Source: Lytechinus pictus
Taxonomy: Eukaryota
NCBI RefSeq assembly: GCF_037042905.1
Contig: NC_087257.1
Span: forward strand, 25,234,001 to 25,298,000
Direction of reading: 5' to 3'
Length of the DNA stretch: 64,000 nt
Position 1 is the first letter of the stretch; every line of letters begins with the position of its first letter. Position numbers and translations under genes: made by a program. The notes beneath the pieces were generated by a model. That model had not been told where the DNA came from. It worked only from the letters and a program-made list of their open reading frames with translations, and did no database searches. Shown here in pieces: positions 1-64,000 of this stretch.

Positions 1-16
1 TTTAATGCGACTTTAC

Positions 17-1975
17 CAGATTTGATCCAGCGAACACATTTAACAGGGTCTGTGTGATACTGAAGTGTCGCTATGTTGTCACCGTTTCTTCCCCACAGTC
101 TGACACCATTGTCATAGCAACCAGTGAGAATTCTGGAGAAAGAAGAAACAAGAAATCAAACAATTAAAATGAATATATGATTAAATCATTCATTTGAGAA
201 TAATAAATCATTCAAGGTAGCCTTTTCCCACCCTAGTCTAGTTCGTAAATCAAAATGTGGGTAAACTTTTAAAAAATTTTCTTACAAGCATACGAGAAAG
301 GCTCTGTTTGTCTTCAAAAATAGAAAGTCAACTCTGTGCACCACAATCCCTCCTCCCCCCTCACATTTGTAGTTGAATTTAATCACACTTTTTTGTAAAA
401 CAACTCCTTGAATAAGTTGTATCGCCTCCCCATCTCACCTTTCTCCAACCATGTGAATACAGCTCACCCAGTCATCATGAAGTATACTTCCCACTGGCTC
501 AGGGGCCGTCTGTTTCACCACATACTCAATATCGACAACGGTCTCTGTCGATATCTGCTTGACTTCCAGATGAGCGGCAAGGGTGACTCGAAGAAACTCG
601 CCATCAATGAGGAAATCAAATTCGACATTTTCAATGTCTTCCTCTGCTTTATCTAAAAGACATAAAAATTCATAAATTTTATTATTAAATTAAAAAGAAA
701 AGAACAGAAAATAATTATGGCAAGAAAGCTTAAATCTTAGAGGATTGGTCTTGCAATTTGAGAACTGAGGTAATGTTGATGCATTAGTGCCATTTTGTTA
801 CATATCAATCCGGTCTCCAATTAATGAATTAATCAATTAATGAAATTAAGTACTCTTGAATTTTCAGTACAATTAATCAAAAATTCCATTTGATCTTCCA
901 TTAAAAGATCTAATCACAAAAAATTCAGAAGTCTAGTATATTCATTTCAAAATACTTTTTACCTTCATTGAGAAGTTTATTGATGAGCGAACTTAATTCA
1001 GCCACACCAACACTGGCTGGAACTGAGAAAGGTGTGTTGCTGACAATAAATCTGTAAGACAGATGAAAATAAAAATTTATTTCTTTTTGATAATCATGAT
1101 AATGATGCAATTTTCAAATGCTTGCCTTGAAGTGCTAAAGCCTCAACTCAAGGTCTACTCTTATTCATAAAGTCTAACGTTGGGAGCACGTAGCTAAGTT
1201 TTACCCTCCTCTAGTCTTGGTAAATTTTCTTTTCTTCTTTAAATATTTTGTTCACCTTCCTTGTTTTCAAAATTCTCCTATCATTCTTCTTTTATGATTT
1301 TTACGATTCGTCCTGGCTCAGGTCTTCGCCTGAACATGCACTGCAGAGATGTTTCCACTGAATTGAGGGAGCGCAGAGAATTGTGGGTAAATAATGTTTG
1401 ACTTTATTTTCACCAACCGTTACAAATCAAATCTCGGTTGCAAGTCGGTGCCTGAGTGCCGAGAATATCGTACCGCGTCATGACAATTGACATACCAATC
1501 ACTTTGTCTTTTTTTATATTTCATTTCCACTTTTTAATATTTTTATGGACCTGGCTGCAGCTGGGCCATGTATCTATTAGTATTAGTATTCTTTTTTAAT
1601 TCTTGTTGGCAAAACGAACAACAACAACAACAATTGTCTGTAAAAGATTACATTTTTCGAATTCTACCATGGATATGAGTGATAATAGATAGACTAGTAA
1701 TAGGGTAAAATGTACTAAACTGCAAACGCTGTAGAAAAATCCAACACAAATTTCTACGCATGGGACCAAAGCAAATGAAAAAAATGCGAGTGGGCCTAGC
1801 CTAGCATCAAACAGAGTAAGACTAAGAGAAGTGTTCTTACAAAATTATATGATTAATTAAAACCTAGATCTTAATACTGCACTTGTAAACGTTACCTCTT
1901 CTGTTTTGTGAAAAATCGAGCTTGTAAATGCGATCCGACAGCAACGTTCGTGCTCATGGACGTGGAGGCTGCCAT
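17..1975 (-). CDS. WDR12: Ribosome biogenesis protein WDR12 (Ytm1), 5' part; exons 1975-1896, 1051-963, 652-439, 132-17; continues beyond the left edge
   Basis: GT-AG introns with consistent phases give MAASTSMSTNVAVGSHLQARFFTKQKR-FIVSNTPFSVPASVGVAELSSLINKLLNE-DKAEEDIENVEFDFLIDGEFLRVTLAAHLEVKQISTETVVDIEYVVKQTAPEPVGSILHDDWVSCIH...-ILTGCYDNGVRLWGRNGDNIATLQYHTDPVKCVRWIKS. This matches the WDR12 NLE/UBL domain (LQTRF, PFSIP, FDFLI, EYV, HDDWIS) and the first WD40 repeats. Confidence 0.93.
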
Positions 1976-1998
1976 TTTGAGAACAGGGAACCCACGTG
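1971..1998 (-). promoter_or_regulatory. Candidate WDR12 proximal elements: CACGTG E-box and a YY1-like CAAAATGGC over the start codon
   Basis: CACGTG at 1993-1998, just upstream of the ATG (1975); gccattttg at 1971-1979; locally GC/CpG-rich. Confidence 0.35.
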
Positions 1999-4167
1999 TG
2001 TGATATTTTGCTTTAGCCCCCGCTTTTGCCATCGAACAAAATTGACGAAGAAGGGCGGGCGGCGGGGCATGGAGTGTTACGATGGGAATGAGTTTTCGAA
2101 ATGTGGGAGGGAAGAGACAATGGGGGTGATGGCGATGCATGATCTACCATATTCATGTGAGGCAGGGGGCAATCACCATGCACCCCCCACAATTTTCCAA
2201 TGGGGCTAATCATGGACCTATAAATAATGGAGATACATGCACACCAGAATTAGAGTTAACCCTCCTTTTTTTTTAGGTTTGTTTTTTACCTCCACTTTTT
2301 CAATTCAGATTCATAAAAGAAATTACATATAGCAGGCATATAATACTAAATCATTCTGGAGAAGGTATATTTCAAGACACACATATTCCTTTTGATCTCC
2401 ATACACGTTTTTTTTTCTTAAAAGTTGTGATTTTTAAGACCGATTGAGTCAGGGAACAACTTTTCACCTGTGAAAAGTTGTTTCTGACTCAATTGGTAGG
2501 GCCTACAGTAGGCCCTATATGAAATATCTGTCATAGGCTCTTTCTGTACATGGGTTCATATATAGCAGGCAATGCGGAGCACACAGATTTATGGCCTAAA
2601 TCGGGTATCCTTGCAATACAACTAAGGCTTAGCACCACTTTAGAAGTTTGATTGTCTAGACTCCAATTCAACTCCATCACTATCTCTCTCTCTCTCTCTG
2701 CCCCCCCCCCCCCCCCGGGCTAAACACCACCTTATGAGAGTTTGTCTGTCTAGACTCCAATTCAACTCCATCATATTCTCTCACTCGATCTCCCCCCCCC
2801 CCCCCCTCTCTCCCTCTCTCTCTCTCACTCTCTGCCTCTGTCCATTCCTCCCATTCTCACTTTTGCTTCAGCACACCAGGAGAGTGATAACCGAGGAATG
2901 TACCCCTTACACCACTGGTGAATCAATTTTTCTATTAAAAAAAAATAGACATAGAGGCAAGACTATCAAAAATAAATATGCTCCACATAAATAAGGAAAT
3001 ATGGAAAATTTCCAACTCAGTAAAAAAATTCTTTAAACCAATTAAAAAAGAAACGATAATCATTGGATTATAAAACATCTATATATTTCCATCTTGAGAT
3101 CAGAGCTTTGAGCATCAAATTCCAAATTCATTCAATAGAAAATAAAGTGTTCATGCTTTCATAAAGAGAAAAGTTAATACAGGTAACGTTGTCTATGTCC
3201 ACTAAGGTCAAATTTCACATAGACAAGATACTTGAACAGTAATAATAAAGAAATTATCAGTATCAGTACTGATCATGTCTTTACTATTACTTTCTTAGAT
3301 TCTTTATTGATTATATCATATGATAACTTGCTGCATTTTCTGGTTAAAAAAATACAGTATCACTGAGTGTAATTTTGACCATTGTCTTCGAAACCAAAAA
3401 GGCACCATTCAGCCAAAGATGGTTCTCCATAACGAGTCAAAATTGAAAAATGCTCCAAAAATCAAAATTTTCACCAATCATCTCAGCTAAAGGAGTTACT
3501 CTTCCTCTATGTTCTCACAAAACATGAAGTCATGAAATTCAAGCGAGTTTTATCAGACCATATATTTCAGACTGCTGAAAGATTTAATAATCTCAACATA
3601 GTAAGCATGTCTCACGCTTGAATGAACATGAAACTGAATACCTTGTTTTCTCCTTATTCTAAGGATAGCTTACTAAAATTATTTTCCACGGAATAGAGTA
3701 GTTTTCTAGGATATATCTTATCAATTTCAACAGGTTATACATCAATTTAAAGCGTATGGTCTTTTTTTTTTTGAGCCAACCAATATAAGTATTTAAGGTT
3801 TTTGTTGAATGGTCACAATTCTCAATATATGGTCTCAAGCTCTATTATACAAATGATGCACAGATGTGAGTGCATTTTATGAGGATAAGGTTACTATGGG
3901 AACTGTTAATGTGCCTCGTGGGATTAAGACTAATTTCCATAGTTACTATATGCTCAATAGTCCTACCGATGCACAAACAAACCTGTGTATTATTTGTTTT
4001 ACAGAATGGTGGGATTTTGGGGGCTAATATTTTTTTTTACAACCATGCATAAGTAATTTCTGATGCATGGTTAGCCATGCATAAGTAATTACCGGACGCA
4101 AGGCAACTTTACTGGATGCATGGCTGGCCATGCATCGGTAATTATGCATGATACCCATTCTACATGT

Positions 4168-4930
4168 ATAGTATACAAATATTCAATGTTGATGAGTGCG
4201 ATCGTTCCGAATATTGCATGAGTGTGCAAGTTGAAACAGTAACACTTCCCTGATTCAACGACGCGAAGCGGAGTTGAATAGACTGTTTCAACTTGCAACG
4301 AATGTAATATTCGGAACGTCGCACGAATACAACATTGAATATTTGTTTTATACAACACCGATAGCTACTTTAGACTAGATCTATAGGTCTAGTCTATGAC
4401 TAACGCGTGTTAGGTCTTATTTTGCTTACAATGTTGTCTTTTGAGCGTCAGTAGATTTACTCCAGTAATCCCAGGAGAGTCAAGTATTTTCAACATAGAT
4501 CTGCAAAGTCATAGCGATCCATGAAGTCCAATTTGTGAACGAATTCCATAAAACCCAGAAGGAAATCCAGAAGGTACGCAGCCGTACCCTGGGAATAATT
4601 TGCTTAGCAACGTACGTACGCGCATTGTGTTCAGCTTAACAACGTGTATGCGCAGTGCTACGTCGGTCAGAGATACGAAAACGTGATTACGTATGCGCGT
4701 ATTCACTTAACGTGTACGGGGCATGACCATGGGTTCAGTGTGCCCAGGGTTCTTGCAGTGCTGGCTCATTTACTTCAGCGTGCTATAGTCGACTATAGCA
4801 CGAGCGTGCAATAGTCGACTATAGCACGGCTAGCATATCGTAGCTTGCTATAGCTGATTCCTCTGAATGTCACGTGACACGCTTTCATCCAATCAGCTGT
4901 CAAGGATCTATCCATGTGTTGTATAAATTA
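4168..4930. mobile_element. Crypton-like non-autonomous element
   Basis: A long imperfect hairpin at about 4175-4346 surrounds gacgcgaagcggag. TTATACAACAC (4348-4358) is inverted at the far end as GTGTTGTATAA (4916-4926), preceded by ccaatcag. The palindrome tagtcgactatagcacg is duplicated internally. The family call is from the recalled layout. Confidence 0.5.
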
Positions 4931-6139
4931 CAATGTTACACCCTTCTGGTTATTTTCCTGTAAAAGTTATGTAACTTTACTGAAAGTAAAACACTTTCAC
5001 CAACTTTATGAAAGTTACAAAATATCAACAATTTTTAACACCAGTTTCTTTGGGACACAATATGCGAGTATGTTACATTGTACTAGCAAAAAGTTTTATT
5101 AAAACATAAGAAAGGCTTTGCGCTAATACAATATAAATGATAAAACCATTTAAAACAATTTTACATTGCATGCTCAACTTGGTTGTTTCTAAAGATTGAA
5201 ATTATCGACAAGTGGTCATACATTGACTGTTATCATAGCTAGAATGTTACTCAGTTAATCAAAACAATATCACTGCATTTGTCAGACAAAACTGACTGAA
5301 AGTTACCAATGACTTCAATGAATTTGTTATTGAATTACTTCTTATTATTGACCAAGACCCTTGTCTTTACTTGCACTTAATCCCATCAAACCCAAACATG
5401 CAAAGCAATCAATATCATAATCCTTCATCAAAGATGCACTGTCTGCTTGCAAACAAAGAGCAGCAAACAAATTGGTCAAGCACTGATTCATGTTTTAGTC
5501 TACATCAAATTTAGAGAAGAGAGGCTATGCCGCTATGATCCTTTCAAATCTTATTAGTTCCAATGGCGGTCTCATGAATTTCTCATTGTATCATTTTTAT
5601 AAAAAAATACTGAATATTTTACACAATTGTAGATACATATATACTTTCAACTGTTTGTTCAGTCTATTTCATATAATACACATGTGAAGGGTATATTTGC
5701 CGATTTTGTTAGGAAACTTAATAAAACAAAATCAAATCAAAATTTACAAAAGGATGTATTAATTTTAGGTGATGTTGTTGCTGGCTTTCAATAGTTGAAA
5801 TTTATTGGATCAATCATAACTTTGTAAGATGGGGCCATGGGCCCTTTGTAGAAAGAGCTGCTATCAAATATAACTAAAAAAATCAAATGCAACTTGATTT
5901 TCGACCAATGAAACATGAGTATTAGGGACTTACACTTATTGCGTACAAACAGAATTCTTTCTGCAACATACTCTAGGTCTCTGTATACCACTCTTATCTT
6001 ATATCATCGAAGAGAATGATCATCCACTTTCAACAAGAATTGTCTATCCAGCATCTTTCACCTTTCACCCTATTTGACCTTTGACCTCTAGGGACATTCA
6101 TTCCTCAAGTTTAGTGATATTCTCCTTGCACAGATTATG

Positions 6140-9100
6140 TCATACAGGAGTGCCTTCGTTCTTCCCTGCTTTCAAAGAACTTCCATCTTTCAATTCTGCC
6201 ATTGCCATCATGTCAACGACATACTGAATACCCTCAAGGTTGTCCTGATACTGCTTGTCTGATGCAGCAATAACTTTAATCTCTTCCAGGGCCTTTGAGT
6301 CCTTGAGCTCATTGATGGCTCCATCGACGAGAACATTCAGCAGCCAGTCCGGGTTTTTCTTGGGCTCATTAGTGAGAGGTGGATATGGATTTCCTGCGTA
6401 CTCCAAGAAAGCTATCTTGCGGCCCTTGTCTTCATGAAAGCCCGGTATGCGAAGGAGGCGAGTGAAATTTGTGGATGTATCCTCAAAGCGGGGCCCTAGT
6501 ACTTTGAAAAGCTTGTGGATTTGCTTCTTATCCTGTTTGACATAAAGTGGAAAGAGATGCCTTAAGTTTGAAGATAAAAAGTTTTTCTCTTTTTCTTAAG
6601 ACAAGATCTAATAACTGTATTTTACAAATAAAGACATATGCATTCAGATTTTTCAGTTGTGTTATCTGTAGACTTCTATAATAATACAAAGAAAAATATC
6701 ACTTTCTGTTTTTTTTCTGACAGCAAAATATGAAGTAAATAAAAAGGCAATAAAATTGCTGAAATACATTCCAATGTTTTTCCCCATCTTTGAGCCAGAC
6801 TGCACAATAGATTAGGGTGGATCCAGGATTTTACAAATGAGAAAGTTAGACAGTTTGAATTCTTGAAAATTTCCTAGCAAGAAAAAAGGAGAGGTTCTCT
6901 GTTCAAAAGGGGCGCCAGTTGATGAACAAATCTGATAAGCAAAAAAAAGGGGGGTTTAACTTTAAAAGGGGAGGCACAATACCATTTTGGGGTGGGGGGA
7001 AGGGGTGCGCGTAACTTCTCTAGCCTGGGATTCTACACTCTACAGTATTCAAAGGATATACATGTAAGAACTGACCTTCAACCAGAAATCTGCTATCTTC
7101 ATTGCCTCAGGATCTGTATCACCTCTCTTTGCAATGTGGATTAGCTGAGAAAAGAATTAACGTGAATTAAAAACTTATGTTAATCCATTCATATCCTTCA
7201 ATTTTTAATCAAGAATAGTTGTGACAACCCATTTATCATTTCTCCTTCAATAGGAAGATAAGGTTCAAAGAGACCTAACTAGCAAACAAGAATATCTCAT
7301 AAGTCATAAGTTAACCATACAAATCAGAATAAGAAAGATAAATCAATCATGAAGATCAGACACAAGTCTAACGTTATTCATTTCAAAAAATCGTCACCAC
7401 CAAAAAAAAAAACTGGTTACACTTCGTAATTCCGAAGGTTCTTTATTCCGAAGGTTCGTAATTCCCAAACACGTAAATTGCCTATACCTCGATGTTCGTT
7501 AATCCGAAAACGTAAAAGGGTTTGTTAATCCGAACATTTGTGGCGTTATTCCGAAGGTTAGATAATCCGAAAACAAAATAAGGTTCGATGTTCCGAAGGT
7601 TCGTTAATCCGAAAAAGAAAATAAGGTTCGTTAATCCGACTACGAAATAAGGTTCGTTAGTCCGAAAACGAAATAAGATTCGTTAATCATTTCGTTTTCG
7701 GACTAACGAACTTTCAGAATTACGAACCTCATTTCGTTTTCGGATTAACGAACCTTCAGAATTAGGAACCTCATTTCGTTTTCGGATTAACGAACCTTCG
7801 GAATTACGAACCTTCGAAATTACGAACCTTCGGAATTACGAATGTATGCGAAAAAAAAACTGCCTAAGTAAACTAAAGTAAAGCGATTCTTTTTTGAAAA
7901 AAAAAATTGGCAAGTTGAAGTGCTACTTATTATATTGTAGTATTTTCCAAATTTCATCCTACTTCATTTCTCAACTTTGCCTTCTATTACTCATCATCTT
8001 TGAGAGGACATTACCCTTGGATACCAGTTACTTCCACTCCCTGACAATAAACATGTCAACAAGTGGTCAAGAATGCCTCTCAGCACAGCACACTCACCTG
8101 TGACTCACTATAAATTCTCTGAATTGGTACCTCTCTCTCCCCTCTCTCTTTGTTTACATCCTACATCACATTTGGGATGAAAACTACTACTTTCTTTTCT
8201 GAACACACTTCTCAAAGTTTTCTTCTTCAGTAAACACGTGTCTTGAGAACGTCGTCAAATAACTTAATACATTTGTGGATTCCATCATCTCACTTGGAGC
8301 AAATTCATCCATTGCATCTTCCACAGCATACCATTTCAAATTTGTGTACTACCCTTTTTTCTCCGTTATTTTCACTAAGAGAAAATCCAAATACCGCTTG
8401 TGCTAGCCAAGTTATTTTTTGTGATATAATCTTGTGTGATTTTGTGTCAGTGGGATTGTGCAATAATTGGAACACTTTGTTATATTGGAGGATTGTCTGT
8501 CGGATCTCTACACGCATAAAGTCGGTAAGTGGAGATTGGCTTATTACCATTTCATCTTATAAACCAACCCCCGCTTCACTGGTGACCCCGACGTGATTTA
8601 AACCCGACCAACGTGCTGAGAACAGTCATCCTTTTTCAAATTGTTTTAATTGTTGTCTCCCTTTCTTCATTCATTTATACTTATCATCATGTCGACTGAC
8701 GATCAATTTTCTTCCGACTCGACAGCTAGCTCTTCTATTTCCAATGTTCAACTTAAGCTTCCTCCCTTCTGGCCAAATGATCCTACCATTTGGTTCGTCC
8801 AAGTTGAAGCTCAATTTCTAACAAAGGGCATCAGCAAACAATCAACAAAATTTGCATATATCGTTGCATCACTTGAACCCGAATATGCTCAGGAAATCAG
8901 AGATCTCCTCATTTCTCCCCCAAAGGAGAACCCATATGATGTTTTGAAATATCAGCTCATCCAACGAACATCAGCATCCGAACAAAAACGGCTCCACCAA
9001 CTACTGATTTTGGAGGAGCTGGGAGATCGAAAACCCTCTCAGCTGCTCCGAAAAATGAAACAGTTGTTGGGAACCAACACTCTTGAGGAGAACATTCTGA

Positions 9101-12100
9101 AACAACTATTCCTGCAGAGGCTGCCAACCAATATTCAAGTTATATTGGCTTCAACCCGAGATTCCATGGAAATCGAGAAGCTTGCCGACTTAGCCGACAA
9201 GATTCTCGAAACCCATTCCCCAATTCATCACTCTCGGGTAGCACATCTGTCTCCCTCTTCTTCTTCCACCACACCCTCTTCAAATCCTGAAATGGCAGAG
9301 ATGAAAGCTCAGATCGATCAGCTTTCCCTTCTTGTCCAAAATGTGTCGGCGCAACAATCCGATCGGAGCCGAGGTCGCAGCCGTGAGCGAGGCTCTCGCC
9401 AGAAAGAAAGCCGTCAGCGTAGCAAGAGTCCTCAATCACATGTCGGAGGAGACTGCTACTACCATTGGCGTTTTGGAAAGGGGGCAAAGAAGTGCACTCC
9501 CCCTTGCACTTTCAACCAGACCAACCAGGGAAACGACAAAGCCAGCGACTAGCGGCGACAAGTCCAACTGGCAGCAAACAACAAAGTCGCCTTTTCTACA
9601 TCACTGATAGGAAAACTGGAATTCGTTTTTTGGTCGACACAGGAGCTGAAGTTAGCGTTCTTCCTCCATCAAAAGCCGAAAAACATCATCCTTCATCAAA
9701 ATTCTATCTACAAGCAGTTAATCGCTCAAGCATTACGACTTATGGAGAGCGAAGCCTGACTCTCGACGTCGGCCTGCGTCGAGCTTGCAGATGGATTTTC
9801 ATCATTGCTGATATTCCTATTCCTATCATCGGGGCAGACTTCCTTCATCACTTTGGTTTTCTTGTTGATGTGCGCAATCTCAAGCTCATCGACTCTTCTA
9901 CAAATCTATCTATTACTGGCATCCTTTCTTCATCTCCTTCTATCAGTCCTATGTTTCTAAAGCCAGAAAATCAAGCTGCCTACAAATCTATTCTCGACAA
10001 ATTTCCTGACATTACACGCCCTGTGTATAAGGAGGCTGAGATCAAGCACTCCGTCACCCATCACATTGTGACGAAAGGCCCTCCTGTTTCATCCCGTCCT
10101 CGTCGCCTAGCAACTGACAGGTACAGTATCGCGAAGGCGGAATTCGATCACATGCTGGAACTAGGCATCATTCAACCGTCTAGCAGCAACTGGGCATCCC
10201 CACTTCATATGGTGCCCAAGAAAACACCCGGAGACTGGAGACCGTGTGGAGACTATCGTGCACTAAATAGGAATACAGTGCCCGACAAATATCCCATTCC
10301 CCATCTTCAAGACTTTACATCTGCCCTAGCAGGCAAGCGATTTTTTTCAAAACTCGATCTCGTACGAGCATATCATCAGATTCCTGTCGATCAAGCAGAT
10401 GTACACAAAACTGCCATCACCACACCCTTTGGGTTATTTGAGTTTGTACGCATGCCTTTTGGGCTACGCAATGCCGCACAAACTTTTCAACGATTCATTG
10501 ATGAAGTAACCCGTGGTCTTCCATTTGTGTACGCCTACATCGACGATCTGCTCATCGCTAGCGAAAATGAAGAGGAGCACAAGCAACATCTCCAGCTACT
10601 TTTCGCTCGACTCTCGAAATATGGCGTCGTCATCAACCCAGCCAAGTGTGAATTCGGCGCATCTTCTCTCACCTTTCTCGGACACATTGTTGATGAGAAC
10701 GGCATCCGCCCTCTTCCCGAGAAAGTCAAAGTCATCAACAATTTCCCTGTTCCTGATTCTCTTCGTAAACTCAGAGAATTTCTAGGACTAGTCAATTTCT
10801 ACCGTCGCTTCATTCCTGATTGTGCAACTATCACTCAACCACTCACCGATCTATTGGCATGCAAGCAGAAAAACAAAGCAATCCATCTCGATGATACAGC
10901 CCTAAATGCATTCAACTCAGTGAAAACAGCTCTCGCTCAAGCTACTCTCCTTTCACACCCAAAACCTAAAGCCCCACTCTGCATTATGGTGGATGCATCA
11001 GATGTTGCTGTTGGAGGTGTGTTGCAGCAACACATTGACGATGACTGGCAACCCATCGCCTTCTTCTCAAAACGCCTGCAGCCAGCTGAGACAAGATATA
11101 GCACATTCGGACGTGAACTTCTCTCTGTGTATCTCACTATTCGTCACTTCAGACACGCACTCGAAGGACGACAATTCTTCATCTATACTGATCACAAACC
11201 TCTCACTCATGCCTTTAATGCTAGACCTGACAGGTATTCACCACGTGAAGTCAGACACCTAGACTACATATCTCAATTCAGCACAGATATAAGGCATATT
11301 AGTGGAAAACACAATGTAGTGGCAGACACTCTATCTCGCATGGAAATCAACTCCCTCACTTCAACTCCTACCATTGATTTCAATGCCATTGCCGCTGCCC
11401 AGGAGGATGACGAGGAACTCAAACAACTCACTTCAACCTCGCTCAAACTCGAACCTCTACCTCTTCCTATCTCTGACTCTACTATCCTATGCGATACTTC
11501 AACTACAAATCCTCGACCTTACATCCCATCTAAATTCAGACGAGTTGTATTTGATGCTCTTCACAACCTATCTCACCCTGGCATCAATGCTACCCAAAAA
11601 CTCATCACAGACAGATTTGTTTGGCCTGGAATTAACAAAGATGTTCGAAATTGGACCAAAACTTGCATACAGTGTCAACGTTGTAAAGTACACCGTCACA
11701 CCAAGACACCGATAGGTACTTTTTCAACACCTGATGCTAGATTCGATCACATTCATATCGATCTCGTGGGACCACTTCCTCCTTCAAATGGCAATGCATA
11801 TCTTCTCACATGTGTTGACCGTTTCACCCGATGGCCTGAGGCAATGCCTATTCCCGACATATCAGCTGAGACAGTTGCCCGAGCATTCATTTCACACTGG
11901 GTATCTCGTTTCGGTGCTCCCTCAACCATCACTACCGATAGAGGTCGACAATTCGAATCTTCACTCTTTCAAGCTCTAACTCATCTTCTTGGTAGCTCTA
12001 GAATTCGAACTACATCTTATCATCCTGCATCAAATGGACTGGTTGAGCGCTTTCATCGGCAACTTAAAGCGTCACTCAAAACTACACCTTCTTCACGATG

Positions 12101-13939
12101 GACTGAAACTCTCCCTCTCGTCATGCTTGGAATTCGAACTGCAGTCAAATCTGATTTGGGATGTTGCGCTGCTGAACTGGTTTATGGAACAACTTTAAGA
12201 TTGCCAGGTCAGTTTGTAGCACCTAATCAGAATGATTGTGATTTGGACCCTAGCAACAACTACATACATCGACTGAGAAAACAAATGGAGAACCTCAAAC
12301 CTCAGCCTACTCGTGTCCAGAATCGCAAACCACAAGTCCACCCAGATCTCACATCATGCACCCATGTCTTTGTGCGTCATGATGCAGTCAAGAAACCCCT
12401 TCAACCACCCTACGATGGCCCATATCAAATTATCAAGCGAGCTGATAAGTTTTTCACCATCCTACTCAAAGGAAAGCATGAAACTATCAGTCTCGACCGT
12501 CTGAAACCAGCATATTTGGAATCACCCATTTCACCAACCGTTCCAACCACTGTTCAACCAAGCCTATCTACTCATGACAACCCTAAACCTTCTCAAGTGA
12601 CTACTACACCAACCACTAAGCCTCCGCCTCCCTCCATCACTCCTTCTTCATCATCTACCGAGCCTGAAATCAGACAAACTCGTTCGGGTAGAAAGGTGCA
12701 TTTTCCAAAGCGTTTTGTTCAAGTTTTTCATTTTAATTGAGAAATTATTTTCTTCATTTGGACTATTACTATTTTCTTTGTTATCGACCGTTTCATTTTA
12801 TTCAACGATCTAGGAGGGGGCTGATGTAGTATTTTCCAAATTTCATCCTACTTCATTTCTCAACTTTGCCTTCTATTACTCATCATCTTTGAGAGGACAT
12901 TACCCTTGGATACCAGTTACTTCCACTCCCTGACAATAAACATGTCAACAAGTGGTCAAGAATGCCCCTCAGCACAGCACACTCACCTGTGACTCACTAT
13001 AAATTCTCTGAATTGGTACCTCTCTCTCCCCTCTCTCTTTGTTTACATCCTACATCACATTTGGGATGAAAACTACTACTTTCTTTTCTGAACACACTTC
13101 TCAAAGTTTTCTTCTTCAGTAAACACGTGTCTTGAGAACGTCGTCAAATAACTTAATACATTTGTGGATTCCATCATCTCACTTGGAGCAAATTCATCCA
13201 TTGCATCTTCCACAGCATACCATTTCAAATTTGCGTACTACCCTTTTTTCTCCGTTATTTTCACTAAGAGAAAATCCAAATACCGCTTGTGCTAGCCAAG
13301 TTATTTTTTGTGATATAATCTTGTGTGATTTTGTGTCATTGGGATTGTGCAATAATTGGAACACTTTGTTATATTGGAGGATTGTCTGTCGGATCTCTAC
13401 ACGCATAAAGTCGGTAAGTGGAGATTGGCTTATTACCATTTCATCTTATAAACCAACCCCCGCTTCAATATTATTATATTAGGCCCTAAATGATATTTCA
13501 AAATAGATTATTTTTTTACTTTAGAATATGTTGAATGATTGTTTTCATTGGATAAATCGGCCGATAAATCTATGTTCAATTACCAAGTCGAGTTCAACTA
13601 ACGTTAGAAAAGACAAGTTAACTGTCTTAAGCCAAGGTCCATGCCAGTTGTACAAACTGCAACGTAAATTCTAACGACTGGGACTGAAGCAAGAATTTAT
13701 TCAAATTATTTTAATATTGGCGTCCTTACCCTTTCCGCATATTTCTGGGTCTCAAAAGCTCTCCTGTACCCCAATTCTATACGTTCATACTTCACGAGTG
13801 CTGTAATAAGAGTTCTCAATACATGAATTCGATCTGCAGGCCCGCTGGACATCCGCAGGTAATGTTTTATCTTAAATCTCAAACTCCTCATTTTTAGAGT
13901 TCTTCTCTTTTTCGGTTTGATTGATGGTGTCGGTGACAT
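6140..13939 (-). CDS. MRPL17: Mitochondrial ribosomal protein L17 (bL17m); exons 13939(or 13891)-13730, 7144-7076, 6532-6140
   Basis: Phase-0 GT-AG joins give ...[118 protein letters not shown]..., matching the MRPL17 motifs (HERIE, YAEKLI, ADFWL, KLFxVLxPR, EYxGNxxPPL). Length is 223 aa, or 207 aa from the second ATG. Confidence 0.93.
7415..7846. mobile_element. MITE/foldback built from short ttcgtaattccgaagg-type repeats
   Basis: The left half repeats ttcg(t/tt)aatccgaa; the right half carries the inverted ttcggaattacgaacc. Termini are tacacttcgtaattccgaagg ... ccttcggaattacgaatgta. Confidence 0.7.
7936..8578 (+). repeat. 5' LTR
   Basis: TGTAGTATTT...CCGCTTCA; direct repeat of 12825-13467 with 3 visible substitutions (8078, 8345, 8450); TATA-like ctataaat near 8108. 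Confidence 0.97.
8580..8599 (+). other. Primer-binding site complementary to the tRNA-Trp 3' end
   Basis: TGGTGACCCCGACGTGATTT lies 1 nt after the 5' LTR and is the reverse complement of the animal tRNA-Trp(CCA) 3' end ...AAATCACGTCGGGGTCACCA. Confidence 0.9.
8689..9552 (+). CDS. gag: Gag of the LTR element (DUF7041-type N-terminus, CHCC zinc knuckle)
   Basis: First ATG at 8689; [23 protein letters not shown]-terminal motif; C-terminal [18 protein letters not shown] (CX2HX9CX3C) as in the CsRn1/Kabuki/Boudicca clade. Confidence 0.9.
9465..12740 (+). CDS. pol: Pol polyprotein (protease-RT-RNase H-integrase), in the -1 frame relative to gag
   Basis: FLVDTGA (protease); MPFGL and YIDD (RT); VDAS and TDH (RNase H); H..H..CIQC, HIDLVG/TTDRG/GLVERF (integrase HHCC and DDE); PPYDGPY (GPY/F). 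The order PR-RT-RH-IN is Gypsy-type. Confidence 0.97.
12812..12820 (+). other. Polypurine tract
   Basis: AGGAGGGGG a few nt before the 3' LTR. Confidence 0.8.
12825..13467 (+). repeat. 3' LTR
   Basis: Direct repeat of 7936-8578, followed by the ATAT TSD. Confidence 0.97.
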
Positions 13940-14201
13940 AGCAAACCAGACGCAAACAATGAAAACAGCTAGCTCATCAATAACTCTGCATTAGAGACTA
14001 TAAGAAAAAAATGAAGAATAGAATGAAAAAATATTTTAACGACAGCAAGCAGATAGAAGAAGAAGAAGAAGAAGGAAGAGGAGGAGGATGGTGTGGGGTT
14101 ACTTTAAAATTTTGAAGCAATCTTTTTGGCTTTGGATTACACAAAAATACGAATTCAGTATAGTTGTAATCTCCTTCAGTTTGGTTCTCTGTATGATATA
14201 A

Positions 14202-14900
14202 CTTCTTCTTCTTCTTCTGTATCCTTCCTCCGCTGTATCGGAGATCTGCAGTTTAATACTGTATCATTAGCATTAAATATTCTGACGTGAGAGTAAGGTA
14301 GAGCGAGAGAGATGAATATTATGCAAGAAATTTAAAATAAGTAGGTTGAGGTCGTTTTTGGAGGAATCTGTTAATTCGACGTCGGGTAGAAACAGGACGG
14401 AAATGGTAAATTGTTGAGGTTCTTGATCATTGAAATGTTCAGAAAAATACTGCAGTTCCTTGTCTTCTTTTATCAAGTTTATAATGTTTTCCTGTGTGTG
14501 CTAAATGCTGGGAATTCTCCGACAAAATGTATAACACTTTCCAATTCGGAGTGGCAGAACTTGCAGGACTTTGTGGTACTTTGATTCATAGAGAATAACC
14601 TTCTATTCGTTGGGTATGTACTGCAGGATAATTGAGCTCTGATAGAAATAGCTTCCCTCAGGAGAGGGCTAGAGACTTGTTTTGGGTAGTAATTATTCTT
14701 GTCACGTTGGATCATGCCCGACCATAAACTAAGAGAAGATTTTTTAGCAATTGCAATTTCAAGGGCAGCATAATGGTGTCTATAAATGTTTCCCAGTGCT
14801 AGCTTCTTCCATACTTTATATGGAATGCGATCTCTGAGGAGTTTAGTGAGACTTGGAAGCTGATAGGTATTGATAATTTTTATCCAGTTTAACAGTTTAC
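14202..14900 (-). mobile_element. 5'-truncated, degenerate non-LTR retrotransposon (LINE) 3' end
   Basis: Frameshifted minus-strand ORFs 14904-14479 and 14476-14273 contain the ORF2 C-terminal zinc knuckle CKFCHSELESVIHFVGE(F)PAF, with the last Cys lost. A 3' stem-loop ctccg-atacag-cggag precedes a (GAA)5 tail. Confidence 0.7.
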
Positions 14901-15894
14901 ACAATTGATGGAACTTTTCCAGTGAACTTTTCCAAATGGCTGTTTAAAATCGATTGTCCGGACACACAACAATTGGGAAGTAGTAATAGAAGAACAAGAA
15001 GAAGGAGGAAGAGGAGAAAAAGAAGAAGAAGAAGTCAGTGCAAGCTAGAGAAGTAACGAAGAATATAACATAATAATTATAATTAAACTTCTTTATTTTC
15101 ATGATTGATGTCATGCCGGGTTTAGTCAATCCCCATGTCAAAGTATACGATGTGCGATAGTTGTTTGAAAGTAATGTGAGACATTATTCTTTCATGATTA
15201 TTTCTGCTATTTGATGCACGTATGTTGAGAAAAACCCATCTGAGTGATTTTTTATCCGGACATCGGCTTCCCCATCCTACCACTCTCTCTAAAAAAAAAA
15301 AAAAAAAATTGGGAACCGGCCTTTTGCATGCGTCACTTGGGTATGAAAAAATTATATCTCCCCTCCTCCTGTAAATATAAATATAAGGGGACGCTACCGC
15401 CTTTTTTAAAATTAGTGTTCTATTCCATTTCATTTTTTTAAACATTCAACAACAACAAAAATAAAAAAATTAGGCTGTCGATATGGCGTAGGTCGATCCA
15501 TCCATCTGTTCCAGGGAAAAGCGGCTAGTGTATATGCAGTCGACAATGAATTTAGGGGGATTTCCCTATTATACTCCTAGGAATAGCAGGATGGGGGAAG
15601 TGAAAGCAGACATCTTCATCACCTTCAAGTAGCACTTGCCCCTCTAACATTCTTTGACGTCATACTACATGATCAGATTTGAAAATGAAAATCATTTTCT
15701 GCAGAGGTCATTGACCCTGAATACAATTTTGACACCCATAATTTTTCCTTTCGAAAATGATTCCCCAAAATACCACTTGCGCGTTACTAGGCTAACCGAG
15801 TGCGCGCGAAAAAAAATCCACCCCATTGTTCTTATAGCAAAGGTCCTAAAAATAGCATCACTTGGCTTCGCATCGTCCCAAGTTGCATCAAATT

Positions 15895-15990
15895 ATGCAT
15901 GCGCGCCAAAACTCTCCTACGTCACTGATATTGAGCCAATCGCCTTGCATCTTCGCGTGGACCATTATCCTTAGCAACTGATTAGCAACT
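15895..15990 (+). promoter_or_regulatory. Candidate KLHL10 proximal promoter (RFX X-box-like, CCAAT, half-CRE)
   Basis: ATTATCCTTAGCAAC (15964-15978) plus a second TAGCAAC, CCAAT near 15936, TACGTCA near 15918 and GCATGCGC near 15897, all within about 250 bp of the ATG. Confidence 0.4.
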
Positions 15991-16146
15991 AAAAAAGGCG
16001 CGCTTTTTTGTAAACAATGCATGCTAGAAAAAATGCTAGGCATGCAAAATAAATTTTAATTCAAGAAGATAATCACTTCGGTTTAGTGACAATTTGATCC
16101 TCGAAATACAATTGAGATTTTTTTTCGTGAATTAAATAATTTACCC

Positions 16147-18551
16147 ATGGAAGTGAGCGAAAAGGAGACAGAGGAAGCAGAAGTTACCCCATTCACCGTC
16201 TTTGATGAACTCCGAAAAAACAATCAACTTTGCGATGTGACTTTGGAGGTGGGCGATCAGAAGTTTCCCGCGCATCGCAATGTTTTGGCGGCATGCAGCC
16301 GATACTTTCGCGCCCTTTTCACGATCGGAATGCACGAGATGGAAGAAAAGGTCATTAAGATCCCCGGCGTGGAGCCCAATCTGATGGAGCAGATCCTGGA
16401 TTACATTTACACCAAACATACTCCAGTCAACTCGGACAATGTGGTGGAGCTGCTACCAGCAGCAGACCAGTTCAATGTCGAAGGTAAAAAGAAAAAAACA
16501 AAAACAAAGTGGAGGAATCTGAAGACAAGTTAGTGATCTATAAGTAAGATTTACTAAAGATGAAAATATGGCCATGCATCTGATGAGGAAGGAGGGTACA
16601 AATTTATTTAATTTTTTGTTTAGGCCTAGGCCTATACAAAAAATTCCTTCTTTTGACGGGAAAAAAATATTTGAGTTAGATCCAGGGTTAGATCTAACGT
16701 TAAGTCTTATCTCCCATAAATTGCTGAAACAAAATCCGACGATAGAGTCTAGAACCCTAAAAAAACAAGAAAATAAAAGGCAGACTACATGTAGATCTTC
16801 AGATCTCTCGATCCGCTGCACGAGCATTGATTGAGTGAACAGTTTTGTAGACTTAGTTTTACAAGTCAACTTTTAATGAGATATATAGGTGCACATCTAC
16901 CTTTTTTATATTATAAGATAGGCCTGGGTCTAAATCTACTTTTGTAAATTCATTTATTCTTTCTCATAATTTTTTTCTATCATTTTATCATCCTCTTTTT
17001 TGTGTCCTCGATGTTAGGCCTCGTCAGGGAATGTTGCGCATACTTGGAGGATCACTTTGGCGCGAGCAACTGCGTCGGGATGTGGCGGTTCGCTCGCTCT
17101 TATTTCTGCTTTCTTCTGGAACAGTCCGCTTTTCGTTACATCCTCAACCACTTCGAAGAAGTCGCTCTTGGAGGCAAAGCCGAGGAGTTCCTCGAGCTCT
17201 CCATCGAAGATCTAGAGTGTATTGTGAAAGAGGTAGGATGAATGAGAGGCGGAAGTTTAGACACACATGGGCCTATGGCCTATGCGAATATAACATTTTC
17301 CCCTTGGATTTAACAATGTATTCAATTGAACTCACTGAAGTCGAGGAACGATTACTATAAATCTAATTTCAGCCTCATGACTTCATTAATCATAGTTTTC
17401 ATAGTTTTTAATTACAAAATAAAGGTTATTTGTCATATTTTATCAACAAAACTATGATGATGATGATGAACCCCGTCAAACAACCTTGATAAATTTTTTA
17501 GCCTAATAATAATAATAATATGCAATTTGTTAAGCGCCATATCCATCTCGTAATCTTGAGATGCTCAAGGTGCACAAGTGAAGGGGGGCAACAAACAAAA
17601 TTACAAGTAACAGAAAATCATTGATAAAATGAGTTAAAGAGGTATAAGTTTTTAGCTTAATCTTAAATGTTTCGACACTCTTGCTATCTCGGATCTCTCG
17701 TGGTAGGGAATTCCATAGTGAGGGCCCTGCATGGATGAATGCCCTTCCCCCACTTAATTTGTTTTACTTGTTGGAACTGTAAGACCAGAGTCACTGGAGC
17801 GTAGAAGCCTAGATGGTGTGTATACATGTGTGAATGAGAGGATCGAAAGCAGAGTTGTACTGTGGAGCAGAGCCATGAACTGAGTGATATACCAGTATAA
17901 GGATTTTGAATTTGACACGATCACTCTTAAGTTCTTAACAAAATGGGGGAAAAAATACTGAAGAGGAACGATTGCTATGAATGTATTTTTTTTTGCATGA
18001 TTTCTTTAACCATATAATTCAATCACAAAATGGTGGATATTTATCATATTTTTACAAACCAAAAGATGACGATGGACCTTGTGATGGATTGGAATGAAAT
18101 CCTCTCATATAGTTCTGATCGGACAAACATTAAAATAGATCCCATTTAACAATGTTGACCTATAAATATTTATATGGTATGTTATGGCCGCTAAGAGATT
18201 ATTCAAACAATTTTGTTAGGATGAACTGAACGTCAAGATGGAGGAGTATGTCTTTGAGGCAATGGTTCGTTGGGTTCGGCACAAGGAAACACAAAGGAAA
18301 CAATACATACCTCGGTTGTTACTCCTCGTTCGTCTGGGTATGATCAACACAGACTACTTCATGAACAGGTGAGTATAGTCTGTGAGTCTGTTCTATTTGA
18401 AATATGACGATGGGGATAGTGGTGATGAGGAAAAAGAGAGGGATAATGATGATGATGATGGTGGTGGCGATGATTAGAATGGAGGGATAATAATAACGAT
18501 GATGATGATGGTGGTGGCGGTGGTGGTGATGATTGGAATGGAGGGAAAATA

Positions 18552-18583
<32 letters not shown>

Positions 18584-21500
18584 GGTGGTGATGGTTTTGA
18601 TGGTGATGATTGGAATGGAGGTGATAATGGAACGAAAAATAGTACATTTTACTATGACAAATCCAAGATGATGATGATAATGAAGATGACGACGATGATG
18701 GTGGTGGCGATGGTGTTGATGATTGGGATAGGGTTGGAAAGTGGTGCATTTACTTTTGCAAATCTGAGTTGATGCTGATGATAATGGTGGCAATGATGAC
18801 GGTGATAGTTATGATAATGATCACCGTAACCATGATGATCTTGACGTTGACAATGATGATTATGATGATGATGATGATGATGATGATGGTGATAATGATG
18901 ATGATGGTGATGCCTGAGGACCATGATAAATAAAATCATTAATCTATAGCCTATGTTTTCATGAACAACTGTTTCCGGCATTTCCTTTCAGCATCAAAGC
19001 TCATCCGTTAGTCCGTGACGTCGAAGAATGCAAAGCAGTCATTATCCAGACCATCCACTATACATACAACTTTGATCCCAATGAAACACCCAAAGGACCA
19101 AGTGCAGTGCTCTCTCGTCCGCGGTAGGTGACAATTAGAATCAGTGGTAGATCAAGGATTTCAAAAATAAGGGGCGGCAGAAAGTAGGTTTAAACAGAAT
19201 TTCCGAGGAAGCAAAAATTGTTTTTCCCTTAAAAAAAGATTTACTGCATTGTCTACAAAGTGATATAATAATGGGGAAAACTATTTACTTAAAAAGAACA
19301 GGAACTGCTCGAAATGGATAGACAGTCTAGGCACATTGCTAACTAATTTTTGGCAAAGAGGAATCGGGATCTGAGCTTGATTAGAAGCTAGTCCTCTTTC
19401 CTGAAAGTTGAAGTTGATGAGATAAGAGAGAAATATGTCTCATAAAATAAAGTCCCATCACTGCTATATATATCTGTGTACAATTTATTGCCACTATTCT
19501 TGTAAGTTCCTCTTAAACCTGCATCTCTAGTCTTTGTCTTTATTTGGCTAGTCATTTTGATTAATTGAATTTTAATTTGATTGAATTATTAAAGGCAAGT
19601 AAGAGTAGGTGAAGGAACAAATTGCATGTATTATTTCCTAGTCAATATAGACTGCATGAGGAAAATGTGCAGTATCAGAAACGAAGATTGATTAATAACT
19701 AGAAGTTATGCCGATATTTTGTAAGCATCTCATCTTCCCTGCCCTATCTCCAGCCTTCCTTTCAAACTCCTGTTCGCCGTCGGCGGCTGGAGCGGGGGCA
19801 GTCCGACCAGCGCCATCGAATGCTACGACACACGGGCCGATCGGTGGGTCCTGATGGACACCGTCAACAATCGACCACGGGCGTACATGGGCATAGCCGT
19901 CCTCAACCAGAAGCTCTATGCCGTGGGCGGGTTCGACAGCAACCAGTACTTCAACAGTGTCAGGTGCTTTGATCCAGTCACCAAGGTTAGCCTGTGATCA
20001 ATGTTTTTTTTCCTACAATGGCAAAGAAGGAAAGTGATATTCGGGACTTTTTTATTTACCACAATATTTTTAGAGAGAGTGACTTGATGAATCAATTTAT
20101 TGAATTTGCGGTCACTGATTTTCCGTTTGAAAAATAGTTTTTTATCTTTGTCTAAAACCCTGTCATCCCCGACTTGATCAAACATGGTAATTCCATTTTT
20201 TCATAGAAATTGGCATGAATTTTATATGGCAAAGGTGAATTCAATGGCTTTCCACATGAAAAGTATAGAACAAAAACAGGATTTTACATTTTAATCTACC
20301 GGTAAACGTTTTCATGAAAAGTAATTGAAAAAATGAATGACTAAATAAGTGAATGAATGGATGAAAGAATGACTAAATAATTCAGTCAGTCAGTGAATAA
20401 ATGAATTCTTTATCATCACAAAGAAACCTTGCAATAATGCATGCAATCTTACAGCGCTACACATATGCCTATGTATATCTCGGTGATATGAGCTTACAAA
20501 ATAATAACGAGTTCTAATCAAAGTCATTGAACCATGACTACTCATAAGCACCACCTTCGATCTTTCAATGCTTTCTTCATTTTTTAAAGAAAGGGACAGT
20601 GTCTCTGCTCTCTAGACGACGAAATGATTTTGGAGTATCTTACTTTTCATAGTTTGACATTTCAATATAGTGATACGATTGATTTAAGTTCGATTTTTAT
20701 GTTCTCGTAGAGTTGGAACGAAGTCGCGCCAATGAATTCCCGACGGTGTTACGTGAGTGTGTCAACGGTTGGTGAGTACGTCTACGCGATGGGTGGGTTC
20801 GATGGACACACGCGTCTTAAAACTGTCGAGAGGTAGGTAGGACTAGGGAGGTTTGTAAAATTGGCTTGAAGTTACGAACGGATAAGCAGGTGGCATGAAT
20901 GAAAAGCGAAGTGAATAACTGGAATGAAACAAAAAGTGAAGCTACCCCAAAAGTCTTATTTTGTAAACCCAAGTTTGCTAACCTGTCAATTGAAATCCGG
21001 TTTTAGGCCTAGATATTTCCCTGTTGTGCTTACATTTTGAAGCACTTTGGACCACCGGTAATTAGCTAGATATAACAATAATGATACCTTCCTCAAGAAT
21101 ATCTTTTTAATTACGACAGTTGTTCTTGCAAAATGAGTCTGGAGCAAAAGAAAAACAACTCAATTAAAGATCACAATAAAAATATAATTTACAGAAATTT
21201 TAGAAAGCGCAAAATAATTATATGGTTAGATTACAGAATAATTAGCACATTTTAAGATTGGCAACAAGATACAGTCTTCCTTTCTTGTTTTAGTTGCGGT
21301 TGCCTCGATATTTATCCTTGAATCTGGTTTAGACGTGCATGACGCGGGTTCGGCACGACACGGACGCAGTGCGTCATTTTTTCGTCACCCTGTTAAGCCG
21401 TTATCCAATACACTTCAGTAGCTTTATTTTTCGACCTCCAATCCAGGTACGACCCTTATTGCAACCAATGGACATTGATGCACTCGATGAACCACCATCG

Positions 21501-22084
21501 GAGTGATGCCTCGGCGTGCCGTCTCGACGACAAGATCGTCATCGTCGGCGGTTTCAACGGCAACGAGTGTCTGAACTCGGCCGAATTGTTCGACCCGGAG
21601 CTAGATGAGTGGCGGGATATACCCCGTATGAATAGCAGAAGGAGTGGGGTCGGTGCAGTGGCATTTCGGTAAATTTCATCTCGAGGGGCATTGTCCCATT
21701 TTATATTCGTCTTTGCAGAATACATTCTGACCAAGAATCCTTGCGATGCATATTATGTGATAAAAAACCTAAGAAGAATGAAAATTTCTATTCTATTTCC
21801 AATGTAATATACTGTCTCGTTCCTGAAAAGAAAGAAAACCGCTATGGCCCCATGATTGCACTATCTAAATTGTAAATGTATGTCTTGTAAGGATTTCTTA
21901 TATGAACCTAAAAACTCAAAACCTGCAATTTTGATAAAATACTTTGCAATTTTATAAAAATGTTCGGCTTTCATCAATGATGAAAGTATGGCACCATAGT
22001 TTATTACATCTATGTTTATATTATTTTGATGGTGATGACGAGGAAGATGTTGATGATGATGATGATGATATGATGATGGTGATT

Positions 22085-22116
<32 letters not shown>

Positions 22117-24059
22117 AATGATGATGACGATGATGATGAAAAAAATCACCTCTTGATGTTTATTCTTTTCCACAGAGATAGCGTGTACGCTGTCGGGGGC
22201 TTCAACGGTCTGACTCGGCTAAACTCCATGGAGAGATGGAAGCCAGGCTCGATGCAGTGGATGGGGGCACCAAGCATGTACATCCACCGCAGCAACTTCG
22301 GCGTCGCTGTCCTCGATGATATGATCTTCGTCATTGGCGGCTTCAACGGCATCACGACCATCTACAATGTCGAGTGCTACGACCCCGACAACGATGAATG
22401 GTAAGTCTGATCTTGGTTGTGTGTAATCATTGTGTGCTAGAAGCTCGTTGTGCTTTACAAATCAGAATGCAGTCTGAGTTTGGAATTGATTTATTTTTAC
22501 TTTGATGAATTAACACTTTGGTCGGTAAATTAATTTTGAATGCTAGTATTGAACACGTGGCGAAGAAAGAGAAGAAAAAGAAGGAAGCAGAGTACTACAG
22601 TGCGTATCAGAAAAAAGTTTACACTTTGACAAAATCCAGTAAAATTATACATTTGTAATATCCTGAAGATTTTTCCACATTTTAACATTGGTACAGATCC
22701 ATTTAAGCAAATGACGATATAACTGTCGAAAAATATTTCCGCTTGAGTGAGCACCACTTACTTTTGAAAATTTAGTGAAAAATTATTTGCGCAGAACTTT
22801 GAAATAGTTATGCAAAAAAAAGTAGACCTTAATCATGAAGAACACGTGGAATTTAGCTAGTAAAATTGATTTGAAGATATCTTTTACCTTTTTAAACTTG
22901 TTTCCTTGCCCAAAACACTTCGAAGAGTGCATTGTGCCCCACCCCACTCCCCCACACACCGAGGCCATCGGGACGATATTTGCTTTACACTGAGCTGTGA
23001 TTTATATGAAATGGTTTAGGCTTGATTTTAATTTTGTTAATCATTGTCAAGCTTGGGAAAAGTGTGGAGAAACAAGTATTAAATGAAAAATGAAATGTAA
23101 ACCCACTTTAAATGATAAAAACTCAGTGAAAACATGCTGGAGATGTCTGATATAAACTTTTGTTCAGATTCAGTCATGTCCTCAGATCTAGCTCGCACAA
23201 AAAAGGGTAAAGATTGTGCTTACTAAATGTTGAAATATCAATTTGAGTGGCAAAATTGTTGCAAAATACTTCAATGTATCCGTTTTATTTCAATTGACTA
23301 AAAGTGCAAGGGAAATGTATGAGAAATGTTTCGCAGGGTAAGTTTGATTTCGCCCTTTCCCCTTGACACAGCGTGAAAACGAGCATTTCTGCGCAAACAG
23401 ATTTCTGCGAGCTTTACAAAAATGGACAGTGCTCACTCAAGTGTAACATTCTGTCATAACTTTTACTTTCATTGGATAGATGAGACCCAAACCAAAGATT
23501 ATATGTGAAAAATTTACCCACATGTTGTATATTTTTGAATTCCCAGGGCTTTTCCAAAGTGTAAACTTTTTTTTGATACGCACTGTATAAGAGCTAGGTC
23601 TGGGACGTGTAAGTCTTTACTACCCCTTTTAATCGATTGATAATAATGACTTCACCTTTATCTTGCCCCCCTCTGAAATTACTTTTGTGCAGCTCCTTGG
23701 ACTCAGGGTTAACTTATCTTTTAACGACATCCTATTTTTTCAGGTATGACGCATGCGACATGAACGTCTACCGGAGCGCCTTGAGCATCGGCGTCGTCTC
23801 CGACCTCCCTAACGTCCGCGAGTTCACCTGGCCCCGTGATCGAGACCTTCCACCTCCTGCCTTCGTGCCCACCCAAGCCTCACTCGAGCAGGCCGCCATG
23901 GCCATGGAGGAAAGCAACGTGACCAACGACGAACGCGTGCTCGACGACGAGGAGGATGACGAAGGCGGCAATCAGGAGGTGGCCGACGAAGCAGGTGAAG
24001 ACTACGGCGCCTATTCGCCTAGCATGTTCCCCATTCCACGAAACCTACGACGAAATTGA
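16147..24059 (+). CDS. KLHL10: Kelch-like protein 10 (BTB-BACK-6 Kelch); exons 16147-16483, 17018-17232, 18220-18368, 18992-19123, 19754-19985, 20711-20832, 21447-21668, 22176-22400, 23744-24059 (649 aa)
   Basis: All introns are GT-AG and phase-consistent (1950 nt). KLHL10-specific motifs: RPRLP..LFAVGGWSGGSPTSAIECYDTRADRW, YFNSVRCFDPV, MNSRRCYVSV, RSDASA, GGFNGNECL, RSNFG, GGFNGITTIYNVECYD..DEWYDACDMNVYRSALS. AATAAA at 24100. Confidence 0.93.
17505..17925 (-). mobile_element. L2-clade LINE 3' fragment in KLHL10 intron 2
   Basis: The minus strand encodes RVKFKILILVYHSVHGSAP...GRAFIHAGPSLWNSLPREIRDSKSVETFKIKLKT, the typical L2/CR1 ORF2 C-terminus, followed by an L2-like 3' UTR (ccttgagcatc...gcgct) and an (ATT)n tail. 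Confidence 0.85.
18405..18910. repeat. Degenerate (GAT)n/(GGT)n microsatellite
   Basis: Visible trinucleotide runs; they generate the poly-His/poly-Asp ORFs in the track. Confidence 0.9.
22028..22140. repeat. (GAT)n microsatellite
   Basis: Near-pure gat run in KLHL10 intron 7. Confidence 0.9.
22598..23585. mobile_element. Non-autonomous Tc1/mariner-type element
   Basis: TA|CAGTGCGTATCAGAAAAAAGTTTACACTTTG ... CAAAGTGTAAACTTTTTTTTGATACGCACTG|TA (TIRs and TA TSD). Confidence 0.85.
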
Positions 24060-24518
24060 AAACCTATAAAACCCCCCGCGTCTTTGTTATCAATGTATCA
24101 ATAAAGATGATCCATGTGTAATTGATAACCCATGTAATATTCAATTACACGTTAGAAAATACCACAAGATTGTCTGAAATTATGGACGTTACAGGACAAG
24201 AACGATTACGAGAACGCAATATTAATATAGAAGTATTTCGAGCATGTATTTTCCCTCACGCAAGGTAAGCGAAGGTTGTGCTACCGCGTTCTCTTCGCCA
24301 AAACAATGCTATTTTGTCTGAATAGCGCCATGAAAATGCAAAGGGTTGAGAGATGTATCGCCGCATATGTAGAAAGTGGGAAAGGCAATAGATTTGACTG
24401 TTCCATTAAATCCTATTGCGATATTTAGCGCTCTCGGGAACGTTCCCATCTTGTAACGTAAATGTCATCAATTGAGCAGGAGCACGTTGCCGATAGAAAT
24501 GCAATCAAACGCAACTTG

Positions 24519-24661
24519 TACCGTGTTTACACTTAATCGGCATTTGGTTCAGAACCAAATGCCGATGCAGAATCGGCATTTGGATTGCGTTTACACGTTG
24601 TTACAGCTCGCGGTTCAGAACCGCGAGCCGATTCAAATGCCGATTAAGTGTAAACACGGTA
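24519..24661. mobile_element. MITE with 3-bp TSD (Harbinger-like), short derivative
   Basis: TIR TACCGTGTTTACACTTAATCGGCA; TSD TTG/TTG; homologous to 30451-30870. Confidence 0.85.
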
Positions 24662-24911
24662 TTGATTGTCAATCAATCAGAAGCGCGTAATTTAATTTAG
24701 ACTTGCGCTTGACTTTCCGAGTTGTGTTCAAACGGAAGTCTTTGTGCAACAAGGCACACTGATAGACCTGAAAGCGGTTTTGCCTCCACTTGGTAATACA
24801 TTCATTGTTTTCAGCTTATGCTAGATATGTTGCACCTATTTAAAAATTAGGAAATCCCGCAGTAAAAAAATCCTGGATTTACAAAATCCTCTATTCTATT
24901 TATCTTTGCAG

Positions 24912-25174
24912 AAATTGATGAGTTTCTTCTCCAGCAAGCGGCTCTTGCGGAAGAGCACGCGAATAATGATGATTACGATGAGGAGGATGAGGACGAAGAT
25001 GATGAAGACGACGATGATGACGATGTTGATGGTGACGAGGTTGTTCAGTTTCCAGATCGATCACCAAATCCACGGAGACATCCGGGTCTCCTGCCTGGGG
25101 CAAGTCCATTGCAAACACCGCCTTTATCAGGGAACAATGAAGAAAGTGACAGAGAGGAACCGAGCTCGTCATAA
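24912..25174 (+). CDS. KLHL10: Candidate alternative terminal exon of KLHL10 (acidic tail)
   Basis: The acceptor tatttatctttgcag is phase 1 and matches the internal donor GCAG|GTGAAG after 23994. The exon is open to TAA: EIDEFLLQQAALAEEHANNDDYDEEDEDEDD...REEPSSS*. Confidence 0.65.
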
Positions 25175-25654
25175 AAAATATTGATAGATGAAAAATCGTT
25201 CGATAGCGAAACTGATCATGACTTTTAATGGCTGACAATTGTGTGAAAAAAATCCACATGAAGAAGTCTATCTTATTTCAAATACATTTACAGTCAATTG
25301 TAAAAAAATAAAATTAAAAAATTAAAATTAAAATTAAAAAAAGACTGGCCTATAATTTACCGAGCTAGGGGCTGACAAGTTCGTCAGAGCTATAAAAAAA
25401 CCAATAATAATACTTGTGTTTGGTTTTCACAGAATTTTGTATAACTTTCACTCAGTCATGGGCAAAATTAGGACGTGGGGTTAGGGAATCGATTATTTGA
25501 CTTCTGAAGTTGATTCAATTATTGGTAGAGTATCACTGATGGGCAACACTCGTCAATATGAATTCACGATTGCGCAGTTAATAGTTCATATTTTTCCCAA
25601 ATGCCAATTTAAAAAAAAATAGTTGGCGCGCAAATTTACCCTCCACATCATCGA

Positions 25655-25800
25655 GATTCGTGATCATCGTCCTCATCATTGTCCTCCTCGTTCTCCTCCT
25701 CATCATCATAGTCAAGGCATCGTCATCGTTGAACCATCGTCGTCAGCTTCGTCATCTTCATCGCCATCATCATCATCCTCGTCCTCATCCTCTTCAGTCA
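25655..25800. repeat. Degenerate (CAT/CGT/CCT)n repeat
   Basis: Low-complexity trinucleotide run. Confidence 0.8.
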
Positions 25801-26699
25801 CTCCAAATTCACTCCAAAAGATTTGGCGAAAACTTGTACCCCACTATAAAATAATCATGAACGATTTAGTGTAAAAGAAAAGACGATTATTAGGCTGATA
25901 TGCATGTGGTTGTATTTCCGCTGAAAAATAACTTATGATTTGAAGGGGAAAAATCTTAAATGAGTTCGATTTATATCCGAATTTCCAGGTTTGATGCTCA
26001 ATAACTGATCGTATTTTTGTTTCAAAGTTGAAAGCATTGATGATCATCATTAGTTTCGCTACCTAACGATTTTTCACTCTGTTTGGCCGGAAAGCACAAT
26101 TTACGATACGACTATAATGCTGGAACGGAGACATTACGGATTTATGGGTAGGCCTATAGATAAAAACCAAACATGGAAATGATTCCTTTCGTTGGCTTTT
26201 CACGCAATTAAATTGTCGCCATCATGCCCCATAGGATAAAGAGCTCGAGCACTTAGAAAGACACCCTTTGATGAGTGATTACAGTTAAGTGTTGCTAACA
26301 CTGCTCTTAGAAAAATATGTTAGAATTTGATGTTAAAGTTATTGTAAGCCGCCTTATCCATGCTCTAAGTTCTTGAATCCAACACTTTAAATCATTCGAT
26401 GTCCGAAATAATCCCGTATTTCGGGGATTGACTTGTCAGTTTAGACATACAAGTGTTATGTTAAATGTTTGGCTTAAAGTGTGTTTCGTTTTCATTAAGA
26501 GCAAACATGCAGCCAAATCAAATGTTTTTAAAAAAATGATTGGATAATTGATTTCAGAAATATCTAATTTACTTTTTAAATGCCCACATGGATGTCTCGT
26601 ACGTAATTCAAGTTCTTGTTTAAATACCAAAATGACCCTGAATGTACTCCAATAGTGATTTATAGTCGGATCGTAAAGTGTTGTCTCTGCTTCTTATAA

Positions 26700-27280
26700 T
26701 CAATAGGAATGTTTCACTTACATGACGAACGACAGATTCAAGAACATAGAAAATGTATTTCCAAATACCCTTCATGACAAAGTACAACCAAGAGGTCTTT
26801 GTCGAAAATTGATGAATCAAAACAGAAGTTACTTCCTGGAGTACGGAAAAACGACATAATTGCAACTTTTCGTCAGCTCCGAATCTTAGGACGAAACTGC
26901 TGTTCCGGTTTACCAATTTTCGACAAAGACTTCCCAGCTGGTCTTAGTCTTTTGACGGACATTTTCAATACATTCACTGTGTTCTTGAATTCGTCTCCGC
27001 TGCAGTTGCGGAAGCTCCCTAATGACTGCCGAGAACATCTGAACACCCTCAAAGTTTGTCTGGTGTATGTGAAGTTGGGAACAAGAACGTTTGGACTTTG
27101 AGGTACTTCGGCACAACTCGGCAAATGCTCAAGGGCCAGTCTGAGTGTCTGACTCGTTCTACTTCGCGTAGAAGTATCAGTTATGTATATTTGGCTGATG
27201 AAAATGTGTCATTTCTACCACATTCATGTGCAATGACTTATTGGCGAACTTATTCCCAACTTCCTAACATATGTGATAAG
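26700..27280 (+). mobile_element. Possible highly decayed Penelope-like (GIY-YIG) retroelement fragment
   Basis: With frameshifts it reads IPFMTKYN..., FRQxPNLRTKLL, LVY..., YFGTTRQML, resembling the Penelope linker (PFVTTY, RQPPNLR) and GIY-YIG (VY...YIGxT..L) motifs. There are many stops. Confidence 0.35.
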
Positions 27281-27281
27281 A

Positions 27282-28263
27282 TTTTTGTCTCACCTGCATA
27301 GCAGAGTGAGACTATAGGCGCCGCTTTTCCGACGGCGACGGCGGCGGCGGCGGCGGCGGCGGCGGCGACGGCGGCGTCAACACCAAATCTTAACCTGAGG
27401 TTAAGTTTTTGAAATGACAGCATAACTTAGAAAGTATATGGACCTAGTTCATGAAACTTGGCTATAAGGTTAATCAAGTATTACTGAACATCCTGCCTGA
27501 GTTTCATGTCACATGACCAAGGTCAAAGGTCATTTAGGGTCAATGAACTTAGACCATGTTGGGGGAATCAACATCAAAATCTTAACCTAAGGTTAAGTTT
27601 TTGAAATGTCATCATAACTTAGAAAATATATGGACCTAGTTCATGAAACTTATACATAAGGTCAATCAAGTATCACTGAACATCCTGCATGATTTTCACG
27701 TCACATGACCAAGGTCAAAGGTCATTTAGGGTCAATGAACTTTGGCCGAATTGGGGGTATCTGTTGAATTACCATCATAACTTTGAAAGTTTATGGATCT
27801 GATTCATGAAACTTAAACATAATAGTAATCAAGTATTACTGAACATCCTGTGCAAGTTTCAGGTCACATGATCAAGGTCAAAGGTCATTTAGGGTCAATG
27901 AACTTTGGCCAAATTGGGGTATTTGTTGAATTACAGCCATAAATTTGAAAGTGTGTTGGTCTAGTTCATAAAACTTGGACATAATAGTAATCAAGTATCA
28001 CTGAACATCCTGTGCGAGTTTCAGGTCACATGATCAAGGTCAAAGGTCATGTAAGGTCAAAGAACTTTGGCCACGTTGGGGGTATTTGTTGAATTGCCAT
28101 CATATCTCTATAAGTGTATTGGTCTAGTTCATAAAACGTGGAAATAAGAGTAACCAAGTATCACTGAACATCTTGTGCGAGTTATAGTAGTTTTCAAAAT
28201 CAGCACTGCTGCTATATTGAATCGCGTGATGCAGGTGAGACGGCCAGAGGCATTCCACTTGTT
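27282..28263 (+). mobile_element. Helentron-associated/DINE-1-like (HINE-type) non-autonomous element
   Basis: Sub-terminal inverted repeat GTCTCACCTGC (27287-27297) / GCAGGTGAGAC (28231-28241); 5' hairpin gtctcac...gtgagac; (GGC)n microsatellite; about five tandem units of 160-190 bp; T-rich ends. Confidence 0.75.
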
Positions 28264-29789
28264 ATTATTGAGCGGCGATGTTACACCCATACCATCCATT
28301 CTCTGGTACGGCGGCAGCTATTGTATCGGACTAGCTATGTGATCCTTACTTTAATCTCTGCAGACTGAATAATATGTGTTATGGTTATCAAATCAACTCC
28401 TGATCAATCTAGTCAATATGATTGAAATTTGGGGTATTTTAATCTATAATTAAAATTGACCAAAAACATATCTTTCAATAGGAATTCAAATTGACCATTT
28501 TGACGGCATTTCTGTAATTTACTGAGTGGCGAATGAATGTTTGCAAATATTATATTTGTATAGTTTCACCAGGAATCGCCTGTCGTGGTTCGTTAAAAGT
28601 TGCAAAATAGTTCGCTGACCGTTCTTAATGACGGGAACACTTCTTATTGTCACAAAGGTAAACTTATTTCAAAAAAAAAATATATATAAATAAAGTTACA
28701 AGCGTTTGCACCACTCGTCAGAAAAGTATCAAAAAGGGGGAAAGACACGTTTCTTGCAACGTTTGCAAGCACCCGCCGCTCTGGGGGGGGGGGGGAGATT
28801 ACCATCCCTCAAAATACGGACCCTATATGGCAAGTCCGACATATCAAACTGCCTGATTGTCACCCAAAACAAATCATTTAGAATATATGATTTAGCTTCC
28901 CTTAATATATAATTTCCAATTCATTTATGGTTATTAGATCACCGGTGACGGTATTGATTATTGGTGATTGTTCTAAAAGTTTCATGATCAGGATAATATT
29001 GTTATAATTGTTCTGTATTACCTTTTGTTTTATTTTGTTTTTTGTTCTTTTTGTTTTGTTTTGTTATTTTTACATGAAATATTGGCCAAAGCCATGTAGC
29101 TGTTTTGTCTAGAACTGATCAGCAACATTTGTGATTGAATTTGAATGGATTATTTTTGTTACCACATGATCATGCCTGGTAACTCCAAACCGTTCTTTTT
29201 TCAAGTTTATTTAACATTTTCTATCAAAACTAACAAAATCGCCGTACACCGGGGCTTCGTCTTACAAAATTAGACGGGGCCCAGGAATGAGTTGTTGACT
29301 TAAAGGTTTATGAAAGATTTGACACGCATTGGAAAATTGTTTCGAAGCTTTAAATAAGAAGGTGTACGGTGCTTGAAAAAAAATCTTTTGTCATGACATT
29401 GATGGTAAAATCATGCAGACATGTATTTCAAGCCAAATATGAAATTTAAAAAATTAAGAAAAAAAGTATGCGATGCTCTGTCATCAATAAACAAGGCAAG
29501 ATATTGGGAAGTTTGTTAAGTACTTACTACAAAGTTATAGTAATTACTGGATAATAAATGCACCATGGATGTATGTATTGGGATAAAAGTAGCGAATGCA
29601 TGACATATATATTTTGCAATATATTTATTTGTAAATGAAACGTAATAAATTCTTAATGAAAGAAAAAACAGTAAAATGGTTAAACAATTAAATGTTGTCA
29701 TCTATCAAATAGTCATTGGTCGTTGTATCTGGTTATCTGTTAATGTTTTCATATTTTTCTGTCATTTTAATTAAAGAGATGAGAGAGAT

Positions 29790-29960
29790 GCGGAATAAAG
29801 GAAAGGAAGTGAGTGAAATAGACGTTTTACAAGGTAGAAGAGGAGTAAAGGGAGAGAAAGAGGGAGAGAAAAAAAGAAAGAAAGAAGAGAGAAAGAAAGA
29901 AAGAACGAAAGAAAGAAAGAAAGAAAGAGAGAGAGAAAGAGGGAACTAGAGAGAGATGGA
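29790..29960. repeat. Purine-rich (GAAA/GA)n low-complexity tract
   Basis: Visible. Confidence 0.8.
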
Positions 29961-30450
29961 GTAAGAACATGAGCATGGGAATGAAAGATAAAAAGGGGTT
30001 TGGAATAATGATTGCTTAGCAAGAGAATTCGAGCTGCTAAAGGGATAGACATAGGTAGAAAAGTTGTGACTATAAAAATAAAGACGAAGAATTACCATGA
30101 GAATACATTGACTGAGGTGGTGGAAATGTTCTTCCCCGAAAAGCTGAAAAGAAAAATCGGGGGGGGGGGGTCATTCATCAATTAATAAACCGATCGAAAT
30201 TTTCCTTCCCTAAAATCTTACAAGCAAGCAAGCAAAAAAAAAAACACTAAATAAAATGATGAAATATCACGGTTCCCGTCCATCGGACCCTACGATGTGC
30301 CCCAATGATTGTAAAAAAAAAAAAAAAAGAGAGAGAGAGAAAAAACTTGACTGTGATGTAACAATGGCTAATTACTAAAAGCTTTTCCTCTACTTCCTAT
30401 GCGCGCATCAATCTTATGCATTGTGATGTAATTTGATACTTTGAAACATT

Positions 30451-30870
30451 TACCGTGTTTACACTTAATCGGCATTTGAATCGGCTCGCGGTTCTGAACC
30501 GCGAGCCGATTCAGCATCGGCTTTTTCATAGCGTGTAAACGCGAGCAACTTGAATCGGCTCGCGGTTCAGAACCGGCAATTTGCACCACAAAAGTAGTAG
30601 GTTCTGAACCGCGAGCCGATGCAGAATCGGCTTTTTTACTACGTGTAAACAGAAAGCCGATTCTGCACCGGCAATTTGTGCGCATTTCAATTACTGTACC
30701 ATTGTGACGTAATTGTAAGCGCACTGATCCAGCGTTGTCTTTATTATGACGTATATTGTAGGTATGCGTATCAAACCGCGAGCTGTAACAACGTGTAAAC
30801 GCAATCCAAATGCCGATTCTGCATCGGCATTTGGTTCAGAACCAATTGCCGATTAAGTGTAAACACGGTA
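30451..30870. mobile_element. MITE with 3-bp TSD (Harbinger-like), long form
   Basis: TIR TACCGTGTTTACACTTAATCGGCA; TSD ATT/ATT; internal palindromes cggctcgcggttc(a/t)gaaccgcgagccg. Confidence 0.85.
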
Positions 30871-30873
30871 ATT

Positions 30874-30925
30874 GTTGCCATGGTAAGCGCGTGACAGGTG
30901 CATGCGCAGTTAACATGCGCACCTC
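30874..30925 (+). promoter_or_regulatory. Candidate TMEM249 promoter: RFX X-box and NRF1-like sites
   Basis: GTTGCCATGGTAAG (30874-30887, one mismatch to GTTGCCATGGYAAC), then tgcatgcgca and catgcgcac; about 230 bp upstream of the ATG. Confidence 0.5.
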
Positions 30926-31111
30926 CCTCTTAATTTCGCAAGGTTAATTTTGCATGTGTTACGTAACACGTGCGGCGCTCGCGATCGCTAGCGCTAGCCC
31001 AGTTTGTCATGTGATTTGTATAGATAGCGTTAGTGTGAATGCATGTTTTTAAATCGTGTCAAGTTTTTATCTAATTCCATCATTTTTAAGAGAAGTTAGA
31101 ACATTGGAAAA

Positions 31112-34100
31112 ATGAAAAAGGAGATTGTTGGAATATTTGGAACCTGGGACCTGAATTTCTGGAGTCGACCAGAAGATGTTTTTCGAGAAAAACTTGAGGA
31201 GAATCACATTCACCCATTCACGGAGACGGGTCCAAATCGTAAGAAAAACGTAGATCTTGGTCTAGCTTTAATTTTTTTTCAGCTATATCTTAATGATACA
31301 TCTATCGTACATCTCAAGCCATTTCTTACTGAGGAAGGAGATCGTTTTGATCTCGTACAGTGGTGTAATATTGATAATAAGCCAAACATTTTGGATGTGC
31401 CAGGTATGATGGATGCAGAAAAACTACGGTATATTAGACATAGCCTAGTTAACGTTATTTCTTAAAAGCAAAATTTTTGACCTTTTCAAATACTAAATTC
31501 TAGATCTAATGTTTAGCTAGATTTTGACCTAGATCTAGGATCTAGTCCCTAACATTTGTAATAAGAACAAATTTAGAGATCAGACAGGTCGTCAGTCCGG
31601 AAAAGACGGACATGGTTACAAAAACTGTCTAAATATCAGGGGCCCGTTGCAAAAAAATGTTGCCATAAAAAAACTTTTTTTTGGCCAGAGTTTTTTAATG
31701 AGTACCGTATGGGTACTAGTATTCAACCCGGCATAATTCAAAGATTTTGACATATTCCCCAAAATATTGAGAAATAGGGAATTTATCTTAATTTCACACC
31801 TTTGTTATTTCCAGGGTAATCTGTTGTCGATATTTTCTTTGTCAATCTGTCGACTGTATGCGCGGAGGATCGAATTATGCGGCGATGGCCTTTTGCACTG
31901 AATGGTATACCCAGTTGTTGTGTGTCCGGACAGGTTGTGTGTCCGGACGATCAATTTTAGAAAGTCATTTGGAAAAAATTACAAGCGAAGTTTCATCAAA
32001 TTTTAGTACAAAATTTTAGAAAATATTATAGAGAACAAAATAGAAGATGATTACAACTATTGAATTCATATTTTTAGTGTAATCTTAAGACAAAAAAGAA
32101 GGCTTCAAAAATATAAAGTGTCCGGACACCCGATCCCCCATCCTACTAGTATTCAACCTAGTGAGGATTGATAGCAAATCTCAAAAGGGTTTAGATTGCT
32201 AAATTAGATCTAGATCTATGTAAATCTCTGGCTTTGATTAATTCCCTGTTTGGTCTCATCTCAAATGGTCTAGTCCATAGTCGGATGGGACAAGGGCAGA
32301 TTGAGAGATAGGGCCATCTTTCATCGCTAGGTTGAATACTAGTGCCGACGGGTTGAATACTAGTACCAAAATCCATCGCCGTATAATTCGATCGCCCGCG
32401 CACACAGTCAACTGGTTGAAGAAAAAAATAACGGAAAAAGAATAACCAGCATTTGCTCTTGGAAATAAGACGGGTCTGAAATTCAGGTAAATTCTATATT
32501 TCTATATATTTGAGGAAACTCTCCAAACGGGTTGAATACTAGTGCCCCTACGGTAGTACTAATTTTCAATGGCATAATTTTGTTTGCTAGAGTTTTTTTT
32601 ATGGAAAAGTTTTACGCAACGGGCTCCAGGTCGGAGTATTTAAAAATAAGATCGATTAATTGATGAGGTATCCACTCCATGTGTCACTGCAAAAAGTTGG
32701 CTAAGTCCCTTTATAGGTCAGTAGTATGGATTATTCACCTCGCTCTGATCGCTGGCATCATAATTACAAAAGCTGCTCAGATAGTTCATTTTGCAGGTTT
32801 GAATACATAAAATATCAAAAAACTTTGAGCTCGCTCTTGACACTAGCGCTATTCATTGAGAACATTTTTAGATAAAACGAATTAAAAAAAGTCAGTGTTT
32901 AGTTGGAACTATCCTCTCAGATAAAAAACCATCCACAAATATCTGCTTTTAGATTTGGTGTATTCTGGCCGATCGGTGAGAATACACCGCAAAAAGACTT
33001 TTACAACTTAAAATTTCTTCCCCCAGGTATACCGCTCGCTCGCGGAATAGTTATAGCCTATATATACACAACAAAAAAAGTAAGTCCCCCCCTAAATCAA
33101 ATTGCTGTAACTTTTGAACGGAATTATTTTGAGATATGATATTCCGTAGGTGGTTTTCTACACACATTAAGCAACTCCTGGGGAAAAATAAGATTGATCG
33201 GTTGAGTCATGCACGAGTAATTAAAGATTGAATTAAAAATGACCATTTTACTTTTGAACGGAATTATTTTGAGATATGATATTCCGTAGGTGGTTTTCTA
33301 CACTCATTAAGCAACTCCTGGGGAAAAATAAGATTGATCGGTTGAGTCATGCACGAGTAATTAAAGATTGAATTAAAAATGACCATTTTTGAAAGTCACA
33401 AGAGTCGTTTTTCAGATTGTGCAAATACAAAGTTGGGCAAATGTTGTCTTTAGGTGAATGTTATGGTGTTATGCTGTTTTACTATCCATCATTTAGCCAC
33501 TCCACACACAATTTTGATATAATATGTTCATGGTTGAGTGAGCATAATGTATTGCAGGGGCCGCGGAAGCGGGGGGGGGGGGCTGGGCGGGGAGCTTCAG
33601 CCCCCTCCCCCACTTTTTTCCAAAAGTATGTACAAAAATGTAAAAATGACCATACGATTGTGATTTTTTGCATGGTCAGCCCCCCCCCCCCCACTTTGAA
33701 AACCCTTCCCCGGCCCCTGTATTGTGACGTATCATCATAGGGGTTTATGGTAGTATCCTCTACAACTTGTTAGATCATGTTAAAATTTGAAAATGTTGGT
33801 GGCTCCCCCGATTATAGGCCCCTCCCCCATTTAAAAATTCTGGACCCACCACTGATTTGTCCATAAATTAAACTGATCATGAAAAATTGTTAGGAAAAGA
33901 ATACATTTATGCAGTATAAAGAGTATTCATTCCTAAGTTTTCGAATGTGCTCGCTCAACCATGAAAATGTTCAAAGTTCGGAAAGTGCGTGGTGATAGAA
34001 ATGATGGATGATAAAAACGATAGCAATTAAAGTCTTATTTGAAACCGAATTTGCCCCCAATATTCACTTCATTACCCTTTAAAATGAGTCTGTGACATTG

Positions 34101-37100
34101 AAAATACCAATTTTCCCACTTTGATGCGTGCTCAGTTTTTTGCTCAATCATCCATAAATAAACAAATCGATTTCATTTTTGCACAGAATTCTGCCCATAG
34201 GTATGAGGCGCCGAATGTACCAATATTATATAGAACAATTATTTGTTATATAATCATTATTTATTAAATAATAACTATTATTTATATATAATTTACATTT
34301 TATTTGTAAATAACTACTATTATATAAAATATCATTTCTAATTATTTATATATAATTCCAAGTAATACTTCATTATTTGTAAATAATAATAGTTCGACAT
34401 TCCATTATTTATAAATAATGATTATTTGTTTTTCATTATTTATAAATAATGATTATTTGTTTTTCATTATTTATAAATAATGATTATTTGTTTTTCATTA
34501 TTTACAAATAATGATTATTTGTTTTTCATTATTTATAAATAATGATTATTTGTTTTTCATTATTTATAAATAATGAAAAACAAATAATCATTATTTGTAA
34601 ATAATGAAAAACAAATAATCATTATTTATAAATAATGAAAAACAAATAATCATTATTTATAAATAATGAAAAACAAATAATCATTATTTATAAATAATGG
34701 AATGTCGAACTATTATTATTTACAAATAATGAAGTATTACTTGGAATTATATATAAATAATTAGAAATGATATTTTATATAATAGTAGTTATTTACAAAT
34801 AAAATGTAAATTATATATAAATAATAGTTATTATTTAATAAATAATGATTATATAACAAATAATTGTTCTATATAATATTGGTACATTCGGCGCCTCATA
34901 CATAGGTTGATAAACATTACTATTAAATGACATTGCTAAACACAGCCGTGAAAAAAAGTTCCACCATATTGAATAAAGGGTTACTTATTCTTAAACATGT
35001 GCACCCATAATGTACACAAGTCTATGAGAGACGAAGTCAACATTTTAACAAATATGAAATGAGGGTTTGTTTCATGGACGGTTTTTGTTACTTCTGCCAA
35101 TAGTTATTTCATGAAACTTCGTACATGGCTTCAGAGTAACACTATCCAAAAGGCGCGCACACCAAAATAACCATTTGATACGGCACAGAGGCCTTGAACT
35201 TTCTTCTCATTTGCATAATTTTTCAATATTGTGTGCTCACTGATGCATTAAACATCGGGATTTTCATAAAAATCAAATCAAATGAACTATGCAAGGAGGT
35301 TTGTGACAGATATCCATAGTAACAAATTGCATTTTTTCCAATAACGTAAAAAAGAGCTAATCGCATTCCACATGTTCATTCAAGCGTGGATATTTAATTA
35401 AACGCCTTTGAATCATTGAAGCAAATTAATTGGTCATGAACATAACGAAAAAGTTGAGAAAAGATCATTTTCAGTTCCCAAAATGAACCAATACTTGCCT
35501 ATGATATTTGAAAATCGAATTTTTTTTTTCAATAAATGTTCATTGAACCGTGAAACGATGAATATTGTTGAAGAAACTCTTCCAAAACTAACTGTCATCA
35601 TATTCTATCATTTTATTGATATAAATGTGTAAAAATCAAATTATAGCAAATTTGGACTTGTGTTTATTCAACCGTGAAATTTAGCCAAAAAAGTTGTATC
35701 GTCTTTTAGAGAGTACCTTTTACAAGCCTTCTGACTATTTTTTATGATGAGAATGTGGAATTAGTTCCAATAAAATGGAATCAAAGTCATGATATTTGGC
35801 TTGTGACTTTTGAAAAGTGACATTTTTGCCTTCTGACGGTGCTCACTGAAGCATGAAGTGAAATACGTCCATAACGTTTACCCAGAGGGTAGCTTATAAA
35901 ATTACCTACACGCTCATGTAAAAATATATTAAAAACTCGCATTGGTTCGGAAATTATTGATGTTTGTTTAAGGGGGGACTTACTTTTTTTGTTGTGTATA
36001 TATATATTGTATTTCATTATTTATAAATCCTCTTAAGGTGTTTCTCAACTTACATTTAGACGCAATACACAGCTACTTCTGGGTACCGTTTCATCAACAT
36101 TTTCGTCCGTCAAATTGTCAGGTCTGACAACTTTCCTTGATTATGATTGGCTGAGAGGCACTGTTACCATAGTAACTGTCGGATGAAACGTCTGACAAGT
36201 CCTTTCATGAAACACTCCCCAGGGGAGTGTTTCATCAACATTTTCATCTGACAAGTTGTCAGATCTGACATCTTTCCTTGATTTTGATTGGCTGTGAGGC
36301 ACTGTTACTATAGTAACTGTCGGATAAAACAGGACTTGTCGGATAAAACGTCCGACAAGTCCTTTCATGAAACGCTCCCCAGGTCATGCAGGTAGAAACA
36401 CATCTATTTGCAGACAATGCTCGGGGGGGGGGGGGGCTTTACCCCCTCCCTAACAAAAATTTATTTCATCGCCCCTGAAAAATGACATTGCTCTTTTCCA
36501 AATGTTACATAAAATGTTCTTATATTATTCTTAATTTGTTTCATTTCTAATATTGCGGCTTCTCGTATACTTACCATACTGCTATTACATTTATTTCTAT
36601 TTTCAAGGCTTTGAATACGAGTATCGTTCTCGGTGGTTTTCAATATTCCTCATTGCCATCATCCTCGAGGTCCTCGGTGTCTCAATGTGGTATGCCTGGG
36701 GAAACCCCGGGGTAAGTATAAAATGAAATCAAATAGTTATAACATTTGACCATTTTTTTAAAGACATCTGTTTGCAAAATGGCGATTTCTTTTGATGGTA
36801 GTTGAGAAGATCTAATTTTCTCAGAACGGACGAAAAAGTGTTAAAATTTGCCAATGTATTGCACATATATATATATATTTTTTTTTTTTACAAATGCAGA
36901 CGTTACCTTCAAGAAATTAACTATAAAGGGTAATTTTTGTTCGGTTTTTTCTGTTGGTGATATTAGCTTTTCGAATCTTTTGAGAAATGCTATCTTACAC
37001 AAAATATGGTCACGCGCGAATTATGGTCTCACCACCACAAATGAACATTAATTTTCAAATAAAAAGAATAACAAGAAATTGTTAAATATCTTTCGTAATC

Positions 37101-40100
37101 TATAAGGCCTTATCTACTTGAAACAAATAAAACATTGATGGGAGATGATTAGATAATTTTGAATGGCACATATATTTTTTTATGAGGGCGCCGTTGAAAA
37201 TCAACCAGTGAAAACTAGTGACAAAATGAGTTATGAGGATTGTGCTCAGGCCTTCTATAATAGATAAAATTTATATACATACTCTTTCACGGTTGGTTTT
37301 ATCATAGAACAAATTAGCATTCATGTGGTCTTTGATGATTGTATATTAATACGCCTATCTTATTACATGAAGTTTATTTATAATTTAACGCTCTTTAACC
37401 CCCTACCCCTTCCAGCAATTCATCTCTTTTGTGGTAGTGTTCTTCATCATCAGTATCCATCGTATTCACGCCCATAAGGACATGGTTAAAATCATCATCG
37501 ATTTGCACAAGGGAGAATACTACCTCATGAAGAAGGGCGAACTAACATACAGAGGCTTGCTACACAATATTTACATCAGACTGATTGGCCAAAATAGTGG
37601 TAAGCACTTGCGTAGACTTGTTTAACGTAGTAGCTGTTTAACCCTAAAAGGGTTGGGGCATCATGCCCCCCCCCCTCGACGCTTCGTGCGATATTTCCGA
37701 AACGCAAAAAGATAGCGCCGCAAATTTTTGAGACCATATTCGCGACATATTGGTAATAGCATCACGACGCCACGTGACTTTTTACAATGCCGTAAATGAC
37801 CCATTTTATACTTTGTGTATAAATTTGTACATTTTATTCATAATAAATAAAAATACTTATTTTCAGAATTAGTTTTTTTTTATACTTGTAGTTTATGTGG
37901 CAAAGAACGTGCGTGCCAAATTTCGGCGCGATCGTCTGAACGGCGGCCGAGATCAGAAGTTGGCCATCATGCCCCCCCCCCCCAGTCCTCAATACTTCTC
38001 AAATAGCCAAGTCCTTTTAGGGTTAAGAAAGGAAGTGTTTTTCAAAAGTGTACTTATAATCAGATGATCTTCAACCAACAACCGCGTAGCCAGGATTTCA
38101 TTTTGGAGGGGGCGGTAAATGCACGCGAAGCGTGCCAACACTTACAGAGCGCGCGAAGCGCGCTCCCTAGGGGGTGGGTGCAGGGAGGGGGAGTTTCCCC
38201 CTCCCGCGCGAAGCGCGAAGCTTTTGGTGTTTCATAAATTAAAATGAAAAGGAGCCGTCTCTCTTGTCTCTAGTACCTATATCAACTCCAATTCAGTTGA
38301 CTATATTGCGATTTGGAACCTTGTTTCCATGAACCTTGTTTTCAAAAGTGATTGTGAACGCACACAAAATAATAACCCCGCGCGAATCGCGGAAGCTGAA
38401 GCGTTTTATCAATTTTTTTTGCCATGAAAAGGGTCCCGAGTAAAGGTTATTCTCAATGATATATTGAATACTTCCCTTGGAAAGATCAGATTTCATTATA
38501 AACAATTTAGCGACAGTGCATATCTTTAACTCGCAAAACAGAGGAGAAGTGTATATGCCGGGAGGAAGATATTCCTCCCCGCGCAGAGCAATGAAACTCT
38601 GGAATTTCAAAGAGCGGACGTTTCATCAAATGCAGATATCTCTAATACCCCATCGGCTCTAATTCAATTGATTTTCTAAGATTATTGAACTTCATTACAA
38701 GGAAAATAGTGCGCAAAAAGTTGAAACTTCTGTGATTTATTGAAATTATATAAAAAAGGATGCCTAATTTCTTTGACTTATCCTGAAGTGCTTCATTTTG
38801 AGTTATAAAGAAACTTAAGTGTCATTCAAAATTTCAAACTGAGGGCGCAAAACAGGACAGGAGATGAATGTGCAGGGAAATGACATGAAGTTTAATAGAA
38901 TTTGATAAAAAAATATTGTTCTTTTTTAGTTAATACGACACGAATTTTATACCTTCCTCTTTTAAAATTAGGAACCTGTTTGCCCCAAAATTATGGTTGT
39001 TTAGTAATTAGCTGAAAAGTGGGAGAAGTTGACTTTATGGAGATGATGGCAGAAATTGATATAAAGATTTTACCCGAGCCGACCCGACCAGAAGTTGCGC
39101 GATCAATTAAAAAAAATAAGATAACTTCATATACTTCGGCCTAACCTTACTCTAATTCCATGCCCTAATGTATACGTTTGAACTTTAACTGGCAAGAAAC
39201 ACATATAGCTGAGGTAGAAAAACAGGGTTGGGAAACAATGGAGAACTTCAGTATTGTCATTTAACCGCGCGCAGCGCGGAAGCAAAATTCATATATAAAT
39301 TCAGAGCAAGAGTTTCTCTTTTGAGAAAAAAATAAAGAATAAAAAGAAAAAAACACAAAGCTACCTTTCTTCCCTTTCCTCCCTTTCCTTTCCTTTTCTC
39401 CTCTCTTTTTTCCCTTCTTTTTTTTTCTTTTTGGGGACGTTTTTTTTTGGGGGGGGGGCGACCGCCCCCATCGCCCCCCCCCTGGCTACGCGCCTGTCAA
39501 CCAAGAGTCCTCCTTTGACTGGTGTAATGATATGATATATTTTGTTAATGAAAAAAAAGAAGAAGAAAGAAAGAAAAAAGGGGAAAGGTATACAGTCACC
39601 TAAAGTTTGGGACCAAAGAGGGCACGTATCCCACCTCCCTCCGCCCCTTTACACTTCCTCTGTTTCCGCGCCTGATGTATTGTCACTAGGCGAGTTTATT
39701 GATGAAATTTGAAGTGGTTATCGTAAGCTCTACTCAACTGCCATCCAATTAGAATGCAGTACTGATATGACGTCGTATGCGTTCTTAAAGTGCACATGTT
39801 GTTTAATTATTTTTATTTATTCATTTTTTTAAGAGGGTGGGCATTCAGGCCATATCAATTTGTTATTCGTATATCTCTATGGTTAAGGCTTAAGACCATG
39901 TCGTATAGCATCCAAGCTAGCTCCGCATCAAAACTGCTGAAGTGTACAGTGCGTCCCCAAAAAAACGAAACCAAGATTTATCGATGATTTATCATATCTT
40001 AATCACAAATAAAATAGACAAATGACCTACCATTGTAAAGCTTAGAATCTCCTCTTTCATATAAAATTAATTAGTTTAATTTTCATTCACGCATGAGTGA

Positions 40101-42573
40101 GCAAAAACAACTTGAAGAGGGGATACCAAAAAGTCATTTGGCGGGCCGTATCTGGGTTTCAAAAAGAAAACCACATTTTTAAAAAGTTCAATATCTGCTC
40201 TTTAATTTGATACCTCAATTACAGAAAATGGTCAAGAAATAACAAAGTTCTGGTTATTTGAAATAAGGCTTGAATTTCAATAATTTCATAAAATGAAGAG
40301 GTTTTACAGGCTAGCGTTCAAACTCACTCGACACTCCGTTTTGTTGACGATCAGCCATGCATTAAGTCTTTTGTTAACCGTGCGATTGCGTCTGTGGGAA
40401 ACCGGTGAAAACACGTTTATTTAATGAAATTTGGAAATACAAGCATTGTTTCGAGGGAACATAACTTTTTTACTTCTTGACCATTTTTGTGATTAAGGTA
40501 TCAAATAAATGAGCAGATATTGAACTTTTTAGGCATGTGATTTTCTTTTTGAAATTCAGATACCCCCGCCAAATGAGTTTTTGGTATCCTTTCTTCAAAT
40601 TTGCTCACTCATGCGTGAATGAAAAATAAACTAATTAATTTCAGATGGAAGAGGAGATATAAGCTTTACATTGATAGGTCATTTGTCTATTGTATTTATG
40701 ATTAAGTTATGATAAATCATCGCTAAATGTCGGTTTCGTTTTTTGTGGGACGCACTGTATTATCCGGGCCTAATTGCTGCTTACTGGTGGTAGCTGTTCA
40801 CCTGCAATGCTAGTGACAAAGTCATCCATGAACAGAATGACTGTCTTCTTTATTGTTTCCGTTCGCTCCAGGTTCTGGTGAAATTTTCTTTAAAATTGTT
40901 TTGAACGGTCACGACCTTGCGCCTCAAGATTTAACCTCATCAGCGGTTCGAAAAGATGTAAGTAAAGTATATACCCATATCCATCTTTCACTATTCAGGC
41001 ACTTCCTGATCGAGGTATTTGAGTTGTTTAATGTGCTATCAATTCAATCTGAAATGAAAACGTGCTTCCATGGGGAAATGAAAATAACATTTTTTGGGGT
41101 TATATTTTTGTACTTTATCACTATTTGATTTTGTGTTTGATTCATTCGCAGTTTAGGAATGCTGTAGTATCACCTTCAGTTTAAAGAACCCAAATTAAAA
41201 GGAGAAGCAATAGTCCATTTTTAATCACACTATTGTTGTCTATGCGTTTTTATTGTTGTTATTTCACTTTAAAATGTCTTCTTGTTTTCTTTATTACACA
41301 GAAGCTAGAAAAATTGGGCCGTCGATTGGCAAATCGTCTAGGAATAAATTATTTTGACTGGACAGACAAATCTACACATCATATCCTTTTTACACTCATG
41401 TATTAAAAAATAACTTTAAAGGGATGTTAAACATTGAATGACATCATGTTCTGTCTATTTAGGTTAGGTCCTTTAGTTAATATTGCGGCATGAAAAACGT
41501 TAATATTGATTAGGTATACGCTTCATAGATTTCAAATCAATAAATTTAGACAGAACTTCCTTAATTGATACTTTATTTTATTGTCATTTTCATCGCTCCA
41601 ATCAAATACCCTTTTATTTCCCTCTTTGTATTCCCGCTGCGTACTGCCATGAAGGCATAGAACTGAATTCGTGGGAGTTATTGTTTTAATCTTCAACTAA
41701 TTGAGGGATATGGGCCCGGTAGCATAAAGATATGTGGTGAATGGCATATATGAAAAAAAAAACATTATAAAACTCAGTGGGATTTCTTGGTCAGTCTTTT
41801 TAACAAAGTGCGTATGCAACAATAATTTTGATTGGTCATGGCATTTAGTGACGTACCGTAACCTTTATGATACGAGCCCAAATGAAAACTTTATCATATA
41901 CATGTATCTGCATCGAATCGCTATACAGAGTGAGTCAGAAAAAAAGTGTCCAATTCGCTTTAAATTGTCTTGTATGAAGTATGAAAATGTAATCATTGAT
42001 TGATTTATAGGTTCCCTTAGAGTTATTCTCTCTGCATATTTCGTTTCCATTTGCATGTGGATATTTGCATGCATGACTGACTACGAGACAGTATCCAGGA
42101 GGTCGTAAAATCACGTAGTCAGTCATGCATGCAAAGATCCATCAGAATATGGTACCAAAATATGCAGAGGCAACGACTCTACCAGGGCATATCAATAAAT
42201 CAATGACTAAATTGTGCATATTTCACACAAAATAACTTTAACCGATGGGACAATATTTCTGACTCACTCTGTAGTTACAAATTACTTTGCGCATGACTGA
42301 TGACCCTTTCTTGTTAAATGATAAATTCATTTGTAGCTAACTTAGCAACTAAGATCATGTACCAGTCTTACGGATTTTTTTTTGTGGGGGGGGGGGGGGG
42401 GCTTGAGGAGACTTGCCACCCCCTACCCCGACGCAGAGCACTGTATTCATTTTTATGAATCTTAATTTAGGATTCCTTGACATATTATATGTTGTGCACA
42501 TGTTATTCGACACCGTTCACCCTACGCTTCTAGGTCGACCAGCACAATCAGCAGTGGAGATAGTGCTCTGTAA
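31112..42573 (+). CDS. TMEM249: TMEM249 / CatSper auxiliary subunit theta homolog; exons 31112-31238, 36608-36711, 37416-37599, 40872-40957, 41302-41380, 42500-42573 (217 aa)
   Basis: Phase-consistent 654-nt CDS: MKKEIVGIFGTWDLNFWSRPEDVFREKLEENHIHPFTETGPN-RFEYEYRSRWFSIFLIAIILEVLGVSMWYAWGNPG-QFISFVVVFFIISIHRIHAHKDMVKIIIDLHKGEYYLMKKGELTYRGLLHNIYIRLIGQNS-GSGEIFFKIVLNGHDLAPQDLTSSAVRKD-KLEKLGRRLANRLGINYFDWTDKSTH-HVIRHRSPYASRSTSTISSGDSAL*. It is colinear with recalled human TMEM249 motifs (PE..L..N..PF...PN.F..EY; two TMs; GPLHLVYVRL; FFHLVLGGH; LGRYIARKLNINYFD...S.RHVVRH). Confidence 0.85.
31705..32553. mobile_element. Non-autonomous Tc1/mariner(pogo)-type element nested in a Harbinger-like MITE (about 31638-32627)
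   Basis: TA|CCGTATGGGTACTAGTATTCAACCCG ... CGGGTTGAATACTAGTGCCCCTACGG|TA. Outer TIRs are ggggcccgttgc / gcaacgggctcc, flanked by cag. Confidence 0.75.
33067..35996. mobile_element. 2.9-kb non-autonomous TIR element (TA-flanked) carrying nested insertions
   Basis: TA|CACAACAAAAAAAGTAAGTCCCCCC ... GGGGGGACTTACTTTTTTTGTTGTG|TA. It contains a 140-bp tandem duplication (33110-33389), a CAGGGG...CCCCTG MITE (33556-33719, TSD TATTG) and the 34202-34900 palindrome. Confidence 0.75.
34202..34900. mobile_element. Palindromic (foldback) element, IS3EU-like termini
   Basis: TATGAGGCGCCG...CGGCGCCTCATA; 6-bp TSD CATAGG (34196-34201 / 34901-34906); arms mirror each other around 34551; internal 31-bp tandem units. 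Confidence 0.85.
36082..36380. mobile_element. Head-to-tail dimer of a Harbinger-like MITE
   Basis: Two related units gg...gtttcatcaaca...tcatgaaac(a/g)ctccc joined through cag, each carrying gttac(c/t)atagtaac and gattggc. A related copy lies at about 48066-48225. Confidence 0.7.
37642..38022. mobile_element. piggyBac-like MITE
   Basis: TTAA|CCCTAAAAGG ... CCTTTTAGGG|TTAA. Confidence 0.8.
38079..39496. mobile_element. Non-autonomous hAT element
   Basis: 8-bp TSD TCAACCAA (38071-38078 / 39497-39504); TIR CAaccGCGTAGCCAGG / CCTGGCTACGCGCCTG; gcgcgaagcgcg subterminal motifs. Confidence 0.85.
39947..40757. mobile_element. Tc1/mariner-type foldback MITE
   Basis: TA|CAGTGCGTCCC ... GGGACGCACTG|TA, with imperfect inverted arms of about 300 bp. 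Confidence 0.85.
41381..42499 (+). other. U12-type (minor spliceosome) AT-AC intron in TMEM249
   Basis: 5' end ATATCCTTT (41381), branch site TTCCTTGAC (42473-42481), 3' end ...TGCAC (42499). Splicing restores the conserved H-H-V-I-R-H motif. Confidence 0.88.
41926..42271. mobile_element. Tc1/mariner-type palindromic MITE inside the U12 intron
   Basis: TA|CAGAGTGAGTCAGAAA ... TTTCTGACTCACTCTG|TA, imperfect foldback. Confidence 0.85.
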
Positions 42574-44250
42574 TCATCATTTTGATTTTGGCGACGAAAT
42601 CGCAGCAGTGGGCAGATACAGGCTCACAATAATTGAACGTGGTGTAAAATCAACGATTTGTGAAGAGCGCCATCTCGTGACAGATATATGTTTAATGATT
42701 TCTTGATAAAATCATGCTCGTTGTAATTGTGATTATTCGGAGTAAATTAGTACACCACCCCTATCACCCGGCCCGTGGCTCGTACCAAAAACTAATTCAC
42801 GTTAATTTACTTGGGATCCCTTGAAATATACCTATTCAACGAAATCTAAATGATTTCATTGATTTTAAAACCTATAGCCTTGCCTATAGTCTCCTCTCTG
42901 TCTTCTTGTCTTTCCTTTCAAGTTGGCCTAATCATGGCCTGATCAATTCAATGATGAGACTTCATTTAAAATGAAAACTCGAGAAATATTTTGTCCAAAC
43001 ATTAAAGTATTCTGGATTATTAAAACAAGTTTTGTGTGTGAATTTATTTTCTTTTGCCTCCATTTTTTTATTGATATGATACATAATTATTTTCCCCCAA
43101 TTTTAAATATTTTTTAAAATAATCTTACATCATTTTGTATTTAGACTGTTAGCGACTTTTCTACTGATTCCATCAATCTTTTGCATTATTCTTGAAATTG
43201 CATCACTTAGCTTTGAGCCTATACTCTCAAAATTATCAATAATTTTATAGAATTTCTAGAGAAATAGAAGATTTTTGTAAAAATATATAAATGGCAAGGT
43301 AAGTAATATTTTGATAAGAAGCTTTCTACATGCATTTTAATAAGTAACTTGTATCAAGACATGTCCCTCTGAAAGGATATTTCTTTTAAGTAGATTGTTT
43401 TTAAGCGTGCATAGCCCTCCATGTCCATTGCATTATCCGCAACTCATTTTTTTCTGTTTTTATTATAACAAATTGAAATAAATCACAAAATTTACAAATG
43501 ATTATTAGGTGATTGCAAATCACATAAACACAAGTTAGTTACACAAAAAAGACAAAATAACAACCATAATAAAAAAAAACCTACCCACTTATCCTCCCCC
43601 ACCCCCCAAAAAAAAGAAATGTGGCAAAGTGATGACTTAATATCAGCGTTATCTAAACAAAGATAGGTGATTTGGTAAATAAAGTAGACAAAACAAAATA
43701 TACAAGCTATGATTATAACATGGTTTCACAACAACTATTGATAGGATTAAAAAACACAACTGGTTATTCAAGACGACATAATTATGGAGGTTTTTAAACG
43801 AACAAGTATATCAAGGAAACTGAGATACAAGTTGCATCATTATTTCTTCCTTTACGAAATCAACTTCATGTCTTTATGACAAAATACATCTTTTTCATAA
43901 TGTACAATATGAATATGAACATGCAAAATTAAAAATTATCATTTGAGCAAATGAAGATTCTCCCAATTTGGACGCAAACAAGATAAGAGGGAAGTAGAAT
44001 ACAGACAAAATAATGAATGAGATATTGAAAGGAGAGTGTAACGGAGAAAAGATATGCTAGAACGGAAACGGTCTTGGGGAAAAAGAGAGACAGTGGAAAA
44101 GAGATAGAAATAAATTGAGACGTAAGAAAGAGAGAGAGAGAGAGAGGGGGGGGGGGGGGAGTAGTGGGAGGGGGCAGAGCAAGGAGAGAGAGGGGATGAA
44201 AATGCATGGGGTGACATGAAAGAGGGTTTGGTATAGGTTTTCAAATTATG

Positions 44251-44600
44251 GAGGTTCCGTGGCCGAGTGGGCTCAGCTCAGGTGCCTGACTAGATACTTA
44301 AAGTCCCCCACGGTCCGAGCATGCCGAGGTTCGATCCCCGTCCATGGCACTTGAAGCGACACGACATTTACCCCGGTCTTAGTATTGCTCAGTTGGCATA
44401 GAGATGGGATGTAATAAAGTTTTTGGTTTAGAATATTCTGTAAAGATAATGATTAATGTTTATTTAGTTTTAGACGTTAAGATTATGTTTGGCTTTAAAG
44501 ATTTTCCGTCGGAGCAATTGTCGCCGGGGTATTGGAACCGCCCTTGAGCAAGGCATTTAATCAAGAGAGCTCTTTTCTATACAAGCATTTGGGTGCACTT
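44251..44600 (+). mobile_element. tRNA-derived SINE, interrupted by another insertion
   Basis: A-box TGGCCGAGTGG (44260-44270), B-box GGTTCGATCCC (44328-44338); the SINE body motif cccttgagcaaggca resumes at 44541 after about 190 bp of unrelated sequence. Confidence 0.65.
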
Positions 44601-44739
44601 GGTTAAAAAAAGATAGTTTTGTTGTTTATTATGGAATGGGTGGTATAGGTTTAAAAAATGTTTCCTGATATGTGTCTCACATAAATTCCATTATGAAATG
44701 GGAACCGTCCATCGTCTTTGCCGTTGTCGATCTGTTATT

Positions 44740-44917
44740 GGGGGTGTTGCAATTGCAAGTCTATTCTCAGTTCCTAAATCATTCATAACTTGTAATTTGT
44801 GATTGATTACTGGTCTGATTCTTGGAAAAGGGAGTGTATTCTGATTTGCTATCGATAAAAATGGATCTATTAATAAAAATTGCAATAGAATATTTGCAAT
44901 TGATTGCAAACACCCCC
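44740..44917. mobile_element. Small MITE
   Basis: gggggtgttgcaa ... ttgcaaacaccccc terminal inverted repeats. Confidence 0.55.
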
Positions 44918-46305
44918 TAACAGTATACAGGCCGGTCGGCGTCATGTGTGGGTGGGCAAGACGGTCGAAGTTAATGGGACATCATAATTTATTATCAATA
45001 TTTTTGCTCAATATAGGTATAATACAGAGAGAGGTAAACGACTCTAACCTCTAATTTGTATGCACTTTTTCTTTCTTTCTCAATTCCCTTTCACTCTCTT
45101 TGTTTCTCTCGTTCTGTAGCCCCCCTTCACTTATTGAAAATCAGAGGGGGCGACCAACATGCTGCCCCTAAACCGTTTGGCCCCGCCCCTGTCTTCTTAC
45201 CTGGAATCCTTTCATTTTTCTGAATATTTATTTTTCGTCATGATCTTTGTCAAGAAAACACAAAGAACCTGAACCCCCTCTGCAGTCTTTGTTCTGGTCT
45301 GTCAAGATTATAGGATTTCATTTCGTTTCCGGTATTCTGAAAGTGAGTCCCAAAACAAAAAACCGCGTAAATATTAGAGGGATGTGTCATAATACCCTAA
45401 ATATAAACAACCACTAATGTTGTTTATCTCTTTATTTCAGTTGAGTGTCTCGGAGAAATCGAGCAATGCAAAAAAAATGACTCATGCGAGCCTTCGAGGC
45501 CACAACGCTCACACAACGCACACGCAGAATACTTTACAATACGATACCACCACAGTGAAGTGGTGCAGTCTTGCACCCCCAGCTCTTCCATTGGTATACT
45601 AGCACACTGCGCTATCTCTGCACACCGCGACCACCCCATTGGATGCATGTAATCACCTGTACAAAATATCGCAGTGGCTCAATACAGATTACAGGAGATG
45701 TGATGTCTTGCCTTTGGAAGTTCGTCGAATCGCAGTTTACTCTGAAATACTAAATTTCCTTGAACGGATTTCATCTCTGTACATTGCAAGGATAATAATT
45801 AAGGATACACACATTCAGCAGCTGGTTGTCGAACGGAATTTCTCCGAACGTGATTTTTATGATAGGCGGGGTCTTTTCATCGCAACGAGCGAGCTCTTGC
45901 AGACGGGTGGCTCGGGTGAAGCTGTCGGTCAAAAAGCGGTAGTATATTTTTTCCGGTTTGCACGTAAACAATCTTTGACAAGTAAAGTGGATCAAATTTC
46001 ACTGGCATAGTTAGCTTGTTCCTGAATTTTTCAAAGCAGTACTCATGTTTAGTATTCTCTGAGTAACTTGTTGATTATCGCTTCCAGTTGCCAAATCATA
46101 ACCAAGGATATATGATTAGTGAGGAGGAAGGGAAAGAGACAGCCCAAAATCCTGTACGAGAGAAGTAGTACAACGAGTGTGGAATACCCCTTGGCTTGAC
46201 GTGTACGTCTTCTGTGAATATACACACAGCTGCATTGAAATATTTATCATGGCAAACATTTGTGGATTTTTACCCCGAAGTTGTGGTCAAGTCGACTCTA
46301 GGACT

Positions 46306-46463
46306 ATGGCTCGCTTTCTGCTTTTGTCATTTTATGCCATTTTATCGTTGGATAGTACTGCAGGATTTAATTTTGATCTGAGAGCACCGTTGAAATTTAA
46401 CGGACCGGATGGAAGCATGTTCGGTTTCAGTGTAGCGCAGCATCGAGATGGAAACACAGATTG
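46306..46463 (+). CDS. Integrin alpha subunit, coding exon 1 (signal peptide plus start of the beta-propeller); the gene continues past a >17 kb intron
   Basis: MARFLLLSFYAILSLDSTAG|FNFDLRAPLKFNGPDGSMFGFSVAQHRDGNTDW followed by the donor TG|GTAAGT. The FNxD...GSxFGFSV signature marks integrin alpha chains and resembles my recollection of the sea-urchin alphaSU2/alphaP N-terminus. An upstream in-frame ATG lies at 46249. Confidence 0.88.
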
Positions 46464-49400
46464 GTAAGTTATCATGCTTTTTAGCATCATCTCATCTCTC
46501 TTTTAATTAGACAGCTGGCAGCCGTCTGTTTCGAGGAGTTTTTCAACATTTTTTTATTTTTAAAATTTCTCCTCATACACAGACGGCTCGCTAGCGTGTC
46601 GCCACCATTAGGGGAGGTACAATGCAAATTCCCCCCGACGGGGCTCATCGATTTTTGTCTTTATTTCATAAATATATATGAAAATAAATGGACAAATATG
46701 CGAATTAATGTTCCCTCTTGGCATTAATTGCCAAAAACGAGGGAAAAATAAAGTTAAAAGGAGAAAAAACAGCGACTTACCTCGGCTGTCGTGTAGCTCC
46801 TAGTTCACTCGTTCATCCGAAGTAGATATAACACACAAACATATGCCATTGGAAGAACTTCCGGGTCAACTGCGTATCAAAACCATTGGCCAATCAGATC
46901 ATCTGTTTTACGTCGGGTTTATGAATACTAAAATTCTAGATGGTTTTTTTTTTCATTTTCCATTATCTCTTTCTCTTTCGTTTTCTCTCTTTTTTGTTTT
47001 ACTTTTCTTTTTAATTTTTATTTCCCCTTTTTTCTTTTGTTTCTTTAACTGCTCCTTTCTTTCCCCTTCTGTAATGTGTGACGTAAGGTCATGGGGCGGA
47101 GTCTGACTTTCGTCGGCCACTTTTTCATGAATTATTCATTACCAAGATGGCTGCCCACTAGTCCGAGTCGCAAGTGTCAATTTCAGAGTTAATCCCCTGA
47201 TTGCCAGTTTTAAAGCGGGAATTTAGGGTAAGAAACTGTCGTTACTTATACATTTTCAGCTATAGGTGCATATGTATGAACTTTTGGTGGAAAATATCGC
47301 GGTATCGAGGAGAAAAACAAGAAATTAGCGGTGGCCATTGAGCCCCTGTACAGACGACGGTTTAACTTCGGTCTATGTACATGTATTTGGTGAGTGGAGC
47401 CAACGTAGTTCAGCGGAACAACCAACATAACAGAGACCGAAGCTTTTGGTCTATCTTTTAATGAGAAACATATTATTAATTGGATAATCTAATAAGTCAT
47501 TACCAGACCCCTAATCATGATTTTGATTCAGACACATGTGAGACCAAGAATGCTAAAAATTGTTTAATATTGTAATTTGCACATGTATGTACAACTGTAT
47601 GACCCCCACCCCATGCAACATATCTCACTACATTTTGATTTATGATCAAGTGTACTGTTAAAGGAGTGTCTCTGATTACATTCATAATTATTAATGTGAT
47701 GGTAATATGTTGAAAGTTACACTGGTACCCATAATGGTATTAAATTGTCAATTCTCTTGTCTTTCCGTTATTCTTCAAAAAAAATGATGACTTATTTGCA
47801 ATAAATTAAACACCTGCATTGCAGTGAAGCCATGTTCAATTGTTATCATTACGCATATGACTTTAGTCAATGGACTTAAAATAATGAAAGGCATAAGTTC
47901 TGGTCATCGGATTGTGGAATAGGGAACTACATGTATTGAATGCATCTGAAAAGAATAGGGCCTACATGTACATGTGTACATGTAGGGGCCCTAGGCCCTA
48001 CACAGTACACACTACGCTGTAAAATTGTTCAAATCACCAAAATAATCAGGAATTTACATGCATCTGGGGACCGTGTCATGAAAGTTGTCAGCACTGACAA
48101 GTTGATTTTTCTCTGGCAGTTACCATAGTAATAACAGTCAGAGGCCAGTGCCTCTCAGCCAATCAAAACCAAGGATTTCACTGAAATTGTCAGCATTGAA
48201 TGACAACTTTAATGAAACACCCCTGGTGCATACAATGCAGTACATGTAAAACTCCTTGATGTATAGGAGCACATTGAGCACCTATATACATGTAACAATG
48301 TACAATGTAGATACATACATGTATATGCGCTATCCAAAATCCCCTATAATATATTTACATAGTATGTGTGGGACTACATACTTTTCGACATGGATATTCT
48401 CTTCATATTTGTCATATTCTGAAAAAAAAATGTTTGAGGCATCTGATGATCTGGGAATAGCATTTCAAATTTTCAATGCAGTATGATTGGACTATTTAAT
48501 CCTCCTACATGTATATATATTCTTAAATACAAGTTTAGTAAACATGAAATGAACTTGAAATGCACAGCAGTCAGCAGACCCAAATCTTGAATAATAATGT
48601 GATTTTTTTTAATTCACTTTCTCAACATCAGGAATTCCCTTGTGAAGTCATGTATTGTTTTTTTTTAATGAATTATTGTGGGCTAATTGATAATAAATAT
48701 CACATTATATGATTTATTTGTGTATTTGTGCCCCAGCCAGATTGGTGCTTACAAATTTTGATGCACTTTAAGACAAGAACTTACTCCACTACTACACTAC
48801 TTTCTACAATGCACTGAACATACGGGTTATTGCATTGTGTCTCAAGTTTCTTCACTTTCTCAGATTTCTGTCTCTTGAATACCGGTAGATCTTCTTATTG
48901 TGGTCACTGTGAGTGAATACATGTCATGTACATGTGACATGATACATGAGAAATATACACAAGCTTTATTATCATGTTTCACTTTAGAGGAAGTTGACAT
49001 TGTTGTTGTTATTGTTACTCACCTTGCAAGTTGTGTTCATGCCAGATATCGTTCCCCTGATCAGGATACAAAGGAATATCATTTTCAAAAGTACATGCTG
49101 GTGTTGCTGTTAGAATTTATTTACTGGTACTTTCTTATTATTGTTAATAAAAGTTGGACTGTCCTTCATCATGAGGCACATTTGCTGGCTTATTCCATAC
49201 GAAGAACTTTGCCTCTGTCCATCATGCCAGATGATACCTTGACCTCAAACTTGTCAAAAATGGTACAGATACAGTATACATGTACGATTACCCCTGGTAG
49301 ATACGTACATGGTGTACCTGTAATTGCAGCCCGAATTGCAGTTTATGGCATTGTAATGTAGGCCCTACATGAACAGCTATTCATGAACATAATTATATGA

Positions 49401-50173
49401 CAAGCCAGCAACACGGCATAATACATGTATTTAGGGGAAAAACAACTTTCTTTTGACAGTCTGTTGAAATGTTCTTCTTTTTCCTTCTAGATCTACATGT
49501 ATGACGTACATGTGATACATGGACATTGTTTTGACATAGTGTGCTCCTTTTTATTTGCAAAGGGATTCTGTGCAAAGTTCTTTCATGATGGTCTATATAA
49601 TAGTGACATTGATGGATTTTCATAGAACTTTGAGGTAGATGGATCCAATCATGAGTTTTTGTAATACTTGGAGCCTGTTCCCCATCATGATCATGGGCCC
49701 ATGGGTAAGAGACTTGTAGAATTTTGCAGAAATGTAATGTTTAGAAAAGCACTTTTCAGTGTGTAAGAACTGTCTGAGCAGCCACACCTAGCTGTACGGC
49801 TGACAGTTTGATGAATGGAAGAGAGGTCACATGAGGTCATCTTGTCTCTTGGCACCTTGACCCCAAACCAGGTCAAAGAGTCATATTGACAGATGGATTT
49901 TGTTTTTGAAGATGCATGATTTCTTCGATTTGCTCAATGATATAATGTGGGCCCCATCCCCTCTTGTTTTCTTTTGGCATGCCCAAGAGTGGCAGTCACT
50001 TTGTTTAAGAAAGAATGCAAGTTTTTTTTTTGTATGAATTGAAACTGTATAATAACATGTAGGCTAACTGTGGGCCTACCATACATCTATCACATGATGT
50101 CCTACATGTACTTGTACTTGTTTCTACCTACACAATAGTCCTACTTGTATGAGAGAGTATGACTATGTTGATG

Positions 50174-50373
50174 TAGTCTGCAGGCACAGACCCCTGGTTT
50201 TCGCAATTTGCATAATGCAGAGTCTGAAGTAGTGAGACTACATGTACATGTAGATTCACTATGTACTAGTACTACTAGCTGTGGCTGGCTCAGACAGTGC
50301 CTTTGACGTCTAGTCTTAACTCTAGACTTGTTATTGGTTAAAGTGCCAAATATGAGTCTGTGTTTGCAGACTA
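50174..50373. mobile_element. Small TAG...CTA element with 9-bp TSD (Academ-like)
   Basis: TAGTCTGCAGGCACAGAC ... GTCTGTGTTTGCAGACTA; TSD ATGTTGATG (50165-50173 / 50374-50382); related ends near 58848 and 60889. Confidence 0.7.
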
Positions 50374-51499
50374 ATGTTGATGTTGGAATGGGAATCCCAA
50401 TTCAGATTACCTTCCAAACCTCCAACATCTAATGTAATTGATACATGTACTGTACGTAGCCCAACTAGTTCCTGGTCTTGTCTTGTCTTTTGTTGAGTCT
50501 GCAGACTTGCTGCACTCTATATTCCCAGGACCATCTTCATTAAAAATTTTGGCGCGCTTTGCAGGGCGCTTTGCTGAAATTAATATCAACCCAACAGCAA
50601 TTTATAGGATTCAAAATCGCCTACAATAGGCTAATGTATTGTCATTGTAGTGTACAATACATTCAGGGAAGTGTAACATCAAATTCAGGTTCACAAGTTG
50701 TTTTACAGAGTTATTCTAGTACTGCCTTATCCTGTTATATCTCACCTCAGAAGACCTCTATGATTTACATGTAAAGCATCCCTTGGTACTTGGTAGGGTC
50801 ACATTCATATTACATATTACATGCATGGAGTAATAGTAGCTCCATGATATATGCATAGAGCTATAGCTCTATGATCTTTGTTTGTCAAGAATATTTGTGC
50901 AGTACCTGGAATATTTCAATGAGCGTGCGACCTCTGGACTCTGACAATTGGGAGATGAGCTTCCACTTCCAGACGACCTACATGTATGGAACATCACTAA
51001 GCAATCATCATGAATGAAACGAAAGGTGTGTACAGTAGGCCTCCAGCGTACCCTGTCCCTGGCATTCATACTATACATGTAATGCCATGTTGTCTACATC
51101 TTTCTGTTCGGTTTGCTGTTAGGCCAAACAGAACATTGTACATGCATGTACTTTGTGTTGTCTTGATATGGGATTCCCCTCGTTATTGAAGCAATATTCA
51201 AGGGGAGAAAACATACAGACCTACCTCAATACCTCATGGGCATTTACATTGTAACATGATACATGTACCTGTCAACAATCTCAGTAAAACTGTATGTACA
51301 TGTGCATGAAGTAGGGCCTTCAGTATAGTAACAAAATCCTAAAAAATGAATGGATACTTGATGATATTGTACATGCATGTGTGGATTAAGAATTTTAGAT
51401 CTTCCCTTACATGTAGGCCTATAGCCTATTCATTGAAAATTAGATTTTATAACATTTCCTCCAAATTTCCTAGTCCATAAATGATTACATACTGTAATG

Positions 51500-51717
51500 C
51501 AGGGGCAGATCCAGGATTTTCCAAGGGGGGGGGGCATATTTTCCCTAGAAAAATTTGACAACATATTCCCATTAAAAATATACATGTATGCTGTAATTTT
51601 CAGGGGGGCACACTATAATACTGACATATTTATTTACATTACAAAAGTTGACTTCATGGCTCTCAAAGGGGGGGGGGGGGGGGTACGGACCGGATGTCCC
51701 CCCTGGATCCGCCACTG
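51500..51717. mobile_element. hAT MITE
   Basis: CAGGGGCAGATCCAGG ... CCTGGATCCGCCACTG; 8-bp TSD CTGTAATG. Confidence 0.85.
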
Positions 51718-54700
51718 CTGTAATGTTGGGGTGCACTCCTGAGAGTCACTTTCATATTAATCATGAAAATAAAATCAATGTCATGTATATAATTGAATTT
51801 ACAAAATCCATTCATTATTTAAGAGATATGGGATTTCCTCCTATCGCGACCGCATTTTGTCAATTTAAACATTAAAAATATATATATTTCCATTTATTTT
51901 ATGAATATACATGTAGAAGTTTGTCTGTACCATTATATCGTTTTTGTTATTTATATTTTCTATTAATTTGTACATATTTTATTCACTTCTTGCATTTATA
52001 AAGTGCATGCGTGGCTACATGTACACTGGGAATTTATGTCAATGACTTTACTACTACCATAGACCTATGCTACTACTGACTGCGTCATCAAGCGTTTACC
52101 CTGTCAACATCAATGACCCCGCTGAGCTAAGCCGTACTAACTCGATAAATTAACTCCCCTCGATTCGATGATGCGTCGTGGAAAATGAGGTTTGCAGTTT
52201 TCCCCTTCAGCTTTCCAAACTTTTAACCTCTTTGTCAGTGTACAAAGTAAGAGACATGTAAAGTGGACGGCAATGCACCAAAATGTAAACGGGAAAGGGT
52301 GTAACTTGTCCGTAATTAGATTAAATTAGAACCGACATTTCTGGTGTTTTGTGGGGTGGTAGAAACTTGGGGACAGAAGAGGTGTTGATGACAGTGAAAG
52401 TTGTGAAACAATGGAGAAAGAACGATGACATGCTGTAAGAATGGTCGTAGAAATCTAATATAGTCTTACTAGAATACTAAGTACACTGTTACTTACAAGT
52501 GACGAAGAAAACTCTGATCAGGCTGATAATTTTTCATTTTTTTAAAATAAATATTTACAACCATGCACGACATCCGTTGGTCTGGACTGGTTTATGTGAG
52601 TAGGCCTACTTGATGGGTTATAGGACAACCCCCACCCCTCCCCCGTCGACTGGGGAGTTGTCCTCGTGGGGGTTGCCCGTTGCCATTTGGAAAAATGTCA
52701 TCGCCCCCCCCCCCCCTCCACAGGGTCCGGAAGCTCACCTGCATGGGGATTTTTCGCATTATTGGGAACCATTGCCATGACAGATTAATGCGACTTCTTG
52801 AGTGGTGACCCCTGACAAGAAAGAAAATAAGGAAATTATTGAATTAATAAAATGAAATAATCGTTTCTAGATACCAGGCGTGAATGCCCGACATAGCACA
52901 TAGTCGCCACATGGATGGAGCACATGAAGGTAAAAACTTTCAGACCAAAGAAGAATGAACACTATACATTTCCCTTTTCTGTGTGGTTTGTTCTTCTTTA
53001 GTCGATTTCAGCATTAGTGTACTGTCATGAGGTGTATCAGCGTTTATGATATTTTTGTGTGCCAAAATCATAAAAATGACAACCCGCTGGCAGGGTGGGC
53101 ACGTTCCTTTTTCCTGTACTGTAATTTCTTTATCGCCTCGCTGCATGTTCGGGAGCGGAGAGAACATTTCCGCTTTGCGCATCTTCGCCGCTGGGATTAC
53201 CTCATTATTAACTCAGCTAATTTGCCAAGAATGCTCCCAGGCAAATTAGTACTGATGTAATGTGATGCTTTACGAGTCTGCGGCTCTTGGTTGGACCATG
53301 ATGTAGCAATTTTTAAAGCAACATCATGTACATGTATACGTGTACAATGTATGAAATCTCTGTGTAACTTTAATAATACACGGGGGGGGGGGGGGGCCTT
53401 GTACACCCCTATGATTTACAAGTGGTAGTCCTACAGAAAAAGGAGAAAGGAGAGGAGATGGGAAGAAAGAATAGCATAAAAAGGCATGAAAAGAACATAC
53501 ATGTAAAAAGGTTTGATTATGTAAATACCCCTATTTTAATTAGCATATAAAAAAATGGCGTCAACTTTAGGTCGTCTTACAAACTTACGAATTTATATAT
53601 GGCCCCTATTAATACGTAAGGCCCGAAAATGAACCAAAATGATAACTTCCACATTTTTCGACAGAATTTTGCTCGAAATTACACGGACACTTTATATGGG
53701 ATTTCGGGGCCATTATCGTTTAAGTTTCCCTTCATAATCAAATTTTAATTTTTAAGAACCCCATGTATTTAGGCTACATGTACCATGTGTACTGTATATC
53801 TTTTTGGTCTGCATGCATGCACTCTTTACCGGAATAGCTCTGCCAAGAACCTCAAATTTCCGCCACCTATGGAGCGGATTCAGATAAAATGACACACAAA
53901 CAAAATCAAATGTTTCCTGTGAAGAAATTTAATATGGATGATTTCCCCTTGGTAGCCTTTCTGTTATCCTTTTCTGAGAAGAGATGCTGAGTGATGTTCT
54001 ATGGGCTAATAAAGATGCTTCGTTTTATTTTGGTGGTGCTTTGCAAGGAAGTCAGGAACTATACAATGCACGATCATCATGGATAAAAAGAGAAGTATCC
54101 GATGGGATGAATGGATTGTTTTTTCATGTTGAAATGAAGTAGATATATACATGTACTTGAAAGATGTTAAGGAAATTTCATTTTCAATTTTTGAAACCAC
54201 GTGTAAATACGAACTGAAATAATGTTCACGTTGTATATTATCATAATTTCCAGGTTCAACGAACTTTATGTGCACTATTCTCTAGTTTACCATAATAAAC
54301 AATAACAATAAAACAATTGCTTATTTGGAGAGTCGGACTCGATATTTGTTTTAGAAATGCTGCCCAAATAACAATACAAACAGCGTGAAATAAATGACAA
54401 GTATAATAGACAACATTACTTTTAGTACATGTACATGTCCTGCTCCGGATCTTCTGCATGGGCACCATTGCTTAAAAATAATGTCAGGTACCACAAAATA
54501 TCGATATTTCCATGAATGGTGTAACATGTACCATGCACATGCAGGAAGTATATCGTGTCGTCACGGTCGTAACCATTCTGGCCATGATCTTGAAGTAGCT
54601 TCTGTATTGACCAACAATAAAACGGATGTTTTGAGCCGGAAATATGATATTAATACTTCTGCTTCCTGAGGGAGGAGTTGAAAACTCAGGTCTGGATGCA

Positions 54701-56332
54701 AAAATTGGAAATCGGAACATGGAAAACTTTATTCTGTAGAATTACAATGTATAGTACATCGATGCAACAAAATAGGTCTACATTTTTGTCTGAATTGTTG
54801 TGCCTGACTTGCTACTGACTCTCCTTTGAGCATGGATGTATTTATTATTTACATGTATGCTTGCTTTGATTACATTTACATGTACATGTAATTCATCGTG
54901 AAGATATAAAATGAAAATTGTTCGTTGTGTAATGTTCTTGTTACTATTTTTATTCTTTGTTATTCTGAAATGAAGCATATAAAGGTCAGTTGTCAATTTG
55001 GGTCAACAATTCTTGTAGGAAAAAAAAAATTCACAAAAAGCCATGATCTAGTTGACAAGAGAATTGAAATGCGTGACTGAGTAATGCCAAAACTACATGT
55101 ACATGTACATGTACGTTCACCGTCAAGAAGAGTGGTTTGCCTGCATTGCCTTGAAAAAAAAAATCCCTACAGATTAGCGATAAATGCTAATCGGCTTGGT
55201 GGTTTTAGGTCGTTGACTGTGATTTTAATCCATCTATCATATTTGGAAGACCACAAAACCCAAACAAGGTACATTGTACATGTAGGTGATAACGTCAGCC
55301 TTTGAGTGTTTAGGCCCTATCATGATTACGTGTATATATAGTATATACTGACAATAACTATTAAAAAAAATCCTATTTTGTATCAGACTTGTGTGTCATT
55401 TTCGCGAGGTTTATACGCCAAAGTGTCTGTCTTTTGGAGTATGGAAAACCAAAGTTTGTGGAATTTATATTTCCATTAAGGGAATGAACTAGCAAAAGAT
55501 TTTCCAGAGTAATTTGTGGGGGGGGGGGGGGGGGGTACATGTAAATGTAAAATTTCACTCAGAATAAGTGTTTTGGAAAGGATATAGAAGTAATTGTGTG
55601 TATTTTGAATTATTTCTATGATAATGGGTCAAAGTATTCGTTTTCATTCTCAGTTTACTCTTCATTTAGATGAACTTTGAAATTTGAACTCTATAGGGTT
55701 TTTTCTTCTTCCAAAAGTACCATTGATGCTATGGAACTGTTCAATCTTTACGTGACGTACATGTATGTGGGCCTGTTCAGTAGTTTTCAGTTATGTACCA
55801 TCGAAATATGGTTCCATTTTCTTACATTTATCATAATGGATCTAGTCTTCATAGCGCAACATGATACAACAAATCTTTGCAGGGATGTATGAAGCGCCAC
55901 TTATCATAATCCACTTTCTGTGTGATTAACCCACTTTCTTGTCAGCAGGTAAATCCCCAGAACGGGTGAACGTCGTGAAGGAACCCCATTCATGTGAGCT
56001 TTCTGAGGCTTGGGAGACGCATGAGTCATGCGTGACGAGGTCATGTTTACACTCAAGAATAAAACATTTAAAATATCCAAATGGGAACACTAATTATTGT
56101 TTTTACTGGAACTTGGACTTGACAAACTGAGGGTAAAATAAAATAGTATCACAATGAAGGAAAAACAAATGCAATCTGGAGACCCACTTAAAAAATCAAA
56201 CAAAAGCGAAACAACTACATATTTCACAATTTTCGCATTACTGTCGACTAAAATGTTGTATAACATATTCGCAAAATAACCCCATCAAAACATCGTGATT
56301 TTAGCAAACAAGAATATCCCCAGACCATATAG

Positions 56333-57797
56333 GGGTCATTCCATCTGGATTCACCCAGTGGTTGCACCCGACCGTCTCAGAATTCGTTGTAAATTGGTAC
56401 ACATAAAATTCACCATGGCCCACGCACAAAACAAAAAAATTAGTCCAATTGGTCCGTCGGTTCTCGCGCTATGGCCCGCCCTTTTCTCCTTGTTTTGACA
56501 AAAATGGGCGTGACCCTCAACTTTCAATGGCCACTGCGTCGTAACGTGTTGACCAATTTTCATGAAACAGGTACCATTTATTAGGAAATTCAAAGAGGAA
56601 TCCTAAACATGCATCAAATAATATATTGGAGCGATTTATAAGGTCATGACCTTTGACCTTGAGTTTGACCCCCGGACAAATAATTTTTTAACTTGATTTT
56701 CGTGTATGTTAATTATTTGTATGATATTGACAAAATATGTTAAAACCAATGATGATATTTTATGTCTTCACCTTTTAAAACTCTTCCAAAGATACCATGA
56801 AATTTCACTCTAGTCCCACATACTGTACTAATATTCATGTTAGTAAAAGTGTTTACCAGTTACATGATTTCTTCCAATCTTAAGTTACAGTATGCATGCA
56901 CATGAAAATATATTAAGCTCATCAGTTAACAAATGAAACATTAAACATTTATGCTCATGAATAGGTATCTGTTTAGGCATTTTGATGTTCAGCAATATAT
57001 ATCATATATATATATATATTCTTGTTAGTAAAGTGTTTACTTTTATCATCAAATTGTTGAGTATATGCCTATTTACTAACAAGAATATATATATATATAT
57101 GTATATATATGACATATATTGCTGAACATCAAATTGCCTAAACAGATACCTATTCATGAGCATAAATGTTTAATGTTTCATTTGTGAACTGATGAGCTTA
57201 ATTTCTTTTCATGTGCATGCATACTGTAACTTAAGATTGGAAGAAATCATGTAAATGGTTAACACTTTACTAACATGAATATCAGTATGTAGGACTAGAG
57301 TGAAATTTCATGGTATCTTTGGAAGAGTTTTAAAAGGTGAAGACATAAAATATCATCATTGATTTTAACATATTTTTTCAATATCATACTAATAATTAAC
57401 ATACATGAAAATTAAGTTAAAAATTATTTGTCCGGGGGTCAAACTCAAGGTCAAAGTAAAGGTCAAAGGTCACGACCTTATAAATTGCTCCAATACATTA
57501 TTTGATGCATGTTTTGGATTCCTCTCTGAATTTCCTAATAAATGGTACCTGTTTCATGAAAATTGGTCAACACGTTACGACGCAGTGGCCATTGAAAGTT
57601 GAGGGTCACGCCCATTTTTGTCAAAACAAGGAGAAAAGGGCGGGCCGTAGCGCGAGAACCGACGGACCAATTGGACTAATTTTTTTTGTTTTGTGCGTGG
57701 GCCATGGTGAATTTTATGTGTACCAATTTACAACGAATTCCGAGAGGGTCGGGTGCAAAATTGCACATTCATTGGGTGAATTGGCATGGAATGACCC
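56333..57797. mobile_element. 1.46-kb foldback element, Sola2-like termini
   Basis: GGGTCATTCCAT ... ATGGAATGACCC; 4-bp TSD ATAG; long near-identical inverted arms centred near 57050. Confidence 0.85.
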
Positions 57798-60572
57798 ATA
57801 GGCGGGTCTTTTGAATTAAGTAATTTATATTGTAAAGTAAAAATGATATTTCACCCAATAAATTAGAACTGTAAACGATACCTTTGCATCAACCACTGAC
57901 TAAACCATATTACAGCAAGTTGAATTATATTAGCATGTCTGTTAGCCCTGATCATTAAGTCATCACAAATCCGTTCCCTTAATCCCATCAACATTGAATC
58001 ATGCAATGTACTTCTATACAGCACATGACTTACCATAAAAGGTCTGTAATGATTCTGCTCATTTCATAATCTGCCACAATTTCCTGTCAAAATCACGGTT
58101 AATACACGATTGTAATTGTAAAGTTTGAGAAGATCAGCATTTGGAATTGTGATCGCGTGCGGATGACGGTGGATTTAATGGTTTCGGCTCGTAATCCAAT
58201 ATTGTATACTCAATAAATTCTACAAAAATGTTGGATGAATTTGCTGGATCATCTGCCTCAGTTCCTGAAAATTCGTTGTTAAATCCATTAAAGGCATTTT
58301 ATCTATATTCACCCAGAGGCCTATAATACAACAATGTTCCGAACTATATCTTCTAATGTATTTTTTCTTCTGATCTGCATCATATCCTTGAAAGAATAAT
58401 ATATTTGTTTAACCCCTTTGCTTTCATGCCATAGTAATTTCGTATTATAGTTCATTGAAATTTGAACGCTGTTCGATATTCGCGTCACCGGACCGTAATC
58501 GGTTCTTAATCGGTTCGTAATCTGTCCGTATTTCCCCTGTCTGAGACCCGGTACCGTTATCGTCCCGCCTCACACTTTTCCGACTGTCCTACTTCACGAT
58601 CCCTTGTCAAAGATTATGTCAAAGTCAAAGTTAAACCTTCGAAGTAGATTGATTAATACCAAGTTCCCGCTGTCTCGATCCGCTTCACGACTGAAACCGT
58701 GGTCTCAATCGTGGAGTAATCGTATACTGATCGTATCGTATCAGATCAGTCGTGGCAATCGTAATAATTTTTTTTGCGATCAGCTACGGAAAGCCAATCG
58801 TGGCGTTCGTAACAGTTCACAGCGACAATGTGAACGAGGTATTAAAGTAGTCTGCAGGCACAGACTCTGATTGAAACTTTGATCAACAAGTGTGTCTCCA
58901 CGCAAATAATAGCATGTACAAAGCCTTCAGTACACAAGGCATGAGTACAGTAGGCTGCAATTCAGACCGTTTACTCGAGTGAAGGGTTTGCACAGCAGAC
59001 TATATATTGTGGGAAGTCGAGCATGGCGTCATAATTTATAACTGGTAATAATTATTCATGCATTGACTGCACAGTGACACATACATGTACATGTATATAA
59101 ATATGGGAGCCAAAAATATGTTCTTGTAGTTTTAGGAACTACGTTTGGATTTCTCTTTTTACTATGACATCCATAAAGCACAATAATATACATGTACGTG
59201 TACCTTTTATACACAATCTTTATATCTTTATAAAATATGCTATTGCAATTATTATTATCCCCATATAAAAAACAATGGTAGCTATAGACTCGTTTGAATC
59301 TTATGAATAGAAGTTTTAAAAAAGACAACAACAAGAGGAAAATAACAATTACGCCCCACCCACATACTTCAAAACTGAACAATAATAATCTGCATAGTTC
59401 ATGTTTCGAACAGAAGTCGATTTGTAAATGTAATTGTTATGGCAAAGTTTGCATTCAAACATGACCTTAAAACGAGAAAGTATTGTCTAATTGCATTTCA
59501 CAAATCAAAAACATGTTTTTGAAATTCATCCCTCAATCATAGTTATTTTGGAATGAAAAAACAAACATCTTCCACATTTTCTGCAAAACAAGAGACTTCG
59601 CTCTGTCAGTGCTCAATACAAAATACAACTCCTCCAAACAAACAACCGACGTTTTTACTTTTCCATGGGGGTTTGCGGGAAGAAGTACAGAAGTGTCAAA
59701 GTGTGTGTAAAAAGATGTTAAAAACGGAGATATTGTGTTCAATCATAACTCCTAAATTGGACGGAAACATCGATTAAGTTGACGGTTTTAAGAGTGCTAA
59801 TATCCGGCAATGGAATATAAAAAATTACTTGTCGCCGATTGGGCATTCTCGGGTCAGTCAACATGGTCAAGGCTTGTGTCCCACTTTCTTCTTAGAATAT
59901 TAAAAAATATGAAAAATAAAATCTCGAAAATATTTGGCTCTATTTTGTAATCCTGTTGTTTGTTATTGTTTTGTAAATGTTCTTAAGTGTACATGCTCCG
60001 GTGTTGATATATTGTTGAGATATTTTCGTTCATATCATCAGAATTATTAATCATATTAGGAAATCAATATTAAATCATAAAGAATACAATTATTAAATGG
60101 ACATGCAGTGTAATTTGGCCTTGCAACGCTATAAAAGAAAGCAAACCAAATTCTCGATTATTATGGGTTTTTTTTTACCTGCGAGCTCCAGGATGTTGTA
60201 CAATGAAATTCCCCATATTTTTTTTGGTACTACATTTATGATTGATTTGTTATACTATAATGTACACGAAACACGAGACACAGTGTGGTATACTGTAGGC
60301 CTATCATAAATACATAGGCCTATGTACATACATGTAGATCCTTGATTATGAATGAAATATAATATTCTCTTTCAAAACAACGTGACGGGGATTCCCTATT
60401 GCACTTTCACAATCGAAGTCGATCACTTATAGTTTTAAACACCCTGAACTTTGACACCCAAAACTTCCCTTTCAAAAACCTACATGAATACATGTAATCA
60501 CGATCATGGTATAGAGACCAGTAGTGGTGGTTCGGGTATTCCCCCATTCACATTCTCGCTTTGCACCTCTTA

Positions 60573-60813
60573 AGGACGCACCATTAGATACCCAGGGGGG
60601 GGGGGGGGCTGGAAGTTTGGGTTTTTTTCCCTTCTTTGAATAAAGTTTTTTTCCTTAGTCCCTAGAGACAAGCCCCCCCCCTTTCAGATGATTTGTCAGT
60701 GGACCAAGTTTTTTTTAACTTTTTTTTTTGCTCATATAGCAAGTCAAGTCAAGTTAAGTCAAATTTTTTTTGGAGGGAACTTCCAGCCCCCTGGATATCT
60801 AATGGTGCGTCTC
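60573..60813. mobile_element. Harbinger/Tourist-like MITE
   Basis: TTA|AGGACGCACCATTAGATA ... TATCTAATGGTGCGTCTC|TTA. Confidence 0.75.
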
Positions 60814-62588
60814 TTAGCCTATACTTTAATCACGGACCCTATATACTACGAAGGTATACATGTTATAATTTAGCCTCTATGATTTGACCTAGTCTGCAGA
60901 CACAGACCCTGATTGACACTTTGTTCATCAAGTGGGTCTCAACGCAAAGACTATCACATATAAAACTGTGTTTACAAATACATGTAGAATAAAATCCCAA
61001 CATTGCACAGTGTAAATAAGGTACGAAAAGAGTAATTATGAACTTATGAAAAGAGTAATTTCGATATAAGAATACAAGACCCACTCAAAATGTCAAAGAA
61101 TATTTGCTCTGCATCTGGAAGATGTGATTAACACAAAAGATTTGAAAGCGAGACCTTGTCCAGGACAATGGTCTCTATTATAGTAATCTGAATGAGACAT
61201 TATGCCTACCTCCTTATCCCCCCTCTTCAATGACTCACTGTTCATTTTGTCTCGAGTATTTCCTCTCTTGAAACTGGAAATGCACACAGGCCTTCTGTAT
61301 TCGTCATTACCCCGATCGCCGGTAGTTTCCGTCCAAGAATAAAGACATCAAAGTAATATAATGGATTATTATTACACGATTTTATACGATATTGGACATG
61401 ATACCCAGGATGCCAAGGCGTTATAGGAAGTTATAACCCCCGTCATTACTGACATTAGTCATTACTATCAACTGCACTTTGCACTGCGCATGTTCCACTC
61501 CCGGGGAATATTACTTTCCTGACCTGATAGCCCTGGTAAATTTCGGTTGCATTCAGCCATGAGATACAGTCATGTAGGTCTGCGTTATGTAAATGTACAT
61601 GTAGGCCTACTCAGTTTAAACCTTGTCCGGCAGGGATATGTCATTTATTTTGTTTCAATGATGAAATAAAACATTGTAATAATCATACAGGTTTACTGAA
61701 AACATACAAGCTAATTGAAAGGATTTATGTGGAAAATTGAATGATATCGTCTACAATAATATAGGCCGAATGGCCGACCAAAAATCAGTGCCAAATGAAT
61801 GTGGTCTTGAACCAACCACTAGCTATTGGAGAGGGTAGCCCTATACGTAGTTTCAACAAGTGTCAAAATGCCTTTCACTCGCCACCGCAATGACGTGAGT
61901 GATATATCGAGATTCATTTTAATAAGCTCCCCAAGGGACGAGGAATTATGCTCTAGTAGACAAATGCTCAACTTCACAATATACATGTAACGCAGTTACA
62001 CGAAGGGTAGAAGGGGCGGCAAAATAACATGTTGGGTGAATAGGCCGATCAGAATAATTTCATCACATTGTAGACGATTGTATATAGCCTTCCCTTATTA
62101 TCCTGAAACAGTGTAATGTTACGAGTTTCATGCACTCTAAATTAACTGAAATGTTGAATTAACAATTTAAAAGGGTTGGATTAGCGACAACCTTTTCTAA
62201 ATGTTGCATTTGCCACTTTCGACCAACATTTAAGTTGTTGGATTCAACTTTTATACGCAAGGTTGGATATAACATGATTTTGGAAAAATGGTGATTTAAG
62301 TGCTTGGCGTGTGTACATGTAGCTTGCTATTGTGAGCTTGCTGCGCGGTTGCAAGTTTTGTAATAAAATAAAGACAAAACAATAGAAATCACATGACAAA
62401 CAGTGGCGTACCTAGGATAAGGCATATAGGGCATATAATAGCATGATATATGTATTTTCACTGATAATAAAACCACATTGGAAACCAAAATGTCATTGTC
62501 GTTAATGATGCTTACGAAGTTACATGTACATGTATGTCAGTGGCCATGTATTACTATATTCCTTCTCACTCCCTCCTTTCAAATAATA

Positions 62589-62798
62589 TGTGTGTGTGTG
62601 TGTGTGTGTGTTCGTGTGTGTGTGTGTCTATTTGAGTTTTGTCAGACGTGTATCAATCAGAGATTATTTACGTATGGGACCGACCTTTAACGTCACCATC
62701 CGAAAGACGTGACCAGCCGGGCTCGAACCTCGAACCTCCGCATCAATTTGTAACTTCCCCACATAGCTTGGATTACAGGCGCACGCCACAACGCCCAG
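62589..62798 (-). mobile_element. SINE with 7SL-RNA/Alu-like head, B-box, Deu/Nin-like core and (CA)n tail
   Basis: Minus strand: CTGGGCGTTGTGGCGTGCGCCTGTAATCCAAGCTA (62798-62764), GGTTCGAGCCC (62729-62719), CGTCTTTCGGATGGTGACGTTAAAGGTCGGTCCC (62709-62676), (CA)n (62626-62589). Confidence 0.75.
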
Positions 62799-63569
62799 AG
62801 GGTGGGTGTGGTTTGGTGACAACCTTTATATTCGTCAAAGATTTTGCAATAATACCTAAAGCCTACATGTAGGTTAACATACGGATATGGCAATTGATTA
62901 TAAGCTTATATTATAATGAACATTGTCATTTTGTTAGCAAATTGATATTTACTAGGAATCCTACATGTATATTATTCAGAAATGTGTATTCGTTACGGTT
63001 GAGTATTGTGTCAATATTTCACAAAAGGTCAAATATTTCATTTAATTGATCAATATTAATTGAGGTTGCACTCTGTAAATATTTCATCTTAACTTTACGA
63101 AATAAGTTTGTTCTCGAGAAAGGTTATTTGCGGGGCCGTTACGTTTAGGAACAAAGACTGTTGTTTCCGTGCGACAAAATAATGATGTGTCAATACACAC
63201 AAAATATTGAATATTGATGATATTGCAGCGTGCAAATTATTTTGTGGGGAGTCACATTATTTGTTAACAATGTATGCGTATGCGACCAAGCGCGTTATGA
63301 CTTGGCCCGCCCGGCGATTCAATGTCCTGCTAATCGTGTGTGAAAATGACATCGAGGACGCCACTTCCGGTGGGAGAGAAAGAGAGGAGAGAGCTCATTG
63401 CGGTGGGTGACGTCACAAAAGGTGTAACAGCTGAAGTTGACGTTTTTGTGACATGCTGCTTGGACTTTTTTATGCTGATACTTTCGTGTATATTATGTAC
63501 CAAATTGAGTCATCGATGTAGATTCCAGAAAATAATATTTTTGAAAATTTTGTAAAAGTACTTCAGCTT

Positions 63570-64000
63570 TTAAGGACAAGTCCACCCCAACAAAAAGTTG
63601 ATTTTGATAAAAAGAGAAAAATTCCAACGAGCATAATTCTGAAAATTTCATCAATATCGGATATAAAATAAGAAAGTTATGACATTTTAAAATTTTGCTT
63701 AATATCACAAAACAATCATATCCATATTATGTTCGGTATGCAAATGAGGAGACTGATGACGTCACCTACTCATTATTTCTTTTGTGTTTTATGTTATGAA
63801 ATATGAAATTTTCTAATTTTCTCCTCATGGTCAAGTGAAAGTGAAACTAAGATAAATTCCTCCCTAAAGAACAGAACATGTGGAATTAGCGTTATTTTGA
63901 CACTATATGGTTCATTCAAGTTGGCCCTTATTGTCAAATCTGTAAAAATGATATATTTCATAATTCAAACAATAAAAAAAAATAGTGAGGGACATCATCG
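63570..64000. mobile_element. Kolobok-like non-autonomous element, cut by the window edge
   Basis: Begins ttaa-ggacaagtccacccc, followed by the aaaatttcatcaatatcgg...aagaaagttatgac repeat text typical of TTAA-flanked elements; the second end is not in the window. Confidence 0.5.

What the first reader, a model, noticed from the sequence alone, without database searches (positions are those of the whole stretch)
31112..42573. Hidden six-exon CatSper-theta (TMEM249) homolog
Seen: six short exons spread over 11.5 kb of TE-filled introns join in phase to a 217-aa, two-TM protein that the ORF track shows only as unrelated fragments. Established: TMEM249 (CATSPER-theta) is an auxiliary subunit of the mammalian CatSper channel, reported to be CUG-initiated in mouse, and CatSper drives Ca2+ entry in sea-urchin sperm chemotaxis. 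Inference: the theta subunit predates the echinoderm-chordate split and here uses an ordinary ATG, making it a candidate component of the sea-urchin CatSper complex.
Basis: partly seen in the sequence, partly recalled or inferred. Interest (0 to 1): 0.7.

Follow-up and report, generated by a model that had tools for sequence, protein, structure and literature searches.

The report
Sea-urchin CatSper-theta (TMEM249) gene
The six short exons do join into a complete, conserved and transcribed sea-urchin copy of TMEM249 (CatSper-theta), a small subunit of the sperm calcium channel, but this gene is already annotated in other sea urchins, so only its unusual last intron adds anything.

Summary
Observation confirmed. 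Exons 31112-31238, 36608-36711, 37416-37599, 40872-40957, 41302-41380 and 42500-42573 (+ strand) join in phase to 654 nt, giving 217 aa with two TM helices.

- **Family:** three exons hit Pfam PF15158 on their own. The spliced protein scores 267 bits against a profile of non-echinoid TMEM249-like proteins.
- **Closest relatives:** it is 86% identical to RefSeq "TMEM249-like" of S. purpuratus and 79% to that of Diadema.
- **Orthology:** the locus is single-copy and collinear with the S. purpuratus locus. dN/dS is 0.077.
- **Transcription:** RNA-assembly contigs join E2-E3, E3-E4 and E4-E5. Their depth arithmetic fits E5-E6. E1-E2 rests on homology only.
- **Last intron:** it is a U12-type AT-AC intron (ATATCCTTT ... 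TCCTTGAC ... AC). It sits at the same codon phase in S. purpuratus and a hemichordate, and is GT-AG U12-type in Diadema. The RefSeq models of S. purpuratus and Glandiceps read through it and carry wrong C-termini.

TMEM249-like genes are annotated across echinoderms, a hemichordate and an annelid. Huang et al. 2023 already showed Tmem249 co-evolving with CatSper genes across eukaryotes. An ATG start is shared by every relative compared here; CUG is described for mouse and other rodents. Membership of the urchin CatSper complex remains inferred.

The scan noted the AT-AC intron separately on this same window (s1-323485).

The parts
31112..31238 (+). Exon 1 (127 nt): ATG start and N-terminal cytosolic segment (M-K-K-E-I-V-G-I-F-G...), ending in phase 1; donor GTAAGA
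   Evidence: One search gives the model and the in-frame stop 5 codons upstream; the N-terminus aligns with all relatives (VGIFG.W motif); conserved island against S. purpuratus, with the same 127-nt exon in S. purpuratus and Diadema. No read evidence here for the E1-E2 joint.
31239..36607 (+). Intron 1 (5369 nt, GT-AG), AT-rich and repeat-rich; the S. purpuratus counterpart is 0.8 kb
36608..36711 (+). Exon 2 (104 nt): first TM helix
   Evidence: contigs of X2, X3 and X4 join 36708>37415. The X4 contig's aligned length (about 101 nt) starts at the acceptor 36608.
37416..37599 (+). Exon 3 (184 nt): second TM helix and start of the cytosolic beta-rich domain
   Evidence: PF15158 35 bits, profile 62-124; joints on both sides (36708>37415; 37600>40874).
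40872..40957 (+). Exon 4 (86 nt)
   Evidence: PF15158 16.5 bits, profile 123-151; joints 37600>40874 and 40956>41302 in X4.
41302..41380 (+). Exon 5 (79 nt): KLEKLG...NYFDW..DKS motif, ending in phase 1 inside a His codon
   Evidence: PF15158 31.4 bits; 7eeb_J and 9ubw_J at E about 2e-3; the X3 contig of depth 4.4 gives bin depth 1.72, i.e. about 78 nt, and nothing in 41400-41599.
41381..42499 (+). Intron 5 (1119 nt): U12-type AT-AC intron with 5' site ATATCCTTT, branch-site-like TCCTTGAC at 42474-42481 (18 nt before the 3' site) and terminal AC
   Evidence: same site and phase in S. purpuratus and Glandiceps. GTATCCTTT...AG in Diadema. U12 and U6atac genes in this genome.
42500..42573 (+). 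Exon 6 coding part (74 nt): H-V-I-R-H-R-S-P-Y motif, Ser-rich tail and TAA stop
   Evidence: the motif is conserved in echinoderms, annelid and sharks; it aligns to HVVRHW of mouse TMEM249. X3 bin depth 2.22, i.e. about 101 nt from 42500; the conserved island 42495-42573 ends at the stop.
42574..42785 (+). 3' UTR, at least to about 42785 (inferred)
   Evidence: the 667-nt X3 contig leaves 451 nt downstream of E3, which is 86+79+286. That places its end near 42785. This is inference from record coordinates, not a mapped end.
40000..40760 (.). High-copy, partly self-complementary ~760-nt repeat inside intron 3 (an example of the TE-filled introns)
   Evidence: at least 2833 candidate copies, about 94% identity, and an 80% match on the opposite strand; contig depth in the thousands.

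Best explanation
This is the single-copy echinoid orthologue of TMEM249 (CATSPER-theta, gene Catsperq). It is a 217-aa protein with a short cytosolic N-terminus, a two-helix membrane hairpin and a cytosolic beta-rich (PH-like) domain that ends in the conserved NYFD...S..HVIRH motif. It is transcribed and spliced from six exons. The first four introns are ordinary GT-AG introns swollen by repeats. The last is a U12-type AT-AC intron removed by the minor spliceosome. By homology with the mouse protein, it most likely binds the CATSPER4 pore subunit as a scaffold during assembly of the sperm CatSper channel and is needed for the complex to reach the flagellum. Shown here: the gene structure, family membership, purifying selection and splicing of E2 to E6. 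Inferred: testis or sperm expression, binding to CATSPER4 and membership of the urchin CatSper complex.
For: - Pfam PF15158 is found on exons E3, E4 and E5.
- The spliced protein scores 267 bits against a non-echinoid family HMM.
- It is 86% identical to S. purpuratus TMEM249-like and 79% to the Diadema protein.
- The family profile hits solved mouse TMEM249 chains 9ubw_J at 3.4e-34 and 7eeb_J at 1.3e-32.
- This is the only locus in the 812-Mb genome that matches.
- The locus is collinear with the S. purpuratus locus, including the upstream BTB/Kelch gene.
- dN/dS against S. purpuratus is 0.077 over 217 codons.
- Spliced contigs from three studies join E2-E3. One contig joins E3-E4-E5. The depth arithmetic of a 667-nt contig fits E5 = 79 nt and E6 starting at 42500.
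- U12 and U6atac genes are present, as is a CATSPERB gene. Bindin marks the genome as an echinoid.
- Mouse function comes from PMC10523455: scaffold for CATSPER4 and checkpoint for flagellar trafficking.
Against: - There is no protein-level or tissue evidence. The run labels are coded, so testis expression is not shown.
- TMEM249 is not among the CatSper subunits reported from sea-urchin sperm proteomes.
- The E1-E2 joint was not tested with reads.
- The E5-E6 joint row was not printed by the tool and is inferred from depths.
- The contigs differ from the window by about 1-4% in E3, so they come from other individuals or a close relative.
- The structural test used the Diadema protein (79% identical), not this protein.
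- Mouse theta contacts CATSPER-eta, whose species distribution differs from that of the other CatSper genes, so the urchin complex may be built differently.
Confidence: 0.9

Rival explanations
1. The gene is a TMEM249-family member, but in sea urchins it acts outside CatSper, for example as a general EROS-like assembly chaperone for another multi-pass membrane protein.
Confidence: 0.07
2. The major product ends in exon 5 by read-through of the AT-AC 5' site (...H-H-I-L-F-T-L-M-Y, 201 aa), as the RefSeq model of S. purpuratus does. Exon 6 would then be untranslated or spurious.
For: The read-through frame stays open for 8 more codons. The Pfam alignment tolerates H-H-I-L. RefSeq models of S. 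purpuratus and Glandiceps are built this way.
Against: The X3 contig has no depth in 41400-41599 and about 101 nt from 42500. Splicing restores H-V-I-R-H-R-S-P-Y, which is conserved from annelid to shark and mouse. Exon 6 and both splice motifs are conserved in S. purpuratus, Diadema and Glandiceps. The read-through tails of the three species are unrelated to each other.
Confidence: 0.04
3. The locus is a decaying or unexpressed relic (pseudogene) whose exons only look joinable.
For: The exons are very short, the introns are large and invaded by repeats, and no product of this species was returned among the database proteins.
Against: The 217-codon frame is intact, dN/dS is 0.077, spliced contigs come from several studies, and exon sizes are identical in three echinoids.
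Confidence: 0.02

Closest known systems
Mouse/human TMEM249 = CATSPER-theta (PDB 7EEB chain J, 9UBW chain J; Huang et al. 2023, PMC10523455)
   Different: Identity is only about 26-31% in the structural alignments. The urchin protein starts at a plain ATG, whereas mouse uses CUG. It has a Ser-rich tail after the HVIRHR motif. The gene carries a U12 intron inside that motif, which the skate (Rhinoraja) gene lacks; mammalian genes were not examined here. No functional data exist for any invertebrate member.
RefSeq 'transmembrane protein 249-like' of Strongylocentrotus purpuratus (P0009, 203 aa) and 'TMEM249-like' of Diadema setosum (P0008, 214 aa)
   Same: Orthologues: 86% and 79% identity, identical exon sizes (127/104/184/86/79), the same intron positions and a collinear locus.
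   Different: The S. purpuratus model stops 7 codons into the AT-AC intron and lacks exon 6. Re-spliced like the window, it gives 217 aa ending in the conserved motif. Diadema has the same intron as the GT-AG U12 subtype. The introns here are three times longer in total (11.5 kb against 3.6 kb).
EROS/CYBC1 (PDB 8KEI chain D) and Ycf4, assembly chaperones of NOX2 and photosystem I

Membership tests
TMEM249 / CATSPER-theta (Pfam PF15158) | Matches the family HMM above the gathering score | tested here: met
   Single exons score 35 and 31.4 bits against a cut-off of 25. The 79%-identical Diadema protein scores 147.5 bits over profile 2-182 of 184, and all 17 relatives match. The spliced window protein scores 267 bits against my own HMM of non-echinoid members. 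The spliced protein itself was not sent to Pfam, because it has no reference and I did not type it.
TMEM249 / CATSPER-theta (Pfam PF15158) | Two adjacent TM helices followed by a cytosolic beta-rich domain, as in chain J of the CatSper structures | tested here: met
   [not shown]
TMEM249 / CATSPER-theta (Pfam PF15158) | Conserved C-terminal NYFD...S..HV(I/V)RH motif | tested here: met
   The motif is present only after the AT-AC splice. It aligns to NYFDYLASSYRHVVRHW of 9ubw_J.
TMEM249 / CATSPER-theta (Pfam PF15158) | One-to-one orthology (single copy, conserved neighbourhood) | tested here: met
   Only this locus matches in the whole genome. The weak C12 and C16 Pfam matches (E 0.35 and 0.7) were not found with the protein query. 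The locus is collinear with the S. purpuratus locus, including the BTB/Kelch neighbour.
TMEM249 / CATSPER-theta (Pfam PF15158) | Co-occurrence with the other CatSper genes in the genome | tested here: inconclusive
   CATSPERB_C exons were found on C15 (58.9 and 47.4 bits). The CATSPERG beta-propeller search was blank, but the tool warns that this shows nothing. The pore subunits were not searched.
TMEM249 / CATSPER-theta (Pfam PF15158) | Testis-specific expression, and physical presence in the CatSper complex next to CATSPER4 | not testable with these tools
   Run tissues are coded. No urchin proteome paper in the library mentions TMEM249.
U12-type (minor-spliceosome) intron, AT-AC subtype | 5' splice site /ATATCCTT, terminal AC, and a branch site TCCTTRAY 10-26 nt from the 3' end | tested here: met
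   ATATCCTTT lies at 41381, TCCTTGAC at 42474-42481 (18 nt before the 3' site) and AC at 42498-42499. The branch-site distance range is from my own knowledge of U12 introns.
U12-type (minor-spliceosome) intron, AT-AC subtype | Conserved position and motif in relatives | tested here: met
   S. purpuratus (ATATCCTTT...CTCCTTGAC...CAC) and the hemichordate Glandiceps (ATATCCTTT...CAC) share the same phase-1 His codon. Diadema has GTATCCTTT...TTCCTGAAC...CAG. The intron is absent in Antedon, Patiria, Amphiura, Owenia and Rhinoraja.
U12-type (minor-spliceosome) intron, AT-AC subtype | Actually spliced at these sites; minor spliceosome present | tested here: inconclusive
   U12 (4 loci above 109 bits) and U6atac (2 loci) are present. 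The contig depths fit 41380>42500 exactly, but the joint row itself was among those not printed.

The most novel reading that the evidence does not exclude
TMEM249/CATSPER-theta may belong with EROS (CYBC1) and Ycf4 to one ancient class of assembly chaperones built from a two-TM hairpin and a PH-like domain. That would explain mechanistically why theta scaffolds CATSPER4 and gates export of the channel. In ambulacrarians its most conserved motif is split by an ancestral U12 intron that gene predictors miss. No paper in the searched library links TMEM249 with EROS or CatSper with Ycf4.
Probability: 0.3. Interest if true: 0.5.

Novelty: already known. Interest (0 to 1): 0.22.

Why it matters
The finding gives a correct full-length sequence for the echinoid theta subunit. 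That sequence can be used to search sea-urchin sperm flagellar proteomes. [quoted passage not shown] Sea urchin is the main non-mammalian model for CatSper-driven chemotaxis, so knowing that theta is present, conserved (dN/dS 0.08) and transcribed makes the question "is the assembly checkpoint ancient?" testable.

The practical by-product is an annotation correction. Two RefSeq models, S. purpuratus and Glandiceps, end in read-through of an AT-AC intron and lack the conserved C-terminal motif. The existence of the gene in echinoderms and its ancient origin are not new.

Tried and rejected
1. My first 3' model used GT-AG sites (E5 to 41399, E6 from 42534, giving 212 aa). I rejected it because homologues carry H-V-I-R-H-R right after K-S-T-.-H and the contig depths give 79 and about 101 nt.
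2. A 44-nt "intron" inside the first long ORF (31239-31282) breaks the frame, and the downstream part of that ORF is not conserved.
3. phmmer of E3 alone against PDB gave no hit. For the E5 piece the top hits were mollusc hemocyanins, through a Y-[FW]-D-W-T word repeated in each hemocyanin unit. I treat these as chance; TMEM249 chains followed at E about 2e-3.
4. The 1.84-billion-protein search with the 61-aa E3 gave only two hits, because the query was too short. One of them, the Antedon protein, opened up the family.
5. The weak PF15158 matches on C12 and C16 were not confirmed with the Diadema protein.
6. The CATSPERG Pfam search of the genome was blank and is uninformative.
7. No locus is on record for the Apostichopus protein.
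8. EROS homology: only one 42-residue exon match to PF15169 exists in this genome. That was too little to build an EROS alignment for a profile-profile test, so the resemblance stays at fold level.
10. The species was not identified, because run and organism names are coded.

Full report
**What is there.** On the + strand, six short exons join in phase to a 654-nt reading frame of 217 codons plus TAA: 31112-31238, 36608-36711, 37416-37599, 40872-40957, 41302-41380 and 42500-42573. Introns 1 to 4 have GTAAG donors and pyrimidine-rich AG acceptors. An in-frame stop lies five codons upstream of the ATG. Hydropathy gives two adjacent TM segments at residues 52-74 and 78-96.

**How I reached the 3' end.** I first built a GT-AG version of the last intron, which gave 212 aa. 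That version gives 217 aa and turned out to be right, as shown below.

**Family membership.**
- Three exons hit Pfam PF15158 (TMEM249) in the correct profile order: E3 at 35 bits (profile 62-124), E4 at 16.5 bits (123-151) and E5 at 31.4 bits (151-180). The cut-off is 25.
- A six-frame search of the whole 812-Mb genome finds no other locus above the cut-off. A search with the Diadema protein finds only this locus.
- A search of 1.84 billion representatives with E3 returned a crinoid protein named TMEM249-like. Used as a query, it returned 17 proteins, all carrying PF15158. They come from Antedon, Anneissia, Amphiura, Patiria, Apostichopus, Diadema setosum, Strongylocentrotus purpuratus, the annelid Owenia, the hemichordate Glandiceps and three cartilaginous fishes.
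- The spliced window protein is 86% identical to the S. purpuratus protein over residues 1-196 and 79% to the Diadema protein.
- It scores 267 bits over residues 5-211 against an HMM that I built from the non-echinoid members only.
- A profile of the family hits the solved mouse TMEM249 chains 9ubw_J (E 3.4e-34) and 7eeb_J (E 1.3e-32). Both TM helices, the cytosolic domain and the C-terminal motif align.

**Orthology and selection.**
- blastn of the S. purpuratus locus against the window is collinear. The only conserved islands in the gene are the six exons, each within 25 nt of the predicted exon ends. The exons of the upstream BTB/Kelch gene (22163-25192) are conserved as well.
- The first five exons have identical sizes in S. 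purpuratus and Diadema; exon 6 is also 74 nt in S. purpuratus and 65 nt in Diadema.
- Nei-Gojobori dN/dS between the window and the re-spliced S. purpuratus coding sequence is 0.077, with dN 0.11 and dS about 1.5, which is saturated.
- A 237-bit bindin match marks the genome as an echinoid. It is not S. purpuratus itself.

**Transcription and splicing.** I had one run search and one laying of at most 6,000 bases, so I laid 36600-42599. All four runs are assembled contigs with coded labels.
- Contigs of X2, X3 and X4, from three studies, join 36708 to 37415. The two letters between are TC. Allowing for a Gly/Ser difference at the last codon of E2 (Ser as in S. purpuratus), this is the E2-E3 junction.
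- A 295-nt X4 contig joins 37600>40874 and 40956>41302. These are E3-E4 and E4-E5, each with one synonymous difference.
- The E5-E6 joint row was among those the tool did not print, but a 667-nt X3 contig of depth 4.4 settles it by arithmetic. Its bin depths are 0.66, 4.05, 1.91, 1.72 and 2.22. They correspond to 30, 184, 87, 78 and 101 aligned bases in the bins holding E2, E3, E4, E5 and 42400-42599. There is nothing in 41400-41599.
- That fits E5 = 79 nt and E6 starting at 42500. It does not fit read-through or my GT-AG alternative, which would give 66 nt. The same-depth contig carries two differences at 42550 and 42555, inside E6.
- Exon-exon joints can only come from spliced RNA, and the genome holds no retrocopy.
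- The E1-E2 junction lay outside the stretch. It rests on the conserved N-terminus (VGIFG.W...PF in every relative) and on the identical exon in two other urchins.
- The tissue of origin is unknown.

**The last intron.**
- Intron 5 begins ATATCCTTT, has TCCTTGAC 18 nt before its end and ends in AC. That is the U12-type AT-AC pattern. The consensus is from established knowledge of minor introns.
- Splicing restores H-V-I-R-H-R-S-P-Y. This motif is conserved from annelid to shark and aligns with HVVRHW in mouse.
- S. purpuratus has the same ATATCCTTT ... CTCCTTGAC ... CAC arrangement and a conserved exon 6. Its RefSeq protein instead reads on into the intron and ends after seven unrelated residues.
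- The hemichordate Glandiceps has ATATCCTTT at the same phase-1 His codon and a downstream exon encoding I-I-R-H-R-C-P-Y behind CAC. It too is annotated as read-through.
- Diadema has GTATCCTTT ... TTCCTGAAC ... CAG at the same place, which is the GT-AG subtype.
- Crinoid, sea star, brittle star, annelid and skate have no intron there.
- The simplest reading is an intron ancestral to echinoderms plus hemichordates, lost along with other introns in several classes, with one subtype switch.
- The genome encodes U12 and U6atac.

**How it most likely works.**
- In mouse, CATSPER-theta is a TM subunit that scaffolds CATSPER4 mainly through its cytosolic domain. Without it the other subunits are made but never leave the cell body, and males are infertile (PMC10523455).
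- It sits next to CATSPER-eta near the dimer interface. The 2026 dimer structure shows that the two theta copies do not touch (PMC12799140).
- The urchin protein keeps the hairpin, the domain and the motifs. [quoted passage not shown] A CATSPERB gene is in this genome.
- I therefore commit to the same scaffold and checkpoint role, at roughly 0.7 given that the gene identity is near certain. This step is inference: no urchin proteome or binding datum exists in the library.

**What is and is not new.**
- The gene's presence in sea urchins is already in RefSeq (S. purpuratus, Diadema).
- Its deep origin is implied by Huang et al. 2023, who found Tmem249 by its co-evolution with CatSper genes across 1,256 eukaryotic genomes.
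- The ATG start is the rule: all 15 full-length relatives begin M..VGIF or similar. The CUG is described for mouse and other rodents. So "ordinary ATG" is correct but expected.
- No product of this species was among the database hits. The gene may be unannotated here, but I cannot test that without the species name.

**Side lead.**
- The ESM Atlas lists a Ycf4 cluster by structure (TM 0.49) and a Cybc1_Eros cluster by features (0.89).
- No paper in the library links TMEM249 with EROS or CatSper with Ycf4.
- All three are two-TM plus PH-like proteins that stabilise a multi-pass partner during assembly. This is a lead for a profile-profile test, not a claim.

**Verdict.** The feature is real, and both the observation and the interpretation are correct. 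It belongs to a kind already known and already annotated in sister species, so interest is low to moderate.

Noticed in passing
L007:8950-9631 (S. purpuratus) and L013:9868-10400 (Glandiceps talaboti): The RefSeq TMEM249-like models of both species read through the AT-AC 5' splice site (...H-I-L...) and miss the conserved last exon (HVIRHRSPF... and IIRHRCPY...). Re-spliced like the window, S. purpuratus gives 217 aa.
   Followed up: yes
L008:6795-7412 (Diadema setosum): The same intron position carries GTATCCTTT ... TTCCTGAAC ... CAG. This is a U12-type GT-AG intron, so a subtype switch relative to the AT-AC form in the window, S. purpuratus and the hemichordate.
   Followed up: partly
[not shown]
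   Followed up: partly
window 40000-40760: A ~760-nt element in intron 3 has at least 2833 candidate copies in the genome at about 94% identity. It also matches itself on the opposite strand at about 80% (foldback/MITE-like). It is very abundant in the RNA-assembly contigs (depth 10^3 to 10^4).
   Followed up: partly
window 8650-12740: Two long open frames encode a DUF7041 gag-like protein and a protease-RT-RNaseH-integrase polyprotein. This is a Ty3/gypsy-like LTR retrotransposon with open reading frames. Observed only.
   Followed up: no
window 22163-25192: Exons of a BTB/BACK/Kelch gene are collinear with the gene upstream of TMEM249-like in S. purpuratus (72-86% DNA identity). A BTB/Kelch gene is also the neighbour in the hemichordate locus L013, on the other strand, which hints at old microsynteny.
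   Followed up: partly
window 34243-34341 and 34761-34859; 33124-33246 and 33264-33386: Intron 1 holds an AT-rich (GC 0.26) inverted repeat: the same 32-codon frame is read on both strands about 420 nt apart. It also holds a direct duplication with a 140-nt period.
   Followed up: no
window 36709-36711: The last codon of exon 2 is GGG (Gly) in the window but TCG (Ser, as in S. purpuratus and Diadema) in the contigs of X2, X3 and X4. E3 differs by 1.4-4.3% between the window and those runs, so this is a polymorphism or a sister species.
   Followed up: no
window 30873-30926: A 54-nt block about 190-240 nt upstream of the ATG is 82% identical to S. purpuratus. It is a candidate 5' UTR or promoter element.
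   Followed up: no
L011 (Owenia fusiformis), L009 (Patiria), L014 (Amphiura): The TMEM249-like gene is intronless in the annelid and has only one or two introns in the sea star and brittle star, against five in echinoids, so intron loss in this small gene has been strong.
   Followed up: partly
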